Source: an uncultured virus (IMG/VR IMGVR_UViG_3300037991_001647)
Lineage: Duplodnaviria; Heunggongvirae; Uroviricota; Caudoviricetes
Length of the DNA: 64,000 bases
Direction: 5' to 3' (one strand)
IMG/VR virus record: IMGVR_UViG_3300037991_001647
Coordinates: 1-64,000 of that record
The translations under genes were made by a program, and so were the position numbers. Positions 1 to 64,000 of the stretch are shown piece by piece; position 1 is the first letter of the stretch, and every line of letters begins with the position of its first letter. Under the pieces are notes generated by a model that saw only the letters and a program-made list of their open reading frames with translations, was not told where the DNA came from and made no database searches.

Positions 1-259
1 ATTGAAATACTGCTTTTATGTATTCCATACAACGTGGATTCATCGTTGGCTCTGCACCTACGATTCTTATCATACACCTGCCTTGTAACCTTTTTAGAAA
101 ATCCACAAACTTATCTAAATCCATATCTGGAATATCTCTGTTTGGAATATAACAGTTTTTACAGGTCATATTACATTTATGAGTGATATCTGCCATAATA
201 TCCATAAATGTATTTTCTTCTGGCTGTTGTTCATAATAATTTAAGATTGGTACTTGCAT
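1..259 (-). CDS. radical SAM protein, N-terminal part (runs off the left edge)
   Basis: Not in the ORF track. Manual translation from the ATG at 259 gives MQVPILNYYEQQPEENTFMDIMADITHKCNMTCKNCYIPNR...RIVGAEPTM, with a CxxxCxxC motif and a GxEP motif. Confidence 0.85.
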   Translation of the reverse strand, partial: MQVPILNYYEQQPEENTFMDIMADITHKCNMTCKNCYIPNRDIPDMDLDKFVDFLKRLQGRCMIRIVGAEPTMNPRCMEYIKAVFQ

Positions 260-272
260 AAATATATTTATC
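257..272. promoter_or_regulatory. back-to-back late-promoter-like motifs (palindromic ATAAATATATTTAT) between divergent genes
   Basis: GATAAATA on - lies 5 nt before ATG 259, and CATAAATA on + lies 9 nt before ATG 274. Both resemble the T4 late promoter TATAAATA. Confidence 0.5.
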
Positions 273-273
273 T

Positions 274-885
274 ATGAATATTACAGGTGGCGAAATGGAC
301 AAAAAAGCATTAGTGCAAAAGAGAATGCAACATCCTCTATTTAAGAACTTAGGCAAACTTGACCCTGAGATTCTAAAACTATTTATCGACTTATATCCAG
401 AAACTCGATCCACATTGCAAGAAGGGTTAAATCTAAGAGCCCAACACGGCTTTTCTCAAGGTGACCCGTATTTTGTATCTGGCTATGACCAAAATGATAT
501 TCAATTTTATATGAAATTTACGGACTATGATGATCCTGACTATGAATTTGATGAGCGAGATTATTGCTACAATAGTGAGCCATTTAGCACCGGAATTCGA
601 CATATAGAGAATATTGTAGGTGCAAGTATCTGTAGGCTAAGATATGCTACTCTTGAGCCAGGGGCGATACTAGACTGGCATATGGATCAACCAAATATCG
701 ATAGATTTGTTATAGTTTTACAAGGATCTCAACGTTTTGAAATAGAACGTAGAAAAAACGTATTCCACGAAATTATGCAACCTGGAGATGTGTGGTATAT
801 CAATTCAAACTGGAACCACAGAGTTGTAAATGAAGTCAAAGAAAAAAGACTTGCATTACTAGGCTGTTTCGATTATAATACGTAA
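274..885 (+). CDS. 2OG-Fe(II) oxygenase / aspartyl-asparaginyl beta-hydroxylase-like cupin protein
   Basis: RLRYATLEPG, WHMD (HxD) and PGDVWYIN..WNHRVVN (distal His). The start may be ATG 295. Confidence 0.75.
   Translation: MNITGGEMDKKALVQKRMQHPLFKNLGKLDPEILKLFIDLYPETRSTLQEGLNLRAQHGFSQGDPYFVSGYDQNDIQFYMKFTDYDDPDYEFDERDYCYNSEPFSTGIRHIENIVGASICRLRYATLEPGAILDWHMDQPNIDRFVIVLQGSQRFEIERRKNVFHEIMQPGDVWYINSNWNHRVVNEVKEKRLALLGCFDYNT
851..879 (+). promoter_or_regulatory. sigma70-type promoter
   Basis: TTGCAT-N17-TATAAT just upstream of the ORF at 897. Confidence 0.6.
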
Positions 886-896
886 AAGGGAAAAGT

Positions 897-1607
897 ATGT
901 TATATGCAAACGGATGCAGTTTCACATATGGAACCGGACTTGCTCATAAAGATAAGGCTTGGCCATTCATCTTAGCAGAAAAACTAGGAATAAAAGATGT
1001 TGAAACCGATGCTCAACGTGGAGTATCAAACAATTATATCGTAAGAAATACGATAACCAATTTAAGTGATAAGATTGCTAACGGAGAGAAAATAGACTTT
1101 GTTGGCATAGGTATGACCGCACCTAATCGTAGAGAACACTTTATTGAGAAAAAGAATTTATTAATTCATAATATACCAAGTCACGAATATCACGGCAATA
1201 TTCAATTAGATGATGCAACCAACAAAGAATTAAATTCATTTAATTCACTTTATATGAAAAACTTTTGGTCACCTGTGTATGACTTTCATTGTTATTTGAT
1301 TCATTTAATTACATTACAGAATTTTTTCAAAGCCCACGATATACCATATATAATATTTAATTCATTAAATTTAACTCCTAACTTGTTAGAAGATTCTACG
1401 TTTACTGAATTGTGTGAGCAAAGTGATATGGTAAATGTTTATAAACTATTAGATATGAAAAGAATTTATGAGGAAACAACTTTCTTTACTTATATGTATG
1501 GAAAAGAAATGTATTATCCAATAGAAGGCGATGAAAGATATATGCATCCAAACGAAAAGGCTCACGCAGAATGGGCAGATATAATATATAAGGCGATAGG
1601 AAAATGA
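897..1607 (+). CDS. SGNH/GDSL-hydrolase-like protein
   Basis: N-terminal NGCSFTYG block, GVSN block and C-terminal HPNEKAH. Confidence 0.65.
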   Translation: MLYANGCSFTYGTGLAHKDKAWPFILAEKLGIKDVETDAQRGVSNNYIVRNTITNLSDKIANGEKIDFVGIGMTAPNRREHFIEKKNLLIHNIPSHEYHGNIQLDDATNKELNSFNSLYMKNFWSPVYDFHCYLIHLITLQNFFKAHDIPYIIFNSLNLTPNLLEDSTFTELCEQSDMVNVYKLLDMKRIYEETTFFTYMYGKEMYYPIEGDERYMHPNEKAHAEWADIIYKAIGK

Positions 1608-1723
1608 CCGAAGTAGGCTGGTGGTATACAGGCACATTCTTTGTAATAGTTGCAGTATTTTATGCTATTGGTTTTATTGTAGGTAGACAATGGGAAAAAG
1701 AAACACAAAAGGAACAAAAATGA
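1604..1723 (+). CDS. small membrane protein (39 aa)
   Basis: Manual translation MTEVGWWYTGTFFVIVAVFYAIGFIVGRQWEKETQKEQK. ATGA overlaps with both neighbours. Confidence 0.6.
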   Translation: MTEVGWWYTGTFFVIVAVFYAIGFIVGRQWEKETQKEQK

Positions 1724-1836
1724 TAAGAAAGATAATTGATTTTATTTGTTGGCCTTGGACTGAATATAAAAGGCGTAAAGAAATAAAAAAGAGACTAGAG
1801 GAACTGCGTAAACGTGATCCGTTCATTTACAAGTAA
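1720..1836 (+). CDS. small basic protein (38 aa)
   Basis: Manual translation MIRKIIDFICWPWTEYKRRKEIKKRLEELRKRDPFIYK. Coupled to the upstream ORF by ATGA and overlaps the carbamoyltransferase start. Confidence 0.6.
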   Translation: MIRKIIDFICWPWTEYKRRKEIKKRLEELRKRDPFIYK

Positions 1837-3379
1837 GCAACCTACAGTAATGGGCATCTCAGGTGCCATCAATCACGATGCCGCCGTTTCTTTAATTAAT
1901 GATGGTGAAATACTTTTTGCTGGTCACAGTGAAAGATATTCTAAACTAAAGAACGATCCCAATTTAAATAATGAAATAATCCGTGATGCAATTCATTACG
2001 GAGGTAAACCTGATTTAATTGCTTGGTATGAAAGACCTGTATTAAAAAAATTAAGACAATTAAAAGCAGGTCAATATGATTTAGCATTTGATACCAGAGA
2101 ATTACCAAGAAAATATCTAAAACAATTTCATCAATTACGTGGTATTCCAATTAAATATCAATCTCATCACTATGGTCACGCCTCATCAGGATACTTTACT
2201 TCTCCTTTTGATAGTGCTACTGTAGTTGTAATTGATTCTATAGGCGAGTTCGAAACACTTTCATTCTGGCGTGGTGAAGGTATGAAACTTACTAAAATGT
2301 ATTCACAAAGTTATCCAAGTTCTATTGGATTGTTTTACTCAGCAATGACTCAAAGATTAGGGTTAAAGCCACAAGAAGATGAATATATTTTAATGGGTAT
2401 GGCCGCATATGGTAATGCTGAAAGAAAATACAAAGGTAAAACTTTAGTTCAGCATATCTATGATGAATTTCAAATAATTCACGAAGGTGGATTAGTTCCG
2501 TATACTGTAACAAGTCAAACAATAGTGCAGTTCAAAGAAAATCTACACAGAGGTTGTAAATGGTTCTTACCAGAGTTAACAACAGAACAAGATTATTTTG
2601 ATATTGCGGCCGCAACACAACAAGTATATGAAATGATATTGGTTGAGATATTAGAAAAAGCAAAAGTATATACTCACCACAAAGATAATTTAGTATTAAT
2701 GGGTGGTTGTGCATTGAATTGTTCAGCAAACAGTTTAATTTATAATCATTATAAAAATGTTTGGATAATGCCTAATCCAGGCGATAGTGGTAGTTGTATA
2801 GGTGTTGCTCAAAAGTATATGAAAGAAAGATTACAATGGAAAACTCCTTATCTTGGTCACGATATTCCTGGAGAGTATCCAGTTGAACCATTAGTAACGG
2901 CATTAGAACGAGGAGCCATTTGTGCAGTTGCAAGTGGTCGTGCAGAGTTTGGTCCACGTGCATTAGGTAATAGAAGTTTATTAGCAGACCCACGTGGTAA
3001 TGAAATAAAAGATAAAGTAAATGAAATTAAAAAGAGACAGAAGTTCAGACCTTTTGCTCCTATGATTTTAGAAGAAGATGCAGATGAATATTTCTCAGGA
3101 CATAAAGGACCTTATATGCAGTATGTGGCAATGTGTAAGTATCCAAAAGATTTTCCTGCAATTATTCACAAAGATGGAACATCAAGAGTTCAAACAGTAA
3201 ACAAAGAACAACACCCTGATGTTCATAGAATGTTAACACGATTTAAAGAAAAGACAGGCTGTCCAATGTTATTAAATACGTCTTTAAATATCAAAGGAAT
3301 GCCTATTGTAAACGACATAAAGGACGCAGAACAGTTTGCAATGAAATATGGCACATTAGTTTTTCCGAGCATAAAATGA
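1814..3379 (+). CDS. carbamoyltransferase, NodU/CmcH/TobZ family
   Basis: HDAA, ERYS.LKND, HHYGHA, LMGMAAYG, GGCALN, PGDSG, EFGPRALGNRSLLADP, FRPFAP and LNTSLN motifs. Confidence 0.93.
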   Translation: MIRSFTSKQPTVMGISGAINHDAAVSLINDGEILFAGHSERYSKLKNDPNLNNEIIRDAIHYGGKPDLIAWYERPVLKKLRQLKAGQYDLAFDTRELPRKYLKQFHQLRGIPIKYQSHHYGHASSGYFTSPFDSATVVVIDSIGEFETLSFWRGEGMKLTKMYSQSYPSSIGLFYSAMTQRLGLKPQEDEYILMGMAAYGNAERKYKGKTLVQHIYDEFQIIHEGGLVPYTVTSQTIVQFKENLHRGCKWFLPELTTEQDYFDIAAATQQVYEMILVEILEKAKVYTHHKDNLVLMGGCALNCSANSLIYNHYKNVWIMPNPGDSGSCIGVAQKYMKERLQWKTPYLGHDIPGEYPVEPLVTALERGAICAVASGRAEFGPRALGNRSLLADPRGNEIKDKVNEIKKRQKFRPFAPMILEEDADEYFSGHKGPYMQYVAMCKYPKDFPAIIHKDGTSRVQTVNKEQHPDVHRMLTRFKEKTGCPMLLNTSLNIKGMPIVNDIKDAEQFAMKYGTLVFPSIK

Positions 3380-4068
3380 TTTCAACATACGAAGATACCT
3401 GGCAAATGTTAGTAAGTAATATAACAAGACCTACTGATACTCCTAGACTTCAAACATTAAAAATAATTGACGATTTTATTAGACAAACAAAAACAAGAGA
3501 TAGAATTGTTGATATAGGTTGTGGTAATAATTTATATAAAAGTTATTATCCTGATTGGGATATCTATGGAGTGGACAAAACATTTGAGGCAGATATGTTT
3601 GGTTTTGTAGAAGACTTTACTGTAGAAAAGTTTGGTGCAAGAAATATAATGGCAATTAATTCAGTTGGATATGGTAAAGGAGTAGATAATTCATACAAAG
3701 TAATAGAAAATAGAATACTACAGATGTATGGTGCTTTACCTATAGGTGGTAAACTTCTTCTTACATTGAATAATTATCCTGAAAAAGATTGTGATAATAA
3801 AACTCCAGCATATGATTGGTGGACACATTACAGATTTGAAAATTTAGATAAAGTTGTTTACTATCATTTGAAAACACCTGAATTAAAAAAAGATTTAAGA
3901 CAAAAGATATCAAAATATCTCAAAAAAGATAACGAATGGCAAGAGTACAAGAGAATAAACAAAATAAGAACCAGTGACGATTCTTATGCTAGTGATATCT
4001 GGAATAAATCAGTAAAAACTGATAATAGATTTGGCACTTTGCGAGTAATTTTGCAAAGAACTAGATAA
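3376..4068 (+). CDS. class I SAM-dependent methyltransferase-like protein
   Basis: IVDIGCG motif I followed by YGVD. Confidence 0.65.
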   Translation: MISTYEDTWQMLVSNITRPTDTPRLQTLKIIDDFIRQTKTRDRIVDIGCGNNLYKSYYPDWDIYGVDKTFEADMFGFVEDFTVEKFGARNIMAINSVGYGKGVDNSYKVIENRILQMYGALPIGGKLLLTLNNYPEKDCDNKTPAYDWWTHYRFENLDKVVYYHLKTPELKKDLRQKISKYLKKDNEWQEYKRINKIRTSDDSYASDIWNKSVKTDNRFGTLRVILQRTR

Positions 4069-4075
4069 TTTACAC

Positions 4076-4104
4076 TTGCATTTAGGTGTAAATTTTGATA
4101 TAAT
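4076..4104 (+). promoter_or_regulatory. sigma70-type promoter
   Basis: TTGCAT-N17-TATAAT, followed by AGGA and an ATG at 4130. Confidence 0.65.
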
Positions 4105-4129
4105 AAAGTATGAATTTGGCAGGACAAGA

Positions 4130-6907
4130 ATGGCATACGATGGTTATTTTCTAACTTATAAAAAAGATAGAGAAACCAACGAAAGGTTTGACGAGATACA
4201 ATCTCAGTATCCGAACTTTCGTATGGTTAAGATAAATCTTGAGGATTTCACAGATCCAAAGTTAGATAAAGCAATAAAAAAGATAGCAAGTGTATCTAAC
4301 ACGAAACACTTCTGGATTGTTGATCCAGATGTTAAAGTCGATCCTGCATTTGATTTTGGATATGAAACCGAAGAATGGGATAGTAATATTACACACGTAT
4401 GGAATGCAGAAGAAAGAAATGTATTTCGTACAGTTGTTGGTATTAAATTATTCAGAACAAAAGATATCCTAGAAAAAGAAGTTGACTTTATTAAAGATGC
4501 GTATTATCTTACAGGTGAATACAAAGAACACAAAACAGATTATGTAGAGTATAAACCTACAAAAGAAACATACGAAATATTTTATTGGAATAAAGGATAC
4601 GGAAAAGAAAATCTTGCTAAATTAAAAGAAAGATTTCCTGCAATACAACAAGTAACAGGAATGACTAATTTAGAAGTTCACGAAAAGTGTCGTAAAACTG
4701 CCCGTACTGATTTTTATTATTTAATTCACCCGAACACAGAAGTATTTGATACATTTAATTTTGATTATTCTTTTGAGTTTGGACTTGATAAAGAAAAACA
4801 AAAGATAGTTGTTTGGCAAAAACAAAATCCAATTACTGATTTAACACGTGAATATCACGGAGTAGGATTATTTCCTAAAGATGGTCCTGTGTTTAAAGAA
4901 AAAGAATATGAAATATTTAATTTCAAAAAGAAAGCAGTATATGAAAAAGACGCAGTTTGCAGAGATATTAAGTTTCCAATAATTCGCACTACAGATTTAT
5001 TAAATCTAAAACACGATGTAGACACAGATATGTTTTGGTTAGTACACGAAGATGTAGAAGAATTTGATGATGACTTTTATCCGTTTATTTATGACAGAGA
5101 ATTTATTCATAACTTTAATGTGAAAACTTCAGGTGGTACAATAGTTCGTAATGGAGTTAGACTTGTTCCACGAAAAGCAAATGAAGGTAAACAAAAAGAT
5201 GTTGAACAAGTAATTGGTAAACTAAAAAAGATTGAAGTTGTTAAGGCAAGAACACTTGAAGAAGCAGTTGACTTAGCAGAAAATTATACTTTCTGGATGG
5301 TTAATCCAGACTTGAAACTAATTAATAATTTAGTTGATGAGTTTTATCCTGACTTGTATCATACTGGTCCAAGTCATATCTGGAAGTTTAAATCAAGAAA
5401 AGGCAAAGATTTAGGGTATGGTGGTCTTGCTTTTTCTAATAAAGATTATCATTCAGAGAATATTAAATTACACGAAGATGAATACGGTGCCCGTATTCCT
5501 GATAGACATAATATCAGAAAGTTCTTCACAAGAGATCCATACAAAGCATTTAGACAGGCAAAAGGTAGAACATTTTATTGGGTAGTAGATACCGCAGTTG
5601 AGTTATTAGATTCATTTGATTTTGATTTCTATCCTGATATCTATTCAATAGAAAATGTTTTCGCATTTAAAAGCGAGGAAGACGGAGAGGCTGGAGTATA
5701 TCTAGTCCATAGACCTCACTTAGAAAAGTTTAATCCATCAGAGGAAGACTTTTCATTTGACAGATTTAAGAATATAATTAGAATTGATGAAGTTGCAAGT
5801 AGAACAACAGGTCATCCTGCATTCTATTTTGACGAAGGATTTTATTCAGAGAAAGCAAAATACTTTCACGAACATCCTAACATTGATGTTATCGATGCAA
5901 GTAAAGGTCTTGCTAAAGCATATCTTAAAGCCTCAAATATGACTAGAACAGGTTATTTTTGGGCTGTTAGTAACGATGTCGAATTAACAGAAGATTTCAA
6001 TAGAACCTATTATGTTGATAGACATAGAAAGTCTTACTTTCACTTATGGCCAAAGGCCAATCCGTACACTGGCTTTGTTCATCAATATGGTGGACTTTGC
6101 CTTATACCCACTGCCGCTCTAAAAGAATTGAAACCAGATGATGATAAAATTCGTAAGATGAATTTTAAAAACAAGAAACCGGTTAAATCAAAAACCGCAT
6201 CATCAGTTGATATACCCTTTGATGTAGTGTTTCTTTCTTATCGTGAAAAGGAAGCCGATGCGAGATACAAAGATTTATTGAAAAGAATACCTAATGCAAA
6301 AAGAGTACACGGAGTAAAAGGTATTTTTAATGCTCATAAACGTGCGGCCGAAGTAGCAGACACTAAAATGTTTTATGTTATAGATGCAGATGCAGAGTTA
6401 TTACCAGACTTTGAATTTGAATATTTTCCTACAGTATGGGACGAAGATGCAGTTCACGTTTGGAAATCTAAGAATCCAATTAACGGATTGATATATGGTT
6501 TCGGTGGACTTAAACTATTTCCTACACAATTATTGCGTGATGCAAAAGAATGGAAGATTGACTTTACAACATCTATTGCAGAGAAATTTAAACCTATGCC
6601 AGTAGTTGCAAACTATACGGCATTTAATACAACCCCATATGAGACTTGGAAATCAGCATTTAGAGAGTGTACTAAGTTAAGTTCAGGTATTATTCACAAT
6701 CTAAAAGCAGATGAAGACAAAGAAAGATTAGATATATGGTGTACAGTTGCAGAAAAGAATGCTAAATTTGGCAAGTATTCTATTGCAGGAGCAAAAGCAG
6801 GGAGAGAGTTTGGCAACAAATATGGAAATGATCCAGAAAAACTAAAACAGATAAATGATTATGATTGGCTAAATAATCGATTTAAACAGGACTTTAAAAA
6901 TGAGTAA
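4130..6907 (+). CDS. large protein of seven tandem glycosyltransferase (GT-A)-like repeats
   Basis: Repeated F/Y-W-x-V-D-x-D...FDF.FYP...HVW...GG..LFP units. The last repeat has VIDADA (DxD). Start moved to ATG 4130 because the TTG at 4076 is the -35 box. Confidence 0.6.
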   Translation: MAYDGYFLTYKKDRETNERFDEIQSQYPNFRMVKINLEDFTDPKLDKAIKKIASVSNTKHFWIVDPDVKVDPAFDFGYETEEWDSNITHVWNAEERNVFRTVVGIKLFRTKDILEKEVDFIKDAYYLTGEYKEHKTDYVEYKPTKETYEIFYWNKGYGKENLAKLKERFPAIQQVTGMTNLEVHEKCRKTARTDFYYLIHPNTEVFDTFNFDYSFEFGLDKEKQKIVVWQKQNPITDLTREYHGVGLFPKDGPVFKEKEYEIFNFKKKAVYEKDAVCRDIKFPIIRTTDLLNLKHDVDTDMFWLVHEDVEEFDDDFYPFIYDREFIHNFNVKTSGGTIVRNGVRLVPRKANEGKQKDVEQVIGKLKKIEVVKARTLEEAVDLAENYTFWMVNPDLKLINNLVDEFYPDLYHTGPSHIWKFKSRKGKDLGYGGLAFSNKDYHSENIKLHEDEYGARIPDRHNIRKFFTRDPYKAFRQAKGRTFYWVVDTAVELLDSFDFDFYPDIYSIENVFAFKSEEDGEAGVYLVHRPHLEKFNPSEEDFSFDRFKNIIRIDEVASRTTGHPAFYFDEGFYSEKAKYFHEHPNIDVIDASKGLAKAYLKASNMTRTGYFWAVSNDVELTEDFNRTYYVDRHRKSYFHLWPKANPYTGFVHQYGGLCLIPTAALKELKPDDDKIRKMNFKNKKPVKSKTASSVDIPFDVVFLSYREKEADARYKDLLKRIPNAKRVHGVKGIFNAHKRAAEVADTKMFYVIDADAELLPDFEFEYFPTVWDEDAVHVWKSKNPINGLIYGFGGLKLFPTQLLRDAKEWKIDFTTSIAEKFKPMPVVANYTAFNTTPYETWKSAFRECTKLSSGIIHNLKADEDKERLDIWCTVAEKNAKFGKYSIAGAKAGREFGNKYGNDPEKLKQINDYDWLNNRFKQDFKNE

Positions 6908-7844
6908 TATAAGAGAACGTAGACAAGCCAGATTTGATAGGAATAAGATTAAAAAATCTGATGACTTGTACAAATCTAATGACCCAGGTGTTGATATTTC
7001 TTCTGATATTCTTATAGAAGAGGACACAGTACAAGAAAAAGTATCAGCAAATCCAAAACTTGCAAAGAGAAGACAAGCCCGTGCTTTGATGTTAAAAGAT
7101 TATGATTATCAAACTATGGCTGTAGAATACTCAAAAGAGAACTTTGGACAACAATTAGGTAATTACAGAAATGCTATGGAGTTCTTGGCACATACTAATA
7201 TGATGAAGAACGACAATATTATTAACAGATTTCAAAAGATTATATATGATTATCCAAACGTAGATTTAGGTTCTTTTGCAAATAAACACAATGCAAAAGT
7301 TTACTCTTGGATAGTTCAACAATTAATGTATGCGTATGGACAAAAATACTTAGGTGTTATATATCTATGTGGAGGTGGTATGGGATTACTTGGTTCTATG
7401 TTACTTGATACAGATATGCGTTTTGAAAATATACGTTCATTTGATATCAATGGAACTTGTCAGTTTCTTGCAGATGAATTTCACGCAGAAGAATTATTAA
7501 ATAACTGGCGTTTCAAAGCAACAACACAAGATGTATTTAAATTAGATTACGAAAGTAATGAGTTCCAATCCGTATTACAGAATGGCAAACTAAGTGAGCC
7601 ATTTACAGAGATACCAGGTACTATTATTAACTGTTCGGTAAGTCACTTTTCCAATTTTCAAGATTGGTATAATATGATTCCTGATACGAAAAGAGTAGTA
7701 CTTGTGGGCGAAACAGGAGATGTTCCAAGACCATTTCCAAGTTCACAAAACTTCAACTTAAAATTCCCAATGAACTATGAAGTTTATAATGGAGTGATTA
7801 CAGTTGACGATAAACAATACTATATGAAGATAGGAATGAAGTAA
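6900..7844 (+). CDS. methyltransferase-like protein (Rossmann fold), paralog of the downstream gene's C-terminal domain
   Basis: YLCGGGMG, RSFDIN and IINCSVSH align with YVCAGWYG, YSFDSD and VINTSCEH of the next ORF. Confidence 0.45.
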   Translation: MSNIRERRQARFDRNKIKKSDDLYKSNDPGVDISSDILIEEDTVQEKVSANPKLAKRRQARALMLKDYDYQTMAVEYSKENFGQQLGNYRNAMEFLAHTNMMKNDNIINRFQKIIYDYPNVDLGSFANKHNAKVYSWIVQQLMYAYGQKYLGVIYLCGGGMGLLGSMLLDTDMRFENIRSFDINGTCQFLADEFHAEELLNNWRFKATTQDVFKLDYESNEFQSVLQNGKLSEPFTEIPGTIINCSVSHFSNFQDWYNMIPDTKRVVLVGETGDVPRPFPSSQNFNLKFPMNYEVYNGVITVDDKQYYMKIGMK

Positions 7845-9256
7845 TGCTACCGCACGAAATAGTAGATAGGTTTAATTTGTTATACGGTGATAGTAGGCCT
7901 ATGCTATCTGAATTAGATAGGGTTGTTAATACAGAAGAACTTTCCAGTATCTTCACGTTGTCAAGTTTCTTTCTTGGTAAGAAACACAGAGCCAACATTA
8001 ATGCTCTTATGAATTTAATCTACGAGAGACAAAACGATGATAATACATTTGTCCTGTTTAAGGTATTAAATCGAATTTCTCAAGACGAAGATTCATTAGA
8101 TGCATTAAGAAACTTTATGGCAGTTGATGATGTTAACAGAAATAATATGTATCTGGTATTCCGTGTCCTGCAAGGAATGTATCCTGACGAGTCAGATTCA
8201 ATTAATGACTTAAAGAATATTGTATGTGCAGAAAAAGGAGAATTCAACAGAGAGAATGTTTTTCTTTTATTTAATGTATTAGAAAAATTTATCGATGATG
8301 AAGAAGGCTTAAGTGCTTTAAAAAATGTCTGTGGTACTAGAGATTTTGTAAAATGCCAAACTGAATTATTATTCAGAGTTATATCAAATATCGAATATCC
8401 AGAAATTGAAATACTTGATGCCTTGAAAAACTTAATCGCAGTTGAAAAAGAACCTGATTTATTTTTATTATTTAAAGTAATTCAGGCATTCGATGAAAGT
8501 TGCGATAACATAGCACTGTTAAAAAGTGCGACTATATTTAAATCTAAAGTATTTGAATTAGCCCACGAATTAACAGAACAAAAGTTCTCTATACCAATGA
8601 ACCTAAAGAAAATGGTTAATCGATTCGAAGGTCCTGCTTTAACCGATGCCTTTTCTAGAGGACAGTTACAATCTAAATTGTGGTTATTAGATAAAGTAAG
8701 TGATTACAATCTAAAACTTGGAGATACAATTTATGTTTGTGCTGGTTGGTATGGAGTGCTATCAGCATTATTATTTGAAAGATATAACGTAGAAGGAAAC
8801 ATTTATAGTTTCGACTCTGATCCTACAACATCTAATCCTGCAGATACACTTAATAAAGAGTGGATAATTGACAATATGAAATTCAAATCATTTGTTAAAG
8901 ATATCAAAGAATTGAAATATGATGATGAGATATTGCCTATTCAACATTTCAAATATACAGATGCTACTGAATTTGAAATAATGGATACTACACACGAAAT
9001 TAAAAAGCCTACTTGTGTAATCAATACAAGTTGTGAACATATAACAGACTTTAAAAAGTGGTGGGATTCTATTCCAAAAGGTACGATGGTTATACTGCAA
9101 AATAACGATTTTGTAGATAACGATGATGAAACTGTGGTAAATACAATAACAGATATGCAATCTTGGTTAGATGAATTGAAGTTATCAAAAGAGATATTCT
9201 CTGGCGTACTTAGTTTAGAACAATACAAGAGGTATATGGTTATTGGGACAAAGTAA
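7844..9256 (+). CDS. helical-repeat N-terminus plus SAM-methyltransferase-like C-terminal domain
   Basis: Repeats of LxALKN..LLFxV. C-terminal SKLWL, CAGWYG, SFD and INTSCEH. Confidence 0.5.
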   Translation: MLPHEIVDRFNLLYGDSRPMLSELDRVVNTEELSSIFTLSSFFLGKKHRANINALMNLIYERQNDDNTFVLFKVLNRISQDEDSLDALRNFMAVDDVNRNNMYLVFRVLQGMYPDESDSINDLKNIVCAEKGEFNRENVFLLFNVLEKFIDDEEGLSALKNVCGTRDFVKCQTELLFRVISNIEYPEIEILDALKNLIAVEKEPDLFLLFKVIQAFDESCDNIALLKSATIFKSKVFELAHELTEQKFSIPMNLKKMVNRFEGPALTDAFSRGQLQSKLWLLDKVSDYNLKLGDTIYVCAGWYGVLSALLFERYNVEGNIYSFDSDPTTSNPADTLNKEWIIDNMKFKSFVKDIKELKYDDEILPIQHFKYTDATEFEIMDTTHEIKKPTCVINTSCEHITDFKKWWDSIPKGTMVILQNNDFVDNDDETVVNTITDMQSWLDELKLSKEIFSGVLSLEQYKRYMVIGTK

Positions 9257-10545
9257 TGGAAAGAAGTATCCAGAATCACGAAAAACTAAAAAAGATAGTT
9301 AAGTTATATCAGCCGAAAGAAAAGGCGAGTATGAGTAATTTTTGTGTTGCTCCTTTTCTACATATGTATGTGCATAAGAATGAAGGACCACGTGTTTGTT
9401 GTATGTCCACAGAAACCGCATTTCAAAATATGAAATTGTTTAAAGAACTTGGTTCTGATTTGAAAAAACTTTGGTCTAGTGATTATTATAAAGACTTGCG
9501 TAGAAGTTTTTTAAAGAATGAAAGATTAGATATATGTGACAAGTGTTGGCAAATAGAAGACTCAGGTGGTAAGAGTGACAGACAAAGATTTAATGAAACT
9601 TACAGAGATGTTATAGTACCAAATGTAGCAACAGGAAATCAATATGATGCACCACTAGATTTAGATATAAGACCAGGTAACTTATGCAATCTTGCTTGTA
9701 GAATGTGCGGTCCTGTATCAAGTTCTCAGATAGAAAAAGAAAGAAATAATAAAAAGATATTAAATCCTGTTTGGGGATATGGTTCTATACCAAGAACAGA
9801 AGTTTACGATAAAGAATATAATATAGATTTTTTATTATCACAAGCAGACAAAGGCGATAGAATTAAGTTCTTAGGCGGAGAACCAACTATTATGCCTGAA
9901 GTAGATAAGTTTTTGGATACACTAATTGAAAGAGAATGGTTTCACGTACCGTTACACTTTACTACAAATTGTACAAACAATACAAAAAGATTTATTGACA
10001 AGATTACTAAGTTTACTAGTTTGAGTTTTAATTATAGTGTAGATGGTATAGGTCCTATATTAGAATATATAAGACACCCTGTAAAATCGGAAGCAATAAA
10101 TAAAAATGTTCCATTATATGATAATCTTCCAGGTAACAGATATAGTGAGATAAGTTTTACATATCAAGCATATAACTTTTTTCATCTTATAGATTTTATA
10201 AACTGGTCTAATAGTATAGGAGTTTATACACGTCCAGAGATACTAAGATGGCCAGAATCACTTTCTTACAAATCAATACCTTTACAAATTAGAGAGAAAA
10301 GATTACCGCTTTATATGAAGATGCTTGAGAATATGGAAGTGAAAGAACCATTAACTAAAAAAGAAGTATTAGAAAAAGCAATGCCAGTACTAGTAGGTAT
10401 GCACGATGATAAAGAAGAATATCCTTTGATTGAATTAGCAAGGCGTACAAAATTACTTGACATTGCTAGAAATCAACATATAAAAGATTATATACCAGAG
10501 TTATGGGAAATAATAGAGAAAGAATATAATGACATTGCAATATAA
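9256..10545 (+). CDS. radical SAM protein with N-terminal twitch/SPASM-like Cys cluster
   Basis: FCVAPF..RVCC..CDKC, CNLACRMC, FLGGEP. Confidence 0.9.
   Translation: MERSIQNHEKLKKIVKLYQPKEKASMSNFCVAPFLHMYVHKNEGPRVCCMSTETAFQNMKLFKELGSDLKKLWSSDYYKDLRRSFLKNERLDICDKCWQIEDSGGKSDRQRFNETYRDVIVPNVATGNQYDAPLDLDIRPGNLCNLACRMCGPVSSSQIEKERNNKKILNPVWGYGSIPRTEVYDKEYNIDFLLSQADKGDRIKFLGGEPTIMPEVDKFLDTLIEREWFHVPLHFTTNCTNNTKRFIDKITKFTSLSFNYSVDGIGPILEYIRHPVKSEAINKNVPLYDNLPGNRYSEISFTYQAYNFFHLIDFINWSNSIGVYTRPEILRWPESLSYKSIPLQIREKRLPLYMKMLENMEVKEPLTKKEVLEKAMPVLVGMHDDKEEYPLIELARRTKLLDIARNQHIKDYIPELWEIIEKEYNDIAI
10474..10509 (+). repeat. 36-bp exact direct repeat, copy 1
   Basis: caacatataaaagattatataccagagttatgggaa, identical to 11714-11749. 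Confidence 0.9.
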
Positions 10546-11785
10546 AATACAAGACTTTCAAGACTCTAAAGTGTTTTGTCCTGCACCTTTTGTGCATTAT
10601 TATATTCACAGTACAGAAAAATCAAAGCCTTGTTGTTTTGCCCACAAGTATGATGTTTGGAAGCAACCAAGAGTAGTTAGAAAACTAGAAGAGGAATGGG
10701 AAAGCGAAGATTATACTAAACTTAGAAATAATATGATTCAAGGCAAAGCATCTAGAATTTGCACAAGATGTTATGATGCAGAAAGCACAGGAGGAAATAG
10801 TGATAGATTAAACTTTATGAGAACATATATGGAAGTTGAACCTACACTTGAAATAAACGTAGAAACAGGAAATGAATATGGTACTCCATTAGATTTAGAT
10901 TTAAGACCTGGTAATTTATGTAACTTACAATGCAGAATGTGTGGTACCGCAACTAGTAGTCAGTTGAACAAAGAGGCAAAGAAAAATCAAAGTTTACTTA
11001 AAAATATTATATCACCATTCGATGAAGAAAACGAATCAGTTTGGACATCAGATGATAACTTAGATTTCTTGTTAAAAAATATAGATAAAGGTCCTAGATT
11101 AATAAAGTTCTTAGGTGGTGAGCCAACTATTATGCCTGAAGTTGATAGAATATTGGATATACTTATTGAACGTGATAGAACAGATATAGATATATTCTTT
11201 ACTACTAATCTTACAAATACAAATAAAAACTTTTTAGATAAGATTTCTAACTTTAGAGAAACAAAGTGGAACATTAGTATGGATGGTATCGATAAGACTT
11301 TAGAATATATACGTTATCCTGTTAAATGGTATTCATTACAAAAGAATTTGATTAAGTTATCTCAGTTAGGTAACATAGCAAAAACTATACCAATAAGTTA
11401 TACATTACAAGCATATAATATATTTGATTTAGAACACACAATCAGATGGGCTCACAATAGAAATAAAGAAAACGAAGTCAAATTATATGTAGACCCTGAT
11501 ATCTTAGTACACCCTAAATTCTTTTCATATAATGTTTTACCAAAAGATGTAAGAGACAAAGCAGTTGAGAAAATATTAAAGATGCCAGAGTTAGAGGAAC
11601 AAGATACGTTAAATAAGATAAGAACAAGAGTTGAATATATTTTAAATGATGAAACAAAAGGTCATTTAAAAACATTTGCAAACGCAACAAAGAGATTTGA
11701 TATCTCAAGAAAGCAACATATAAAAGATTATATACCAGAGTTATGGGAAGTTATAGAAAAGGATTATAATGATATACAAGTATGA
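10529..11785 (+). CDS. radical SAM protein with N-terminal twitch/SPASM-like Cys cluster (tandem paralog of 9256..10545)
   Basis: FCPAPF..KPCC..CTRC, CNLQCRMC, FLGGEPTIMPEV. The C-terminus is nearly identical to the upstream paralog's. Confidence 0.9.
   Translation: MTLQYKIQDFQDSKVFCPAPFVHYYIHSTEKSKPCCFAHKYDVWKQPRVVRKLEEEWESEDYTKLRNNMIQGKASRICTRCYDAESTGGNSDRLNFMRTYMEVEPTLEINVETGNEYGTPLDLDLRPGNLCNLQCRMCGTATSSQLNKEAKKNQSLLKNIISPFDEENESVWTSDDNLDFLLKNIDKGPRLIKFLGGEPTIMPEVDRILDILIERDRTDIDIFFTTNLTNTNKNFLDKISNFRETKWNISMDGIDKTLEYIRYPVKWYSLQKNLIKLSQLGNIAKTIPISYTLQAYNIFDLEHTIRWAHNRNKENEVKLYVDPDILVHPKFFSYNVLPKDVRDKAVEKILKMPELEEQDTLNKIRTRVEYILNDETKGHLKTFANATKRFDISRKQHIKDYIPELWEVIEKDYNDIQV
11714..11749 (+). 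repeat. 36-bp exact direct repeat, copy 2
   Basis: Identical to 10474-10509. Confidence 0.9.
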
Positions 11786-12857
11786 AGATGTTAGAGTAAT
11801 CCATTTAGAGATTACAGAAAAGTGCCAGGCTACTTGTCCTATGTGTGATAGAAATGTCAACGGAGGCAAAGATAATCCTAACCTTGGATTACACGAATTA
11901 TCCTTAGATGATATTAAGAAAATACTACCACCAGACTTTGTAAAGCAGTTAGATAGAATTTATATGTGTGGTAACTTTGGTGATCCAATAGTTGCAAAAG
12001 ATACACTTGAAGTATTTCAATATTTCAGAGAACAGAAAAAAGAATTAACACTAGGTATGAATACTAATGGAGGTGCGAAAAGACCTGACTGGTGGAGAGA
12101 ATTAGCAAAAACATTAGGTAACTGGAGTTATGTAAAGTTTGGATTTGACGGACTAGCAGATACAAATCATTTATATAGACAAGGAGTTAATTGGGATATT
12201 GCGTGGGAAAATGCAATGGCATTTATCGAAGCAGGTGGTAAAGCACATTGGGACTATTTAATATTTCAACATAACGAACACCAAGTAGAAGAGGCAAAAG
12301 CACTTGCAGAAAAAGTAGGATTTAAAAAGTTTACACCAAAGAAAACAGGTCGTTTCTTTTCAACGATGAGACAATCAGGTAAAGAAGAACATCAAGCAGT
12401 AAATCGTAAAGGTGAAGAAAAACAATTATTACAAAAGCCAAAGGAAGTTAAGTATCAAAACAAAGCATTAGATAAAATTAAAGAGATAAAAACAAAACAC
12501 GGTTCATTAGAAAACTATTTTGATAATGTTCAGATTAGTTGTAAAGTAGCACAAGAAAAGAATATGTATCTTAGTGCAGAAGGCTTAGTTCTTCCTTGTT
12601 GTTGGGTAGCAGGTAGTATGTATAAATGGTGGCAGAAACCTGGGGAGAATCAAGTATGGGAACTTATACAACAATCAGGTGGTAAAGATGAATTCAGTGC
12701 TTTGAAAAACGGATTAAAATATGTATTAAACAATCAATACTTTAATTGGAGACTCGTAGATAGTTGGAATAAACCAAATACACACGCAGGCAAACCAATG
12801 GTATGTTCACAAAAATGTGGTAAAGAGTTTGATGCATTCGCGGAGCAGTTTAAATAA
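11769..12857 (+). CDS. radical SAM protein with C-terminal SPASM/twitch-like domain
   Basis: CQATCPMC, GNFGDP, TNGG, C-terminal PCC and CSQKC. Confidence 0.9.
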   Translation: MIYKYEDVRVIHLEITEKCQATCPMCDRNVNGGKDNPNLGLHELSLDDIKKILPPDFVKQLDRIYMCGNFGDPIVAKDTLEVFQYFREQKKELTLGMNTNGGAKRPDWWRELAKTLGNWSYVKFGFDGLADTNHLYRQGVNWDIAWENAMAFIEAGGKAHWDYLIFQHNEHQVEEAKALAEKVGFKKFTPKKTGRFFSTMRQSGKEEHQAVNRKGEEKQLLQKPKEVKYQNKALDKIKEIKTKHGSLENYFDNVQISCKVAQEKNMYLSAEGLVLPCCWVAGSMYKWWQKPGENQVWELIQQSGGKDEFSALKNGLKYVLNNQYFNWRLVDSWNKPNTHAGKPMVCSQKCGKEFDAFAEQFK

Positions 12858-13921
12858 TGCAAGAGTTAAAACTAATCAAAAAAGCAGATACATCTTTTTT
12901 AGAACAATACAATAGATATGAATCTGTTATGGGCAACGATACTTTTATTGTTGACTGGATGATTGGTAATACCTGTAACTATGCCTGTTCTTATTGTGAT
13001 GAATATTTTCACGATGGTTCAGTCAAATGGCCTGATCCTGATAAAGTAGAAAGATTTGCAAAGAGATTAACAGACCACGTAAAAGAATTTCAACCTACTA
13101 AAAAAGTTTTATGGAATATATTAGGTGGGGAACCAACTGTATGGAAAGAGTTCAACGAAGTATTTAGACGAATTAAAAATTACGATCCTAACTGTATTGT
13201 TAGAATGTTAACAAATGGTTCTAGAACATTAAGATATTGGGAAAAGAATGCAGATTTATTTGAAGATGTAATTATAAGTTATCATCCTGAAACCGCAGAT
13301 TATAAACATTGTACAGAAGTTGCAAATATATTGGCAAGAGCAGGTTCAGTCGTAGCGATACAAACCGCAGTCTACCCTCCTCTTATGGATAGATGTATAG
13401 AAGCCGCTAAACATTTTTGGACTTATTCATTGGCAGTAAATCACTCAGCAAAAGCACTACAAGAAACATTAGGTAGTGCAGAAACATTTGTATATGATAA
13501 AGAAAAATGGGCAGAGATTAAGAAATATGACGGTCCAACTAAAGCAAACAAAGATAGATTAAATAACAAACTAAACGAACACTTTGAGAATAGAAAAAAG
13601 TTTACAAGACGAGCATATGGACATATGATGAGATTTATCAATACTGATACAGGAAAAGTCCATTTCTTTCAAGACTCAAATGAATCTATGGCAAATGGAT
13701 TTAATACTTGGAAAGGCTGGAAATGTAACATAGGTGTTGAGGCATTAGTAGTAAATTTAGACGGAAGTGTGACAAGTGGAAACAGTTGCTTTCAAAAATT
13801 ACGTCACGGATATATACACGATCCTGATAATATCAAGTTTCCTACTGATGGATTGATATGTCCAGAGACTTGGTGCAGTTGTATATCCGACACAGAAGTA
13901 ACGAAGTATAAGGTTAAATAA
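12857..13921 (+). CDS. radical SAM protein
   Basis: CNYACSYC, GGEPT, TNGSR, C-terminal WKC..G..C..C...CSC. Confidence 0.9.
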   Translation: MQELKLIKKADTSFLEQYNRYESVMGNDTFIVDWMIGNTCNYACSYCDEYFHDGSVKWPDPDKVERFAKRLTDHVKEFQPTKKVLWNILGGEPTVWKEFNEVFRRIKNYDPNCIVRMLTNGSRTLRYWEKNADLFEDVIISYHPETADYKHCTEVANILARAGSVVAIQTAVYPPLMDRCIEAAKHFWTYSLAVNHSAKALQETLGSAETFVYDKEKWAEIKKYDGPTKANKDRLNNKLNEHFENRKKFTRRAYGHMMRFINTDTGKVHFFQDSNESMANGFNTWKGWKCNIGVEALVVNLDGSVTSGNSCFQKLRHGYIHDPDNIKFPTDGLICPETWCSCISDTEVTKYKVK

Positions 13922-13924
13922 ATA
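13918..13924 (+). promoter_or_regulatory. late-promoter-like ATAAATA
   Basis: ATAAATA-cagt-ATG directly before 13929, with no Shine-Dalgarno. Confidence 0.45.
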
Positions 13925-13928
13925 CAGT

Positions 13929-15485
13929 ATGTCAGAAAAAAATCCAAAACTACAAGAAACTCTTAAAGAATTTCAGCGAAGAACAGGTGCTCCAACACAA
14001 TCATTTTGTTTGTTGCCTTGGATACACTTGAGTACAAGACCTAATGGACATATGAGAGTTTGTTGTACGGCAAATGCTAGTTCAGTTGGACCAACAAATG
14101 ATAAAGAACACGGCGGAGAAGTAGGTGTTCTTAAACAAGCAGACGGCAAACCTGCAAATCTAAACGTAACAGATTTAATGTCTAGTTGGAACAATGATTA
14201 TATGAAAAATGTTCGTAAGCAAATGCTGAATAACGAAATGCCTCCTAGTTGTATGAAATGCTACAAAGAGGAAGATGCAGGTCATATGTCAAAACGTTTC
14301 TGGGAAACAGAATACTGGTCACGTAGAGTTGATATGAAAGAAGTATTAGCAGAAACATCAGAAGAAGGCGAGATCCCTCCAAAGATTAGATACTTAGATT
14401 TACGTTTAGGTTCTAAATGTAATCTTAAATGTATTATGTGTTCTCCTCACGATAGTTCTATGTGGGTTAAAGATTGGTTAAAGTTACACCCACAAATTGA
14501 AAATGAATCATTAAAAGAAACTATGCAATGGGGTAACAAAGGACAAATAGATGGTGCGACATATAACTGGCACAAAAGAAATGATGAGTTTTGGACACAA
14601 CTATACGAACAAATTCCACATATGAAACAATTATATTTTGCAGGTGGTGAGGCAACTATTATTGAAGAACATTATACGTTACTAGAAAAAGTTGTAGAAG
14701 AAGGTTATGCACCAGGCATTGAGTTGAGATATAATTCAAATGGATTAGAAATGCCTGATAGATTATTTGATTTGTGGAAATATTTTAAACGTGTAAGATT
14801 TCATTACAGTGTAGATAGTATTGGTGAGATGAATGATTATATTCGTTTTCCAAGTAAGTGGGAACACACTGTAAAACAATTTCACGTTTTAGATAATACA
14901 GGCCCGAATGTAGAAGTTACAGTTGCTTGTGCAGTTCAGGCTTTAAACATATACTATCTTCCTGATTTTGTCAAGTGGAAGATTGAACAGAATTTTAAGA
15001 AAATTAACTTATGGCCATTAGGTGCAGGTATGATTAACTATCACTTTGTATATCACCCACCTCATCTAAATGTTAAAGTTCTACCTAACTGGTTTAAACA
15101 AATGACAGTTGCTAAGTTTGATAAATTCATTGCTTGGCTAGAAGAAAACTGGCACAAGTGCGATGGCTTGGGCAATACTACAAAAGAAGAATGGTTGAAT
15201 GCGGCCTATGGTATAAAAAGACTTAAAGGTATGCTTTCATTTATGAATAGTGGTGATTGGTCAAGACAACGTATGCCAGAGTTTATAGAATATATTAACA
15301 AGATGGACGGAATACGTGAAACTAATTTCAGAGATGTATTTCCAGAGATGGCACCATTACTAGATTGGACTCCAGAAGCAGGAGACGATTGGGATGGAGA
15401 CTTTGATGATAGATTATTGAAGGAATTAGAAGACTCTGGGTTTCACGTAAATCAACAGGAGTTGGACATTGAAAAAGATAATTGA
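13929..15485 (+). CDS. radical SAM protein with N-terminal twitch-like Cys cluster
   Basis: FCLLPW..RVCC..CMKC, CNLKCIMC, FAGGE. Confidence 0.9.
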   Translation: MSEKNPKLQETLKEFQRRTGAPTQSFCLLPWIHLSTRPNGHMRVCCTANASSVGPTNDKEHGGEVGVLKQADGKPANLNVTDLMSSWNNDYMKNVRKQMLNNEMPPSCMKCYKEEDAGHMSKRFWETEYWSRRVDMKEVLAETSEEGEIPPKIRYLDLRLGSKCNLKCIMCSPHDSSMWVKDWLKLHPQIENESLKETMQWGNKGQIDGATYNWHKRNDEFWTQLYEQIPHMKQLYFAGGEATIIEEHYTLLEKVVEEGYAPGIELRYNSNGLEMPDRLFDLWKYFKRVRFHYSVDSIGEMNDYIRFPSKWEHTVKQFHVLDNTGPNVEVTVACAVQALNIYYLPDFVKWKIEQNFKKINLWPLGAGMINYHFVYHPPHLNVKVLPNWFKQMTVAKFDKFIAWLEENWHKCDGLGNTTKEEWLNAAYGIKRLKGMLSFMNSGDWSRQRMPEFIEYINKMDGIRETNFRDVFPEMAPLLDWTPEAGDDWDGDFDDRLLKELEDSGFHVNQQELDIEKDN

Positions 15486-16131
15486 TTCGATATCTCCTGC
15501 AGGCGTTAACCTGGATATTTACGAAGGGCCTATAGGAGTAAGTTGTAGTGGTGGTGCAGATAGTTCTATACTATTATACCATTTAATGCGAGAAGTAACA
15601 GACAAGATTTATATATTTTCTACAGGTAATAATCAAAGAAGTAGATATAATGTAACAGCCGCAACTAGAGTTGTAGAAAAACTCATACAGTTAACTGGCA
15701 ATTCTAATATAGAACATCATTTAAGTTATTGTGAAATACAAACAAGAGAAGAATTATTTCCTAAGTTAGCATTTTACTTAGATAATAAAGTAACAAATAT
15801 AATCTATACAGGTATTACAAGTAACCCACCTAAAGAAGTATCAGATACTTTTAAATTAGAAATAACAGAAAATAATAGAGCACCAGGAGAGAAAGATTTA
15901 TTACACCGTGATGGAACTTTTTACACTCCTTGGTTTAATGTAGATAAAAGAAAAATAGCAGAGATGTATAAAGAGGCAGATTTGCTAGATGTATTATACC
16001 CATTGACACGTAGTTGTGAATACGATCCTACTAGCAGTTTCTTTGATAATATCGAAGATCCTGGTATGGGACACTGCGGTTCGTGTTGGTGGTGTGAAGA
16101 AAGAAATTGGGCATTCGGGAGATTACAATAA
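15469..16131 (+). CDS. QueC-like PP-loop ATPase (7-cyano-7-deazaguanine synthase-like)
   Basis: SGGADS PP-loop and a C-terminal TRSC...HCGSCWWC Zn site. TTG start. Confidence 0.65.
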   Translation: MKKIIDSISPAGVNLDIYEGPIGVSCSGGADSSILLYHLMREVTDKIYIFSTGNNQRSRYNVTAATRVVEKLIQLTGNSNIEHHLSYCEIQTREELFPKLAFYLDNKVTNIIYTGITSNPPKEVSDTFKLEITENNRAPGEKDLLHRDGTFYTPWFNVDKRKIAEMYKEADLLDVLYPLTRSCEYDPTSSFFDNIEDPGMGHCGSCWWCEERNWAFGRLQ

Positions 16132-16934
16132 TGACACATACATATCCAAATGTAATAAATGAAATATTTAAAGATAGACACAGTTATAGTTTTGACACAG
16201 TACCTAGTACTTTTGTTGATGCAATGGCAAATGAACCTGATGTTCCAGAAGAAAGAAGATTTAAAAAAGTTAAATGGATTACACACGAAAGCGGTATCCC
16301 TTGGTTAGTATTAGACTTGCCGGAGTTTGATTGGAAAGCGTGTTATGATGAGGCAATGGCAGTTTATGATGAGGCAATTCAACATAGAAAAAATGATTAT
16401 GATGAAAGCAATCCTGATGATTACGGACACAGAGGTTGGCGTAGTCTTACATTACACGGATTAGGCAAACACGTTTCTCAGCATTGGGATAGTAAAGATG
16501 TTATAGAAGCCGGTTTCTTTTTTGAGAATGAACAACAGGCTAGAGAAGCCTATCACTGGACAGAGATAGCAGATAAGTGTCCTAAGACAGTTGAAATGAT
16601 TAAGAGTATTCCTGGATATCAAGCATATGATAGAGTTAGATATATGTACTTAGAACCAGGTGGATATATTACTCCACATAATGATTACTCACATAATAAG
16701 TTAGGACCTTTAAATATCTCTTTAAACAATCCAGAACACTGTTATTTTAAAATGATTGATGACAATGCATATGTACCTTGGAAACCAGGTAAGATGATTA
16801 AAATGAATGTCGGACATCAACACGCAGTTATGAATGATACAGATGAAGTTAGAGTTCATATGATAGTACACGGGCAATACGGCGGACGTGGCTATGAAGA
16901 TATAATATTAAAGAGTTGGAAAAATGTCGATTGA
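16131..16934 (+). CDS. 2OG-Fe(II) oxygenase, aspartyl/asparaginyl beta-hydroxylase-like
   Basis: GWRSLTLHG, RVRYMYLEPGGYITPHND (HxD), HQHAVMN..RVH. ATG 16131 overlaps the upstream stop. Confidence 0.8.
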   Translation: MTHTYPNVINEIFKDRHSYSFDTVPSTFVDAMANEPDVPEERRFKKVKWITHESGIPWLVLDLPEFDWKACYDEAMAVYDEAIQHRKNDYDESNPDDYGHRGWRSLTLHGLGKHVSQHWDSKDVIEAGFFFENEQQAREAYHWTEIADKCPKTVEMIKSIPGYQAYDRVRYMYLEPGGYITPHNDYSHNKLGPLNISLNNPEHCYFKMIDDNAYVPWKPGKMIKMNVGHQHAVMNDTDEVRVHMIVHGQYGGRGYEDIILKSWKNVD

Positions 16935-17124
16935 TAGTAAATTAATATATAAAGTTTTGATAATTGCAGTACCCACATACTTAGTTGCTTTTTCTACAGA
17001 GGCAATGGTTTATACTATGCCTATGTTAGCAATAACAACAGTAATAGCAACAAGTTTGTTTAATGACAATCGTGGAAATGTAGATGTTGATACAGATTAC
17101 AAAGAAGATATAGATGGTGAGTAG
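16924..17124 (+). CDS. small membrane protein
   Basis: 66 aa with two hydrophobic stretches, overlapping both neighbours. Confidence 0.6.
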   Translation: MSIDSKLIYKVLIIAVPTYLVAFSTEAMVYTMPMLAITTVIATSLFNDNRGNVDVDTDYKEDIDGE

Positions 17125-18790
17125 GAATGCAAAAGATTCTTTTCGCCTTCGAAGACAAATTAGACACAAAAAGAGGATGGAAGAAGTGAATAAAGATACG
17201 AATCAACAAAGAACTTATAACTTTCTTAAAGAAATTAGATGTGCAGTATTAGATACCTCTAGTACAATAGGTGATGAAGATGTATCAACCTATATGAGAC
17301 AGTTGACATATAACTTTTTAAGAAACAATTATAGTCATTACAAGTACAAAATATATGAGGATAGTTCAGTTGATAATGTATTGAATGAAATTTGCGATAG
17401 TGATCCTTTAGAAAATGAAGTCACTTTAGTTGTGTTTCAAGCATATGGAAATTGTTTATATGATACTTGGAAACCATTAGAACAAGGTTATAGTTTATTC
17501 AGAGAGTATTGTAACTTTGAATGGAGAGATAAAGCAGATAACAATGAATTCTTATTGATGGGTCACATATTAGATGATAGAGACAAAGATAGATGGTTTA
17601 GATTACACGAACAATGTTTTGTAATTAACTATAAAATGTGGAAACAAATGGGCAAACCAAAGTTTGGTAACTTTGATAGAAAGAAAATAGAAGTTAATAA
17701 AGCAGTACGCAGTGAGAGTAACTTCCACGATAGTCATACGCCACATTACCTGGATCCAGGTATTGGAACAGAAACAATAGTTAAACAAGGCTTTGGTTGG
17801 AATATGATTAATGAGAGTTTGAAAGCAGGTATACGTGTTCTTAATTTTGACGAACAAGTACGTTCAACAAAAACATATTTGTATCCTGAAATAAAAGAAG
17901 AACAAGAAGAATTTAAAAAGTACTTTAGAGAAGATTGTGCAAAATTTTTAATGCACGAAGCCAAGACATTAGGAGAAGTTAAAAAAGAATTCTTACATTA
18001 TCAATGTTATACAGTAAGAAGGTCGCCTACTGCGGCTTGGATTATGAATACTGAAAGTGTAAATGATGTTATATTTGTTCCTAGAAAACTACCATTAAAA
18101 AATCTATATTCAGTTGCGGCTGGATTTAAAACATATGCATTTTTAAATAACTGGAATAAAGATACAAACCTTGATGATGTTAATATACATTATTTTGATA
18201 TATCACAACCAGGATTAGATGTAAGAAAATGGTTTCATAAAGAATGGGAACCAAGAAACTTTGATATGTACCTTGATTATCTTTATGAAGAATGGTATAA
18301 AACAGACAAAGCATTGTTATCAATATATGAAGACTTTGAGTTTGAATCAGATAACTGGAGTTCAGAAAGAGTAAGAGCAAAAGAGGCATTTATGAATAGT
18401 GTACTTAGAATTTTTGATACAATGGAAGAGTTTTATGTTATGCACGATAGATTAAAAGAAAAAGAAATTACCTATGCAAAAGCAGATTTAACTAAAGATT
18501 ATTCATCATTACTTGATGCAGTTAAACCAAACGAAGAAGGTTATGATAGTGTTATATGGAGTAGTAATTATATTACTACAAGATATACAACGTGGCTATT
18601 ATCATATGAAGAAAGAAAAGATGTATATAGAAAAGTTATGTCAGATTTAAATGATATTAATCCTCATTTAAGAGTTCATAGTGCAGATTGGGATGGAACT
18701 CCTACAAGAGGAATGAAAGTTGAAGAATTAAATCACGCATACGGATATCCGGAAGAATTATTTAAAAAATGGCGACACAAAAGAGTTTAA
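17114..18790 (+). CDS. hypothetical protein (558 aa)
   Basis: Long ORF within the operon. No family confidently recognised. Confidence 0.7.
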   Translation: MVSRNAKDSFRLRRQIRHKKRMEEVNKDTNQQRTYNFLKEIRCAVLDTSSTIGDEDVSTYMRQLTYNFLRNNYSHYKYKIYEDSSVDNVLNEICDSDPLENEVTLVVFQAYGNCLYDTWKPLEQGYSLFREYCNFEWRDKADNNEFLLMGHILDDRDKDRWFRLHEQCFVINYKMWKQMGKPKFGNFDRKKIEVNKAVRSESNFHDSHTPHYLDPGIGTETIVKQGFGWNMINESLKAGIRVLNFDEQVRSTKTYLYPEIKEEQEEFKKYFREDCAKFLMHEAKTLGEVKKEFLHYQCYTVRRSPTAAWIMNTESVNDVIFVPRKLPLKNLYSVAAGFKTYAFLNNWNKDTNLDDVNIHYFDISQPGLDVRKWFHKEWEPRNFDMYLDYLYEEWYKTDKALLSIYEDFEFESDNWSSERVRAKEAFMNSVLRIFDTMEEFYVMHDRLKEKEITYAKADLTKDYSSLLDAVKPNEEGYDSVIWSSNYITTRYTTWLLSYEERKDVYRKVMSDLNDINPHLRVHSADWDGTPTRGMKVEELNHAYGYPEELFKKWRHKRV

Positions 18791-19977
18791 GATATATTAA
18801 ATTTGATGTAGGGGTTCTACATTTAGAATTAACCTCTAGATGCAATGCCCTTTGTCCTCTTTGTGCTAGAACAACAGGTCTAGATTACGATAGCCAGTTG
18901 TTAAAGAAACGTGATGACTTACCATTAATAGATACAGACCCAGAGATATTAAAAACAATGTTAGAAGAAATGAAACCTTTCTTGCCTAATCACGTTTTTA
19001 TTAATGGCAATTTTGGTGATCCAATAATGTATCCTCATTTATTAGATGTTATAAGAATGTACAAAGATGCTGGAGTGAGACAAGTAACTCTTAGTACAAA
19101 TGGAGGAGTACATAAACCAGAGTGGTGGACTGAATTAGCAGGTATAATGCGAAAGCCTGATAAAGTTATCTTTGCTATAGATGGCCTCGAAGATACTAAT
19201 CACTTATACAGAGTGAATACAAACTTCAAAAAGATAATGGAAAACGCACAAGCATTTATAAACGCAGGTGGTAGAGCAAGATGGGATTATATTGCATTTG
19301 CTCATAATGAACATCAGATAGACGAAGCAAGACAACTGGCAGAGGATATGGGTTTCTTTACATTTAGATATAAAAAATCAAATCGATATGTTATACCTAA
19401 AGATTACAATGCAGACCCTAATAGTAAACGAGAAGATGAAACAATAGAAAAGAAAACTACTATTAAGTTTATTGCTAAACAACACGTAAAGAAAGACAAG
19501 AAAGCAGAAACAGTTATATCAGCACCAAAGAAAACAGAGGCGTCAAATACTACAAAGAACTTTGAAAAGATATTAAAGAAACACAAAACGTTTGACAATT
19601 ATGTTAAAAGAACACAAATAGATTGTCAGACCGCAAGAGATAAAAGTGTTTTTATAGACTATAAAGGCTTTGTTTGGCCTTGTTGTTGGCAAGGACATTA
19701 CTATAGTTCTATAGGAGAAGACAAAGGTGTACAAAAAAGAATAGATGATAGAGTAGAACTTGAAAATAAATATGGTAAAGACTTTAATAATTTGCAAAAA
19801 CACAGTTTATTTGATATACTAAACACACCATACTTTTCAAATGATTTAGTTGAAAGTTGGAATGATGAAAGCAAACGTCTTTACATATGTGGAAAGACTT
19901 GTGGAAAAGAATTAGATTTCAGAGGAAATAGTGAAAAGAATTATGAAGATACAGAAATGAATAGGATGAACGTGTAA
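18769..19977 (+). CDS. radical SAM protein with C-terminal SPASM/twitch-like domain (paralog of 11769..12857)
   Basis: CNALCPLC, GNFGDP, TNGG, DGLEDTNHLYR, WPCC, CGKTC. Confidence 0.9.
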   Translation: MATQKSLRYIKFDVGVLHLELTSRCNALCPLCARTTGLDYDSQLLKKRDDLPLIDTDPEILKTMLEEMKPFLPNHVFINGNFGDPIMYPHLLDVIRMYKDAGVRQVTLSTNGGVHKPEWWTELAGIMRKPDKVIFAIDGLEDTNHLYRVNTNFKKIMENAQAFINAGGRARWDYIAFAHNEHQIDEARQLAEDMGFFTFRYKKSNRYVIPKDYNADPNSKREDETIEKKTTIKFIAKQHVKKDKKAETVISAPKKTEASNTTKNFEKILKKHKTFDNYVKRTQIDCQTARDKSVFIDYKGFVWPCCWQGHYYSSIGEDKGVQKRIDDRVELENKYGKDFNNLQKHSLFDILNTPYFSNDLVESWNDESKRLYICGKTCGKELDFRGNSEKNYEDTEMNRMNV

Positions 19978-21404
19978 TGGCTAGTGAAACGTTTTGTATA
20001 TTACCTTGGGTAAACATCTCTACACGTGCCAATGGAGACTTGCGTGTATGTTGTCACGCAAACCAAGGACCTACTCGTGGTATCTATAAGAAAGAGAATG
20101 GTGACAACTATAATCTAAAACAAGATAAGATTACAGATGCTATCAATTCTCCACTAGCAAAAGATATTCGTAAAAAGATGTTAGAAGGTAAATGGCATCC
20201 TGAATGTATCAGATGTTTACGTGAAGAAAAAGCAGGTATGAAATCTCGTAGAATAAACGATGGTGAAAGATTTGCTACACACTTGACTTGGGATCAAGCA
20301 GTAGAACATACAAGTGAAGATGGAACAATAGATTTAAATCATATCAAACAAACTTATTATGATATTAGATTAGGTAATTTCTGTAATCTAAAATGTCGTA
20401 TGTGTTCTCCAATGGATAGTAGTTCTTGGTACGATGACTATGTAAAAATGTGGGGTACAAATAAATTTAAAGACACTCACGGTGTTGTTGAGATGTATAA
20501 AAACAACAAAGGTAAGTTTACTGCACACGATTATGATTGGGTTAAGAAAGATAATTTCTGGGAGAACTTAAAAGAAACTGCCTCAGGAATGAAACACGTT
20601 TATCTAGTAGGTGGGGAACCTCTTATCATTGAAGAACATTATGACTTCTTAAAATATTGCGTAGAGAAAGATTACGCAAAAGATATGACTATTGAATATA
20701 ATACTAACTTAACAAATATACAACCAAGAGCATTAGAGTTATGGTTAAACTTCAAGCAAGTTCAGTTTGGTATATCAATGGACGGTATAGGTCCAACACT
20801 TGAATATATCAGAAACCCATTGAAAACTAAACTAATGGAAAAGAACTTAGCAAAACTTGATGAAGTAGGATTAGAAAAACTAAACTTTAGAGCCTGGATT
20901 GCATTTACAATAGGTGCGATGAATGCCTTTCATTTTACAGACTTTTTAAAATGGAAAATAGAACAAGACTTTGCTATTATATCTCCTATGTTAAAAAACA
21001 ATCCAAAGCCATTTATTAATGTGCATCCGATACACAGACCTTTTGAGTTATCAACTAGATTTCTTCCTAAAGATGTAAAAGACCAAGTACGTGATAAGTG
21101 GGAAGCATTTAGAACAGAATTTAAAACAGATATTGTAAACAATATAAACTTCCATTCATTAGCAAAAAAGAATCCTATGGCAATGGGATCAATTAAACCT
21201 GCAAATAAAGAGTGGGCAATAATGAAGATGGATCAATTACTAGATAGTAATTTAAAATTTATGTATGACGAAGATTGGTTTACAGAAGAAAATAATAAAA
21301 AGTTTTGGAACTATAATGGTAAATTAGATGACATTAGAAAAGAACAGATGCAAGAAAGTTTACCAGAATTATATGACGCAATGTTAAAGTATAGGGTAGA
21401 GTAA
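19977..21404 (+). CDS. radical SAM protein with N-terminal twitch-like cluster (paralog of 13929..15485)
   Basis: FCILPW..RVCC..CIRC, CNLKCRMC, VGGEP. Confidence 0.9.
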   Translation: MASETFCILPWVNISTRANGDLRVCCHANQGPTRGIYKKENGDNYNLKQDKITDAINSPLAKDIRKKMLEGKWHPECIRCLREEKAGMKSRRINDGERFATHLTWDQAVEHTSEDGTIDLNHIKQTYYDIRLGNFCNLKCRMCSPMDSSSWYDDYVKMWGTNKFKDTHGVVEMYKNNKGKFTAHDYDWVKKDNFWENLKETASGMKHVYLVGGEPLIIEEHYDFLKYCVEKDYAKDMTIEYNTNLTNIQPRALELWLNFKQVQFGISMDGIGPTLEYIRNPLKTKLMEKNLAKLDEVGLEKLNFRAWIAFTIGAMNAFHFTDFLKWKIEQDFAIISPMLKNNPKPFINVHPIHRPFELSTRFLPKDVKDQVRDKWEAFRTEFKTDIVNNINFHSLAKKNPMAMGSIKPANKEWAIMKMDQLLDSNLKFMYDEDWFTEENNKKFWNYNGKLDDIRKEQMQESLPELYDAMLKYRVE

Positions 21405-22126
21405 TGAAGATAGGATTATTTGGTGATAGTTTTGCACACGATGATGAAACAAAAACAGGCAAATCATACATAGAATATTTAAATGAAAGAAATGATTTTG
21501 AAATAGTAGCACACGGTATGAGTGGTTCTGGTATGTATTATTCATATAAAAAATTCTTAGAACATAATAAAGATTATCAAAAAGTAATTTTTATAACTAC
21601 ACACCCTGGTAGACTTTGGTTACGTAACTCAAAAAATTCGTTAGTAGAACATACTTATAACTTGGCAAGTGCAGAACATTTGCTTAAACACGAAACGAAG
21701 TTAAAGACCGAAGATGTAAAACGTTTAACCGCAGTTGTAGATTATGTTAAATACATATATAACCAAGAAGAACAACAAGACTATTGGAAGTTAATGTTAG
21801 ATAGAATTAAAAGTATAAGACCTGATGCACTGATTATAGATGCATTTCATATCTATAAACACGATGACAATACTAAAACAATAAACGAAACAGATTGTAT
21901 TGTATTGGAAGATTTAGCAAGATTAGATTTAATGAAGAACGGCAAACCAATACTAGGGTCATTGGGTGTAGAAGATATGAGAAAAACTCATTTAAGTGAG
22001 GCAAACTCAATAGTATTTGCAAACAAAATACTTGAATGGATAAAAACAGGAAACTGGTATTTTAAAGACAAAGATGAATTTTTTGAATCACAAGGAATAG
22101 AGGCATATTATAATGACGGACGTTAA
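21404..22126 (+). CDS. SGNH-hydrolase-like protein
   Basis: N-terminal FGDSF, GMSGSG and a C-terminal THLS..N. Confidence 0.55.
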   Translation: MKIGLFGDSFAHDDETKTGKSYIEYLNERNDFEIVAHGMSGSGMYYSYKKFLEHNKDYQKVIFITTHPGRLWLRNSKNSLVEHTYNLASAEHLLKHETKLKTEDVKRLTAVVDYVKYIYNQEEQQDYWKLMLDRIKSIRPDALIIDAFHIYKHDDNTKTINETDCIVLEDLARLDLMKNGKPILGSLGVEDMRKTHLSEANSIVFANKILEWIKTGNWYFKDKDEFFESQGIEAYYNDGR

Positions 22127-23276
22127 CAAAGACTCACTTTATTGGTCGCAATATGACTTTACTAAAATACCTTATGATGATATTGTAAAAGTAGGTCAAC
22201 GTACACTTTTGTATAGAGATTTATTTTCAGTATCTTGGTTGCTAGGACGTTTTTGTAATTACAAATGTAGTTACTGTTGGCCTTATGCTAGAAGTGATAG
22301 AAAAGACCATAGACCAACTGAATTGTGTTTAAAGACTATTGATGAAATAAAAAGACAAGCAAGAGAAAATGGTTTCAATAGTTTTCACTTTAGTTTGTCT
22401 GGTGGTGAACCTACATTTCATCCTGGTTACTTAGATATGCTACAACACCTAGCAGATGATGTTGACAATACAAATTATACAAGTGTTCATATGACAAGTA
22501 ATATTTCACGTAAAGAGAAATGGTTCTTAGAATATTGTCAGATTGCAGGACAATTTCATAGAGCAAGTATTACTGCAAGTTATCACAAAGAATTTGCTGA
22601 TAAAGAAGAATTCGCAGATAAACTTTTATTATGTATGGAACACGATGTACAAGTTACAATTAATATGGTTCTTGTACCTGAGTGGTTTGAAAGAGATTGG
22701 GATAACGCAATGTACTTTCATAACAGAGGTATCAATGTTACATTAAAGCCTCAATCAGATCCTACTGCTAGTTTTGTTGTTAAAGGTTATACAGAAAAAC
22801 AATTAGAAATTATGCGTAACGGTATGCCACAACGTGATTATACTACAGACATACAAAAGACTACAGGCAAAAAGATTATAAGACCTAAACCAAAGACAGG
22901 TATGTGGAAGATGGATATGCAGAATGGTGATGACAAATCAGTCCCACCAATTATGCAAGTAGAGTTTGAGGATAGTAAAGGTAAGAAATGGTATATGGAT
23001 CAAGCAGAACGTTTTAATGCTTTTAACTTTAATAAGTTCAAAGGTTGGGATTGTACTAGTGGGTTCAAAGGTATCATTATCAGAGAACCTGATGGGTCTA
23101 TCAAACGTTCATACAGTTGTGCAGATAAACCATTAGGTTATATTGAAAGTGGGTTTAAACTATTTGATAGTCCTAAACCTTGTATAAGTGAAAGTTGTGT
23201 TTCAAGTGCAGATAGCAAGATACCAAAGAGGGCACCTGGCGCAACAGTTCGAATATATCCAGGAGAAAAGATATGA
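22113..23276 (+). CDS. radical SAM protein (same subtype as 12857..13921)
   Basis: CNYKCSYC, SGGEPT, FKGWDC..G...SC...PC...CVS. Confidence 0.9.
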   Translation: MTDVNKDSLYWSQYDFTKIPYDDIVKVGQRTLLYRDLFSVSWLLGRFCNYKCSYCWPYARSDRKDHRPTELCLKTIDEIKRQARENGFNSFHFSLSGGEPTFHPGYLDMLQHLADDVDNTNYTSVHMTSNISRKEKWFLEYCQIAGQFHRASITASYHKEFADKEEFADKLLLCMEHDVQVTINMVLVPEWFERDWDNAMYFHNRGINVTLKPQSDPTASFVVKGYTEKQLEIMRNGMPQRDYTTDIQKTTGKKIIRPKPKTGMWKMDMQNGDDKSVPPIMQVEFEDSKGKKWYMDQAERFNAFNFNKFKGWDCTSGFKGIIIREPDGSIKRSYSCADKPLGYIESGFKLFDSPKPCISESCVSSADSKIPKRAPGATVRIYPGEKI

Positions 23277-24331
23277 AAAAGTTCTATGTAAAAGACTGTC
23301 CTGACCATAAACCAGTACACATATGGATAGGTGAATCGTTAGGTATGGAAGAGAAATTCATAAACAAAATGAAACCAAAGAATCCAGATGTACTATACGA
23401 GTTTGAGGATACTTTACTAGACTTAGAAAAACTTAAAGAAGATTCAGAAAAAGCATTTGAAGAATATGGTTGGTATGGGTTCTTAAATATCTTTGGTGGT
23501 AAGTTTGCTAGAAGTGATGGATACGGAGGTCTAAGTTTAGTTTATAATAAAGATTATAGATATGAAAATATACCTGATAATGCACAGACATTAGGATACC
23601 CTAGGTCTAATTTTCCAGATGAATTGTTTACAGAAAACTTTGAGTTGTTTGAAAAGGTAATGGAAAAAAGATTAGACAAAGATATATGGAGTGAAGCCCA
23701 AGAGTTTGGTATGCATCACGCATTTAGATTTTTACACAAACACGAAATAATTGATGAGAAAAAGTTAAATGAACTTTTAGCAAAGTTTCCTGATAGAAAA
23801 GATGTAGGTGAAAGAATAAATTTAAATACATATTCAGATACGTGGGGGTTCAATAGATGGAGTGATCCAGCAAAGTATGGATATCTGAATGAAATAGTTA
23901 AACGTGTAAAACGTTCTCCTGTTAGAAGTAGATTAGCACAAATAAAAAATATCGATACAGAAGAAAGAAAAGAACAAGCCAACAAATATCTTTGGCACAG
24001 AGATGATACTTGGTTTTATGAGTTGAGAATTAATCTTAGTTTACATAACGAAAATAATGTATATGGAATTGAGATTGAAAACTATGGATCTAAACCATTC
24101 ATTCCAGGTAATTGGTATGTATGGGATACTTACGTAACACACAGACCATATGTAAATCAAGCAATGCCAGGTAAAGCAAGAACAAATTATGTTTTAGCAG
24201 TCAACCCTTGGTTCGATTGGATTGAAGAAGAACAATGTTGGATACAAAATGAATTTTATGGCGAAAAGCATCCTGCTGATATGGTCATTGAAGGCGATGC
24301 AATAGAAGGGCTAAAGTTAGTGCAAAAATGA
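23273..24331 (+). CDS. putative 2OG-Fe(II) oxygenase-fold protein
   Basis: RSRLA..WHRD (HxD)..RINL..WDT..THRP. Confidence 0.5.
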   Translation: MKKFYVKDCPDHKPVHIWIGESLGMEEKFINKMKPKNPDVLYEFEDTLLDLEKLKEDSEKAFEEYGWYGFLNIFGGKFARSDGYGGLSLVYNKDYRYENIPDNAQTLGYPRSNFPDELFTENFELFEKVMEKRLDKDIWSEAQEFGMHHAFRFLHKHEIIDEKKLNELLAKFPDRKDVGERINLNTYSDTWGFNRWSDPAKYGYLNEIVKRVKRSPVRSRLAQIKNIDTEERKEQANKYLWHRDDTWFYELRINLSLHNENNVYGIEIENYGSKPFIPGNWYVWDTYVTHRPYVNQAMPGKARTNYVLAVNPWFDWIEEEQCWIQNEFYGEKHPADMVIEGDAIEGLKLVQK

Positions 24332-24945
24332 AAACATTTATAATAATGACAGGACCTCAGGGTTCTGGCAATCATTTATTCAGTAAAGCATTAGGTCAAA
24401 ACGATGAGATATGGGGTTGGCATATGCGAGACTATTGGGAAGCACACGACCAAGAACCCTTTGCACATTATTGGAATGAACCATCTGATTTTGTTCACTT
24501 TGATTATCCAGAAAAAGATTTCATATTAACTAGTGTAAGTTGTCCTTACTTTCATCACGGCAAAGAACGTGTACCTGATTATGAATTGTTTTCATCATAC
24601 ATAAAATTAAATGCAAAAATAAAATATTTAATAATAGGTAGAGATAAAACTATTTTAGATTATCAACAACTAAGACTTAGAAAGAAATATACCACACACG
24701 TATTTAAAGACAACATAGATTACTTAATAAAACAAGACCATATGTTTATATCACAAGAGTTATTATATTTGTACGGACTTCCTTATTTGAATTCTATTGA
24801 GAAATGGATAGGCGTGAATGAAACAAAAGATGATACTATACTTAAAGATATATTAAAAACAGATGCTAATAATAAATATATTAAACAAGTAGACAAAACC
24901 GATTTAGATAGATTAGTTGAAAGTTTGATGAAAGGCGAAAGATGA
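24328..24945 (+). CDS. P-loop / sulfotransferase-like protein
   Basis: N-terminal IMTGPQGSGNH and downstream IIGRD. Confidence 0.45.
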   Translation: MKTFIIMTGPQGSGNHLFSKALGQNDEIWGWHMRDYWEAHDQEPFAHYWNEPSDFVHFDYPEKDFILTSVSCPYFHHGKERVPDYELFSSYIKLNAKIKYLIIGRDKTILDYQQLRLRKKYTTHVFKDNIDYLIKQDHMFISQELLYLYGLPYLNSIEKWIGVNETKDDTILKDILKTDANNKYIKQVDKTDLDRLVESLMKGER

Positions 24946-25406
24946 CAGACATAGATTTAGTTATGGGTTCAGACCATAGAGGTTACAAGTTAAAAAACAT
25001 AATAGCAGAACACTTAGTACCTATAGACAAAGATATCAAAAAAGATATATCATTATTTTTAGATTGCGGGTGTTACGATGAGCAATCAGTTGACTATCCA
25101 GATGTAGTAAAAAGTATGGCAGACGAAATGAAAGGCACATTCAATATGGGTATATTGATATGTGGATCAGGTTTCGGTGTATGTATGGCCGCAAATAGAT
25201 ATCCTTTTATGAGAGCAATTACTGCCAGAAGTCCACAAGAGGCAAAGATGTCAAGAAAACATAATGATGCAAACGTATTATGTTTAGGTGCAGATTTTAC
25301 ATCTAAAAAAGAAGCATTGAAAATAGTAGATGCATTTGTAACTACAGATTTTGAAGGTGGTCGTCACCAAAGAAGAATTGATAAACTAAAACATATGTTT
25401 GGTTAA
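24942..25406 (+). CDS. rpiB: ribose-5-phosphate isomerase B (RpiB/LacA/LacB family)
   Basis: GSDHRG, VDYPD, ICGSGFG..MAAN, HNDANVLCLG, FEGGRHQRRI. Confidence 0.93.
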   Translation: MTDIDLVMGSDHRGYKLKNIIAEHLVPIDKDIKKDISLFLDCGCYDEQSVDYPDVVKSMADEMKGTFNMGILICGSGFGVCMAANRYPFMRAITARSPQEAKMSRKHNDANVLCLGADFTSKKEALKIVDAFVTTDFEGGRHQRRIDKLKHMFG

Positions 25407-25407
25407 G

Positions 25408-25563
25408 ATGTCCAAAAAGATAAAATACTTTCACGAAGTTTGGCCTGAGGAAGAAAGAATATTAAAGTTAGGTCTAGAAGAAAGTAAAAGAGCAAAAGCA
25501 GAGAGACAGAGTAAAACTAAAAAGAAATCAAATGATAAAGAATTACGACCCAAGCAAAGATAA
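25408..25563 (+). CDS. small basic hypothetical protein (51 aa)
   Basis: Manual translation MSKKIKYFHEVWPEEERILKLGLEESKRAKAERQ... It fills the gap between rpiB and the next ORF. Confidence 0.5.
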   Translation: MSKKIKYFHEVWPEEERILKLGLEESKRAKAERQSKTKKKSNDKELRPKQR

Positions 25564-26569
25564 TATAATAAGATGGCACAATCAAGTATGGGACTTGAAT
25601 GATGACCTTGATATGTATTGGTTACACGAAGCCATTATGTTCAAGAGATACAAGAATATGAAAGATACAAGTTCCAAACTTGATTTAAGAGATAGAACTT
25701 ACTTTACAAAGTTTAGAAAATTATTTTATCAAAAAGCAAACTATGGTAGTTGGGAATTTGCAAGGGATAGAATAGTAGTAAAAGAACAACACATACCTTT
25801 TAATGAATACAGATACAGAGATCCTGATGATAACATTTTATATTGGGAAAGAGGTAGCAAGTATACTATGGTATATCTTGTATCTTTTGCTGGTCACGAA
25901 GGAAGATTAACTATAAGTGCAGATTGCTTACCAGAAACAATATGGAAGACTAAATGTAATGTACTTATTGTAAATGAAGATCCATTTAGAATGCCTGAGT
26001 ATGAATATCCTAGTTGTTTTATATTAGGTAATAGTAAGATAAATCCAACGTGGGATAAGTTAATTGCTAAACTGAAGGCAATCTTAGATGAGTTTAGCAA
26101 AGATAAAATTGTATTTTTGTTTGCAGATTCTAAACACGCAGGCAGTGGTATAGGTATGGCAGGTCATCTTGGATTGCAATATGCTTTTATTATTCACGGG
26201 CAAAATACATATGATTGGGATAATAGTCCTTGGGTACAACATTGGTTAAAGAAAAAAAGTATAGACAATCTAGGCGAAGTACAACAAATGGCGATTGTAA
26301 AGTCCTGGAGAAATAGAAAAAGAGATACACTAATCACAGATCCATTACAACATTTATCAGAATGGCCTGATTTAAAAATAGATTATTACTATGGTGCTTA
26401 TGATATAGAGTATGAAGGATTTGCTGATTATCTAGCCGAATTTGTAGATGGAAATCAAGTAACAGCCCATCAAGTAGACTTTAGATTTAGTCCACACGAT
26501 AATGGTCATTTCATTAGAACATTTGTTGAGAGAGAATTTCTTCCTGTTTATATGTCTAAACTGACATAG
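25532..26569 (+). CDS. hypothetical protein, possibly alpha/beta-hydrolase-like
   Basis: 345 aa ORF. LFADSKHAG resembles a nucleophile elbow and there is a late GH. Weak call. Confidence 0.5.
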   Translation: MIKNYDPSKDNIIRWHNQVWDLNDDLDMYWLHEAIMFKRYKNMKDTSSKLDLRDRTYFTKFRKLFYQKANYGSWEFARDRIVVKEQHIPFNEYRYRDPDDNILYWERGSKYTMVYLVSFAGHEGRLTISADCLPETIWKTKCNVLIVNEDPFRMPEYEYPSCFILGNSKINPTWDKLIAKLKAILDEFSKDKIVFLFADSKHAGSGIGMAGHLGLQYAFIIHGQNTYDWDNSPWVQHWLKKKSIDNLGEVQQMAIVKSWRNRKRDTLITDPLQHLSEWPDLKIDYYYGAYDIEYEGFADYLAEFVDGNQVTAHQVDFRFSPHDNGHFIRTFVEREFLPVYMSKLT

Positions 26570-27425
26570 TTGCTTTTATAAAATCATCTGGATTATAATT
26601 TACCAAAGTAAAATCTGACATTTTAAAATCATCAATATTGGTTACATCAGGATTTAAATGTAATTTAGGGAATGCTTTAGGTTCTCTTTCTATTTGTGTA
26701 TTACAAGCATCAAAATGATCCTCGTATACGTGAGCATCACCAAATACGTGATTGAATATTCCAGGAGTTAGTCCAGTAACGTGAGCAATCATATAAACTA
26801 ACAAAGAATAAGATGCAATATTAAATGGAACTCCAAGAAATAAATCTGCACTTCTTTGATACATTGTACAGTTTAATCTTTTATCATTTGTGACATAAAA
26901 TTGTGCAAATGTATGACAAGGCGGGAGTGCCATATTTTCTAACTCACCAACATTCCAAGCAGATAGTAAATGCCTACGTGATTGTGGATTGTTTTTAAGT
27001 CCGTTGATTAGAGTTTCTATTTGGTCTACTTCACTAAACTTACGCCATTGAACGCCATATACTGGTCCTAGTTTTTTAACTAAATCATTATTCTCATAAC
27101 CTAAGTTAACACCTTGTTCATCAGCATTGGCTGTCCAAATAGTCTTTTTACCTATTAACTCTTTACGGTCTTTTCCATAATGAATTTCAGCAAGTCTACG
27201 TTCATCATCAGAACCTTCTAAGAACCAAAGTAATTCACTTAATACTGCTTTGAAATTAACTTTCTTGGTAGTAAGTAAAGGGTATCCTGCCTCTAATTCA
27301 AAACGTAAAGAGGTATGAAATACACTCCGTGTTCCAGTTCCTGTTCGTTCTTGGTCTCTTATTTCGCCTCGTGTCATTACATAGTGTAATAGTTCGAGGT
27401 ATTCTTCTTCCTCAAAGTTTCGCAT
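26556..27425 (-). CDS. thyA: thymidylate synthase
   Basis: RTGTGT, ELLWFL.G, LGPVYG.QWR, ALPPCH, YQRSAD.FLGVPFNIASY. Confidence 0.97.
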   Translation of the reverse strand: MRNFEEEEYLELLHYVMTRGEIRDQERTGTGTRSVFHTSLRFELEAGYPLLTTKKVNFKAVLSELLWFLEGSDDERRLAEIHYGKDRKELIGKKTIWTANADEQGVNLGYENNDLVKKLGPVYGVQWRKFSEVDQIETLINGLKNNPQSRRHLLSAWNVGELENMALPPCHTFAQFYVTNDKRLNCTMYQRSADLFLGVPFNIASYSLLVYMIAHVTGLTPGIFNHVFGDAHVYEDHFDACNTQIEREPKAFPKLHLNPDVTNIDDFKMSDFTLVNYNPDDFIKATMSV

Positions 27426-27429
27426 TACT

Positions 27430-27969
27430 TCACCACTGATTATGTCTAGGATCCTGTTGTTGTTTTATATGTTCTTTTTTATTCCAAATTTCAAAAGTGC
27501 ATTCTTCTGTTTGGTGTTGATAACTTCTTTCGAATAATTCTAAATATCGAGTTCTATTAACAGATGTATCAACTTCATATGTACCTTTGATTGTAGTCAG
27601 ATAAATTGTATCCGCTATTTTATATAATTCATCATAAAGTGTTTTACCACCTACTATCATTATATTTCTTTTAGGGTGTCTTGATTGTATTGCTTGAACG
27701 ATAGTTTCTAAACTATATTTTGTATGGTCATATGAATCATATGCTCCTTCAAATAATTTAAAATCACTTGAACTTATTACATAATTAATTCTTTCGGGTA
27801 AAGGTGCATAGTCGCCTAAACTGGCCCAAGTTTTACGACCCATAACGACTACCTCGTTTAGAGTCTTTTCTTTGAACCATTGTAAGTCAGATTTGACTTT
27901 AGGCCAAGGAAGTGAATTTTTATAACCAATGCCACCACTTTCGTCAGTAGCAAGAATCATACTTATCAT
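27430..27969 (-). CDS. dfrA: dihydrofolate reductase
   Basis: IG..N.LPW, DL.WFK, VMGRKTW.S, PLP.R.N, IVGG. Confidence 0.93.
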   Translation of the reverse strand: MISMILATDESGGIGYKNSLPWPKVKSDLQWFKEKTLNEVVVMGRKTWASLGDYAPLPERINYVISSSDFKLFEGAYDSYDHTKYSLETIVQAIQSRHPKRNIMIVGGKTLYDELYKIADTIYLTTIKGTYEVDTSVNRTRYLELFERSYQHQTEECTFEIWNKKEHIKQQQDPRHNQW

Positions 27970-27991
27970 TCCGTACTCCTGTTTGTATAGA

Positions 27992-27999
27992 TATTTATC
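27992..27999 (-). promoter_or_regulatory. late-promoter-like GATAAATA
   Basis: Lies in the intergenic gap upstream of dfr, before the AGGAG RBS. Confidence 0.45.
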
Positions 28000-28001
28000 T
28001 G

Positions 28002-28337
28002 TTATTCGGGCTTTTTATTCGCTTTGTTCTTTCGCTTTTTCATATCTTCAAAGTGTTGACTAAGAATATTACGAACATTCATAACGACATTTTCACGAAT
28101 AGCAGGCATATCTACAAAAACTTGAATATCCTCAATGCTATCGAATTGTGATACAAGTTTATCCCAACTAAAGTCATTGTTTACTGGTAATGGATTTATT
28201 AATTCATCACCTTTAAGAATAACTTGTTGACCGTTTGCTAGTTTTACACTAATACTTTTGACAAAGTTAGAAGGGATACTTACTGGAAATATCTCCTCCA
28301 TAACTTTATCAAATTCACCTTCTCTATCGAATTCCAT
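28002..28337 (-). CDS. hypothetical protein
   Basis: 111 aa ORF coupled to its neighbours. Confidence 0.7.
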   Translation of the reverse strand: MEFDREGEFDKVMEEIFPVSIPSNFVKSISVKLANGQQVILKGDELINPLPVNNDFSWDKLVSQFDSIEDIQVFVDMPAIRENVVMNVRNILSQHFEDMKKRKNKANKKPE

Positions 28338-28606
28338 TATGATAAATCCTTTTTATCTTTCATAGTATCGATATGTTCCAATGCGGCTAGAATTACGGCT
28401 GATGCCTTTACTAAATCGTTTTTAAATTCTTCCGCATTAGGGGGTGTAAGCATAGTGGCTCTCCTTGTATTTTGTACAAGATAATATGATGCAATCGCAA
28501 TCCAATCATTAGGCGAATTATTTCCATCATATTCTGAACCTGATAACCCCACCTGACGTTCTCTTTCCTGAAGGATTAAATCAAGGAGTTCACTACGCCT
28601 ACTCAT
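28337..28606 (-). CDS. hypothetical protein, possibly MazG-like all-alpha nucleotide pyrophosphatase fold
   Basis: ERERQ...NDW...DLVKASAVILAALE helical pattern, near thyA/dfr. Weak functional call. Confidence 0.4.
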   Translation of the reverse strand: MSRRSELLDLILQERERQVGLSGSEYDGNNSPNDWIAIASYYLVQNTRRATMLTPPNAEEFKNDLVKASAVILAALEHIDTMKDKKDLS

Positions 28607-29313
28607 TATACGTCCGCTGATGTGGTATCTAAAGATGCTACAGCCTGTTCAAGATTAGAGTCTGCCGCCTCTGCCCTTTCAGCCATTGCCTCTTTGGTTG
28701 TACCTTTAGGTCTACCTCTACCACGTTTAGCAGGTTCGTTTCCTTTTTCTGCTAAAGTAGGATCGTATTTAATTGCATCCGCTCTTTTCTTTTCTGCTTC
28801 CTGCTCTAGTAGAGCCGCCTGCATTAGAAGATTTTGAGCGATTGCTTTATTGTCCTCACCTAGAGATTGATTTACTTGTTCATCAATTCTATCACCTGGC
28901 ATAGGATTAGGTTGTTGCATTGCATTACCATCAACTACCTCTGCCTGTTTGGTTGTTTCGATAGTTTTCATTTCTGAAAGTACATCATCTAGTGGGACCT
29001 GTTGTTGAGGAGTGGGTTGTAAGATTACTGCCTCAGTAGGAACCTTTTTAAGTAACCCATCTTTATGCAATGATTCTAGCATATTGCCTCCGTGCCAAAA
29101 TACTTTACGTTGTAAACCTTCGTATAGTACATTTGAGGTTTGGCATTCTTGCGACTCGATTGCAGACATAAAATCATCGTGATATTTGTCTGGTAACATA
29201 TCGCTATACACTACCAATGCGTGAGTTGGGTCTTCTGGTATTTGCATAAAGACAACTGCTAACCGTTGACCTGTGCCTTTATGTCTACCTATATGTTTTG
29301 TCATTTGAGTCAT
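28606..29313 (-). CDS. hypothetical protein with C-terminal AT-hook-like motif
   Basis: KRGRGRPKG near the C-terminus. Confidence 0.65.
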   Translation of the reverse strand: MTQMTKHIGRHKGTGQRLAVVFMQIPEDPTHALVVYSDMLPDKYHDDFMSAIESQECQTSNVLYEGLQRKVFWHGGNMLESLHKDGLLKKVPTEAVILQPTPQQQVPLDDVLSEMKTIETTKQAEVVDGNAMQQPNPMPGDRIDEQVNQSLGEDNKAIAQNLLMQAALLEQEAEKKRADAIKYDPTLAEKGNEPAKRGRGRPKGTTKEAMAERAEAADSNLEQAVASLDTTSADV

Positions 29314-29591
29314 TATTTGGACTCGCCTGTAGTTGTTTCAGCAGGCTTACTGCCTTCTGCCTCACCAGCCGCCTCAGCCGCTTTCTTTTGCTCTGCTTGG
29401 ACGTGGTCAACAAACGCCTTCACTTTATTTGCAACTGCTCCAACTGATGATAATTCCGCGGCTTGAAACGCACCACGTTTTGACGCCAAGTCAATAACAT
29501 TATAAATGTTGACTAGGTCATTAACTGTAACCATAGGCGCTTGAGCAGGCGCTTCTGCTTTAGCCTCTGGTGTTTTATTTTCTTCTGCCAT
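29313..29591 (-). CDS. hypothetical phage protein
   Basis: 92 aa with IDLASKRGAFQAAELSSVG core and an AGGAG RBS. Confidence 0.75.
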   Translation of the reverse strand: MAEENKTPEAKAEAPAQAPMVTVNDLVNIYNVIDLASKRGAFQAAELSSVGAVANKVKAFVDHVQAEQKKAAEAAGEAEGSKPAETTTGESK

Positions 29592-29663
29592 TTGTATACT
29601 CCTTTGACATTAAGGTTTGTTTTTTATTATATATAATAAGAATATTTTACTATTCATCTTTTA

Positions 29664-29692
29664 ATTTTACTAAATCTGGGAGTGAAAGTCAA
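29664..29692 (-). promoter_or_regulatory. sigma70-type promoter
   Basis: TTGACT-N17-TAAAAT on the - strand. Confidence 0.6.
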
Positions 29693-29697
29693 GTGTT

Positions 29698-30243
29698 TTA
29701 TGCAACTAATTTGATATATTTCTCTGGCCAATCCAAATAATCCAACCAAACCTTATATTTTATAGATAAAGTAAAGTTTTTTTGTGCCATTAGATTGTAG
29801 AAATTTGGTTTAATTGGTGTTCTAGTAGGCTTGATATCAGTTCTAGAACCCTTATTCAGATTGCATTTTTTACAAGCAGTTACCATATTATCCCAACCAG
29901 ACTTACCGCCTTTGGATCTAGGTATCACGTGGTCTAGAGTTAGTTCTTTTGAATTAAAAGGTTGTGAACAATATTGGCAAGTATAATGGTCTCTTATGAA
30001 TACATTACGCCTAGAAAAATTAATACCTTCTCTATCTTGTTGTACATATTCACGTACTGCAATAACACTAGGGACTTTCATTGTGTGGCTAGGACTATGT
30101 ACTTCCCAATCCTCGTGCCATTCTACTACATTGATTTTATCTAACCATATAAGTTTAATGCTTTCCTGCCAAGTTAAAGTTGACAAGGGTGATAAACTTA
30201 ATGGTTTGTAATCCGCATTTAAAAGTAAGGTATCACTACTCAT
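29698..30243 (-). CDS. HNH endonuclease (McrA-like)
   Basis: LLLNADY.PL, RD.YTCQYC, TLDHVIPRSKGG..W.N.V.AC..CN..K. Confidence 0.92.
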   Translation of the reverse strand: MSSDTLLLNADYKPLSLSPLSTLTWQESIKLIWLDKINVVEWHEDWEVHSPSHTMKVPSVIAVREYVQQDREGINFSRRNVFIRDHYTCQYCSQPFNSKELTLDHVIPRSKGGKSGWDNMVTACKKCNLNKGSRTDIKPTRTPIKPNFYNLMAQKNFTLSIKYKVWLDYLDWPEKYIKLVA

Positions 30244-30275
30244 TAAATAAACTTTCTGAAATATTATAAAGTTAT

Positions 30276-31652
30276 TTATGCGGCTTTGTTATCGTAGTAT
30301 GCGTATTCGCCAAATGGAGGGACTATCTTATCGCTACCGTGAATAACGAAAAGTGATTCACAATAGTTTGCATTACCCCACGAACCAAACGGATAACCAT
30401 CTGTGAACATAATGAATTTATCAGGGTTGATATCATTCTCTTCCATAAAGTTGTAGTTACATTCGAAGTCAGTACCACCACAACCGATTGGAACATAATC
30501 TTTTAGTTCCTCAGCATTCATTGGAGTAAACTCTTTGAAAGACTCTTTGTATACCTGAGTATCAAAAGTCCAAATCTTGATGTTGAAATCTTGAAACTGT
30601 TGCATAATGCCATAGACTTCACCAAGAAAATCTTTTACCATTCTATCATCAATAGAACCTGAAACATCAAGACCAATAGCAAGATTGATTTTTTCTTCAT
30701 TGTCTTGACCAGGAAGATAGATACCCATTGACCTAGACTTCCTAGATTGTCTCATCCAAGTGAAGTCAGCCTTAAGTAAACTTTGTACTGAAAGATTAAT
30801 CATCTCCCTCCAGTCCATCTTAGGCTCTGTCATTTCCTTAATCATTCTTTTGATATCGCCAGGCATATTACCAGCACCAGCAGATTGAGCCGCCTGAATA
30901 ACAGCCTGTTTCATCTGGTCTTTAATTTGTTTTGCCTCTGCTTTAGAAATTTTGATTGGTGCTTTTCTACCTGTTGGATCATTACCAGCAGGAACACCTT
31001 CACCTTGCTTGTCACCATCTTTACCATCACCATTAAGGTGTATGTCTAAAGTTTGTTTGTCCTGATGCTTTTCTTTATTTGATAAAAGAACCTCATAAAT
31101 TTCCTCAGTATACTTACCGTGATATTGTGAGTCATACAATGCAGACTTTGGCATTACACCAATTTTGCTTTCAACACAAGCCTGATTAACTTTATAATCA
31201 GCGGCGATGTTCCACATCTTAGCATCACGTTTATCTTCTGGAAAATCTAATAGACGACCGCCTGTACCACAGTGGTCATAAACACAGTGCATTACCTCGT
31301 GACCAACTACAAAGTCAATCTCTTCCGGAGTTAATGTTCTGAAAAAATCTGGGTTGTAATAAAAATGTTTACCGTCAACTGCGGCTGTTGGACACCATTC
31401 TGCCTCAACCAATTTCAATCGTGTAGCAAGTGTACCAAAGAAAGGATGTTTGATAAGCATCCTAACACGACCTGCAACAATCATTTCTTTAACTTGAGCA
31501 TCAGTATAATCAAATACTACAGGCTCCTCAGAAGCCTCGTCAATCTCTACATTTGAATCTTTCAAAAGGTCATCAACTAAAGAATCTAAGTCTTTTTCTT
31601 CACCCATCATTTGGTCGTGTATTTGACCTTGCATTGCTTGTTCCGAGTTCAT
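30276..31652 (-). CDS. VWA-like domain protein with N-terminal HExxH metallopeptidase-like domain (DUF2201-type)
   Basis: PFFG.L, TAAVDG, HEVMH, WNIAAD, DVSGS (MIDAS), GGTDF, FTDG. Start is ATG 31652 (AAAGG RBS) or 31676. Confidence 0.88.
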   Translation of the reverse strand: MNSEQAMQGQIHDQMMGEEKDLDSLVDDLLKDSNVEIDEASEEPVVFDYTDAQVKEMIVAGRVRMLIKHPFFGTLATRLKLVEAEWCPTAAVDGKHFYYNPDFFRTLTPEEIDFVVGHEVMHCVYDHCGTGGRLLDFPEDKRDAKMWNIAADYKVNQACVESKIGVMPKSALYDSQYHGKYTEEIYEVLLSNKEKHQDKQTLDIHLNGDGKDGDKQGEGVPAGNDPTGRKAPIKISKAEAKQIKDQMKQAVIQAAQSAGAGNMPGDIKRMIKEMTEPKMDWREMINLSVQSLLKADFTWMRQSRKSRSMGIYLPGQDNEEKINLAIGLDVSGSIDDRMVKDFLGEVYGIMQQFQDFNIKIWTFDTQVYKESFKEFTPMNAEELKDYVPIGCGGTDFECNYNFMEENDINPDKFIMFTDGYPFGSWGNANYCESLFVIHGSDKIVPPFGEYAYYDNKAA

Positions 31653-31672
31653 TTTTGATATACCTTTCGCCT

Positions 31673-31718
31673 TCATTATGTATATATAATAACACGATTC
31701 TTGAATCTGTCAAGTTTT
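31673..31718 (-). promoter_or_regulatory. sigma70-type promoter with internal GATTC-N2-GAATC palindrome, copy 1 of a 46-bp repeat
   Basis: aaaacTTGACAgattcaagaatcgtgtTATTATatatacataatga on the - strand. Confidence 0.75.
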
Positions 31719-31727
31719 ACAAGGGTT

Positions 31728-32876
31728 TTATTTGATAAGGATACTAGCATTAGTACCACCAAAACCAAAGGAATTGCATAAAACTGACTTAATTTCGTGT
31801 GATTCTGATTTACTACGTATATTTGGACTATATCCGTCTAAAACCTCGTCTACGTTCACCGTAGGCGGTATAATGCGGTGTTTTAGAGACAATATAGATA
31901 GTGCTAATTCAATAGATCCTGCGGCGGCCATAAGATGTCCTATTTGAGATTTATTCGCAACTAATGGAACTTTTCCAAGTCCTAATCTATTAATAGCATC
32001 TAGTTCTACATAATCTCCTAATGGTGTACTTGTGGCGTGAGCATTAATTAAACCTGGGGTTTTACCTTTTAGTGTCTCTTTCATACATCTTTCAATTTGC
32101 TCACCTTCTGGATGAGGTGCGACAACCTGATATGCATCATTAGTCATAGCATATCCATCAATTTCGCATAGTGTATTTGCTTTAAATGTATTACTCAATA
32201 CGAATACTGCACCACCTTCACTTAACACTAATCCATCACGTTTAGTATCCCAAGGTCTTGATGCTATTTCTGGAGTATCATTATACTTGGTTGTCAATGC
32301 TCTTAACTTACACATTTGTTTAAATGCATCTTCTGTAATACACCAGTCGATTGCTCCAGCAATTACATTATCACATAGACCTGCCTCAATCATCATTGCA
32401 CCCCATATGACACTATAGATACCTGTACTACAAGCACTCATTGTAATTGTACTTGGACCTTTGAAACCATATTTTATATTGATATTGTTTGCAATCATAT
32501 TAGGACAAAATGTATAACTGTTATCCCTATTCTCTTTATTTGCTTGTAATGTTTCTAAGTACATTGCATATCCAGGAGATATCATAACACCTGTTCTATT
32601 GGGATCAAGGTCACTTGTATCTAAATCTGAAACTAAAGCAATAGCCCATTGCATATGTTCTGGTATTCTATCACGTTCTTGTTCTGTTATAATTGGATAA
32701 TCATCTGCATTGAAATGAAATTCACCTGCAACTTTTGACCTTGTATATCTACTTGCATCAGGATCGAATTTAGTTATTGGACCGTAACATACTTTATTAT
32801 CCGTAATGCCTTTCCAAGTATCATCTAAATTACCAAATGGTGTAAATGCTGACATTGAATTTATATATACGGTCAT
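31728..32876 (-). CDS. fabF: beta-ketoacyl-ACP synthase II-like
   Basis: SACSTG (catalytic Cys), SRPWD..RDG.V..EG, NAHATST, KSQIGH, NSFGFGGTN. Confidence 0.9.
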   Translation of the reverse strand: MTVYINSMSAFTPFGNLDDTWKGITDNKVCYGPITKFDPDASRYTRSKVAGEFHFNADDYPIITEQERDRIPEHMQWAIALVSDLDTSDLDPNRTGVMISPGYAMYLETLQANKENRDNSYTFCPNMIANNINIKYGFKGPSTITMSACSTGIYSVIWGAMMIEAGLCDNVIAGAIDWCITEDAFKQMCKLRALTTKYNDTPEIASRPWDTKRDGLVLSEGGAVFVLSNTFKANTLCEIDGYAMTNDAYQVVAPHPEGEQIERCMKETLKGKTPGLINAHATSTPLGDYVELDAINRLGLGKVPLVANKSQIGHLMAAAGSIELALSILSLKHRIIPPTVNVDEVLDGYSPNIRSKSESHEIKSVLCNSFGFGGTNASILIK

Positions 32877-33472
32877 AACTTCTCCATTGTATTAAAGTCT
32901 CTATAATGTAATTCATAAACATCTTGATATCTATTGTATAGCATTAGGTCTTTATGAATTAAAGTATACTTATTTTCTTTAGGAAACATTATCCTAGCAA
33001 CTCTTGAAAACTTATATTCTAACCCACTTGGATCAGGTACAGTATTTAATATTGTATTAACAGCCGTAACAATTTTAGTTGCACCTCTTTCAATACACCA
33101 ATCTACTGCGTAAGGTTGAATTGCTCTATGATGAAATTCATTTAATAGTCTATGGTCTTTAGTTCCACTAGCAGTACCTCTCCAAGGTTTTAAAGTATAA
33201 ACTCTATATGCAATCATATAACATTTAGGAGATACGTGAGGCAGATAATGAGCCGCACTCATTGATATCATTTTATCTTTATGTTTGATTACCCACCAAG
33301 CCTCTTCATCGCCCCATTTTCCAAACTTAATTTTAGAAAGTGAAGAATTATTATCCGCACCTTCATTGCCACATTCCTCTAAGAATGTTTTAAATTCATC
33401 TAAGTTTTCTGTAGTTACTTTATGAACCGAGAATTTAAGTTTATCTCGCCCTGTGAATTCGCCAAGTATCAT
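32873..33472 (-). CDS. GNAT-fold acyltransferase-like protein
   Basis: beta-strand pattern MISMSAA..IAYRVYTLKPWRG resembles GNAT motif A. Confidence 0.45.
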   Translation of the reverse strand: MILGEFTGRDKLKFSVHKVTTENLDEFKTFLEECGNEGADNNSSLSKIKFGKWGDEEAWWVIKHKDKMISMSAAHYLPHVSPKCYMIAYRVYTLKPWRGTASGTKDHRLLNEFHHRAIQPYAVDWCIERGATKIVTAVNTILNTVPDPSGLEYKFSRVARIMFPKENKYTLIHKDLMLYNRYQDVYELHYRDFNTMEKL

Positions 33473-34264
33473 CTATACACGTTTCAAAATTGCCCAAATT
33501 AAAAATCCTGCTGGATCAAACTCCCACCATTTATGTCCGAAATAATACTTACCTGGTTTTGCGTGATGATTATTGTGCCACGCCTCTCCTCCACTTAACC
33601 AAGCAAAGATTGGATTGTTGTTAGATTGGTCTTTAGTTTCAAACCAACGATAACCTAAAAATTTATAATGTGATAATACGCCATCTAAAATATGTCCTGC
33701 TATTGTGGCGTTCCAGAACCCACAGAAACATACGAATAGACCAAAGAATAATGGACCACCAATTAGTAATGCACCTAAATAGATTACTGCTTGGTACTTC
33801 CAATAATGTCTGTGAAAGAATACAATACTAGGCTCTTTAAATAAATCACGACCTGAACTTGTGTATCCACCAGACTTTGCAAATCTTCCTGTTGCTCCTC
33901 TAAACCAACCTATTACGTGAGGTGAATGAGGATCGTTTTCTGTATCTGAATGTTTGTGATGATATCTATGAAATAAAACTGTAACTAATGGTGAACCTGG
34001 TGATCCGTGACAAAACATTGCCATCATTAACCACTTGACCCATTCACTTGGCTTCCAACTATGATGTGATGCCCATCTGTGAAATCCTGCATTTGCACCT
34101 ATGCACATTACAAGATATGCCCATACGAATGCCCAACCTAGCATAGACCAAGCACCTATATACATTGCATAAGGTACGGCTATTGCAGTTACAATGGCAT
34201 TAAATATCCATTGCGTGTGCATTTTTCTTTCGTAATCAAACGATATTCCTAGAAACTTTCGCAA
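33473..34264 (-). CDS. membrane fatty-acid (delta-9 type) desaturase
   Basis: His boxes HRWASH, HRYHH..SD...DPHSP and GEAWHNNHH, plus EFDP. Probable start is TTG 34264 behind GGAGG (the ORF track extends to 34351). Confidence 0.92.
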   Translation of the reverse strand: MRKFLGISFDYERKMHTQWIFNAIVTAIAVPYAMYIGAWSMLGWAFVWAYLVMCIGANAGFHRWASHHSWKPSEWVKWLMMAMFCHGSPGSPLVTVLFHRYHHKHSDTENDPHSPHVIGWFRGATGRFAKSGGYTSSGRDLFKEPSIVFFHRHYWKYQAVIYLGALLIGGPLFFGLFVCFCGFWNATIAGHILDGVLSHYKFLGYRWFETKDQSNNNPIFAWLSGGEAWHNNHHAKPGKYYFGHKWWEFDPAGFLIWAILKRV

Positions 34265-35930
34265 GTACTTCCTCCAAAACTTGTTTATGGTCTTTACCAT
34301 CAAATAAGAATTTTCTATGCCAATCGTAGGCGTGAGGTGCGTACTTGGCATTCTCTTTACTTGATGTATGGATATAGTTAAACATTGTGTTTGCCTTCTC
34401 CATTAATTCTCTCTTTGTATTTAGTTCGATTTTATCATCAAATTTATTCATATATACGGCTAACATAGCCCACATAAAGTCTGGATACACACCGTTACCT
34501 ATATAGTTTACAGGTCTTCTGTAATGTTTCCAACACGCCTCTTTATGATTATGGTCAATACCGTATTGTTTTTGTTTCTTCCAGAAAGGTGTATCCTCTC
34601 TATCTGTTAATGTAAAGTGATAAGCAATAAAGTCTGCAATACCATCTTCTAATTTGCACATATTTCTATTGTAAGCATTAATTGATGATGGACCAATTAC
34701 TTCATCTGCCTCTTTAGCACGATTAATAATTCTGTTTGTTAATTGAATACAAGCCTGTGCAACATATAATGAATTTGCTTCCATTGGTTCTACGAATGCA
34801 CCTGCCATTCCGATACCAACAACATTTTTATTCCAAGGAGTTTGCATACGACCTGACTCCCAAGTTATATGTCTTGGTTCTTTTATAAATTCATATCCAT
34901 CCCAATATTTGATAAACTTTTCTTTTGCATCTTCCGGAGAGATTTCAGTTCTATCAAAAATATATCCTGAACCCATACGATTGAATAATGAAATAATAAA
35001 TGTCCAACCTTCATCACAAGCATAACTTTGTGTATAAGGTCTAAACTCTTTATATACATCGTTGTATTTTACTGGACCTACGATTGCATCACGTGTAAAG
35101 ATATGGTCATAATTATGCCAACCATTATCCATAGTACCTGTTAAAATTCTATTAAAGCCTGTACAATCACAGAATAAATCTGCCTCGTGTTCAGAACCAT
35201 CTTCTAAAACTAACTTTTGAATATAACCTTCTGCGTCTTTAGATATATGTTGTACGTGACCTTTAACGTGTTTAACTCCGTGAGGTATAGCAACTCTATC
35301 TCTAACTACTTCTGGAAATCTTTCTGCATCTACGTGATATGTTTTTGCCTGCCAAGAACCAACTAGAATATTATCATCCATATCAAATGGTGCTTTATTC
35401 ATATCCATTAAGAATGTTGCCTCTTGCATATCCTCTGACATTTCCCACCAGTTCTTTCTCTTATCTCTAAGCAACTGTAACCAGTAGTCATTCCATTTAT
35501 CATCGATACCAGGTTTACCTTTTGAGTTATGGAAAAAGTCTTCTGTATCTAATTGATGATAGAAACTAGTTGTTAAATGTTTTTCTGGTAATGTAAATGA
35601 AAACGAGAAATATTGTTCATCGTATTTGGAGCACCACCAATGATTAGTAACGTGGTCACGTTTGCCTGGTATATTCCAACCAACAAACTTGTTACCTAGT
35701 TTATAAATCGAATTTGTGTGGTGCATCCAATCACGTTCTTCGATCCCCATTTCTTTAAAGAAGTCTCCTAGTTGTGGAATAGTACTTTCACCCACACCTA
35801 GAATACCTATCTTATCACTTTCGATAAGTGTAATATCAATCTCTGGATTCTTGTATTTTAAATATCCGGCAGTAAACCAACCTGCGGCTCCGCCTCCTAA
35901 TATGACAATTTTATTTACTTTACTTTTCAT
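34236..35930 (-). CDS. flavin-dependent halogenase, tryptophan halogenase family
   Basis: GGGAAGW, GVGEST, YKLG (catalytic-Lys region), YHVDA, DCTGF, GWTFII (variant of WxWxI), R.GSGY, FVEPMEA. Confidence 0.88.
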   Translation of the reverse strand: MKSKVNKIVILGGGAAGWFTAGYLKYKNPEIDITLIESDKIGILGVGESTIPQLGDFFKEMGIEERDWMHHTNSIYKLGNKFVGWNIPGKRDHVTNHWWCSKYDEQYFSFSFTLPEKHLTTSFYHQLDTEDFFHNSKGKPGIDDKWNDYWLQLLRDKRKNWWEMSEDMQEATFLMDMNKAPFDMDDNILVGSWQAKTYHVDAERFPEVVRDRVAIPHGVKHVKGHVQHISKDAEGYIQKLVLEDGSEHEADLFCDCTGFNRILTGTMDNGWHNYDHIFTRDAIVGPVKYNDVYKEFRPYTQSYACDEGWTFIISLFNRMGSGYIFDRTEISPEDAKEKFIKYWDGYEFIKEPRHITWESGRMQTPWNKNVVGIGMAGAFVEPMEANSLYVAQACIQLTNRIINRAKEADEVIGPSSINAYNRNMCKLEDGIADFIAYHFTLTDREDTPFWKKQKQYGIDHNHKEACWKHYRRPVNYIGNGVYPDFMWAMLAVYMNKFDDKIELNTKRELMEKANTMFNYIHTSSKENAKYAPHAYDWHRKFLFDGKDHKQVLEEVLAKVSRNIV

Positions 35931-37297
35931 TCCGTCTCCACAAACTTTTCTCTAACTAGTTGCCTCTGAACTTTACCCATTTTATTTCTAGGTAAAGATT
36001 CTTTAGTAACTATAATTTCTTTTGGTAACTCATACTGAAACAATTTATCTTTAATAAAGTTCAATAAATCAATACTATTTATCTCTGAATCCGATACACA
36101 AACTGCGACAATCTCTTTCTCTCCAAGGTCTCTATCTCTATATGTAACACAAACTTCATCAATATTAGGGTGTACTAATAAAGCATTTTCTATACCTACA
36201 GGAGATACGTTAAAACTATTTACTTTTATTAAATCATTCTGCCTTGATTTGTAAAATAATAGATTATGTTTACGTTCAAATACATCACCTGTACACCAGT
36301 ATCCTTCGCTATCTATAGGTGCATCATAGTTTATATAACCTTTCATAAGAGGTATACCTCTTAACCAAAGCACATTAAATCTATCTAATTTATATTCATA
36401 ATTTTTAGTTACGTGTAATTGTAAAGGATGTTCATCATTTGGTTTAATTAAATTCGTAAAAGGCGGGACGTGTGTTTCTGTACAACCATAAAAGTTTCTT
36501 ATCTGAGGAACACCCATATCAAATAATGTATTCAACATCTCCTCAGGTATAACTGTACTACCAACACATAATGTCTTCCAATGAGACATATCGTGTTCAC
36601 TCCAGCCTCTAGTTTTTGATAAAGCAATCATCATAGCAGGAACGATAAGACCTATAGTTGGTTTCCAATTCTTTAGTAGTTCAATAAACTTTCGTGGATT
36701 AAACATTTCCATTACAACCGTAGAACCTTTCATTAGACCTGGCAGAGGAAATAGATATAAGCCTGCAATAGTTGATGGTGGGAGTTGTGCTAACACTACA
36801 TCGTTTTCCTTCATCTCCAAAATTTCCATACTTTGGACACACGCAGTTACACACGCCAACCTATTGTGAGCCACTGCTTTAGGTTCACCAGTTGTACCAC
36901 TAGTGAATATAACAGTGAATAGGTCGTTAATACTCCTCGTATAAACTAAACCCTTATTGTGAGGTTTGAGGTTTGTTGCATCCTCTTCGCTGAGAATGAC
37001 ATGGTCAGGTTTACTTGCTGACTTGATACCTTCGATTACTTTATCTGGTAGATTTGGAAACGTTGGCATAAATGTAATACCTAAGGCATCACAAGCCAAT
37101 ACCATTCTTACGTAATGATATTCTTTATCACTGGCAAATAAAACTTTATCGCCTGGACTCATAGCAGTTGACAGTATTGCTATTAACTTTTCAATACTTT
37201 CAACCAGTTCCTTATATGTATACTGTTTATCGTGACATACAAGGGCGAGTTTATCGCCATTAGTTTTAGCCCGTGCTTTTATTGTTTCCCAAATCAT
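35927..37297 (-). CDS. AMP-dependent acyl-CoA/acyl-ACP ligase (ANL superfamily)
   Basis: FTSGTTGEPKAV, FYGCTET, TGD, R..DLIK, LPRNKMGKV. Confidence 0.9.
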   Translation of the reverse strand: MIWETIKARAKTNGDKLALVCHDKQYTYKELVESIEKLIAILSTAMSPGDKVLFASDKEYHYVRMVLACDALGITFMPTFPNLPDKVIEGIKSASKPDHVILSEEDATNLKPHNKGLVYTRSINDLFTVIFTSGTTGEPKAVAHNRLACVTACVQSMEILEMKENDVVLAQLPPSTIAGLYLFPLPGLMKGSTVVMEMFNPRKFIELLKNWKPTIGLIVPAMMIALSKTRGWSEHDMSHWKTLCVGSTVIPEEMLNTLFDMGVPQIRNFYGCTETHVPPFTNLIKPNDEHPLQLHVTKNYEYKLDRFNVLWLRGIPLMKGYINYDAPIDSEGYWCTGDVFERKHNLLFYKSRQNDLIKVNSFNVSPVGIENALLVHPNIDEVCVTYRDRDLGEKEIVAVCVSDSEINSIDLLNFIKDKLFQYELPKEIIVTKESLPRNKMGKVQRQLVREKFVETE

Positions 37298-37302
37298 TCC
37301 TT

Positions 37303-37331
37303 ATTATAACAAAAAAAGGGAGAGAAGTCAA
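37303..37331 (-). promoter_or_regulatory. sigma70-type promoter overlapping a terminator
   Basis: TTGACT-N17-TATAAT, with the ATG 5 nt after the -10 box. Confidence 0.7.
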
Positions 37332-37344
37332 TACCTCTCTCCCT
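37311..37344 (-). terminator. Rho-independent terminator after the AAA ATPase
   Basis: AGGGAGAGAGG-tattga-CTTCTCTCCCT stem running into a 7-T tract on the - strand. Confidence 0.8.
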
Positions 37345-37369
37345 GCTTTAACGCAGTAAGTGTCTGCTC

Positions 37370-38497
37370 TTATGCGTTATGAGCCTCGATAATTAGTTTA
37401 CCATACTGCTTGAAGAAGTCCTCGATACAAGGAACTTTTCTAGGCTCTAGTGGAAGTTTGTAAACTTTCAATGCAGTTCTACCACCTAGAACAATCATTT
37501 CAGTTTCAAAGTTGTCCATCATAAACTTGAAAAAGTTATTAGCCATTTTGTACAACTCGTCCATTTTGCCTTTGTTCTTATCAGCAAACTCCTTCAGTTC
37601 ATAACAAAGTGAAGTTGTAAGTGAGAACATTGCAGAGATTTCCTTACCCTCTCTTGAAAGTGTTTTTACTTTACCTGAAAGAATATCAGTAGGGTTTGGA
37701 AGTTTCCCAGAAATAGCCCTGTGAGCCATAAACTTTGTTGCGATACCATCACCAACAGTACCAGCAATCAAATCGTGCAACTTGCTATCCTCGATAGTCT
37801 CACCTTCTACTGGAAGAAGTTGACTAGTAAAAGTCCAAGACCTTGGAGTAGCAAAAGCCCTTGATGCAGTTCTAGGGTCAAAGTTAAACAAGTCCATCTT
37901 GTTTGATGTTAAGTAACCAACAACATCAGAATGGATTTTGTTAGTGATTGCCCATACCTGCCAATCGTTAAAATCAACACCCATTTCTAAGTGTACGAAC
38001 CTGTTAGCAAGTGGAGAAGGCATTCTATAAGCAACACCTCTATCGCTCTCCCTGTTACCAGCCGCCACGATAAGAACGTTATCAGGAAGTTTATAACTAC
38101 CTAAACGTCTATTAAGAATAAGTTGATAAGCCGCCGCCTGAACAGATTGCGGTGCTTGGTTCATTTCGTCCAAAAACAATACAATGTTTTCAAACTGGTC
38201 AGCCAACTCTTGAGTAGGCAAATCAGCAGGCGGAGCCCACATCATTTGACCTGTTTTATCATTGTAATAAGGGATACCCCTTAAGTCAGTTGGCTCCATA
38301 AGAGCAAGTCTCAGGTCAATCATATAACCTGAACGTTCCTGAGTGATTGTTTCAACAATCTCAGATTTACCGACACCCGGAGGGCCCCACAAAAAGATTG
38401 GTCGCTTTCTATTAAAAGCATAATTTACTTCATCTTTGATATCGCTAGGCTTAACGATCCTAACATCCATATCATTCATTGAAACTTGAGCAGACAT
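37370..38497 (-). CDS. MoxR-like AAA+ ATPase
   Basis: Walker A GPPGVGKS, EPTDLRGIP, Walker B LFLDE, AAGNR, PLANRF, TPRSW. Start is ATG 38497 (AAAGGA RBS) or 38521. Confidence 0.92.
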   Translation of the reverse strand: MSAQVSMNDMDVRIVKPSDIKDEVNYAFNRKRPIFLWGPPGVGKSEIVETITQERSGYMIDLRLALMEPTDLRGIPYYNDKTGQMMWAPPADLPTQELADQFENIVLFLDEMNQAPQSVQAAAYQLILNRRLGSYKLPDNVLIVAAGNRESDRGVAYRMPSPLANRFVHLEMGVDFNDWQVWAITNKIHSDVVGYLTSNKMDLFNFDPRTASRAFATPRSWTFTSQLLPVEGETIEDSKLHDLIAGTVGDGIATKFMAHRAISGKLPNPTDILSGKVKTLSREGKEISAMFSLTTSLCYELKEFADKNKGKMDELYKMANNFFKFMMDNFETEMIVLGGRTALKVYKLPLEPRKVPCIEDFFKQYGKLIIEAHNA

Positions 38498-38517
38498 ATT
38501 TTCAGTTCCTTTCTTTG

Positions 38518-38563
38518 TCATTATGTATACACTATAACACGATTCTCGAATCTGTCAAGTTTT
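38518..38563 (-). promoter_or_regulatory. sigma70-type promoter with GATTC-N2-GAATC palindrome, copy 2 of the 46-bp repeat
   Basis: aaaacTTGACAgattcgagaatcgtgtTATAGTgtatacataatga on the - strand. Confidence 0.75.
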
Positions 38564-38586
38564 GGAACTATAAAAAAATGCTTATT

Positions 38587-38961
38587 TTAGTTGATTTTTG
38601 AGATTTTATCTTTGGCCTCTACCCAATCTTCTAAACCTATGAGTGAAATTTGAGCGGCCACTGATTCTTCATACAACTTGAGGTATGCTCTTGATGAATA
38701 ATATGGACTATTTAGGTATCTATCAAGAATCAGTACCATTTTCCCTGACTTTTCTAGTTTCATACCAGCATCAGTTTTGATAGGGATTCGGTACTCTTTA
38801 AAATGTTTCGCTAGGATATTTGATCCAAATGATGTTAATCTAAAGTTTTCTTTATCACTTGAGGAACTAATAAAGATATCATTGACCCGAAACTCTTTAC
38901 GTCCGGCTTTACGCCCTTTAGTATTTGCGTTAAGATACTTTATGACCTCTGACTTTAACAC
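38587..38961 (-). CDS. hypothetical protein
   Basis: 124 aa ORF with FRLT..G and LDRYL..PYY. Confidence 0.65.
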   Translation of the reverse strand: MLKSEVIKYLNANTKGRKAGRKEFRVNDIFISSSSDKENFRLTSFGSNILAKHFKEYRIPIKTDAGMKLEKSGKMVLILDRYLNSPYYSSRAYLKLYEESVAAQISLIGLEDWVEAKDKISKIN

Positions 38962-39251
38962 TATTCCAACTCAAGTTTTTCGCCTTTTGTTAGAACGTAT
39001 ACTTCAAAATCATCACATTTAAATAATGTATTCAATCTTTGTGCTAGATTTATTGCGTGTCCTGGATTTGAAAAAGAAACTTTCTTATATTTTGGACCTG
39101 GAAAGTTGACCAAAGAATTAAGACTACGTAAGTTAATAGCAATACCCTTATGAAAGACCGCATAAACAGCCTCTGCTTTAAGTACTTGCTCACTTCTATA
39201 CGTCTTATTATCCGTATGCTCTAATAATATAGTTGGTTTTGGTCTCGCCAT
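38961..39251 (-). CDS. hypothetical phage protein
   Basis: 96 aa, MARPKPTILLE...GPKYKKVSFSNPGHA. Preceded by GATAAATA. Confidence 0.75.
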   Translation of the reverse strand: MARPKPTILLEHTDNKTYRSEQVLKAEAVYAVFHKGIAINLRSLNSLVNFPGPKYKKVSFSNPGHAINLAQRLNTLFKCDDFEVYVLTKGEKLELE

Positions 39252-39279
39252 AATATTTTTATTCTCTTTTGTTATATAC

Positions 39280-39287
39280 TATTTATC
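39280..39287 (-). promoter_or_regulatory. late-promoter-like GATAAATA
   Basis: Intergenic, upstream of ATG 39251. Confidence 0.45.
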
Positions 39288-39310
39288 ATATTTTTGGTTA
39301 TATTCGAACA

Positions 39311-40588
39311 TTACCTTTGTTTCATTTTGTTTACAAACTCTCTTAGTTCTTTTTCGTCTTTTTCATTGAGTTCAAAACTGAATTCTAGTTCTTCATATCC
39401 AGTAAATTCATCGCCTCTTTTGACTTTTAGAGTAATTGTATCTCCTGGTAATGAATGAATAGCAACATATAATAAGTCTAAAGGACCTCTTGCTGGTTCA
39501 CCGTTTATCTCTAATAAGATATCTCCTGAACGTAGACCTTCTTTGTAAGCCTGTCCTTCTTCATTTCCTTCCATATCTACATACATCATATTTCTATCTT
39601 CACGGTCTAATTCTAACATACCGTTATCTTTCATTTCATCGTATGAGAATATTTTAAACTTATATGGTACTTCTACATATGGAACCCATTTAACTGTTTC
39701 ACCTGTTTCTTTGTATTTGTCCATAATATATTTACAAGTTCTTTTTGCAATATCGGCCATAACTGCTAGACCTACACCATCCCAACCAGGAACTTGTCTA
39801 CCAGGTGATAATATACTTACTACAACACCTGCTACTTTTCCATCGTGAGTAACAACTGGTCCACCAGAGTTACCTTGATTGACAACTGCATCTATTTGTA
39901 AATGTAATGTATATACACCTGTACCAAATCTATTTGTATAGTTAATATGTCCTGTTGATGCAGTAAAAGGTAATGACATTCCGTGACCTATAACTACAAC
40001 AGGATCACCTTCTGTGAGTTCAATTCTTGAGTCTTCTACAAATTCTAAAGGTTTCCATTCTTCATTATCTTTCTTTTTTATTCTTACTAAGGCGATATCT
40101 GCAACTGGATCTGCACCTATAATTTCTGCTTCATAATCCCACCAATCTGTAGCAGTATTAACTTTTAAATCTATATTGAGTGGTAATAGTAAAGCACGTT
40201 CTATAACGTGAAAGTTGGTCATTATATAACCATATTCATCATCTACCATAACAAAGAAACCTGTACCAGTTCCGCCTAAGTTTTTGACGTACCCTGTTTC
40301 TTTAGGTATCATATTTATTTGGACAACACTTCTAAATGATTCATTTATTACGTGTTTTATATCTCTTTCATTATCAAAGCCTTTGCCATTAAATATAACA
40401 CCGTTGGTATCATACAAAAATTCACCTGCGGTTTGATTTACATCATTCCACACCCAGGCTATACCTTGATGTACTTTTACTTGAATTTCTCTTATGTAAG
40501 AATTAACAATAACTGATAGAACTAGGGTAAGTGCAATCAATCCTACTGTTGGTAGTGCCTTCTTTATTCGTTTTTTAATGCGATCCAT
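39311..40588 (-). CDS. HtrA/DegP-like trypsin serine protease with PDZ domain and N-terminal membrane anchor
   Basis: GTGF, TNFHV (His), DIAL (Asp), GNSGGP (Ser), GLRSGDILLEING (PDZ). Confidence 0.92.
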   Translation of the reverse strand: MDRIKKRIKKALPTVGLIALTLVLSVIVNSYIREIQVKVHQGIAWVWNDVNQTAGEFLYDTNGVIFNGKGFDNERDIKHVINESFRSVVQINMIPKETGYVKNLGGTGTGFFVMVDDEYGYIMTNFHVIERALLLPLNIDLKVNTATDWWDYEAEIIGADPVADIALVRIKKKDNEEWKPLEFVEDSRIELTEGDPVVVIGHGMSLPFTASTGHINYTNRFGTGVYTLHLQIDAVVNQGNSGGPVVTHDGKVAGVVVSILSPGRQVPGWDGVGLAVMADIAKRTCKYIMDKYKETGETVKWVPYVEVPYKFKIFSYDEMKDNGMLELDREDRNMMYVDMEGNEEGQAYKEGLRSGDILLEINGEPARGPLDLLYVAIHSLPGDTITLKVKRGDEFTGYEELEFSFELNEKDEKELREFVNKMKQR

Positions 40589-40598
40589 CTGGATCCTC

Positions 40599-40784
40599 CT
40601 AATCTTTAAACTGGCCTCCGTCTAGAATATTATCCCCCTTATTTCCTTCTTTTAGTTCTAATAATAACCTTGCTATTTCATTCTCAATTTCATTTGCATC
40701 TGCTATTGTCAAACGAATACTTGTCTCGCCACGCAAATTTGCTCTGTTAATTATGGCAATGAAGTCTTTTAATTTTTTATACAT
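40599..40784 (-). CDS. hypothetical protein
   Basis: 61 aa, coupled to the upstream ORF, ends DGGQFKD. Confidence 0.6.
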   Translation of the reverse strand: MYKKLKDFIAIINRANLRGETSIRLTIADANEIENEIARLLLELKEGNKGDNILDGGQFKD

Positions 40785-41277
40785 TCATTTTACTTGCTTT
40801 GAGAACTTCGGCTTCTAACTCGGTTTTTGTCTTAAACGGTCCGACGAATTCGTAGTTGTGTAATGTTTCTAGTTTAACACAATATGTGTTCCTCCATACG
40901 CCATTAAAATGTAATCCATAATAACCTGCGGCGTACAAGGTTTTACTAGTTTCAGTTTTTGTATATGTTGGAATGTCTCTTTCTTTAACTGGAGTCATAG
41001 CAACATTACAAGGTTTGTGCTTACACGGATAACCATTTACTTCGTCTAATGCTTTACCGTACTCGACACTTTCAATTTTATTGACAAGTTTTGGTTCTAG
41101 AATTGATGAACCATATTTTGTAGTAAGAGCATCAGTGTCAAGTATATCTATACCCTCGTTTCTGATGATGACTTCAAAGTTAGAGTCATCTTTCTTTCTG
41201 ATAGTACCCAGTTTTACACCGGCATCTTCCAGTATCCAAAACTTGTCTTTTATAATCTCTGTTGTATACATAATCAC
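40777..41277 (-). CDS. hypothetical phage protein
   Basis: 166 aa, KFWILE, YAAGYY, GPFKT. Confidence 0.7.
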   Translation of the reverse strand: MIMYTTEIIKDKFWILEDAGVKLGTIRKKDDSNFEVIIRNEGIDILDTDALTTKYGSSILEPKLVNKIESVEYGKALDEVNGYPCKHKPCNVAMTPVKERDIPTYTKTETSKTLYAAGYYGLHFNGVWRNTYCVKLETLHNYEFVGPFKTKTELEAEVLKASKMNV

Positions 41278-41287
41278 CTTAGAAATT

Positions 41288-41320
41288 ATCAGTACACAAT
41301 GTGTACTGATTATATTTATC
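41288..41320 (-). promoter_or_regulatory. GATAAATA motif followed by a perfect 10-bp inverted repeat
   Basis: tatttatc at 41313-41320 and ATCAGTACAC-aat-GTGTACTGAT at 41288-41310. Confidence 0.5.
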
Positions 41321-41343
41321 CTTTTTGTTCGTAGTTAATTTCA

Positions 41344-42351
41344 TTATTCCATTAAACTCTGCGACATTTTTTGACTCTTAGGACCGTCAATAATTTGTCG
41401 TTCAAATTCTCTTAAACGTTTATAGACACTCATAAGTTCAATAATAGTCGGCCAAGCCTTTAATAGATATTGCATTGAACCTTCTACTCTACCAAATGCT
41501 CTAATTATTTGTTGCATAACACCTAATGTCACAACTCCTGCAACAATGGCTGGTGCTAGAAATACATAAGCACTTAAAACATTTGCTTGTAGATATGCAA
41601 TACGCCCAATGTTGAAATACAAATAACGCAAATATGATTTAAAATGAATACCTCTAACACCATCAAACAATTCTTCTATTGTCTTTGGTCTTACTGTATT
41701 ATCATCTTCTGCGATAACAAGTATTTTTCTATAAGCGGCCTCTTTCTTCTGTAAGTCATATTCAACTCCTACTAGTCGTAATAACCAACCTAATAAGATT
41801 AAGAATGCAGTACCACCTACAGACCAAAGTATTGCACCTGTAATCAATCCATATTGCCAATCACCAAAGAAGAAGATTGGAATACCAACTGATAATCCAA
41901 ATAAGATAGGAACAAACTGAACAAGTACCATAATTGATTCAATAAAACTTGTACCAAGTCCTTCCATAATTCTTGAAAACTTAATCGTATCTTCTTGTAC
42001 CCTTTGTGCGGCACCTTCAATAGTTCTTGCTTTGTCGTACACAGAATGATACCATTCTACCATTGCAGTTCGCCATCTAAATAAAAAGTGTGCAGTAAAA
42101 AAACTAACTGCAACTGCAATAGCAACATATATACCTGCTAGATATATAAAACTAAACAGACTTGCCCAATACTCTCCTATAGTAATAGCATTAGGTTCTG
42201 CTAGGGCTTTTTGAATCATATCATAGAATTGACCAAACCATTCATTGATTTTAACATCAATTTCTACTTGTATCCATAGTGAACTTAGTATCAATGCTGA
42301 TCCTAACCAAGCCCACAATGCCCATTTTTTTGTTGTAAAAAATCTAAACAT
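41344..42351 (-). CDS. sbmA: SbmA/BacA-family peptide transporter
   Basis: V.INEW...FYDMIQKAL, FRWRTAM, IEGAAQRVQEDT..F, QKKEAAYRK.LV..ED, WPTIIELMS.YKRL..FE. Confidence 0.9.
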   Translation of the reverse strand: MFRFFTTKKWALWAWLGSALILSSLWIQVEIDVKINEWFGQFYDMIQKALAEPNAITIGEYWASLFSFIYLAGIYVAIAVAVSFFTAHFLFRWRTAMVEWYHSVYDKARTIEGAAQRVQEDTIKFSRIMEGLGTSFIESIMVLVQFVPILFGLSVGIPIFFFGDWQYGLITGAILWSVGGTAFLILLGWLLRLVGVEYDLQKKEAAYRKILVIAEDDNTVRPKTIEELFDGVRGIHFKSYLRYLYFNIGRIAYLQANVLSAYVFLAPAIVAGVVTLGVMQQIIRAFGRVEGSMQYLLKAWPTIIELMSVYKRLREFERQIIDGPKSQKMSQSLME

Positions 42352-42361
42352 CTTAATTCCT

Positions 42362-43447
42362 TTAATCTATCTTTACCTTTATATTATTGTTCTTATAATA
42401 ATTTAAGATAAAGTCTTTACATTCCTCTTGAGTAGCAGTAAACTTAATACCCAAGTCGGTTAATTGCGACTTATTCTTGTCTTGCCATTCTTGTACTAGT
42501 TCTGACCTTATGTTAAAACCAGTAACTTTTTTAACAACATTAAACGGTTCTTCATCGAAACCAAATACCCAATCTGTTGCATTGATAAAGTTTTCAAATC
42601 TATTCAATCTCCATTTTGGATCTTTGTTAATGTCATTATAAATTCTAAATTCTTTTACTTTAAAATCTGATTGTTCATCCATAAATGTATCAACTAAGTT
42701 TTTAAAAGAACTATCAAAATCTTCATTGTTATAAAACTTATCCTTATTCTTTAATGCTTGTTCCAACTGCCATTGATAATATATACCTGTACCTGAATCA
42801 TATCTTTTCTTAAACCATTCAAACATATGTTCACCCAATCTTTCTTGTGTTCTATGTTTGTCAAAACTTAACAAAGAATTGAGATGTCTTCTTAAGAACA
42901 TTCTAACTGCAACTAATTGACTATGCGTAGCAGGATACATCCATAAACTTTTTATTCCTTTTAACTGTTCGTAGTCTCTTTTATTATAATGTGTTCTTAC
43001 GATTAATGGGTGTGTGCATCTATGCATTCTAGCAATATTAATTTTTTCTACTTGTGTAGGAAAACTTTTAACACGTTCTGGGTTATGTTCTGGATCATTA
43101 AGATTGTTTAAATGTCTTTTAATTTCAAATCTATAATAATCCCATAATTTAATATTCATTCCCATAGTTCTTATATCGTGAGTGTCTATGTTATAATGTC
43201 CTTTTAGAAGAAAAGGTTCTGCATAATCGTGTATGTAAGGAGTAGCATATTGATTATTAATACTATCCATTATTTCATAATTCTTGCCTTCAGGTGTATC
43301 TTTAATCATACTTGAGGCTTTTGCACCTGCTTTATTGGCAATTAATTCTGTGAGATATTCACCACCACTACCACCAGAATAATCTACGTGATATAGATTA
43401 CTCCAATCATACCCATTTAAATTTATGCTGAATATATTATTAGTCAT
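42362..43447 (-). CDS. hypothetical protein (paralog of 43440..44468), possible sulfotransferase/P-loop-like fold
   Basis: DWSNLYHVDYSGGSGGE, VRTH, YQWQ.E and INATDWVFG are shared with the neighbour. Confidence 0.6.
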   Translation of the reverse strand: MTNNIFSINLNGYDWSNLYHVDYSGGSGGEYLTELIANKAGAKASSMIKDTPEGKNYEIMDSINNQYATPYIHDYAEPFLLKGHYNIDTHDIRTMGMNIKLWDYYRFEIKRHLNNLNDPEHNPERVKSFPTQVEKINIARMHRCTHPLIVRTHYNKRDYEQLKGIKSLWMYPATHSQLVAVRMFLRRHLNSLLSFDKHRTQERLGEHMFEWFKKRYDSGTGIYYQWQLEQALKNKDKFYNNEDFDSSFKNLVDTFMDEQSDFKVKEFRIYNDINKDPKWRLNRFENFINATDWVFGFDEEPFNVVKKVTGFNIRSELVQEWQDKNKSQLTDLGIKFTATQEECKDFILNYYKNNNIKVKID

Positions 43448-44468
43448 AGTATTTTAAAAAATATTTCATAGTGTCCATAGTTGAATAAGGATTATCGTGT
43501 GTTTTTGGATCAAATCCTATATTAATTAACTCATTGCTATTTTCTTCTTGCCAGTCTTTTATGTATTTTTCTTCGATATGTACACCTGTGTACTTGTATA
43601 TCTGTCTTAATGGTCTAGTTGCAGTACCAAATACCCATTCGGTTGCATTTATAATATTATCTATAGGTATAGCATAATCATCAGCCTCGTGATTGATTAC
43701 GTCTTTTGCTCTAATATCACTATTATCATTGAATGCCTGTATTACAAAAGTTTGGTATGATAAATCTACTGGTATGTCAGAATAAAATCTTTCTTGTTGA
43801 TGTAATAATCTTTCTTGTTGCCACTGATACTTTACTCCACCATAATCTTTATAGTAGTTTTCAGCATAGTCCATATACTTATCACCTAAAACTTCTCTTA
43901 GTCCCCAGGATTTTACATCCATTTCAACTAACCATCGTCTTAGAAACATTCTAGCAACAATATGATTTCCTGCCCTGATAGGATATATTCTAATTGATTT
44001 TGCATTCTTTAATCTTTGATATTCTCTTTTTCTATTATGTGTTCTTAAAACGACATTATCTTTTACTATATGACCTGCGGCTATTTTTGTATAATCAGTT
44101 TTATCTACGTGAATAGTTTCATTTGAAAGAGGATCTATCTTGTCTCTAAATTTATCTATAAGTTTTAAATTGATAACCATATCAACTAACGTATGTCTGT
44201 CTAATGGTATTCTAGATTTGTATGTGTATGGTTTTAACCAAGGTTGAAAATAAGGTGTACAATATGTACTATAAAAACTATCGTCATATATGTATTTGTG
44301 ATTAGCATTTAATAAATCTGCTCTTTTACAATGTGAACACTCACCTTTTATTGCAAGTATTTCTGCAAGTTTTTCTCCACCTGAGCCAGGGTTATAGTCA
44401 ACGTGATATAGATTACTCCAATCAGTTCCATTTAATGTGATTTGAGTATAGTCCACGTGTGCTTCCAA
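43440..44468 (-). CDS. hypothetical protein (paralog of 42362..43447)
   Basis: DWSNLYHVDYNPGSGGE, LRTH, YQWQQE, INATEWVFG. Start uncertain. Confidence 0.6.
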   Translation of the reverse strand: MEAHVDYTQITLNGTDWSNLYHVDYNPGSGGEKLAEILAIKGECSHCKRADLLNANHKYIYDDSFYSTYCTPYFQPWLKPYTYKSRIPLDRHTLVDMVINLKLIDKFRDKIDPLSNETIHVDKTDYTKIAAGHIVKDNVVLRTHNRKREYQRLKNAKSIRIYPIRAGNHIVARMFLRRWLVEMDVKSWGLREVLGDKYMDYAENYYKDYGGVKYQWQQERLLHQQERFYSDIPVDLSYQTFVIQAFNDNSDIRAKDVINHEADDYAIPIDNIINATEWVFGTATRPLRQIYKYTGVHIEEKYIKDWQEENSNELINIGFDPKTHDNPYSTMDTMKYFLKYYD

Positions 44469-45184
44469 TCATTTACTGAGAAAACTTTTCCGTCTTGTCT
44501 TTTCTTTACGGCTTCTGCGATATCATAATCATTGCCACCTGATTCTGTTTTATCACCAAAGAAAATAATGATATCATCTATTTGAAAGTTTTCTAATATT
44601 TGTTGTTTGCCTTTACCCATAGGCATTATGTCTAGTCCAGTTTCTCCTGCAACTTGGGCAACTACATTATACTCTTTAGAAAAGTTTATATTGAATTCTT
44701 TTGCTATGTTAATTCTATCATTGTTTGCTAAATCATATTCAACATATTGTTTACGTTGTTTTGTATCTGCATTTCTACCAACAATACTATAATTTAATAA
44801 ACCAGGTCTTTCGTCAAAGTGTTTGCCTGTTTTTGGTTCAAATGGATTATGGATAAGTTTTGTTTCTAAGAAGTGCCAAGGTAACTGAGGTAACTTCCAA
44901 TCATTATTATAAATGTTCTTACCTTTTTCCCATACTGAATTACCACTACAATTATAAACTCTTTCTACTTTGTTGAATAGTTCTTCACCTATTTGTTCAA
45001 TAGTTTTTGGTGCATCACTTCCTGTTGCAAGATATACTTTCTCCTTAGAAACAAAATCAAGAAACCATTCTAAAAATTCTTTATCAATAAGACCTCTACT
45101 TGGTGTAAGTGTACCGTCTACGTCAAATACATAACACTTTTTCATTTCTCTAAATGCATCTATGTCATCTTGACTAATCATCAT
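44432..45184 (-). CDS. HAD-IIB phosphomannomutase-like enzyme (PMM type)
   Basis: FDVDGTLTPSR, TGSD, N.SIVGR, FFGDKT..GGNDY. Confidence 0.85.
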   Translation of the reverse strand: MMISQDDIDAFREMKKCYVFDVDGTLTPSRGLIDKEFLEWFLDFVSKEKVYLATGSDAPKTIEQIGEELFNKVERVYNCSGNSVWEKGKNIYNNDWKLPQLPWHFLETKLIHNPFEPKTGKHFDERPGLLNYSIVGRNADTKQRKQYVEYDLANNDRINIAKEFNINFSKEYNVVAQVAGETGLDIMPMGKGKQQILENFQIDDIIIFFGDKTESGGNDYDIAEAVKKRQDGKVFSVNDWKHTWTILKSH

Positions 45185-45839
45185 TTGCTACATCCTCTAC
45201 TTTTTGTAGCAAATACCAATCATAAGTTTCATTAAATGTTTCAGTTTTACCGGGTTGTTTCATATTAGATAGAAATATTTCATCGTGCTGGACAAGTCTA
45301 AAGCCTGCTCTAGAAAATAAACTCTTATACATTTCTGAACCCATAATACTATAATGATTAGGAAACTTTTCTAATATACGTTCTGAGTTTTTTAATCTAT
45401 CTATATGAGGTTGTGGCATTTCTACATAAAGAAGTCCACCATTTTTAAGTATGATATTTAATTTCCATATAGTGTAAAAAGGAAAAGGAGAATGTTCTAA
45501 TGCGTGTCGCATCCAAACTGCATTGAATTCATCTTTGAAGTCCATAAAATTGAAATCGATTTGATGTACTTTAAAGCCTCGTTTTGTTACATCTTTTATA
45601 TCTTCATCATTAAGAGTCAGACCTTCAACGTTTTCAAATCCACGTTCTTTCATCTTTTCTAAGGCATAACCACTACCACAACCCACGTCAAGTATGCGTG
45701 AATTTTTATCTCTTAATATGTCTAAAAAGCCAGGGAGCATCTTATCAACAACTTGCATTGTTAATAGACTATCAGGTTCGTGATAGATATCAGATACTAT
45801 TTTGTTATAGAATTTATCGAAATCTTTCCAATCTCTCAT
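45174..45839 (-). CDS. class I SAM-dependent methyltransferase
   Basis: ILDVGCGSG, RHALEHS, LKNGGLLYVEMP. Confidence 0.85.
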   Translation of the reverse strand: MRDWKDFDKFYNKIVSDIYHEPDSLLTMQVVDKMLPGFLDILRDKNSRILDVGCGSGYALEKMKERGFENVEGLTLNDEDIKDVTKRGFKVHQIDFNFMDFKDEFNAVWMRHALEHSPFPFYTIWKLNIILKNGGLLYVEMPQPHIDRLKNSERILEKFPNHYSIMGSEMYKSLFSRAGFRLVQHDEIFLSNMKQPGKTETFNETYDWYLLQKVEDVANDD

Positions 45840-46021
45840 TCAACCTTCTTCCAGTCAAAACTATTTGGTTCGTTTGTGCTTTGACCAATGTACTCTTCAC
45901 CAGTTTCTAAATCTTTTAGTCTCCACTTTTCAGGACATCTTGTTCTTACTTTTAAAATGATATCATAATCAAAAGTAGGAACTTCCGAACCATCTAATAG
46001 TTTTCTTTTTTTGTTTGTCAT
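45836..46021 (-). CDS. hypothetical protein
   Basis: 61 aa, TRCPEKW.L.DLETGE.Y.G. Confidence 0.65.
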   Translation of the reverse strand: MTNKKRKLLDGSEVPTFDYDIILKVRTRCPEKWRLKDLETGEEYIGQSTNEPNSFDWKKVE

Positions 46022-47029
46022 TTAACTTGCTTCCTGCGGATATGCTTTGTTTAATATAGAAGCCATTTCATCTGGTGCTTTAGATAAATTTTGTAAGTCC
46101 CATTCACCACACCATTTTAGAAAATTAATACCAACACCTGATACTGTCTTAGGCTTACTTGCATCTGCAATAGTTTGAACAAATTCTACCTTGAGTTCTA
46201 CAGGTTGTGCGTGTAAATCAATCAAAGTTTTATTACGTTCATAATCTTCTCTTACTGTATGCTCGTCACCGTTATGGTCTGTCCATCTTTGTAGCATAAA
46301 GTTATTCCAATTAAACCCACCAGTATCTTGGTCTTCATATGCCTCTATCATACCAATTTTATTTCTTGTGCCTTTCTTTCTAGCACCAGGATATGCTGAG
46401 AAAATATTATCACTTGTATCACCTCGAATACATTTCTCAAACAATAACCACTTAGGGTCTGGAGCAGGCATAATCTCTTTTGTCTTTTTATCTTTCATAG
46501 GTGTCATATTTTTATCATCTTTAAAGTAACCATCTTTAGTAATGATACGATTTTGTACACCATCATAAATCTTTACATTGTCTTGAATTAGTTGTAGATA
46601 ATCACTATCACTTGAAATTACAATGTGTTCATCTTTAGGATGTGATTCAATAAACATAGCAATCATATCATCTGCCTCTGCTTGTTTATTGTGTAGTAAT
46701 GTTACATTTGTTTTCTTATCTAAGAATTCAACAAGTTCATCATATGCATTAAACATAATCTGATTTTCTTCTTGTTCTTTTACTGATAAGGCCTCACGTG
46801 CATCTTTACGATTACGTTTATATGGTTCATAGAAATCTTTACGCCAACTTCTACCCTCTAAACAAAATACTGCGTGGTCGGCATTGAATTTATTATAACA
46901 CATTTTCACACTATTCATCATAATATGAAAAGCCATACCAATACGCATATCAACATTTGAACCACGCATTGCCACGTGTTTCGCTCTGTGAAACATATTA
47001 AAACTATCAACTAATATAAAAGTCGCCAT
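46022..47029 (-). CDS. T4 RNase H-like 5'-3' exonuclease / flap endonuclease
   Basis: ILVD..N, SWRK..Y..YK.NR, EADD, SSDSD..QL, GD.SDNI. Confidence 0.88.
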   Translation of the reverse strand: MATFILVDSFNMFHRAKHVAMRGSNVDMRIGMAFHIMMNSVKMCYNKFNADHAVFCLEGRSWRKDFYEPYKRNRKDAREALSVKEQEENQIMFNAYDELVEFLDKKTNVTLLHNKQAEADDMIAMFIESHPKDEHIVISSDSDYLQLIQDNVKIYDGVQNRIITKDGYFKDDKNMTPMKDKKTKEIMPAPDPKWLLFEKCIRGDTSDNIFSAYPGARKKGTRNKIGMIEAYEDQDTGGFNWNNFMLQRWTDHNGDEHTVREDYERNKTLIDLHAQPVELKVEFVQTIADASKPKTVSGVGINFLKWCGEWDLQNLSKAPDEMASILNKAYPQEAS

Positions 47030-47060
47030 TACTTACCTCTTGATTATATACGTACTTAAT

Positions 47061-47089
47061 AAGATAACACATTACGTGCGGAATGTCAA
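47061..47089 (-). promoter_or_regulatory. sigma70-type promoter
   Basis: TTGACA-N17-TATCTT with TG extension. Confidence 0.55.
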
Positions 47090-47550
47090 GAATACTCTGC
47101 GGTATCGTCACCAGTCTTGAGTCTTCTAATCATTACTCCGTCTTTGCTATCAGTGTTTACACTTTTAGTAACACCTTCATCATCTTCCAAACCTTCCATT
47201 ACAATGTTCTTACATAAGTCATTGAACCAATTATCAACAATCTTATCGTTATCAGAACCTTCGTAACCATTATTTGCAAGATATTCTACAAAGTCTTCGT
47301 TAAAGTCTAACTCAAAAAATCCAGAGCCAGGTTTATCCTTTTCTAGTTCCATCTTAAGAACTTTAACCCAAGGTTCACCATTAGCAGTAGCAATTCTTTT
47401 ATCAAGTTCGTTCTTGCTTATGTGACCAAACTTATGGTCAACTTCTGCAATAGCGATATCTCTTTTCTTTTCGTCTTTAATTGCTCTTGCTTTTTCTCTT
47501 TCGTTTTCTTCATTGGACTTAAACCAAGTATTAGGTTTCATAATATCCAT
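47086..47550 (-). CDS. hypothetical phage protein
   Basis: 154 aa, GEPWV.V, GFFELDFN, VDNWF..LC. Confidence 0.7.
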   Translation of the reverse strand: MDIMKPNTWFKSNEENEREKARAIKDEKKRDIAIAEVDHKFGHISKNELDKRIATANGEPWVKVLKMELEKDKPGSGFFELDFNEDFVEYLANNGYEGSDNDKIVDNWFNDLCKNIVMEGLEDDEGVTKSVNTDSKDGVMIRRLKTGDDTAEYS

Positions 47551-47553
47551 AAT

Positions 47554-47898
47554 TTATCCTTTCAAATCAGGCACTGCTTTTAGTAATTCATTAATGCCAC
47601 CTTCAATGTATATCATATTTTTATATCCATTGTTCTTTAAGTACTTAGTCGCCTGTTCAGCCTTTGAACCATCTTGACAAAGCATTAAACAAATTATATG
47701 TGTAGGTGCATAATCAATTTGGTCAGGTATTTCTGACATTGGTATATTGAATGTGCCTTTTACTGAATCTGCATCTGCTTTTTCAGATGGCTCTCTAATA
47801 TCAGCAAACATATACTCTTGTTGATTATACCATTCATTAACGAATTCTGTAGCGGATATGCCTAGTGTATCATCATTTGTTTTATAAAAATCTTCCAT
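47554..47898 (-). CDS. rhodanese-like domain protein
   Basis: DIREPSE, NIPM, LCQDGSKA (active-site Cys), IEGGI. Confidence 0.82.
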   Translation of the reverse strand: MEDFYKTNDDTLGISATEFVNEWYNQQEYMFADIREPSEKADADSVKGTFNIPMSEIPDQIDYAPTHIICLMLCQDGSKAEQATKYLKNNGYKNMIYIEGGINELLKAVPDLKG

Positions 47899-48016
47899 TG
47901 TTTACTCCTAGTATCCTGCTTTTCTTATACGTTGTTGCAGGTCATCTTTATCTATATCTTTTTTCATTGCTCTTTCGTGTTGTTCATTATCATAAATTCT
48001 GGATGCAGTTCCATCA

Positions 48017-48913
48017 TCACGTACCCCAGGCGTTTCCGAATAAACTGATGTGGAGTCTTGGCGTGAACCTCCAACCCCTTTCCATACAGACTTCAGCCAC
48101 TTGTTTAACATTAAGATTATATTCTTCACTTCTACCGCCCAATGGCATAAGATAGACTGGACAGGTGATACCAACTTCTTTGTATTCATCAACAGCCCGA
48201 TGCACTTCATCAATATCTGTAGTATCAGCAACGACAAATTTGAGATACAAATCGCTATTGCTAATGCTATTGTAATCACGGACAATATCAGGTCTGATAG
48301 CAGATTCCCAAGATTCTCCAGAAACGGATAACTTAGGCGAACACGACCAGGTGACTTTAAATCTTCCTTGATTATTGAGATAAGTTCTGAAATCTTCGTG
48401 TAGTTTTTGTGTAGAATTTGTTTCAAATGTAACATTTTTTAAATCCTCCATTCTTGGGTGTTCAAACAATTCAATATACAATCTTTGCCAAGCAAGTAAA
48501 GGTTCACCGCCTGTCATTATAAGATGAACATCTTGACCATTATCTTGCACCCATTTACCATTAGGAGTAAGACTTAGTAGATGTTCTACTACTTCATCAA
48601 CTGTAGCCTGTTTATTGAAGTGTTTAAACTCTGGATATATACTTGCATATGTATCACAACCTGTGTGAATTATAGGCAAGTCTTCAAATTCTTTTGTGGT
48701 CTTATGTACATCATCATCAATTAACTTTTTAACTTCGTCATTATATCTATTACCCATTTTGTGTTTTTCATCACGCATAGGTTCACCACGTGCTAAACCA
48801 AAATTCATACAACGAAAGTTACAACCAAATGTACGTAAGAATACACTAGGTACTCCTACGAATTTGCCTTCACCTTGAACACTATAAAATGCCTCTGAAT
48901 ACCTCAGTTTCAT
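48017..48913 (-). CDS. queE: 7-carboxy-7-deazaguanine synthase (radical SAM)
   Basis: EAFYSVQGEG...GVPSVFLRT.GCNFRC...GCDT, TGGEPL, ETN, SPKL, LKFVV, RLH. Confidence 0.9.
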   Translation of the reverse strand: MKLRYSEAFYSVQGEGKFVGVPSVFLRTFGCNFRCMNFGLARGEPMRDEKHKMGNRYNDEVKKLIDDDVHKTTKEFEDLPIIHTGCDTYASIYPEFKHFNKQATVDEVVEHLLSLTPNGKWVQDNGQDVHLIMTGGEPLLAWQRLYIELFEHPRMEDLKNVTFETNSTQKLHEDFRTYLNNQGRFKVTWSCSPKLSVSGESWESAIRPDIVRDYNSISNSDLYLKFVVADTTDIDEVHRAVDEYKEVGITCPVYLMPLGGRSEEYNLNVKQVAEVCMERGWRFTPRLHISLFGNAWGT

Positions 48914-48915
48914 TA

Positions 48916-49593
48916 TTATTTGTGTCCTTTCATACTTAACATTAGGTTATAGAATTCTTGTTTAAGATTAGGATCGTCCCTAAACTTACCTAGCATAACT
49001 GCCGTAGTCATATCGCTATCGTGTTCTTTTACACCTCTATGTGTCATACAATGATGTTCTGCTTTTACAACAACTGCAACATTAGGTGTCTTTGCATATT
49101 GCACAAGTTTATCTGCAATCTGCGTTGTCATTTCTTCTTGTATCTGAGGTCTTTCTGCAATATGATGAACAAGTCTATTAAACTTTGATAGACCAATTAC
49201 TTCTTCTTCTGGAAACACACCAACCCAACATTTACCTACAATGTTTTGAAAGTGATGGGCACAAGTACTACGAATAGTGATTGGACCTGTTGTATACAAG
49301 TTGTTGTATCCCATATTAGGAAAACTTGTTACTCTTGGTTCTGGTGCATATCTGCCACCAAATGTTTCATTTAAAAACATTTTAGCAACACGTTTTGCAG
49401 TTTCTTTTGTATTGTGGTCGTTTGCAGTATCTATAACTAGACTTTGCAATACCCTTTCAAACTCGTTTTGTACTTCAAGTTGAAGTGACTCAAGTTCACC
49501 GGGTTTCATAAACTCTGAAATATTGTCGTTACTTTTGAATTTTGCTTTAGCCGTAACGAGGCGCTCTTTGATTATGTCGGAAGTCTTTCTCAC
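48916..49593 (-). CDS. folE: GTP cyclohydrolase I
   Basis: T..RVAKM, STCAHH, IGLSKFNR, RPQIQE, HHCMTHRGV. GTG start. Confidence 0.95.
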   Translation of the reverse strand: MRKTSDIIKERLVTAKAKFKSNDNISEFMKPGELESLQLEVQNEFERVLQSLVIDTANDHNTKETAKRVAKMFLNETFGGRYAPEPRVTSFPNMGYNNLYTTGPITIRSTCAHHFQNIVGKCWVGVFPEEEVIGLSKFNRLVHHIAERPQIQEEMTTQIADKLVQYAKTPNVAVVVKAEHHCMTHRGVKEHDSDMTTAVMLGKFRDDPNLKQEFYNLMLSMKGHK

Positions 49594-49626
49594 GTACTAA
49601 GTTCCTTTCTATTGATATATCTTATT

Positions 49627-49655
49627 AGTATATATGATTAGTTGACCAATGTCAA
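49627..49655 (-). promoter_or_regulatory. sigma70-type promoter for folE-queE
   Basis: TTGACA-N17-TATACT. The -35 box is one arm of a TTGAC-N4-GTCAA palindrome. Confidence 0.65.
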
Positions 49656-49659
49656 TAGT

Positions 49660-50751
49660 TTATTCTGCATATTTGACAGGGTCCATACTCTCTGTTATTC
49701 TCTCTATTAGTTTCTCTCCTGAATAAAACTGATTAACCTTTGCTTTTTCGCTATCCATAAGTTCACCTAAATCTTCATTAGATTTCATTAAGATTCGTAT
49801 ACGTGCTTTAATCTGTTCTATATTCTTTTTAGTCGATTCTAAATCTCTTGTCCATTCACTAGGATATTTAAATGTATCTGACCACATTTCAGTATAACTT
49901 AGTCTATCTGGAACTAATGGAATAGCACCAACTACAAGACCTTCATAGACAGATATGCCTAGGGTTTCTTGTAAGTTAGCACTAAAAACCATTTTTGCCT
50001 TACCAAGCAAGTTGTGGTATTCTTCTTTAGAAAGATTAAGTTCCTGACACTTTATAAATTTATATTCAGGCATTTGCTCTGCAATATAATCAAAAACTTC
50101 CGGCTGTTTCTCAGGAGCAATACGATGTGGAAATAAGATTATATCTTCTTTTTCCATCCCTTTGTACTCCTGTAACTCCGTCTTAATGTACTCCATCGGC
50201 CAACCAACTTGTCTTATTGAGTGAAGTAGTTGCCGGGCGATATCCCTATCGTCCTCAAAAAATGTCTGGGTAAAAATATCAATGTGAAATTTAGTTGCGA
50301 AAAAGTTATCATCATAACATTCGTACATTGCCATTTCAGCATTTCGAACCCAAGGAGTGTCCCCAATCAGTCTTCCTAAAAAGTCTTGAGGGTCATACGA
50401 ACCGGCATGCCACATACCCCCAATCCGGATTTTTACCCCAAGCAGTTCAGCCATATATTTTAACTGAATTACTGTAGGGTTCCACGCATCAGTATATAAA
50501 AAATAGTCTCCGTCTTTTACTTTTCCGTTACAAAAAAGTTCTGCTATTTTTGATATCTGTGCCGCCTTATAGATATTAGTGCCTCCAAAGTTTAGAAAAG
50601 CACCGGGAGTAGTGGCTTCGGGAATGCCTGCCCTAGGGCCGTCTATCACCTCAACATTCAACCCGGCTTTCGATAATAACTTCGGTAAGTGTGTTTTCCA
50701 CTGCTTAGTGTAACGAGTTTCAACACTTTCTAAATCTACAAGGTATATCAT
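49660..50751 (-). CDS. GT-B (GT4-like) glycosyltransferase
   Basis: FPHRIAPEKQ, QETLGISVYEG (E-x7-E), VPDRLSY.E. Confidence 0.75.
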   Translation of the reverse strand: MIYLVDLESVETRYTKQWKTHLPKLLSKAGLNVEVIDGPRAGIPEATTPGAFLNFGGTNIYKAAQISKIAELFCNGKVKDGDYFLYTDAWNPTVIQLKYMAELLGVKIRIGGMWHAGSYDPQDFLGRLIGDTPWVRNAEMAMYECYDDNFFATKFHIDIFTQTFFEDDRDIARQLLHSIRQVGWPMEYIKTELQEYKGMEKEDIILFPHRIAPEKQPEVFDYIAEQMPEYKFIKCQELNLSKEEYHNLLGKAKMVFSANLQETLGISVYEGLVVGAIPLVPDRLSYTEMWSDTFKYPSEWTRDLESTKKNIEQIKARIRILMKSNEDLGELMDSEKAKVNQFYSGEKLIERITESMDPVKYAE

Positions 50752-51326
50752 TCTTTAATGTGTTCCTCTAGAATACTGTAAACATTATGTCCCATTGCTC
50801 TTAATCTATCAGCACCGCCTAAGAAAGTCAAGTCCATAATACTAACAATACCTATTGTTTCTGCTTTCATTCTTTTTATCAATGATGTAGCCGCTTCCAG
50901 TGTTCCACCGGTTGCGATTACATCATCGACTACTAGAACACGGTCGCCTTCTAACACTGAATCTGTTTGTAGGTGTAGTTCGTCCGTACCGTATTCTAAT
51001 TCGTATTTGGTGAATATGGTTTCACCAGGTAATTTACCTTTCTTTCTCGCCATCGCAAATGGTCTACCCATATCTGCCGACAATGCTCCTGCGAGAACAA
51101 ATCCTCTTGCATCTAATCCTACAATACGATTGTACTTGTAGGCAATTTCTGTGTCATACATCCAATCTTTAATCATCTGCATACACTTTCCAATACCCTG
51201 TGGCGTATTAAATATACTTGCCATATCCTGATACATAATACCAGGCTTAGGGTGGTCTGGAACTACTCTAATCATCGATTGAATATCTTCTTTGAGATAT
51301 TTCTTATAATCAGGTGACATACTCAA
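50748..51326 (-). CDS. apt: adenine phosphoribosyltransferase
   Basis: PKPGI.YQD, GLDARGF, RKKGKLP, YELEYG, VDDVIATGGT. Confidence 0.92.
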   Translation of the reverse strand: MSMSPDYKKYLKEDIQSMIRVVPDHPKPGIMYQDMASIFNTPQGIGKCMQMIKDWMYDTEIAYKYNRIVGLDARGFVLAGALSADMGRPFAMARKKGKLPGETIFTKYELEYGTDELHLQTDSVLEGDRVLVVDDVIATGGTLEAATSLIKRMKAETIGIVSIMDLTFLGGADRLRAMGHNVYSILEEHIKE

Positions 51327-51762
51327 TTAATGCTCCATTCTCTCCATCTTCTGAAACTTCAATCTTTACTTCACGACCTGGATACTTCTCCCAGATTTTA
51401 TGAAATAAATCATCTGACATCATTTCACAAGATTTGTAATCTAATTCTAATGTTTTTTCTGCGTATAGTTTTTCTAACCAACGTTTGAATTGTATGAATT
51501 CTATATCTCTATCATTGTGCGTGACAGTGATGGCTACCTTAAAATGAAATATATGTCTATGGGGATAACCCAAAAACGAAACATCATATTCATCTCCAGT
51601 TGCTAATGCAGGGTCGTCTAATGCCGCTGGATATTTGTGTATACCTTCTTTCTTAAATGTAACCCAAATCCAACGTTTTGCATTTTGCATCATATTGTCT
51701 TTCTTAAGTTCTAAGTCTGCTTTTTTAGATTCTTCCAACATATAATTATAATAACTTCCCAT
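51310..51762 (-). CDS. QueD / 6-pyruvoyl-tetrahydropterin synthase-like T-fold protein
   Basis: GIH, HRHIFHF, DIEFI, SCEM, VSEDGENG, plus context with folE/queE. Confidence 0.65.
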   Translation of the reverse strand: MGSYYNYMLEESKKADLELKKDNMMQNAKRWIWVTFKKEGIHKYPAALDDPALATGDEYDVSFLGYPHRHIFHFKVAITVTHNDRDIEFIQFKRWLEKLYAEKTLELDYKSCEMMSDDLFHKIWEKYPGREVKIEVSEDGENGALIEYVT

Positions 51763-51940
51763 CTGTTACTTCTTTCTCAAGTTTCACTATTTCGTCTTTT
51801 AATTTTAGTTTTTCGACTTTCATATTTTGAACGTCAGAATGTCTATTATACTCTTTTATTATCTCGTTGTCAAGATGCCTATGCACTTCTTTTAACTTTT
51901 GTAATCTTCTTGACTTTCCTCTTAGACCTGTTGCCATCAT
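51746..51940 (-). CDS. small coiled-coil protein, DUF465/YdcH-like
   Basis: L...H..LD.EI...K..KL.LKDEI pattern, with a GGAG RBS. Confidence 0.65.
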   Translation of the reverse strand: MMATGLRGKSRRLQKLKEVHRHLDNEIIKEYNRHSDVQNMKVEKLKLKDEIVKLEKEVTDGKLL

Positions 51941-51961
51941 ATAATACTCCTTTTGTTGAGT

Positions 51962-51989
51962 TACTATAGGGGAAAACTCCCCTATAGTA
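51962..51989. terminator. perfect 11-bp stem-loop between the permease and the DUF465-like gene
   Basis: TACTATAGGGG-aaaact-CCCCTATAGTA. A T-tract follows only on the + strand. Confidence 0.55.
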
Positions 51990-52000
51990 TTTTAAATTTG

Positions 52001-53293
52001 TTATGATACTACAAAGTATAGTATCGATACAGCCGCAATAGCAAGAGAACCTGCATTGAGTTCGCTATGTCTACCACTACAAGCCTTAATTACAACGTGT
52101 GCAATAAAGCCTAATGCTATACCATATGCAATATTAAATGTTAGAGGCATAATAATTGCCGCCAATACTGCTGGTGCATATTCACTTACATCATTCCAGT
52201 CAATATCTTTTAAGTTACGTAAGAAATACGTAGCAATAAAGACTAATGCTGGTGCAGTTGCATATGCAGGAATAGATTGTGCCAATGGTGCTAATACCAA
52301 ACACAATGCAAATAATACTGCTACTGTAACCGCAGTTAGTCCTGTTTTACCGCCTTCTTTGATACCAGCACCACTTTCAATATATGATGTAGTGTTACTT
52401 GTACCAACTAAAGCACCTACTGTTGTTGCAGTTGAATCTGCTAATAAGGCTCTATCAATTCCTTCAACTTCGCCTTTTTTATTGACTTTACCTGTTAAGT
52501 TAGCAACACTTGTTAGTGTTCCTGCCGTATCAAAAAAGTCAACAAATAAGAATGCAAAAGCAACTCCGATAAATCCAGCAGTTGCAATCATACTAAAATC
52601 TAATGTAAATGCGTGTGATGGATTCGGTACTGAACCTACTACACCATTTAAATCAGCAATTCCTGTTACCCAAGCAATAATAGATACTGCTAAGATACCA
52701 ATAATAATTGCACCTGGAATCTGTCTTTTATCAGCGATAGCCATTATAGCAAAACCAAGTCCTGCTAATAGAACAGGCCAACTAGAAATATCACCAAGAC
52801 CAACTAATGTTGCCGGGTTATCTACTACAACTCCTGCATTTTTCAAACCAATAATAGCAAGAAACAAACCGATACCTGCGCCGATACCTAGTTTCATTCC
52901 TTTTGGAATACTATTAATGATGTATCTTCGTGCTGGAGTTAAACTTAAACCAAGAAACACAATACCTGCGATAAACACAGCCGCCAGTGCTTGTTGATAT
53001 GTGTACCCCATTCCAAAAATAACACCGAATGCAAAAAAGGCATTCAATCCCATTCCTGGTGCTAGACCTACAGGCCAATTAGCCCATAGTCCCATAATGA
53101 GAGTACCAATTACTGCCGCAATAATTGTTGCAGTAAACACGGCACCGAAATCCATTCCAGTACCTTCAGTTGACAAAATCGCAGGGTTTACCACTGTGAT
53201 ATATGCCATTGTAAGGAATGTCGCAAGACCGGCCATTACTTCCGTTCTGACCGTTGTTTTCTTCTTAGACAAACCAAATAGTTTTTCTAACAT
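52001..53293 (-). CDS. NCS2/AzgA-family purine (adenine/guanine/hypoxanthine) permease
   Basis: E..AG..TF.TMAYI..VNP.IL, APGMGLNAFF, DFFDTAGT, T.YIES.AG...GG.TGLT, MPLTF.IA.GI. Confidence 0.95.
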   Translation of the reverse strand: MLEKLFGLSKKKTTVRTEVMAGLATFLTMAYITVVNPAILSTEGTGMDFGAVFTATIIAAVIGTLIMGLWANWPVGLAPGMGLNAFFAFGVIFGMGYTYQQALAAVFIAGIVFLGLSLTPARRYIINSIPKGMKLGIGAGIGLFLAIIGLKNAGVVVDNPATLVGLGDISSWPVLLAGLGFAIMAIADKRQIPGAIIIGILAVSIIAWVTGIADLNGVVGSVPNPSHAFTLDFSMIATAGFIGVAFAFLFVDFFDTAGTLTSVANLTGKVNKKGEVEGIDRALLADSTATTVGALVGTSNTTSYIESGAGIKEGGKTGLTAVTVAVLFALCLVLAPLAQSIPAYATAPALVFIATYFLRNLKDIDWNDVSEYAPAVLAAIIMPLTFNIAYGIALGFIAHVVIKACSGRHSELNAGSLAIAAVSILYFVVS

Positions 53294-53316
53294 TATATTT
53301 CCTCCTGTTAGTTGTA

Positions 53317-54858
53317 TTAACCAAAAAGATCCGAGACAGTATCAGGTGTAGAATATTCTTTCTTTTTACCTTTTACCGCCTCGGTAAATTCTTCAGTTCT
53401 TACATTTGCTTCCTCAAACTCCATAAAGTCCGGAGTAGTGGAAATGTTTTGGACACGTGAACCTTCACATTTTCTTAAGAATGCTTTAAAGTCAGTTAAC
53501 ATATCCATTGGATTATCTGATACAAATAGTTCCTCTACAAACTTTGCAAAGTATAATACTGTATCAGGTACAACATCACTTAACACATTTGTTTTACCTA
53601 AAGTTATGTTGTGTATATCGATTTTATCACGTAACATTTCATATTCGTGGTCAAATCTTCTTAATGCATCTTGCATACCACGTATATGATATTCTGTATT
53701 ATGTGCTTGAATCAATATGTACGATAAACTATCCCAACTTGATTTTGCTTCCTTCTTGTTCCTATTCAACATACCTGGTTGCATATAGTTGATATCACGC
53801 ATATTAAGTCGTGAACCAATTGCTCCATCGTACATCCAAGGTTGATTCGGATTAGAAATATCTTGTCTCCAATTCAACTTTTTAGTTTTATAAGACCAAG
53901 CACCGGCACTCAAGTCAGGATAGTCATATGCTAGTCCTTTAGATGCAGTGATATAGGGAGAAGCCGCATCAAAGGAAATTGTGATGTTCGGATTTACACG
54001 TTCTCTAAGTTGTCTTTGTATGGCTGTCAAATAACAACCCCAAGGGAGAACACTAATGCCTAAAACGTGTATCCAAACATCGTCACCTGCTAATAGACCA
54101 TCATCACGCATACGTATTAATCGTCTTAGCAAGAGTTCTGCATCACCGGCGTGGTCACCTGCCATCGCATATCCTTCGAATGCTCTGTCGCCATATACTT
54201 TTGGATCGTTAAATTCTTTAACGTTTTGATACCACTTTTCACTAGTTTCCCAATTAGCACCGTGAAGTGTATTAAGAAATTTAGTTTTGCCAGGGATACG
54301 ATTATCTATAAAAAACTTATGATTAAATATTGTTTTCTCTAAACAATCATCAGGACTTTTTAATCCTGTTCTATCACGATACTGTGGAAGATATGCCCAT
54401 AAAGGAATATCAAGTGTCATACTATAATCACAATATTCCTCTAACCAAGTCATAATTCCACAACGTGTCTTTTGCCAATCAGCACCATTTTCGAAATTAC
54501 TCCAGTCAAGTTTCCAAGCACCACTACCAATTTGATAGCCTCCCGAATCACCAACTAATACTGTATTTTCTCTGTTACGATTAACAACCATACCATCATC
54601 TTGTTTAGTACCATCTAAATCAAGATTGGCGTGACCGGCTGAATAAAGCCCGTGTGAGTAATACACATAGCCTTTATCCTTATCAAATATATTCAGTCCT
54701 TCAAGTCCGTGTTCAAACTTCTTTGGAATACGTTCTGGTGGGAACATATCTGTCTTGTCCGCATAATGTTGTGAGATTTTACGAACATAGAAATTTGAAA
54801 TAGCAGGCAAAAATATAGCATAGCCTGAACTTAGATTATTCTTACCTAAGTCTATCAC
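53317..54858 (-). CDS. tRNA-guanine transglycosylase-fold protein, DpdA-like DNA deazaguanine transglycosylase
   Basis: DSGGYQ, MTLDIP, HVLG, SFDAASP and AHN, with no CxCxxC Zn site. Clustered with folE, queE and a queD-like gene next to replication genes. Confidence 0.78.
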   Translation of the reverse strand: MIDLGKNNLSSGYAIFLPAISNFYVRKISQHYADKTDMFPPERIPKKFEHGLEGLNIFDKDKGYVYYSHGLYSAGHANLDLDGTKQDDGMVVNRNRENTVLVGDSGGYQIGSGAWKLDWSNFENGADWQKTRCGIMTWLEEYCDYSMTLDIPLWAYLPQYRDRTGLKSPDDCLEKTIFNHKFFIDNRIPGKTKFLNTLHGANWETSEKWYQNVKEFNDPKVYGDRAFEGYAMAGDHAGDAELLLRRLIRMRDDGLLAGDDVWIHVLGISVLPWGCYLTAIQRQLRERVNPNITISFDAASPYITASKGLAYDYPDLSAGAWSYKTKKLNWRQDISNPNQPWMYDGAIGSRLNMRDINYMQPGMLNRNKKEAKSSWDSLSYILIQAHNTEYHIRGMQDALRRFDHEYEMLRDKIDIHNITLGKTNVLSDVVPDTVLYFAKFVEELFVSDNPMDMLTDFKAFLRKCEGSRVQNISTTPDFMEFEEANVRTEEFTEAVKGKKKEYSTPDTVSDLFG

Positions 54859-54861
54859 TTA

Positions 54862-55617
54862 CTAACTGCCTGATTTTGCTGGAAGAATGTATTCGTATAG
54901 ACCTAATCCACTGTCTACTTGAATCATCATTGCACCTTGGTCTGACATTTTAACACTCATTGTGCTAGTATCACCAAGTTTCAAGATTGTCAAAACAGTT
55001 GCTAGAGGAAAACTCCAACCTGTTTTTAACTCACCACTGACGTTATGTGCAAAAGGAAGTTCTACTCTATCAGTAGACCTGTCACCAATAAAGAATTTTA
55101 GTGTACCATCTACTGTCTTTACAGTAAACAACGGATCGAAAGCACCTAAAATACTTGAAAAGTATTGTAAGTCTTTGATTGCTTTTTGTGTTGGCATAAC
55201 TTCAACGTCCCACTTAGCACCTTTAAAGTTTGCCGTTTTGATTTGTGCATCAACTAACTCTGAAACAATTACACGATAAGTTGATTGCATTGCACCAGGA
55301 ATTTCAAATGAAAGTTGTGTTGGAACTTTCTCACCATTACGTTCTTCGTGAACGACTTCAACTGATGCTTTAACTGATTTACCCTCTTTATCTTCACCTT
55401 CGTAGTTCAGATAACCATTTAATACCCCAAGTCTACCTAGACCGAATTTACCTTGAAACTCTGGTACTGGTTTATGAAGTTTGCCTCGCAATACTACAGT
55501 TCTGTCATCATCCATAGCATCTATAGATGTGCCATTTTCATCTGTAGTTACTTTTGCCGCTTGGATAATACCTAATGAATGAGTATGCTTTACAATATCT
55601 TTTAATATATCTTGCAT
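54862..55617 (-). CDS. putative sliding clamp (gp45-like)
   Basis: 251 aa, beta-rich two-domain pattern ending YEYILPA, close to the DNA polymerase. Inferred. Confidence 0.55.
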   Translation of the reverse strand: MQDILKDIVKHTHSLGIIQAAKVTTDENGTSIDAMDDDRTVVLRGKLHKPVPEFQGKFGLGRLGVLNGYLNYEGEDKEGKSVKASVEVVHEERNGEKVPTQLSFEIPGAMQSTYRVIVSELVDAQIKTANFKGAKWDVEVMPTQKAIKDLQYFSSILGAFDPLFTVKTVDGTLKFFIGDRSTDRVELPFAHNVSGELKTGWSFPLATVLTILKLGDTSTMSVKMSDQGAMMIQVDSGLGLYEYILPAKSGS

Positions 55618-55647
55618 ATTTTGTTCTCCTTATGGTTTAATATTACT

Positions 55648-55676
55648 ATACTATCAGTTTTCAATACCAATGTCAA
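55648..55676 (-). promoter_or_regulatory. possible sigma70-type promoter
   Basis: TTGACA-N17-TAGTAT upstream of the AGGAG RBS of the clamp gene. Confidence 0.4.
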
Positions 55677-56205
55677 TGCTTTTTTTCTTTCTTCCTGATA
55701 CTGGATTGTCTACCCAATGTATCTGATTAGGAGGCATAAAACCCCATATAAACCAAGCATTTCCAAATGTAGGTGCACCTTTTCCAGTAAAATCAATACG
55801 ATTGTTATACACAAGTGCGGACATTCCTTTGTCCATAAACATCTGTCCTCGCTTTAATCCCTGAAAACTTGTCACAGGAAGTAACAAAGCAAATGGTTTA
55901 CCTAGTGAATAACAATGTTCTAAAAACTGATCCTTCTTACTATATGGTGGATTGGTTATAACACCATCAAAGATATCAGACCGTCCACAATCAAAAAAAT
56001 CCCTAGAACCAGACCCAACCATATTATAGCCGTGTTTGGTAAATCCTCTAAGAATGCTTGAACTTTTTCCGCTAGTCGCCTCATAGTAAGTTTTCTCCTT
56101 ATCTAAGTATTTCAGTAAAGGTATGATTTGATCCTCAGGAGTGTAACACTCGTCTGACTCAGTATTCGTTGCTCTACGATTTATTAAGTCCGTATAAGTG
56201 TTCAC
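55654..56205 (-). CDS. small N6-adenine/N4-cytosine methyltransferase-like protein
   Basis: DECYTP, DFF, ITNPPYS, KPFALLLP. GTG start. Confidence 0.7.
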   Translation of the reverse strand: MNTYTDLINRRATNTESDECYTPEDQIIPLLKYLDKEKTYYEATSGKSSSILRGFTKHGYNMVGSGSRDFFDCGRSDIFDGVITNPPYSKKDQFLEHCYSLGKPFALLLPVTSFQGLKRGQMFMDKGMSALVYNNRIDFTGKGAPTFGNAWFIWGFMPPNQIHWVDNPVSGRKKKSIDIGIEN

Positions 56206-56348
56206 CCAAAGAACCTATCAATTACTGCTATTACAAAATGATATGAGAAAAATGCAAACACACAAAATAGTACAAACTTTAGAAATTTGTTCATTCCATC
56301 ATCTGACATCTTTTCCCAATCAGGTCTATTATCTGGTCTACCAAACAT
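56202..56348 (-). CDS. small membrane protein (48 aa)
   Basis: Manual translation MFGRPDNRPDWEKMSDDGMNKFLKFVLFCVFAFFSYHFVIAVIDRFFG, coupled on both sides. Confidence 0.6.
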   Translation of the reverse strand: MFGRPDNRPDWEKMSDDGMNKFLKFVLFCVFAFFSYHFVIAVIDRFFG

Positions 56349-56461
56349 TATGACACCTGTATTGCAATATAAATGCAAAGTACTAGAATGGCAAGTTTGC
56401 CATAGTCAAGGTCAAAATCTGTACCTTCACCATACTTTTTTCTAAATTCGCTGAACTTCAT
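56348..56461 (-). CDS. small membrane protein (37 aa)
   Basis: Manual translation MKFSEFRKKYGEGTDFDLDYGKLAILVLCIYIAIQVS, with TAATG overlaps and a GAGG RBS. Confidence 0.6.
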   Translation of the reverse strand: MKFSEFRKKYGEGTDFDLDYGKLAILVLCIYIAIQVS

Positions 56462-57255
56462 TATTTCCTCCTTGCTTTGTTTTTAATTTCTATTATCTTT
56501 TTTAGTTTCGTTAGTTCTGGTGTAAAAAAGTCTTTTATCATTTCTTCATTTGTACAATCATTAAAGTGTGTTTCATCACAAAGTATTTTTTCTTCACCAT
56601 ACTTTTCTACATAATAATCGTGTGCATTCTTACCTTTGAAATCAATACATATTATATCTTTCATCATTTGTTTATACCCAGGTAAGTTCATAAAGTTCCA
56701 AGACTTTTGCCAACATATAGGAGTAATGTCTAACATCTTACATAATTTTAATGATTGATGTATATCTAACATACCCCAAAATTCCATTGCGGCATCAACT
56801 GATGCTATATTCCATTGTACCTTATTCCAAATATTAAATTCTTTTTTAGTATCACAAATTTTTTTCCAATCCATTTCTTGATGAAGATTTCTCATATATG
56901 GCCATATAGATACAGAATTTTCATATACCTTTGTTTCCATATCATTTAAATCTGTATCATTCCAAATTTGTTCATACATATCTGGTTTATCTTCACCTAA
57001 TGCTTTTACATTTAACATAGACCTATTGTTTACAAATTCTATTATCAAACCATCAATATCATATTTTTCTTTTAAGTATACAATCTTATTTAGGTAAAGT
57101 TCGGTTCCCTTGCCTGAACAGGCACTATTATAAAATTTTATATCAGGATTATATTTCTCTAACCATTTAGTAAATGGTTCTGCAATCTTAATTTTATCCT
57201 TGCTTAAATGACTGCCTACACTATAACTTGAACCAATTATTCCAACTTTACACAT
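56461..57255 (-). CDS. SGNH-hydrolase-like protein
   Basis: IGSSYS, NSACSGKG, C-terminal DETHFN (DxxH). Confidence 0.55.
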   Translation of the reverse strand: MCKVGIIGSSYSVGSHLSKDKIKIAEPFTKWLEKYNPDIKFYNSACSGKGTELYLNKIVYLKEKYDIDGLIIEFVNNRSMLNVKALGEDKPDMYEQIWNDTDLNDMETKVYENSVSIWPYMRNLHQEMDWKKICDTKKEFNIWNKVQWNIASVDAAMEFWGMLDIHQSLKLCKMLDITPICWQKSWNFMNLPGYKQMMKDIICIDFKGKNAHDYYVEKYGEEKILCDETHFNDCTNEEMIKDFFTPELTKLKKIIEIKNKARRK

Positions 57256-60048
57256 TTAAAAATCAAATAAGTTAGTAAAAGTTTCTGATGCATTTGCATC
57301 ACTCAAATCCCATTTAAGAACACCTATTAAGTTTTGTAGTTTCTTATCAATAATTGTTGCTTCCATTTCTTCATCATCAAATGGGAGTTCTTGAAACCAC
57401 TGAGGAATTCTAGTTTCATCAATAGGATATGCCACACTAGTCATCTTCATATTGTTAGGTCTTAGTTTACAAACAATAGTTTTCATACCATCAACAATCT
57501 CTAATGCATACTTGTCTTGATGTAATTCTCTTAACAAGTTCCAATTGATTGCCGCCGATACGTGACCAGGCAAATGCACTTTATCTTTTTTACCTTCTTC
57601 TTCGCCTTCTAGTTTGAATTCTCTACTTTGTGACTTAGCAAGTTTACTAAGTTTATTTCTATACATTGTAATATTATTAACACGTTTAGGAGTACCTTTC
57701 TCCCAACCAGGCTTTGCTCTGAATTCTTTCTTAAACTCTTTGACCATATCAATAACATCTTCTTGTGTACCATCTGTTAGAATTTTAACAAGAACATCAC
57801 TTAAAAAGTTTTGCATATAGTCTGGAGTATCACTTCTTTTCAAGTCAAGACCCATTGCTTTAACCTTACCAGGTTTACCATCTACATCTTTTCTTACACC
57901 TTCATCATCATAGATTAACATTGCGTATCTTTTCTTTTTGATAAAGATTGCCATAGATGCCGCATTCTCTCGACCTGCTACAATAATCTCTCCTTGTTTA
58001 CGAGGACAATTAAAGAAGTCTTTCATAAAGTCAGGGAAACTTGTGTTGACTTGATTTGCTACTTCGTCATACAGTTCTACTACTCTTTCTTTTGACCATT
58101 CAATTTCACCAGCATCAATCTCTTTTTTGTATACAGGATACATTGAATAATAGATACTATCTGTATCTCCATATATAACTGCAGGACCTTTATAATCATA
58201 TGTTCCTTCAATTACTTCGTTTGTTTTAGAACCCATATGTCTTGTAATACAACGACCAGTTAGTGTTGTACTTTGACCAATACGTTTATCATAGAAACGA
58301 CAACCAGGATTTAAAATCGCACCATATAGTGAATTCAAGTTAATCTTTTTAACAAGTTGTCTTTTATCCCAGAATGCGATTTGTTCTTTATCGCCTTCTT
58401 CAATCGCTTTCTTTTTGTTTGCTTGTAATACTTTTCTTTCAGCATACCAACGTTCTAACAAACTTGGAATGATACCTTGTACATCTTGTCTGAATACTGT
58501 ACCATTGGCACTGATTGCCCAATCTAAATCTTTACTGAATACTAAATTATATAATTCAGCACCAGTCATATCTGCTTTTTCTCCAGTCTCTAGTAACAGA
58601 TTAATCTTTTCAGTTTTATCTTTTTCATTCATCAATCTAAATTCTTCTGCACTAAACGTATCTTCCCAAGCCTGAGCCGCTCCGAAACCTTTACTTCCAC
58701 CTCGTCTACCATTTGCAATTCTATCACCAATCAATTTATCTGTATGTGTTGGTTCTAGTTGTGCAACAATAGTTTCGGGACTCATATTTAATGCACGAAT
58801 AACTGAAGGATAAAGTGAATTGATATCAATACCTGCTACCCATCTTTGTATACCTGTCTTTGGATTTGCAACAAAGGCACCTGCCGCCTTTTGCTTTTCT
58901 GCTTCTTCTAGTTCTTCATCTGTTGGTTCTGAATCTTCTTCTCCCCAATCTTTCGCTTTTCTATCTGGCACAACCATCTTTCTACGATGTGCCTCATTTA
59001 TAATTGCTTGTTCTGTAACTGCAACTGCACCCATAGTTGTTTTGATATTAACTGTATTGTCGTGTGCAATCTCATTTGCTAAATCAATGAATTGTAATTT
59101 TTTATCTAAGTTGCCTAATAGTGCAACGTCTTGTCTGTTATATTCGATAAACTTATAAAAGTCTTTGTTGTATAAAGTATCTAATGTTCCTTCATACGCA
59201 ATTTTCTTTTCACCTAATTCATATTCACCAATAGTATCTAGTGAGTATGAATGCATTTCGTGATATGTATACTTACGATATAGTTCAAGATAGTCAAGAT
59301 GAATACGACCTGATAAGTCATATGTCACACTTTCTTTACCAAATCTAACTACACGCCTTTCGTGAGGAAGTAGATCCCATAAACAAAGTTTACGTGTATG
59401 AGACTTACTCATAATATTTGTAATACGTCTAACTGTATATGGAATATCGAAACCCTCTGAGTTCCAACCAGATAATACATCTGCATCATCAATCAATGCA
59501 ATGAAATCGTTTAACATATCTACTTCACTAAGATAGATAAACGTATCATCAAATCTACTTGCTAGTTCTTCTGCCTCTTTAAGACCTTCACCTTCACGCA
59601 TATGTTTTGGCGGGATAGCAAACGTAACAAGTTTATCTACCCATTGCAAATAAACTGTGATTGCAGTAATAGGCATAAAAGGATCCTCTGGAGGAGCAAA
59701 GCCTCTGTCTGCATCAAAGTCTACTTCGATATCAAAAAATGCACAATGAAGTTTCGGAGAGTCAACTCCGTTATAGTTTTCACTTAAACATCTTACTTCA
59801 GGTTTGATATCACTTTCGTAAAACTTTTTACCTGAGTTTATTCGTCTTTCTTTGTGAAGGTCTTTGAGTCTTTTACATTTGATTTGACGTACTTTATCAC
59901 CGTGTATACTTGTATGCTCTCCTCTTGGATCCTTTATATAAAAAGTTCTCCAAGCAGGAAAGTCATTGTATACACGTTTACCATTAATTCGTTCAACTAC
60001 TTGAACGATATCTTTTTCTTTGTTATAAAATGCGTCAACATAACTCAT
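57256..60048 (-). CDS. DNA polymerase, family B (T4 gp43-like)
   Basis: Exonuclease motifs FDIE, GWNSEGFDIPY and YNRQD. Polymerase motifs DINSLYPS, KINLNSLYG, YGDTDS and KKRY. Confidence 0.97.
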   Translation of the reverse strand: MSYVDAFYNKEKDIVQVVERINGKRVYNDFPAWRTFYIKDPRGEHTSIHGDKVRQIKCKRLKDLHKERRINSGKKFYESDIKPEVRCLSENYNGVDSPKLHCAFFDIEVDFDADRGFAPPEDPFMPITAITVYLQWVDKLVTFAIPPKHMREGEGLKEAEELASRFDDTFIYLSEVDMLNDFIALIDDADVLSGWNSEGFDIPYTVRRITNIMSKSHTRKLCLWDLLPHERRVVRFGKESVTYDLSGRIHLDYLELYRKYTYHEMHSYSLDTIGEYELGEKKIAYEGTLDTLYNKDFYKFIEYNRQDVALLGNLDKKLQFIDLANEIAHDNTVNIKTTMGAVAVTEQAIINEAHRRKMVVPDRKAKDWGEEDSEPTDEELEEAEKQKAAGAFVANPKTGIQRWVAGIDINSLYPSVIRALNMSPETIVAQLEPTHTDKLIGDRIANGRRGGSKGFGAAQAWEDTFSAEEFRLMNEKDKTEKINLLLETGEKADMTGAELYNLVFSKDLDWAISANGTVFRQDVQGIIPSLLERWYAERKVLQANKKKAIEEGDKEQIAFWDKRQLVKKINLNSLYGAILNPGCRFYDKRIGQSTTLTGRCITRHMGSKTNEVIEGTYDYKGPAVIYGDTDSIYYSMYPVYKKEIDAGEIEWSKERVVELYDEVANQVNTSFPDFMKDFFNCPRKQGEIIVAGRENAASMAIFIKKKRYAMLIYDDEGVRKDVDGKPGKVKAMGLDLKRSDTPDYMQNFLSDVLVKILTDGTQEDVIDMVKEFKKEFRAKPGWEKGTPKRVNNITMYRNKLSKLAKSQSREFKLEGEEEGKKDKVHLPGHVSAAINWNLLRELHQDKYALEIVDGMKTIVCKLRPNNMKMTSVAYPIDETRIPQWFQELPFDDEEMEATIIDKKLQNLIGVLKWDLSDANASETFTNLFDF

Positions 60049-60308
60049 TAAAGAGTTCTACCTACTGTATGTAATACCTGTTCTACGTCATCAAACTCTT
60101 GTTTTGATTCTTGTAGTTTTGATTTGTGTGCGATTGTTATTGCTTTATTTAGTACACTAGGTTTGATATCAAACTCATCTGCGATTGCTTTCACAGTATC
60201 ACGTAAACCACCTTTAAGGTCGTCTACTTCTTGTAGTACGTTCATACCTTCGTCTACTAATTGCTTTAGTCTTGCTTTGTCCTCTGAACTTAGATTGTCT
60301 ATTGACAT
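60048..60308 (-). CDS. small helical protein, possibly T4 DsbA-like dsDNA-binding protein
   Basis: 86 aa, LKQLVDEG...LRDTVKAIA.E..IKP..L.KAI. Strong AGGAGG RBS, coupled to the polymerase. Confidence 0.55.
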   Translation of the reverse strand: MSIDNLSSEDKARLKQLVDEGMNVLQEVDDLKGGLRDTVKAIADEFDIKPSVLNKAITIAHKSKLQESKQEFDDVEQVLHTVGRTL

Positions 60309-60329
60309 ATAAAATCACCTCCTTATATT

Positions 60330-60359
60330 AAAAAAGAGTGCCCTATTTCTAGAACACTC
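60330..60359 (-). terminator. Rho-independent terminator-like hairpin
   Basis: GAGTGTTCTA-GAAA-TAGGGCACTC-TTTTTT on the - strand. Confidence 0.75.
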
Positions 60360-60363
60360 CTTA

Positions 60364-60392
60364 ATAATACATTATGTGACTTTGAAAGTCAA
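60364..60392 (-). promoter_or_regulatory. sigma70-type promoter upstream of the polymerase operon
   Basis: TTGACT-N17-TATTAT, containing a TGACTTT-N-AAAGTCA palindrome. Confidence 0.6.
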
Positions 60393-60395
60393 TAC

Positions 60396-62327
60396 TTATT
60401 TTTGATTTAACTCGTTTATTTTTTGTGCTAAAGCATCAATCTTTTCTAAATCAGAGTCATTTAAGTCTGACATACGTTTTGGATCTGATTTAAGTTTGAT
60501 TTTCTTACCGCCTACTTCAATAGTATCGCCTTTTTTCTTGCCTGCTTTAGCGGCCGCATCTAGAGCCTGATAGAAATCATTGTACTCTGACATAACAATT
60601 TTTGCTGACCTTGATACAATCTCATCTGCAACTTTGTCTGCGTTAAATACTTTCTTGGTACTCATTGGACCTCCTGCTTGACCTATTTGACCTTTAACAA
60701 AGTTAACTGCCTTCTTAGCAAGATTTAGTCCACCTTTGCCTTTCTGCACTGCTCCACCGATTTTATCACCAATGTTACTTGCAGTTCTGGCCATACCTAC
60801 TGCTTTTCTTTTATCCATTCCTTTTGAAATAGCATATTCGGCTCCTAACTTTGCTACGTTACCAATCTTGCCTTCTTTCATAGCACCTAAGGCAAAGTCA
60901 GCAATCTTTAACATACCTGCTTTTGTCTTTAGCATATTATCAATTTTTTCTTTGTTAGCATCGTTAACTTTATCATAAACTTGTGATACCGCTGATGCAG
61001 TAAATAAGTCTACTTTCATTTGACCATCATCAAATTTAACAGGCATATTTTGTTTGTCTGCTACAATTTTCTTGATAGTATCCATTGCACCTTCTTCAAT
61101 CGCTACTGATTCCTCAGTATGTAAATGTGCATCAACACCTGAAGTGCCTTTTAATTTTTTCATTTCAGCATACTTTTTAGCCGCCTCGTAAGAAGTTTTT
61201 GCTTTAACTTCTTCTTTGCCGTGCTTTGCGTGAACAACTGTATATGTATGTTCTTCTGCCTCTACTAGACCCATTTCTTTTGCAATCTTGTAACGTAACT
61301 TGTCTGCATCACCTGGTTCCATATCAGCACTACCTCTACGTCTTGCTTCCATATCAATCTTACTTGCATTTTCTTTGCCAAGTTTTTCTATGTCGCTGAA
61401 ACCCATTCTGCTTTCACGCATTTCACTTGATGTTTCCATACTTGCTACGCCATCTTTTTGCATACCTTGTTCTGTAAAGTCAACATTCATTTTAACCATT
61501 TTTGAAATTTCTTTTGCAAAACCTGAATCTGTATAGATAGTCCAAGGACCGTCGTGTGTTACATCTACTTTTCTGTAACCATCATCTTCATCACCGTGTA
61601 NNNNNNNNNNTAGAAATCCACCTGGCTCAAAAGGGTTTTCAACTTCAATCTTTGATACTTTAACAGACTTTGGATTATTTCCTTCTTTATCCCAAATACT
61701 GTCACCTGCTAAAGGAACTTCTTTTGCAGGGATTGACATAGTTGTTTCTGGTTCTTCCTTAATACCCATCTTTTTTGCTTCGTCTTCTAATTCTGCTTTT
61801 CTACGCATAACTTCTTTTTTAAGTTTTTCGTCTTTATGAGTGTTTGGATCCATTTGAATATCTTGCAATGCTTTTTTCTTGGCCATATAATCTTCTTTGT
61901 CCTTGAGAGATGTCGAGTGTGAAGATTCTTCTACGCCTTCTTCTTTATTATTCATTACTGCATCGTAATCTGCCATTTCTTGTTCATCTGGCATTTCTTC
62001 TGCACTTGGTGTATCCATATCCATTGCTGGTTCTTCTGGACCCATATCCATATCACTTGGTGATTCTGGATCTAATGCTGGCTCATCTGATGCCGCACCT
62101 AATTCTAATGTGTGCATTCTAGCCGCTAGACTATCAGTCATACGTTCATACGCCTCATAGGATTTATTGTGTTGATTAGAAAATGTTAATGCCAAATCGT
62201 GAATTGCATCACGGGCATTTTTACCTGATTCAAGTTCTTGTTTGAGTTGTTCTGTAGAACGATTTAGGTAATCTTCAAACTCATCATTTGAGATTACAAA
62301 GTTCTCAGTTAATTGTGTAAGTTTCAT
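60396..62327 (-). CDS. large acidic/lysine-rich modular protein, probable internal head protein (spans an N gap)
   Basis: N-terminal MKLTQLTE and short modules separated by Glu-rich linkers. Continuity across the gap at 61601-61610 is not certain. Confidence 0.5.
   Translation of the reverse strand: MKLTQLTENFVISNDEFEDYLNRSTEQLKQELESGKNARDAIHDLALTFSNQHNKSYEAYERMTDSLAARMHTLELGAASDEPALDPESPSDMDMGPEEPAMDMDTPSAEEMPDEQEMADYDAVMNNKEEGVEESSHSTSLKDKEDYMAKKKALQDIQMDPNTHKDEKLKKEVMRRKAELEDEAKKMGIKEEPETTMSIPAKEVPLAGDSIWDKEGNNPKSVKVSKIEVENPFEPGGFLXXXXHGDEDDGYRKVDVTHDGPWTIYTDSGFAKEISKMVKMNVDFTEQGMQKDGVASMETSSEMRESRMGFSDIEKLGKENASKIDMEARRRGSADMEPGDADKLRYKIAKEMGLVEAEEHTYTVVHAKHGKEEVKAKTSYEAAKKYAEMKKLKGTSGVDAHLHTEESVAIEEGAMDTIKKIVADKQNMPVKFDDGQMKVDLFTASAVSQVYDKVNDANKEKIDNMLKTKAGMLKIADFALGAMKEGKIGNVAKLGAEYAISKGMDKRKAVGMARTASNIGDKIGGAVQKGKGGLNLAKKAVNFVKGQIGQAGGPMSTKKVFNADKVADEIVSRSAKIVMSEYNDFYQALDAAAKAGKKKGDTIEVGGKKIKLKSDPKRMSDLNDSDLEKIDALAQKINELNQK
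61601..61610. other. assembly gap (10 N)
   Basis: Run of 10 N. Confidence 1.
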
Positions 62328-62566
62328 TTTGCATCTCTCTTTATCATAGGACTCTTAACAGGTTTGTTATATACTAAATTTCCAACACTTGGACTAAAAC
62401 CCATTGCATATTCCTTTTGTTTCTTTTTCTTTTTAGGTGTCAAATAACCGAAAGGGTCTACAGCCTTTCTGGCATCTTTAGCCTTTGTTCCTGGTGTCAT
62501 AGGAAATACGACACTTGAAAAGTTACCAGAAACTATGCTTTCACCTAAAATATCAAATATTTTCAT
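62324..62566 (-). CDS. small basic protein, probable late/virion protein
   Basis: Starts MKIFDILGE at ATG 62566, 5 nt after GATAAATA. Confidence 0.6.
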   Translation of the reverse strand: MKIFDILGESIVSGNFSSVVFPMTPGTKAKDARKAVDPFGYLTPKKKKKQKEYAMGFSPSVGNLVYNKPVKSPMIKRDAK

Positions 62567-62571
62567 AATAC

Positions 62572-62579
62572 TATTTATC
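62572..62579 (-). promoter_or_regulatory. late-promoter-like GATAAATA
   Basis: GATAAATA-gtatt-ATG. Confidence 0.55.
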
Positions 62580-62586
62580 AAATTAA

Positions 62587-63927
62587 TTAGATTTTATCCC
62601 ACTTGGAAACAATGTTTTCGCCATCTTCTATTAATTCGTGATAATGTGGGAAATGTTCAGCAAAAGATATCTTTCTTCTATCTTCTAATTTCTTGAATTG
62701 TATCCAGGCCTCGCCTTTAATATTAGGGTCTACAGGACTTTCTACAATAGATTTCATAGTTTCCATAAGTGACATATACTTTTCTTTTTGATACATATCT
62801 ACTTCCATAGAGTTTAAGAAGTCTATTTGTTCGTCTATTGCTTTTGCGTGATGAGGTTCCAATGCTGATACAGATAAATGAGCAGGATTATCTACCCAAT
62901 TACTGTGCATATGTATCTTATTTTTATAATTATGTAGTTTTAATTTATCATCAAGATATATTAAAAAATCTTTAAAATAAGGCAAACTTAAACTGTTATG
63001 GGCACAACCAAATCCAACTAATAGATTAGGTAATTCTTTCCCCTTTTCAAAAAACAAGTCTAAGTTTTTATCCCAAGTATCCCATATTAATCCCCACCTT
63101 ATAATTTCACTACGTTTTCCTATGGCCTCACCTGATATTTGCATATCATATATTATGTTTGGAGTTCTTTTAACAAGTTCTATGAACCTATCAAACTTAT
63201 GTCTTGGAAAATTCATATTAGTAGTAACTGTTATTACTACCTTTTGCTCTGACTTAGGATCCATCTTATCATTTATGTTTACCATAAATTCTTCAATAAA
63301 CTTATACATATGTTCAGTAAAGAATGGTTCTCCGCCTAATAGACTAAAGTTAACGTGTTCTCTATCTTTTAAAGAATGATCCCAATATGAATTCAATATC
63401 TTAATAACTTTATCAAATATCAAATCTTCTGTATCAGGAAATCTTTGACCTAATTCTTTTTGCCATCTTGTGCTAGACCCACCCCAACAATAAACACAAG
63501 CCATATTACATTTGTTTGTTAATTCTATTTCAATGAATTTCATATTATCAAATCTTCTCATCTTTTGATGAAAAGCAATTCTTTTTTTAGGGTGTTGTAA
63601 ACTTTTTCTTAAATCCCTTTTCATATGAAAATCATAATTTTTTGTGTATTCAGTTCTTACACTACGTCCACCTGCATCTTCTGATTTCCAACAGAAAGTA
63701 CAATCTTCACTACGTGTACCACCACTAAGTTCCCATTTTCTTCTTTGTAGCACAGGGTGATTAAAAAGAAAATCTTCTGTTAAGGTATCCAATGTAAATG
63801 TTGTTGCATCTTCATCTTTTTTATTCATTACAGTTTTACAACACCATTTTACATTTTTACGAGGTAAAGNNNNNNNNNNTTGTTCTAAGTAGTGTACTCG
63901 TGGATTAATGTTTTCGATGTTTGGCAT
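62587..63927 (-). CDS. radical SAM protein with N-terminal Cys cluster (spans an N gap)
   Basis: WCCK..CTFC, CNMACVYC, LLGGEPF, TTN. Confidence 0.85.
   Translation of the reverse strand: MPNIENINPRVHYLEQXXXXLPRKNVKWCCKTVMNKKDEDATTFTLDTLTEDFLFNHPVLQRRKWELSGGTRSEDCTFCWKSEDAGGRSVRTEYTKNYDFHMKRDLRKSLQHPKKRIAFHQKMRRFDNMKFIEIELTNKCNMACVYCWGGSSTRWQKELGQRFPDTEDLIFDKVIKILNSYWDHSLKDREHVNFSLLGGEPFFTEHMYKFIEEFMVNINDKMDPKSEQKVVITVTTNMNFPRHKFDRFIELVKRTPNIIYDMQISGEAIGKRSEIIRWGLIWDTWDKNLDLFFEKGKELPNLLVGFGCAHNSLSLPYFKDFLIYLDDKLKLHNYKNKIHMHSNWVDNPAHLSVSALEPHHAKAIDEQIDFLNSMEVDMYQKEKYMSLMETMKSIVESPVDPNIKGEAWIQFKKLEDRRKISFAEHFPHYHELIEDGENIVSKWDKI
63870..63879. other. assembly gap (10 N)
   Basis: Run of 10 N. 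Confidence 1.
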
Positions 63928-64000
63928 TACTTCTTTTTAGTCCTCAGTAGTTTCTTTGGAAACCCATCTTTATCTACATCATTACCAAACTTCTTCGCTT
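63927..64000 (-). CDS. C-terminal end of a hypothetical protein entering from the right edge
   Basis: ...AKKFGNDVDKDGFPKKLLRTKKK*, with TAATG coupling to the radical SAM start. Confidence 0.5.
   Translation of the reverse strand, partial: AKKFGNDVDKDGFPKKLLRTKKK

Follow-up and report, generated by a model that had tools for sequence, protein, structure and literature searches.

The question raised by this locus is what a virus does with a cassette of acyl-building genes, which is unusual chemistry for a virus. The window, the whole 64,000 nucleotide stretch of DNA analysed here, comes from a marine jumbo phage with a genome of roughly 340 kb, and the cassette sits between its moxR and vWA genes. 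ORF and Pfam inspection found five intact cassette ORFs, all on the minus strand, at 31728..37297. On balance, the cassette appears to be the core of a phage-owned, ACP-dependent pathway in which a short modified acyl group is built and transferred to an amine. The features of the locus are as follows.

37370..38521, minus strand: flanking MoxR-like AAA ATPase (Pfam)
37344-37317, minus strand: moxR terminator hairpin, overlapping the cassette promoter (joint element 37303..37344; promoter/hairpin scan)
37331-37303, minus strand: cassette promoter, sigma-70-type, TTGACT-17-TATAAT (11/12 consensus bases)
35927..37297, minus strand: ANL-family acid-adenylating ligase, 456 aa, PF00501 and PF13193 (Pfam, motifs)
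34236..35930, minus strand: Trp-halogenase-family flavoenzyme, 564 aa, PF04820 (Pfam, motifs)
33473..34264, minus strand: membrane desaturase, PF00487, 263 aa with TTG as start, three His boxes (Pfam, motifs)
32873..33472, minus strand: GNAT-fold acyltransferase, 199 aa, invariant N41 and R90 (fold prediction and search)
31728..32876, minus strand: FabF-type ketosynthase, 382 aa, PF00109 and PF02801 (Pfam, alignment)
31686..31713, minus strand: vWA promoter, sigma-70-type, closing the cassette (promoter scan, related loci)
30276..31676, minus strand: flanking DUF2201 metallopeptidase/vWA protein (Pfam)
25532..26569, plus strand: alpha/beta-hydrolase-fold protein, invariant S200, D291 and H326 (alignment, fold search)
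2..259, minus strand: 5' part of a radical SAM gene, 306 aa in full, cut by the contig end (contig L187)

As originally predicted, the five genes are co-oriented and tightly coupled. The ligase and halogenase genes share an ATGA overlap, as do the GNAT and fabF genes, while the halogenase and desaturase genes overlap by 29 nt and the desaturase and GNAT genes abut as TAG-ATG. For the desaturase, TTG 34264, preceded by GGAGG, is the most likely start; ATG 34351 was rejected, the Shine-Dalgarno sequence and TTG being shared with loci L052 and L053. Catalytic motifs that had been reported as intact (ligase, halogenase GxGxxG and Lys, three His boxes, Cys-His-His) were each located by motif inspection. 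All five genes are under purifying selection, with rough dN/dS values of about 0.05-0.2, dS being near saturation in several pairs.

The consensus promoter attributed to the cassette is present. Promoter-like sites in the whole scan were below chance, at 29 observed against a mean of 41.6 in shuffles, and the assignment therefore rests on position and on the related loci listed, in which a similar hairpin and a similar TTGAC element are found upstream of the ligase. The promoter that closes the cassette is near-identical over about 46 nt to that upstream of moxR (38558-38531), and in empty-site relatives the DUF2201/vWA gene directly follows moxR. Virion lipidation, one of the roles first suggested, may be somewhat disfavoured by a promoter of the host-polymerase type.

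The cassette is an optional but conserved operon of this giant marine phage lineage. A total of 69 related moxR loci were compared. The ligase-halogenase-GNAT-ketosynthase core is complete in 29, of which 15 also have desaturases; 24 sites are empty, a degenerate ligase occupies 7, and 9 loci are truncated. The synteny search that had been proposed as a check thus found the order ligase-halogenase-(des)-GNAT-(des)-FabF conserved in 29 of the 69, the desaturase being variable. Fixed order and translational coupling of the four genes extend across several MoxR clades, with 58-75% ketosynthase identity. The empty sites do not all fall together in the MoxR tree, and one is sister to cassette carriers. 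The window cassette is itself a mosaic, its halogenase being 85% identical to L014/L020, its desaturase 79% and GNAT 68% to L052, and its FabF 75% to L014. The moxR-vWA site also hosts unrelated genes (HD-domain-like, an unknown 266-aa gene, DUF6356 and a lone 210-aa ORF). Matches to the ligase in IMG/VR came in 41 of 41 cases from contigs of the moxR set. A ligase profile search of GTDB genomes, which reaches close relatives only, found a single locus, on a moxR-ligase-vWA phage-type contig within a MAG. The GenBank phage collection gave only matches at 21-39% identity that look like host DNA in phage records, and a FabF scan of viral contigs gave no match, a sensitivity miss since relatives exist.

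The ligase has all of the ANL features: TSGTTGEPK at 132 (P-loop), YGCTE at 270, TGD at 336 and PRNKMGK at 436 with the C-terminal Lys. Its amino-acid-binding position reads LPPST and lacks Asp, which we take to be the mark of amino acid binding; judged by these residues, it is probably not an amino-acid A domain. It reaches no NCBIfam cut-off among the 25 matches listed. The degenerate ligases of 7 loci have neither the P-loop nor the C-terminal domain and are maintained by purifying selection (dN/dS 0.13-0.17); the first gene therefore has a role for which catalysis is not needed. In these loci the GNAT is usually present and the ketosynthase always absent. A natural ligase-GNAT fusion, P0120, was also found, although a search for its genomic context was unsuccessful.

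In the halogenase-family enzyme the FAD motif GxGxxG is present as GGGAAG at 12. Lys77, equivalent to the catalytic K79, is kept in 18/18 and in all 58 full-length rows listed, and the active-site Glu384 in 52/52. The FX[DE]PX[EFL] motif, as defined with Fx.Px.Sx.G in the accessible part of PMC8407142, reads FVEPME in the window, with Phe in 47/52. Fx.Px.Sx.G itself is altered, the window having FVEPMEANS and the Ser being Ala/Gly and the Gly S/V/I/A/T in 52/52. The altered WxWxI noted in the original prediction (WTFII) was read in the window as well: WxWxIP is WTFIIS (GWTFIIS at 308), with Phe as the second Trp across 52/52 clade members. The halogenated product once proposed is therefore unproven because the enzyme fails these two published motifs, though some active halogenases described in the accessible part of PMC8407142 lack WxWxIP. 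A dedicated flavin reductase was rejected as a cassette partner, since PF01613 is absent from 5/5 records, including the complete relative G001, and the nitroreductases, present in both G001 and the empty-site genome G006, are not specific to cassette carriers.

The desaturase gene is real, as had been predicted, but is an accessory rather than a defining part of the cassette: it is missing from 14 of the 29 complete cores, and desaturases are present in 3/14 cassette-free genomes.

The 199-aa GNAT ORF has no significant Pfam match, yet the GNAT-like assignment is supported by the predicted structure (pLDDT 89.9; Foldseek E 8e-7; fold matches at Z 10-11). The CoA P-loop Q/R-x-x-G-x-G/A is found in 0/28 close and 2/99 distant members. 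P-loop loss is a mark of carrier-dependent GNATs in the part of PMC11685415 that is accessible, and the window GNAT resembles these in that loss. The loss and the co-occurrence with ACP are indirect signs that it may use an acyl-ACP donor. Comparison with LuxI gave no Pfam/NCBIfam match, and the fold match to RpaI is at rank 44 (Z 9.8).

The ketosynthases form a distinct clade, 55-100% identical within and 36-38% identical to the next matches, and the window protein scores 262 bits against the housekeeping FabF model, below the NCBIfam cut-off of 494. The features of elongating ketosynthases given in PMC9006962 are retained, with the triad (Cys149-His280-His314 in the window) in 88/88, the Lys in 87/88, both Thr in 88/88, and the GFGG gate loop present. 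Many positions of the pocket that are invariant in cellular FabF are changed, and several glycines are replaced by larger residues. The I108-F202 back gate of housekeeping FabF is Tyr/Met in the window; Ile with Phe is found in 2/88 of the clade versus 14/16 of the next-best matches. A bulky F/Y at I108 occurs in 29/88, always paired with Met at F202. The idea of an I108F-like short-chain gate is thereby weakened, and short-chain specificity is not established, because the covarying Met may cancel the effect.

The original prediction was right that there is no ACP gene among the five, but reliance on a host ACP is not needed. On contig L187, 99.9% identical, the radical SAM gene is followed with no gap by a gene for a 78-aa ACP (L187:4708-4944), which lies outside the window, about 660 bp to the left of its first position, and about 32 kb from fabF. 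PF00550 was not found on the window's own contig because that contig is only 20% complete. Three ACPs and AcpS are present in G001. PF00550 ACPs were found in 13/27 cassette contigs versus 0/20 empty-site contigs (1.92 vs 1.87 Mb), and among contigs of at least 60 kb in 11/11 cassette-bearing versus 0/11 empty-site ones, counts that were made on fragments and few independent lineages. AcpS, present in cassette-bearing G001, was found in none of 5 genomes with an empty site, among them G006, which is 92% complete. Of the ACP types, one is similar to housekeeping ACP.

The alpha/beta-hydrolase is a candidate thioesterase or transferase. No match to its fold reached E <= 0.001; the best was at 1.1e-3, and all were alpha/beta hydrolases. 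Homologues lie beside the ACP in G001, G010 and G030 and directly after fabF in L028, and a 210-aa desaturase is likewise placed after fabF in L055: genes are exchanged between the cassette and the ACP locus. FabD, FabG and FabA/Z families (PF00698, PF13561, PF07977) are absent from 5/5 records, including G001. The set is therefore not a complete type II fatty-acid or polyketide synthase, having no malonyl transferase, ketoreductase or dehydratase.

For the ACP-dependent pathway favoured here, we infer which reactions take place and in what order, the chain length and amine acceptor, any halogen and the biological role. The ligase would adenylate a small carboxylic acid and load it onto the phage ACP, whose conversion to the holo form would fall to AcpS of the phage or of the host. 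The ketosynthase would then extend it with host-made malonyl units, and the product would be a 3-oxoacyl-ACP because the phage has no reductase or dehydratase. The flavoenzyme may next either halogenate the acyl group at its activated C2 or oxygenate it, the two being about equally likely, and optional desaturases may introduce a double bond. Finally, the GNAT would transfer the acyl group to an amine, and the alpha/beta-hydrolase may release or edit it. Amino-sugar acylation was considered separately and no link was seen, a full-length DegT aminotransferase being found in 1/18 ligase-bearing records and partial matches in 4/14 empty ones. More tentatively, it is possible that a split, self-sufficient pathway (cassette, ACP, PPTase, radical SAM, hydrolase) yields a halogenated N-acyl amide in the early phase of infection, and that gene swapping at the cassette diversifies this product, which would serve as a signal or in a modification directed at the host or at a surface. 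Against the ACP-dependent pathway stand the retention of ligases without catalytic parts, a halogenase with two failed motifs from a family usually acting on free aromatic substrates, and the lack of PF01613 in G001. The ACP genes could also do other work because they are distant, about 25-50 kb from the cassette, and adjoin radical SAM or iscA-like genes.

An unlikely alternative, though the likeliest of three, is that the substrate is a free aromatic acid, halogenated or hydroxylated by the flavoenzyme and activated by the ligase, and that the GNAT either couples it to an amine or acylates a protein; ligase and GNAT would be the true core and the ACPs would serve radical SAM/Fe-S functions. 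Among solved structures, those closest to the halogenase are free-substrate Trp halogenases, and those closest to the ligase are 4-coumarate and feruloyl CoA ligases (about 25% identity). Ligase-GNAT pairs occur without the ketosynthase, in the fusion and in a second locus of G001, and the best Foldseek TM-score (0.58) is to a Pat GNAT that acetylates acyl-CoA synthetases. However, a CoA or adenylate route leaves no job for the ketosynthase, which is fixed in the core, and it fits poorly with a GNAT lacking the CoA P-loop and with an ACP that tracks the cassette. It is improbable that the ketosynthase, ACP, ligase and desaturase tune host lipid synthesis during infection, with the halogenase and GNAT as passengers. 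All are of fatty-acid-type families, and the housekeeping-like ACP and the desaturases of cassette-free relatives would suit membrane remodelling, but the halogenase and GNAT are more constant than the desaturase, the ketosynthase pocket is unlike that of cellular FabF, and FabD/G/Z are absent. Least probable is that the site is a hotspot for insertions, flanked by two promoters, at which accessory genes with no relation to each other gather and act independently, a view which the unrelated genes at the site and the mosaic cassette (68-85% identities to different loci) favour, but which the fixed, coupled order in several MoxR clades, the confinement of all 41 ligase matches to the moxR set and the ACP co-occurrence oppose.

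The biosynthetic clusters described from phages to date are nearly all bacteriocin clusters, carried by temperate phages, and reports of viral halogenases and of viral ACPs concern single genes. The literature searched held no matching description of such a phage cassette, in agreement with the earlier impression that it is undescribed, though a mention in a supplement or subscription paper is possible. If the proposal is correct, giant marine phages do small-molecule chemistry with a small set of six or seven genes, which would form a conserved acyl pathway of several enzymes that brings its own carrier protein. A viral halogenase-family enzyme would gain a candidate natural substrate, and a halogenated product would be a virus-made organohalogen metabolite, and viruses could then join the sources of organohalogens in the sea.

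Comparisons with known systems are limited to the accessible parts of the sources cited. Among prophage biosynthetic clusters 99.3% are bacteriocins, the exceptions listed being a partial NRPS, ectoine, a type III PKS and a homoserine lactone synthase (bioRxiv 10.1101/2020.10.01.322628); these likewise place biosynthetic genes on phages, but none matches this gene set. SbzL-SbzG-SbzI of altemicidin (PMC11685415) similarly combines an adenylating enzyme, a carrier protein and an amide-forming GNAT without the CoA P-loop, a likeness in the kinds of enzyme; SbzI is not among the 50 fold matches listed for the window GNAT. The phage set has in addition a ketosynthase, a halogenase-family enzyme and desaturases, with an ACP that is not linked to them. 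The chloramphenicol dichloroacetyl subcluster cmlM/cmlJ/cmlK/cmlS/cmlT (PMC4249514) has an AMP-ligase, an ACP and a flavin halogenase, with a halogenated acyl group proposed for an amide, and a PPTase lies near the cluster. It differs in having reductases, ketosynthase and GNAT are absent from the gene table of that source, and its steps are there called obscure. The phage halogenase is of the Trp-halogenase family (PF04820), unlike the Cml enzyme. In the Jam system, the halogenase is JamD. The alkyne starter cassette JamA-JamB-JamC (PMC8341276) shares a ligase, an ACP and a membrane desaturase acting on a short acyl chain, but feeds a PKS-NRPS line and has its ACP inside the operon, whereas the phage parts do not form one such operon, given the distant ACP and the dispensable desaturase.

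The window GNAT resembles in fold FeeM, a synthase of N-acyl amino acids (Z 10.5, rmsd 3.9, 155 aligned), and the acyl-homoserine lactone synthase RpaI (rmsd 3.8, 152 aligned), but these are tied with many ordinary GNATs (top Z 11.3), and there is no LuxI or FeeM family-model match. VirX1, the flavin halogenase of cyanophage Syn10 (PMC8407142, PDB 6QGM), is likewise a viral enzyme of PF04820 that has the catalytic Lys and Glu, and it matches the window halogenase at E 3e-51. VirX1 acts on free aromatics and has no cluster listed in the accessible part of that source; the window enzyme, in contrast, lies within an operon and departs from two motifs.

The five minus-strand ORFs of the original prediction are present, with families and motifs as it claimed. 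They lie between moxR (37370-38521) and a gene for a vWA protein (30276-31676):

35927-37297, minus strand, ligase
34236-35930, minus strand, flavin halogenase homologue
33473-34264, minus strand, desaturase
32873-33472, minus strand, GNAT-like protein
31728-32876, minus strand, ketosynthase (fabF)

The genes are joined by ATGA overlaps, one TAG-ATG abutment and one 29-nt overlap. For the desaturase, the most likely start codon is the TTG at 34264, which has GGAGG ahead of it. An 11/12 sigma-70-type promoter (37331-37303) is overlapped by a hairpin with a T-run 3' of moxR, and a second sigma-70-type promoter lies upstream of the vWA gene. The GC content of the cassette is about that of the phage's other accessory and replication genes.

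A survey of 69 moxR loci from IMG/VR found ligase, halogenase, GNAT and ketosynthase genes, in this order, in 29; one or two desaturases were present in 15 of these and none in 14. The remaining loci carry a degenerate ligase variant (7), are cut within the cassette (6), have no cassette (24) or end at moxR (3). Where the site is empty, a terminator, a single promoter and the vWA gene come after moxR, in that order; at filled sites two promoters enclose the cassette. In a tree built from 38 distinct MoxR rows, from which L074, L079, L046, L051 and L060 were omitted, cassette carriers are spread over several clades and the empty state requires at least 2 changes, with gain not separable from loss. 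The cassette in the window is a mosaic of alleles, and dN/dS is ~0.05-0.2 in each of its five genes. The cassette is real and conserved, and it is probably one pathway.

At four loci (L023, L024, L076 and L079) the site after moxR contains only a single 210-aa ORF, for which Pfam gave no match; in L133 and L134, similar-looking ORFs adjoin the radical SAM gene. The promoters at 38558-38531, upstream of the moxR block, and 31713-31686, upstream of the vWA gene, have ~46 nt in common with few mismatches, including AATCGTGTTAT within the spacer. This stretch is also found on contigs with different flanks and may serve as a shared operator or as a site of recombination.

The source virus record is 71.8 kb long and rated 20% complete; its first 64 kb make up the window. 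The phage records nearest by MoxR are PA5oct/MIJ3/Paride-like jumbo phages (53%), and G001, a cassette-bearing relative with terminal repeats, is 342,607 bp. The sequencing runs with matching sequence are marine. Of the 22 runs listed, 4 were compared in detail. Contigs in RNA libraries X1 and X2, from one study, span the ligase and halogenase genes and differ from them at few or no positions; contigs in X5, from a second study, span the GNAT-fabF region. These matches show presence in RNA libraries, not transcription. A contig in a Planctomycetota MAG (L188) is a fragment of the cassette phage lineage with moxR, degenerate ligase and vWA genes; it is probably misbinned and gives no evidence on the host. 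Two short N runs (read as XXXX) within otherwise open ORFs at 60396-63927 are assembly gaps.

The original prediction had assumed a host ACP; instead, the phage has its own. A radical SAM gene is cut by the left end of the window. Metagenome contig L187, which is 99.88% identical to window 2-4045 and may derive from the very data behind the window, extends past this end and settles the gene content there: the full radical SAM gene abuts a 78-aa ACP with GIDSL (PF00550, E 2e-11). An ACP follows the same radical SAM gene in 5/5 loci sharing that neighbourhood. In the 50 of 69 records searched, mostly the longer ones, an ACP was found in 13/27 with the cassette versus 0/20 empty-site, 0/2 degenerate-ligase and 0/1 unclassified records, and at 60 kb or more in 11/11 versus 0/11 empty-site records, although Fisher values overstate the strength of this co-occurrence because the records are fragments and related lineages. 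Homologues of an alpha/beta-hydrolase-fold gene (25532-26569) occur in 4/18 ligase-bearing versus 0/14 empty records, beside the ACP or directly 3' of fabF. G001 encodes three ACPs and one AcpS; the FabD, FabG and FabA/Z families were searched for there and are absent. One of its ACPs is housekeeping-like, a type likewise seen only in cassette-bearing records, and lies with two iscA-like genes, a nitroreductase and an ExbB/TolQ-family gene (G001:32729-34825; L090:13729-15825).

The ketosynthase forms a distinct clade of 88 full-length clusters at 55-100% identity, followed by a gap to 36-38%. It retains the triad, Thr pair and gate loop. Relative to the next-best matches, the pocket GSGIGG is changed to S-P/S-G/A-[LFIY]-S and ~8 residues are deleted; G201 is Gln in 88/88. 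From these residues, the substrate is likely to be specialised. In E. coli FabF, I108F confines the enzyme to short chains (PMC9006962). A short-chain substrate is only plausible here, because Phe/Tyr at the I108 site is paired every time with Met at the F202 site.

Judged by its motifs, the ligase belongs to the ANL enzymes and is intact; profile and solved-structure comparisons gave no close relative with a characterised function. The halogenase retains Lys77, Glu384 and FX[DE]PX[EFL] but neither WxWxIP nor Fx.Px.Sx.G (motifs as defined in PMC8407142 and PMC12645471). Halogenation by this flavoenzyme stands at about an even chance. The 199-aa protein has a GNAT fold by predicted structure and fold searches. 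Its family has 232 representatives, including P0120, which is fused to an AMP-binding ligase. The predicted fold by itself does not tell FeeM, RpaI and ordinary GNATs apart. The cassette GNAT has no CoA P-loop, a loss described as typical of carrier-dependent GNATs in PMC11685415.

The simplest reading that uses all the constant parts, in which we infer every reaction, is a pathway on the phage ACP. The substrate would first be loaded onto the ACP and then extended, the extended acyl group would be modified, and transfer would yield an N-acyl amide. The activated C2 of a 3-oxoacyl-ACP is suited to electrophilic halogenation. The main difficulty for this reading lies in seven loci that conserve a ligase lacking both the P-loop and the C-terminal domain (dN/dS 0.13-0.17). 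Most of these loci have a different GNAT next to it, a 227-aa mini-ligase is often present, and there is no ketosynthase. This pattern suggests that ligase and GNAT form a more ancient unit, one that includes a non-catalytic element. It also keeps alive a CoA/adenylate route, in which the flavoenzyme would modify a free aromatic acid, the ligase activate it and the GNAT couple it to an amine.

In L022, L033, L034, L036, L042, L043, L067 and L188, the ligase after moxR is 341-369 aa, its P-loop destroyed and C-terminal domain gone, yet it keeps its place at the head of the site under purifying selection. Next in line there is often a 185-aa GNAT, then a DUF6356 protein and the mini-ligase, which likewise ends at the hinge. 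These may form an adenylation system that is either split or non-catalytic, in the latter case as a sensor or scaffold. A second GNAT and mini-ligase module, apart from the cassette, is found at G001:43809-45042 (L091:5809-7042) and L134:1543-3008, followed by sulfotransferase-like genes and genes without an assigned family.

In the available parts of the sources, parts of the cassette resemble SbzL/G/I, CmlM/K/S and JamABC. It is not a member of these types as described there, because it lacks the linkage or the partner genes that define them. No description of the set was found in the main texts of the literature searched. Cyanophage halogenases and ACPs are given as separate genes in PMC10452541, and a survey of phage-borne gene clusters has none like it among those listed in the part available (bioRxiv 10.1101/2020.10.01.322628).

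Other gene sets are present. A run of ~8 radical SAM-type genes with CxxxCxxC motifs (9256-24331 and 62587-63927; two confirmed by Pfam) is accompanied by hydroxylase/cupin genes, a carbamoyltransferase (1814-3379) and glycosyltransferase-like genes, and is conserved in G001. In another phage cluster (L132:3466-8204) the same radical SAM family occurs with a cupin, an ACP, two desaturases, an aldolase-like ORF and a 348-aa ORF that we take to be TauD-like. Genes at 48017-54858 (QueE-, FolE-, QueD- and TGT/DpdA-like) are presumably a 7-deazaguanine DNA modification set. A phage-borne SbmA/BacA-family peptide transporter (41344-42351; PF05992, E 1e-139) has relatives that are 93-95% identical.
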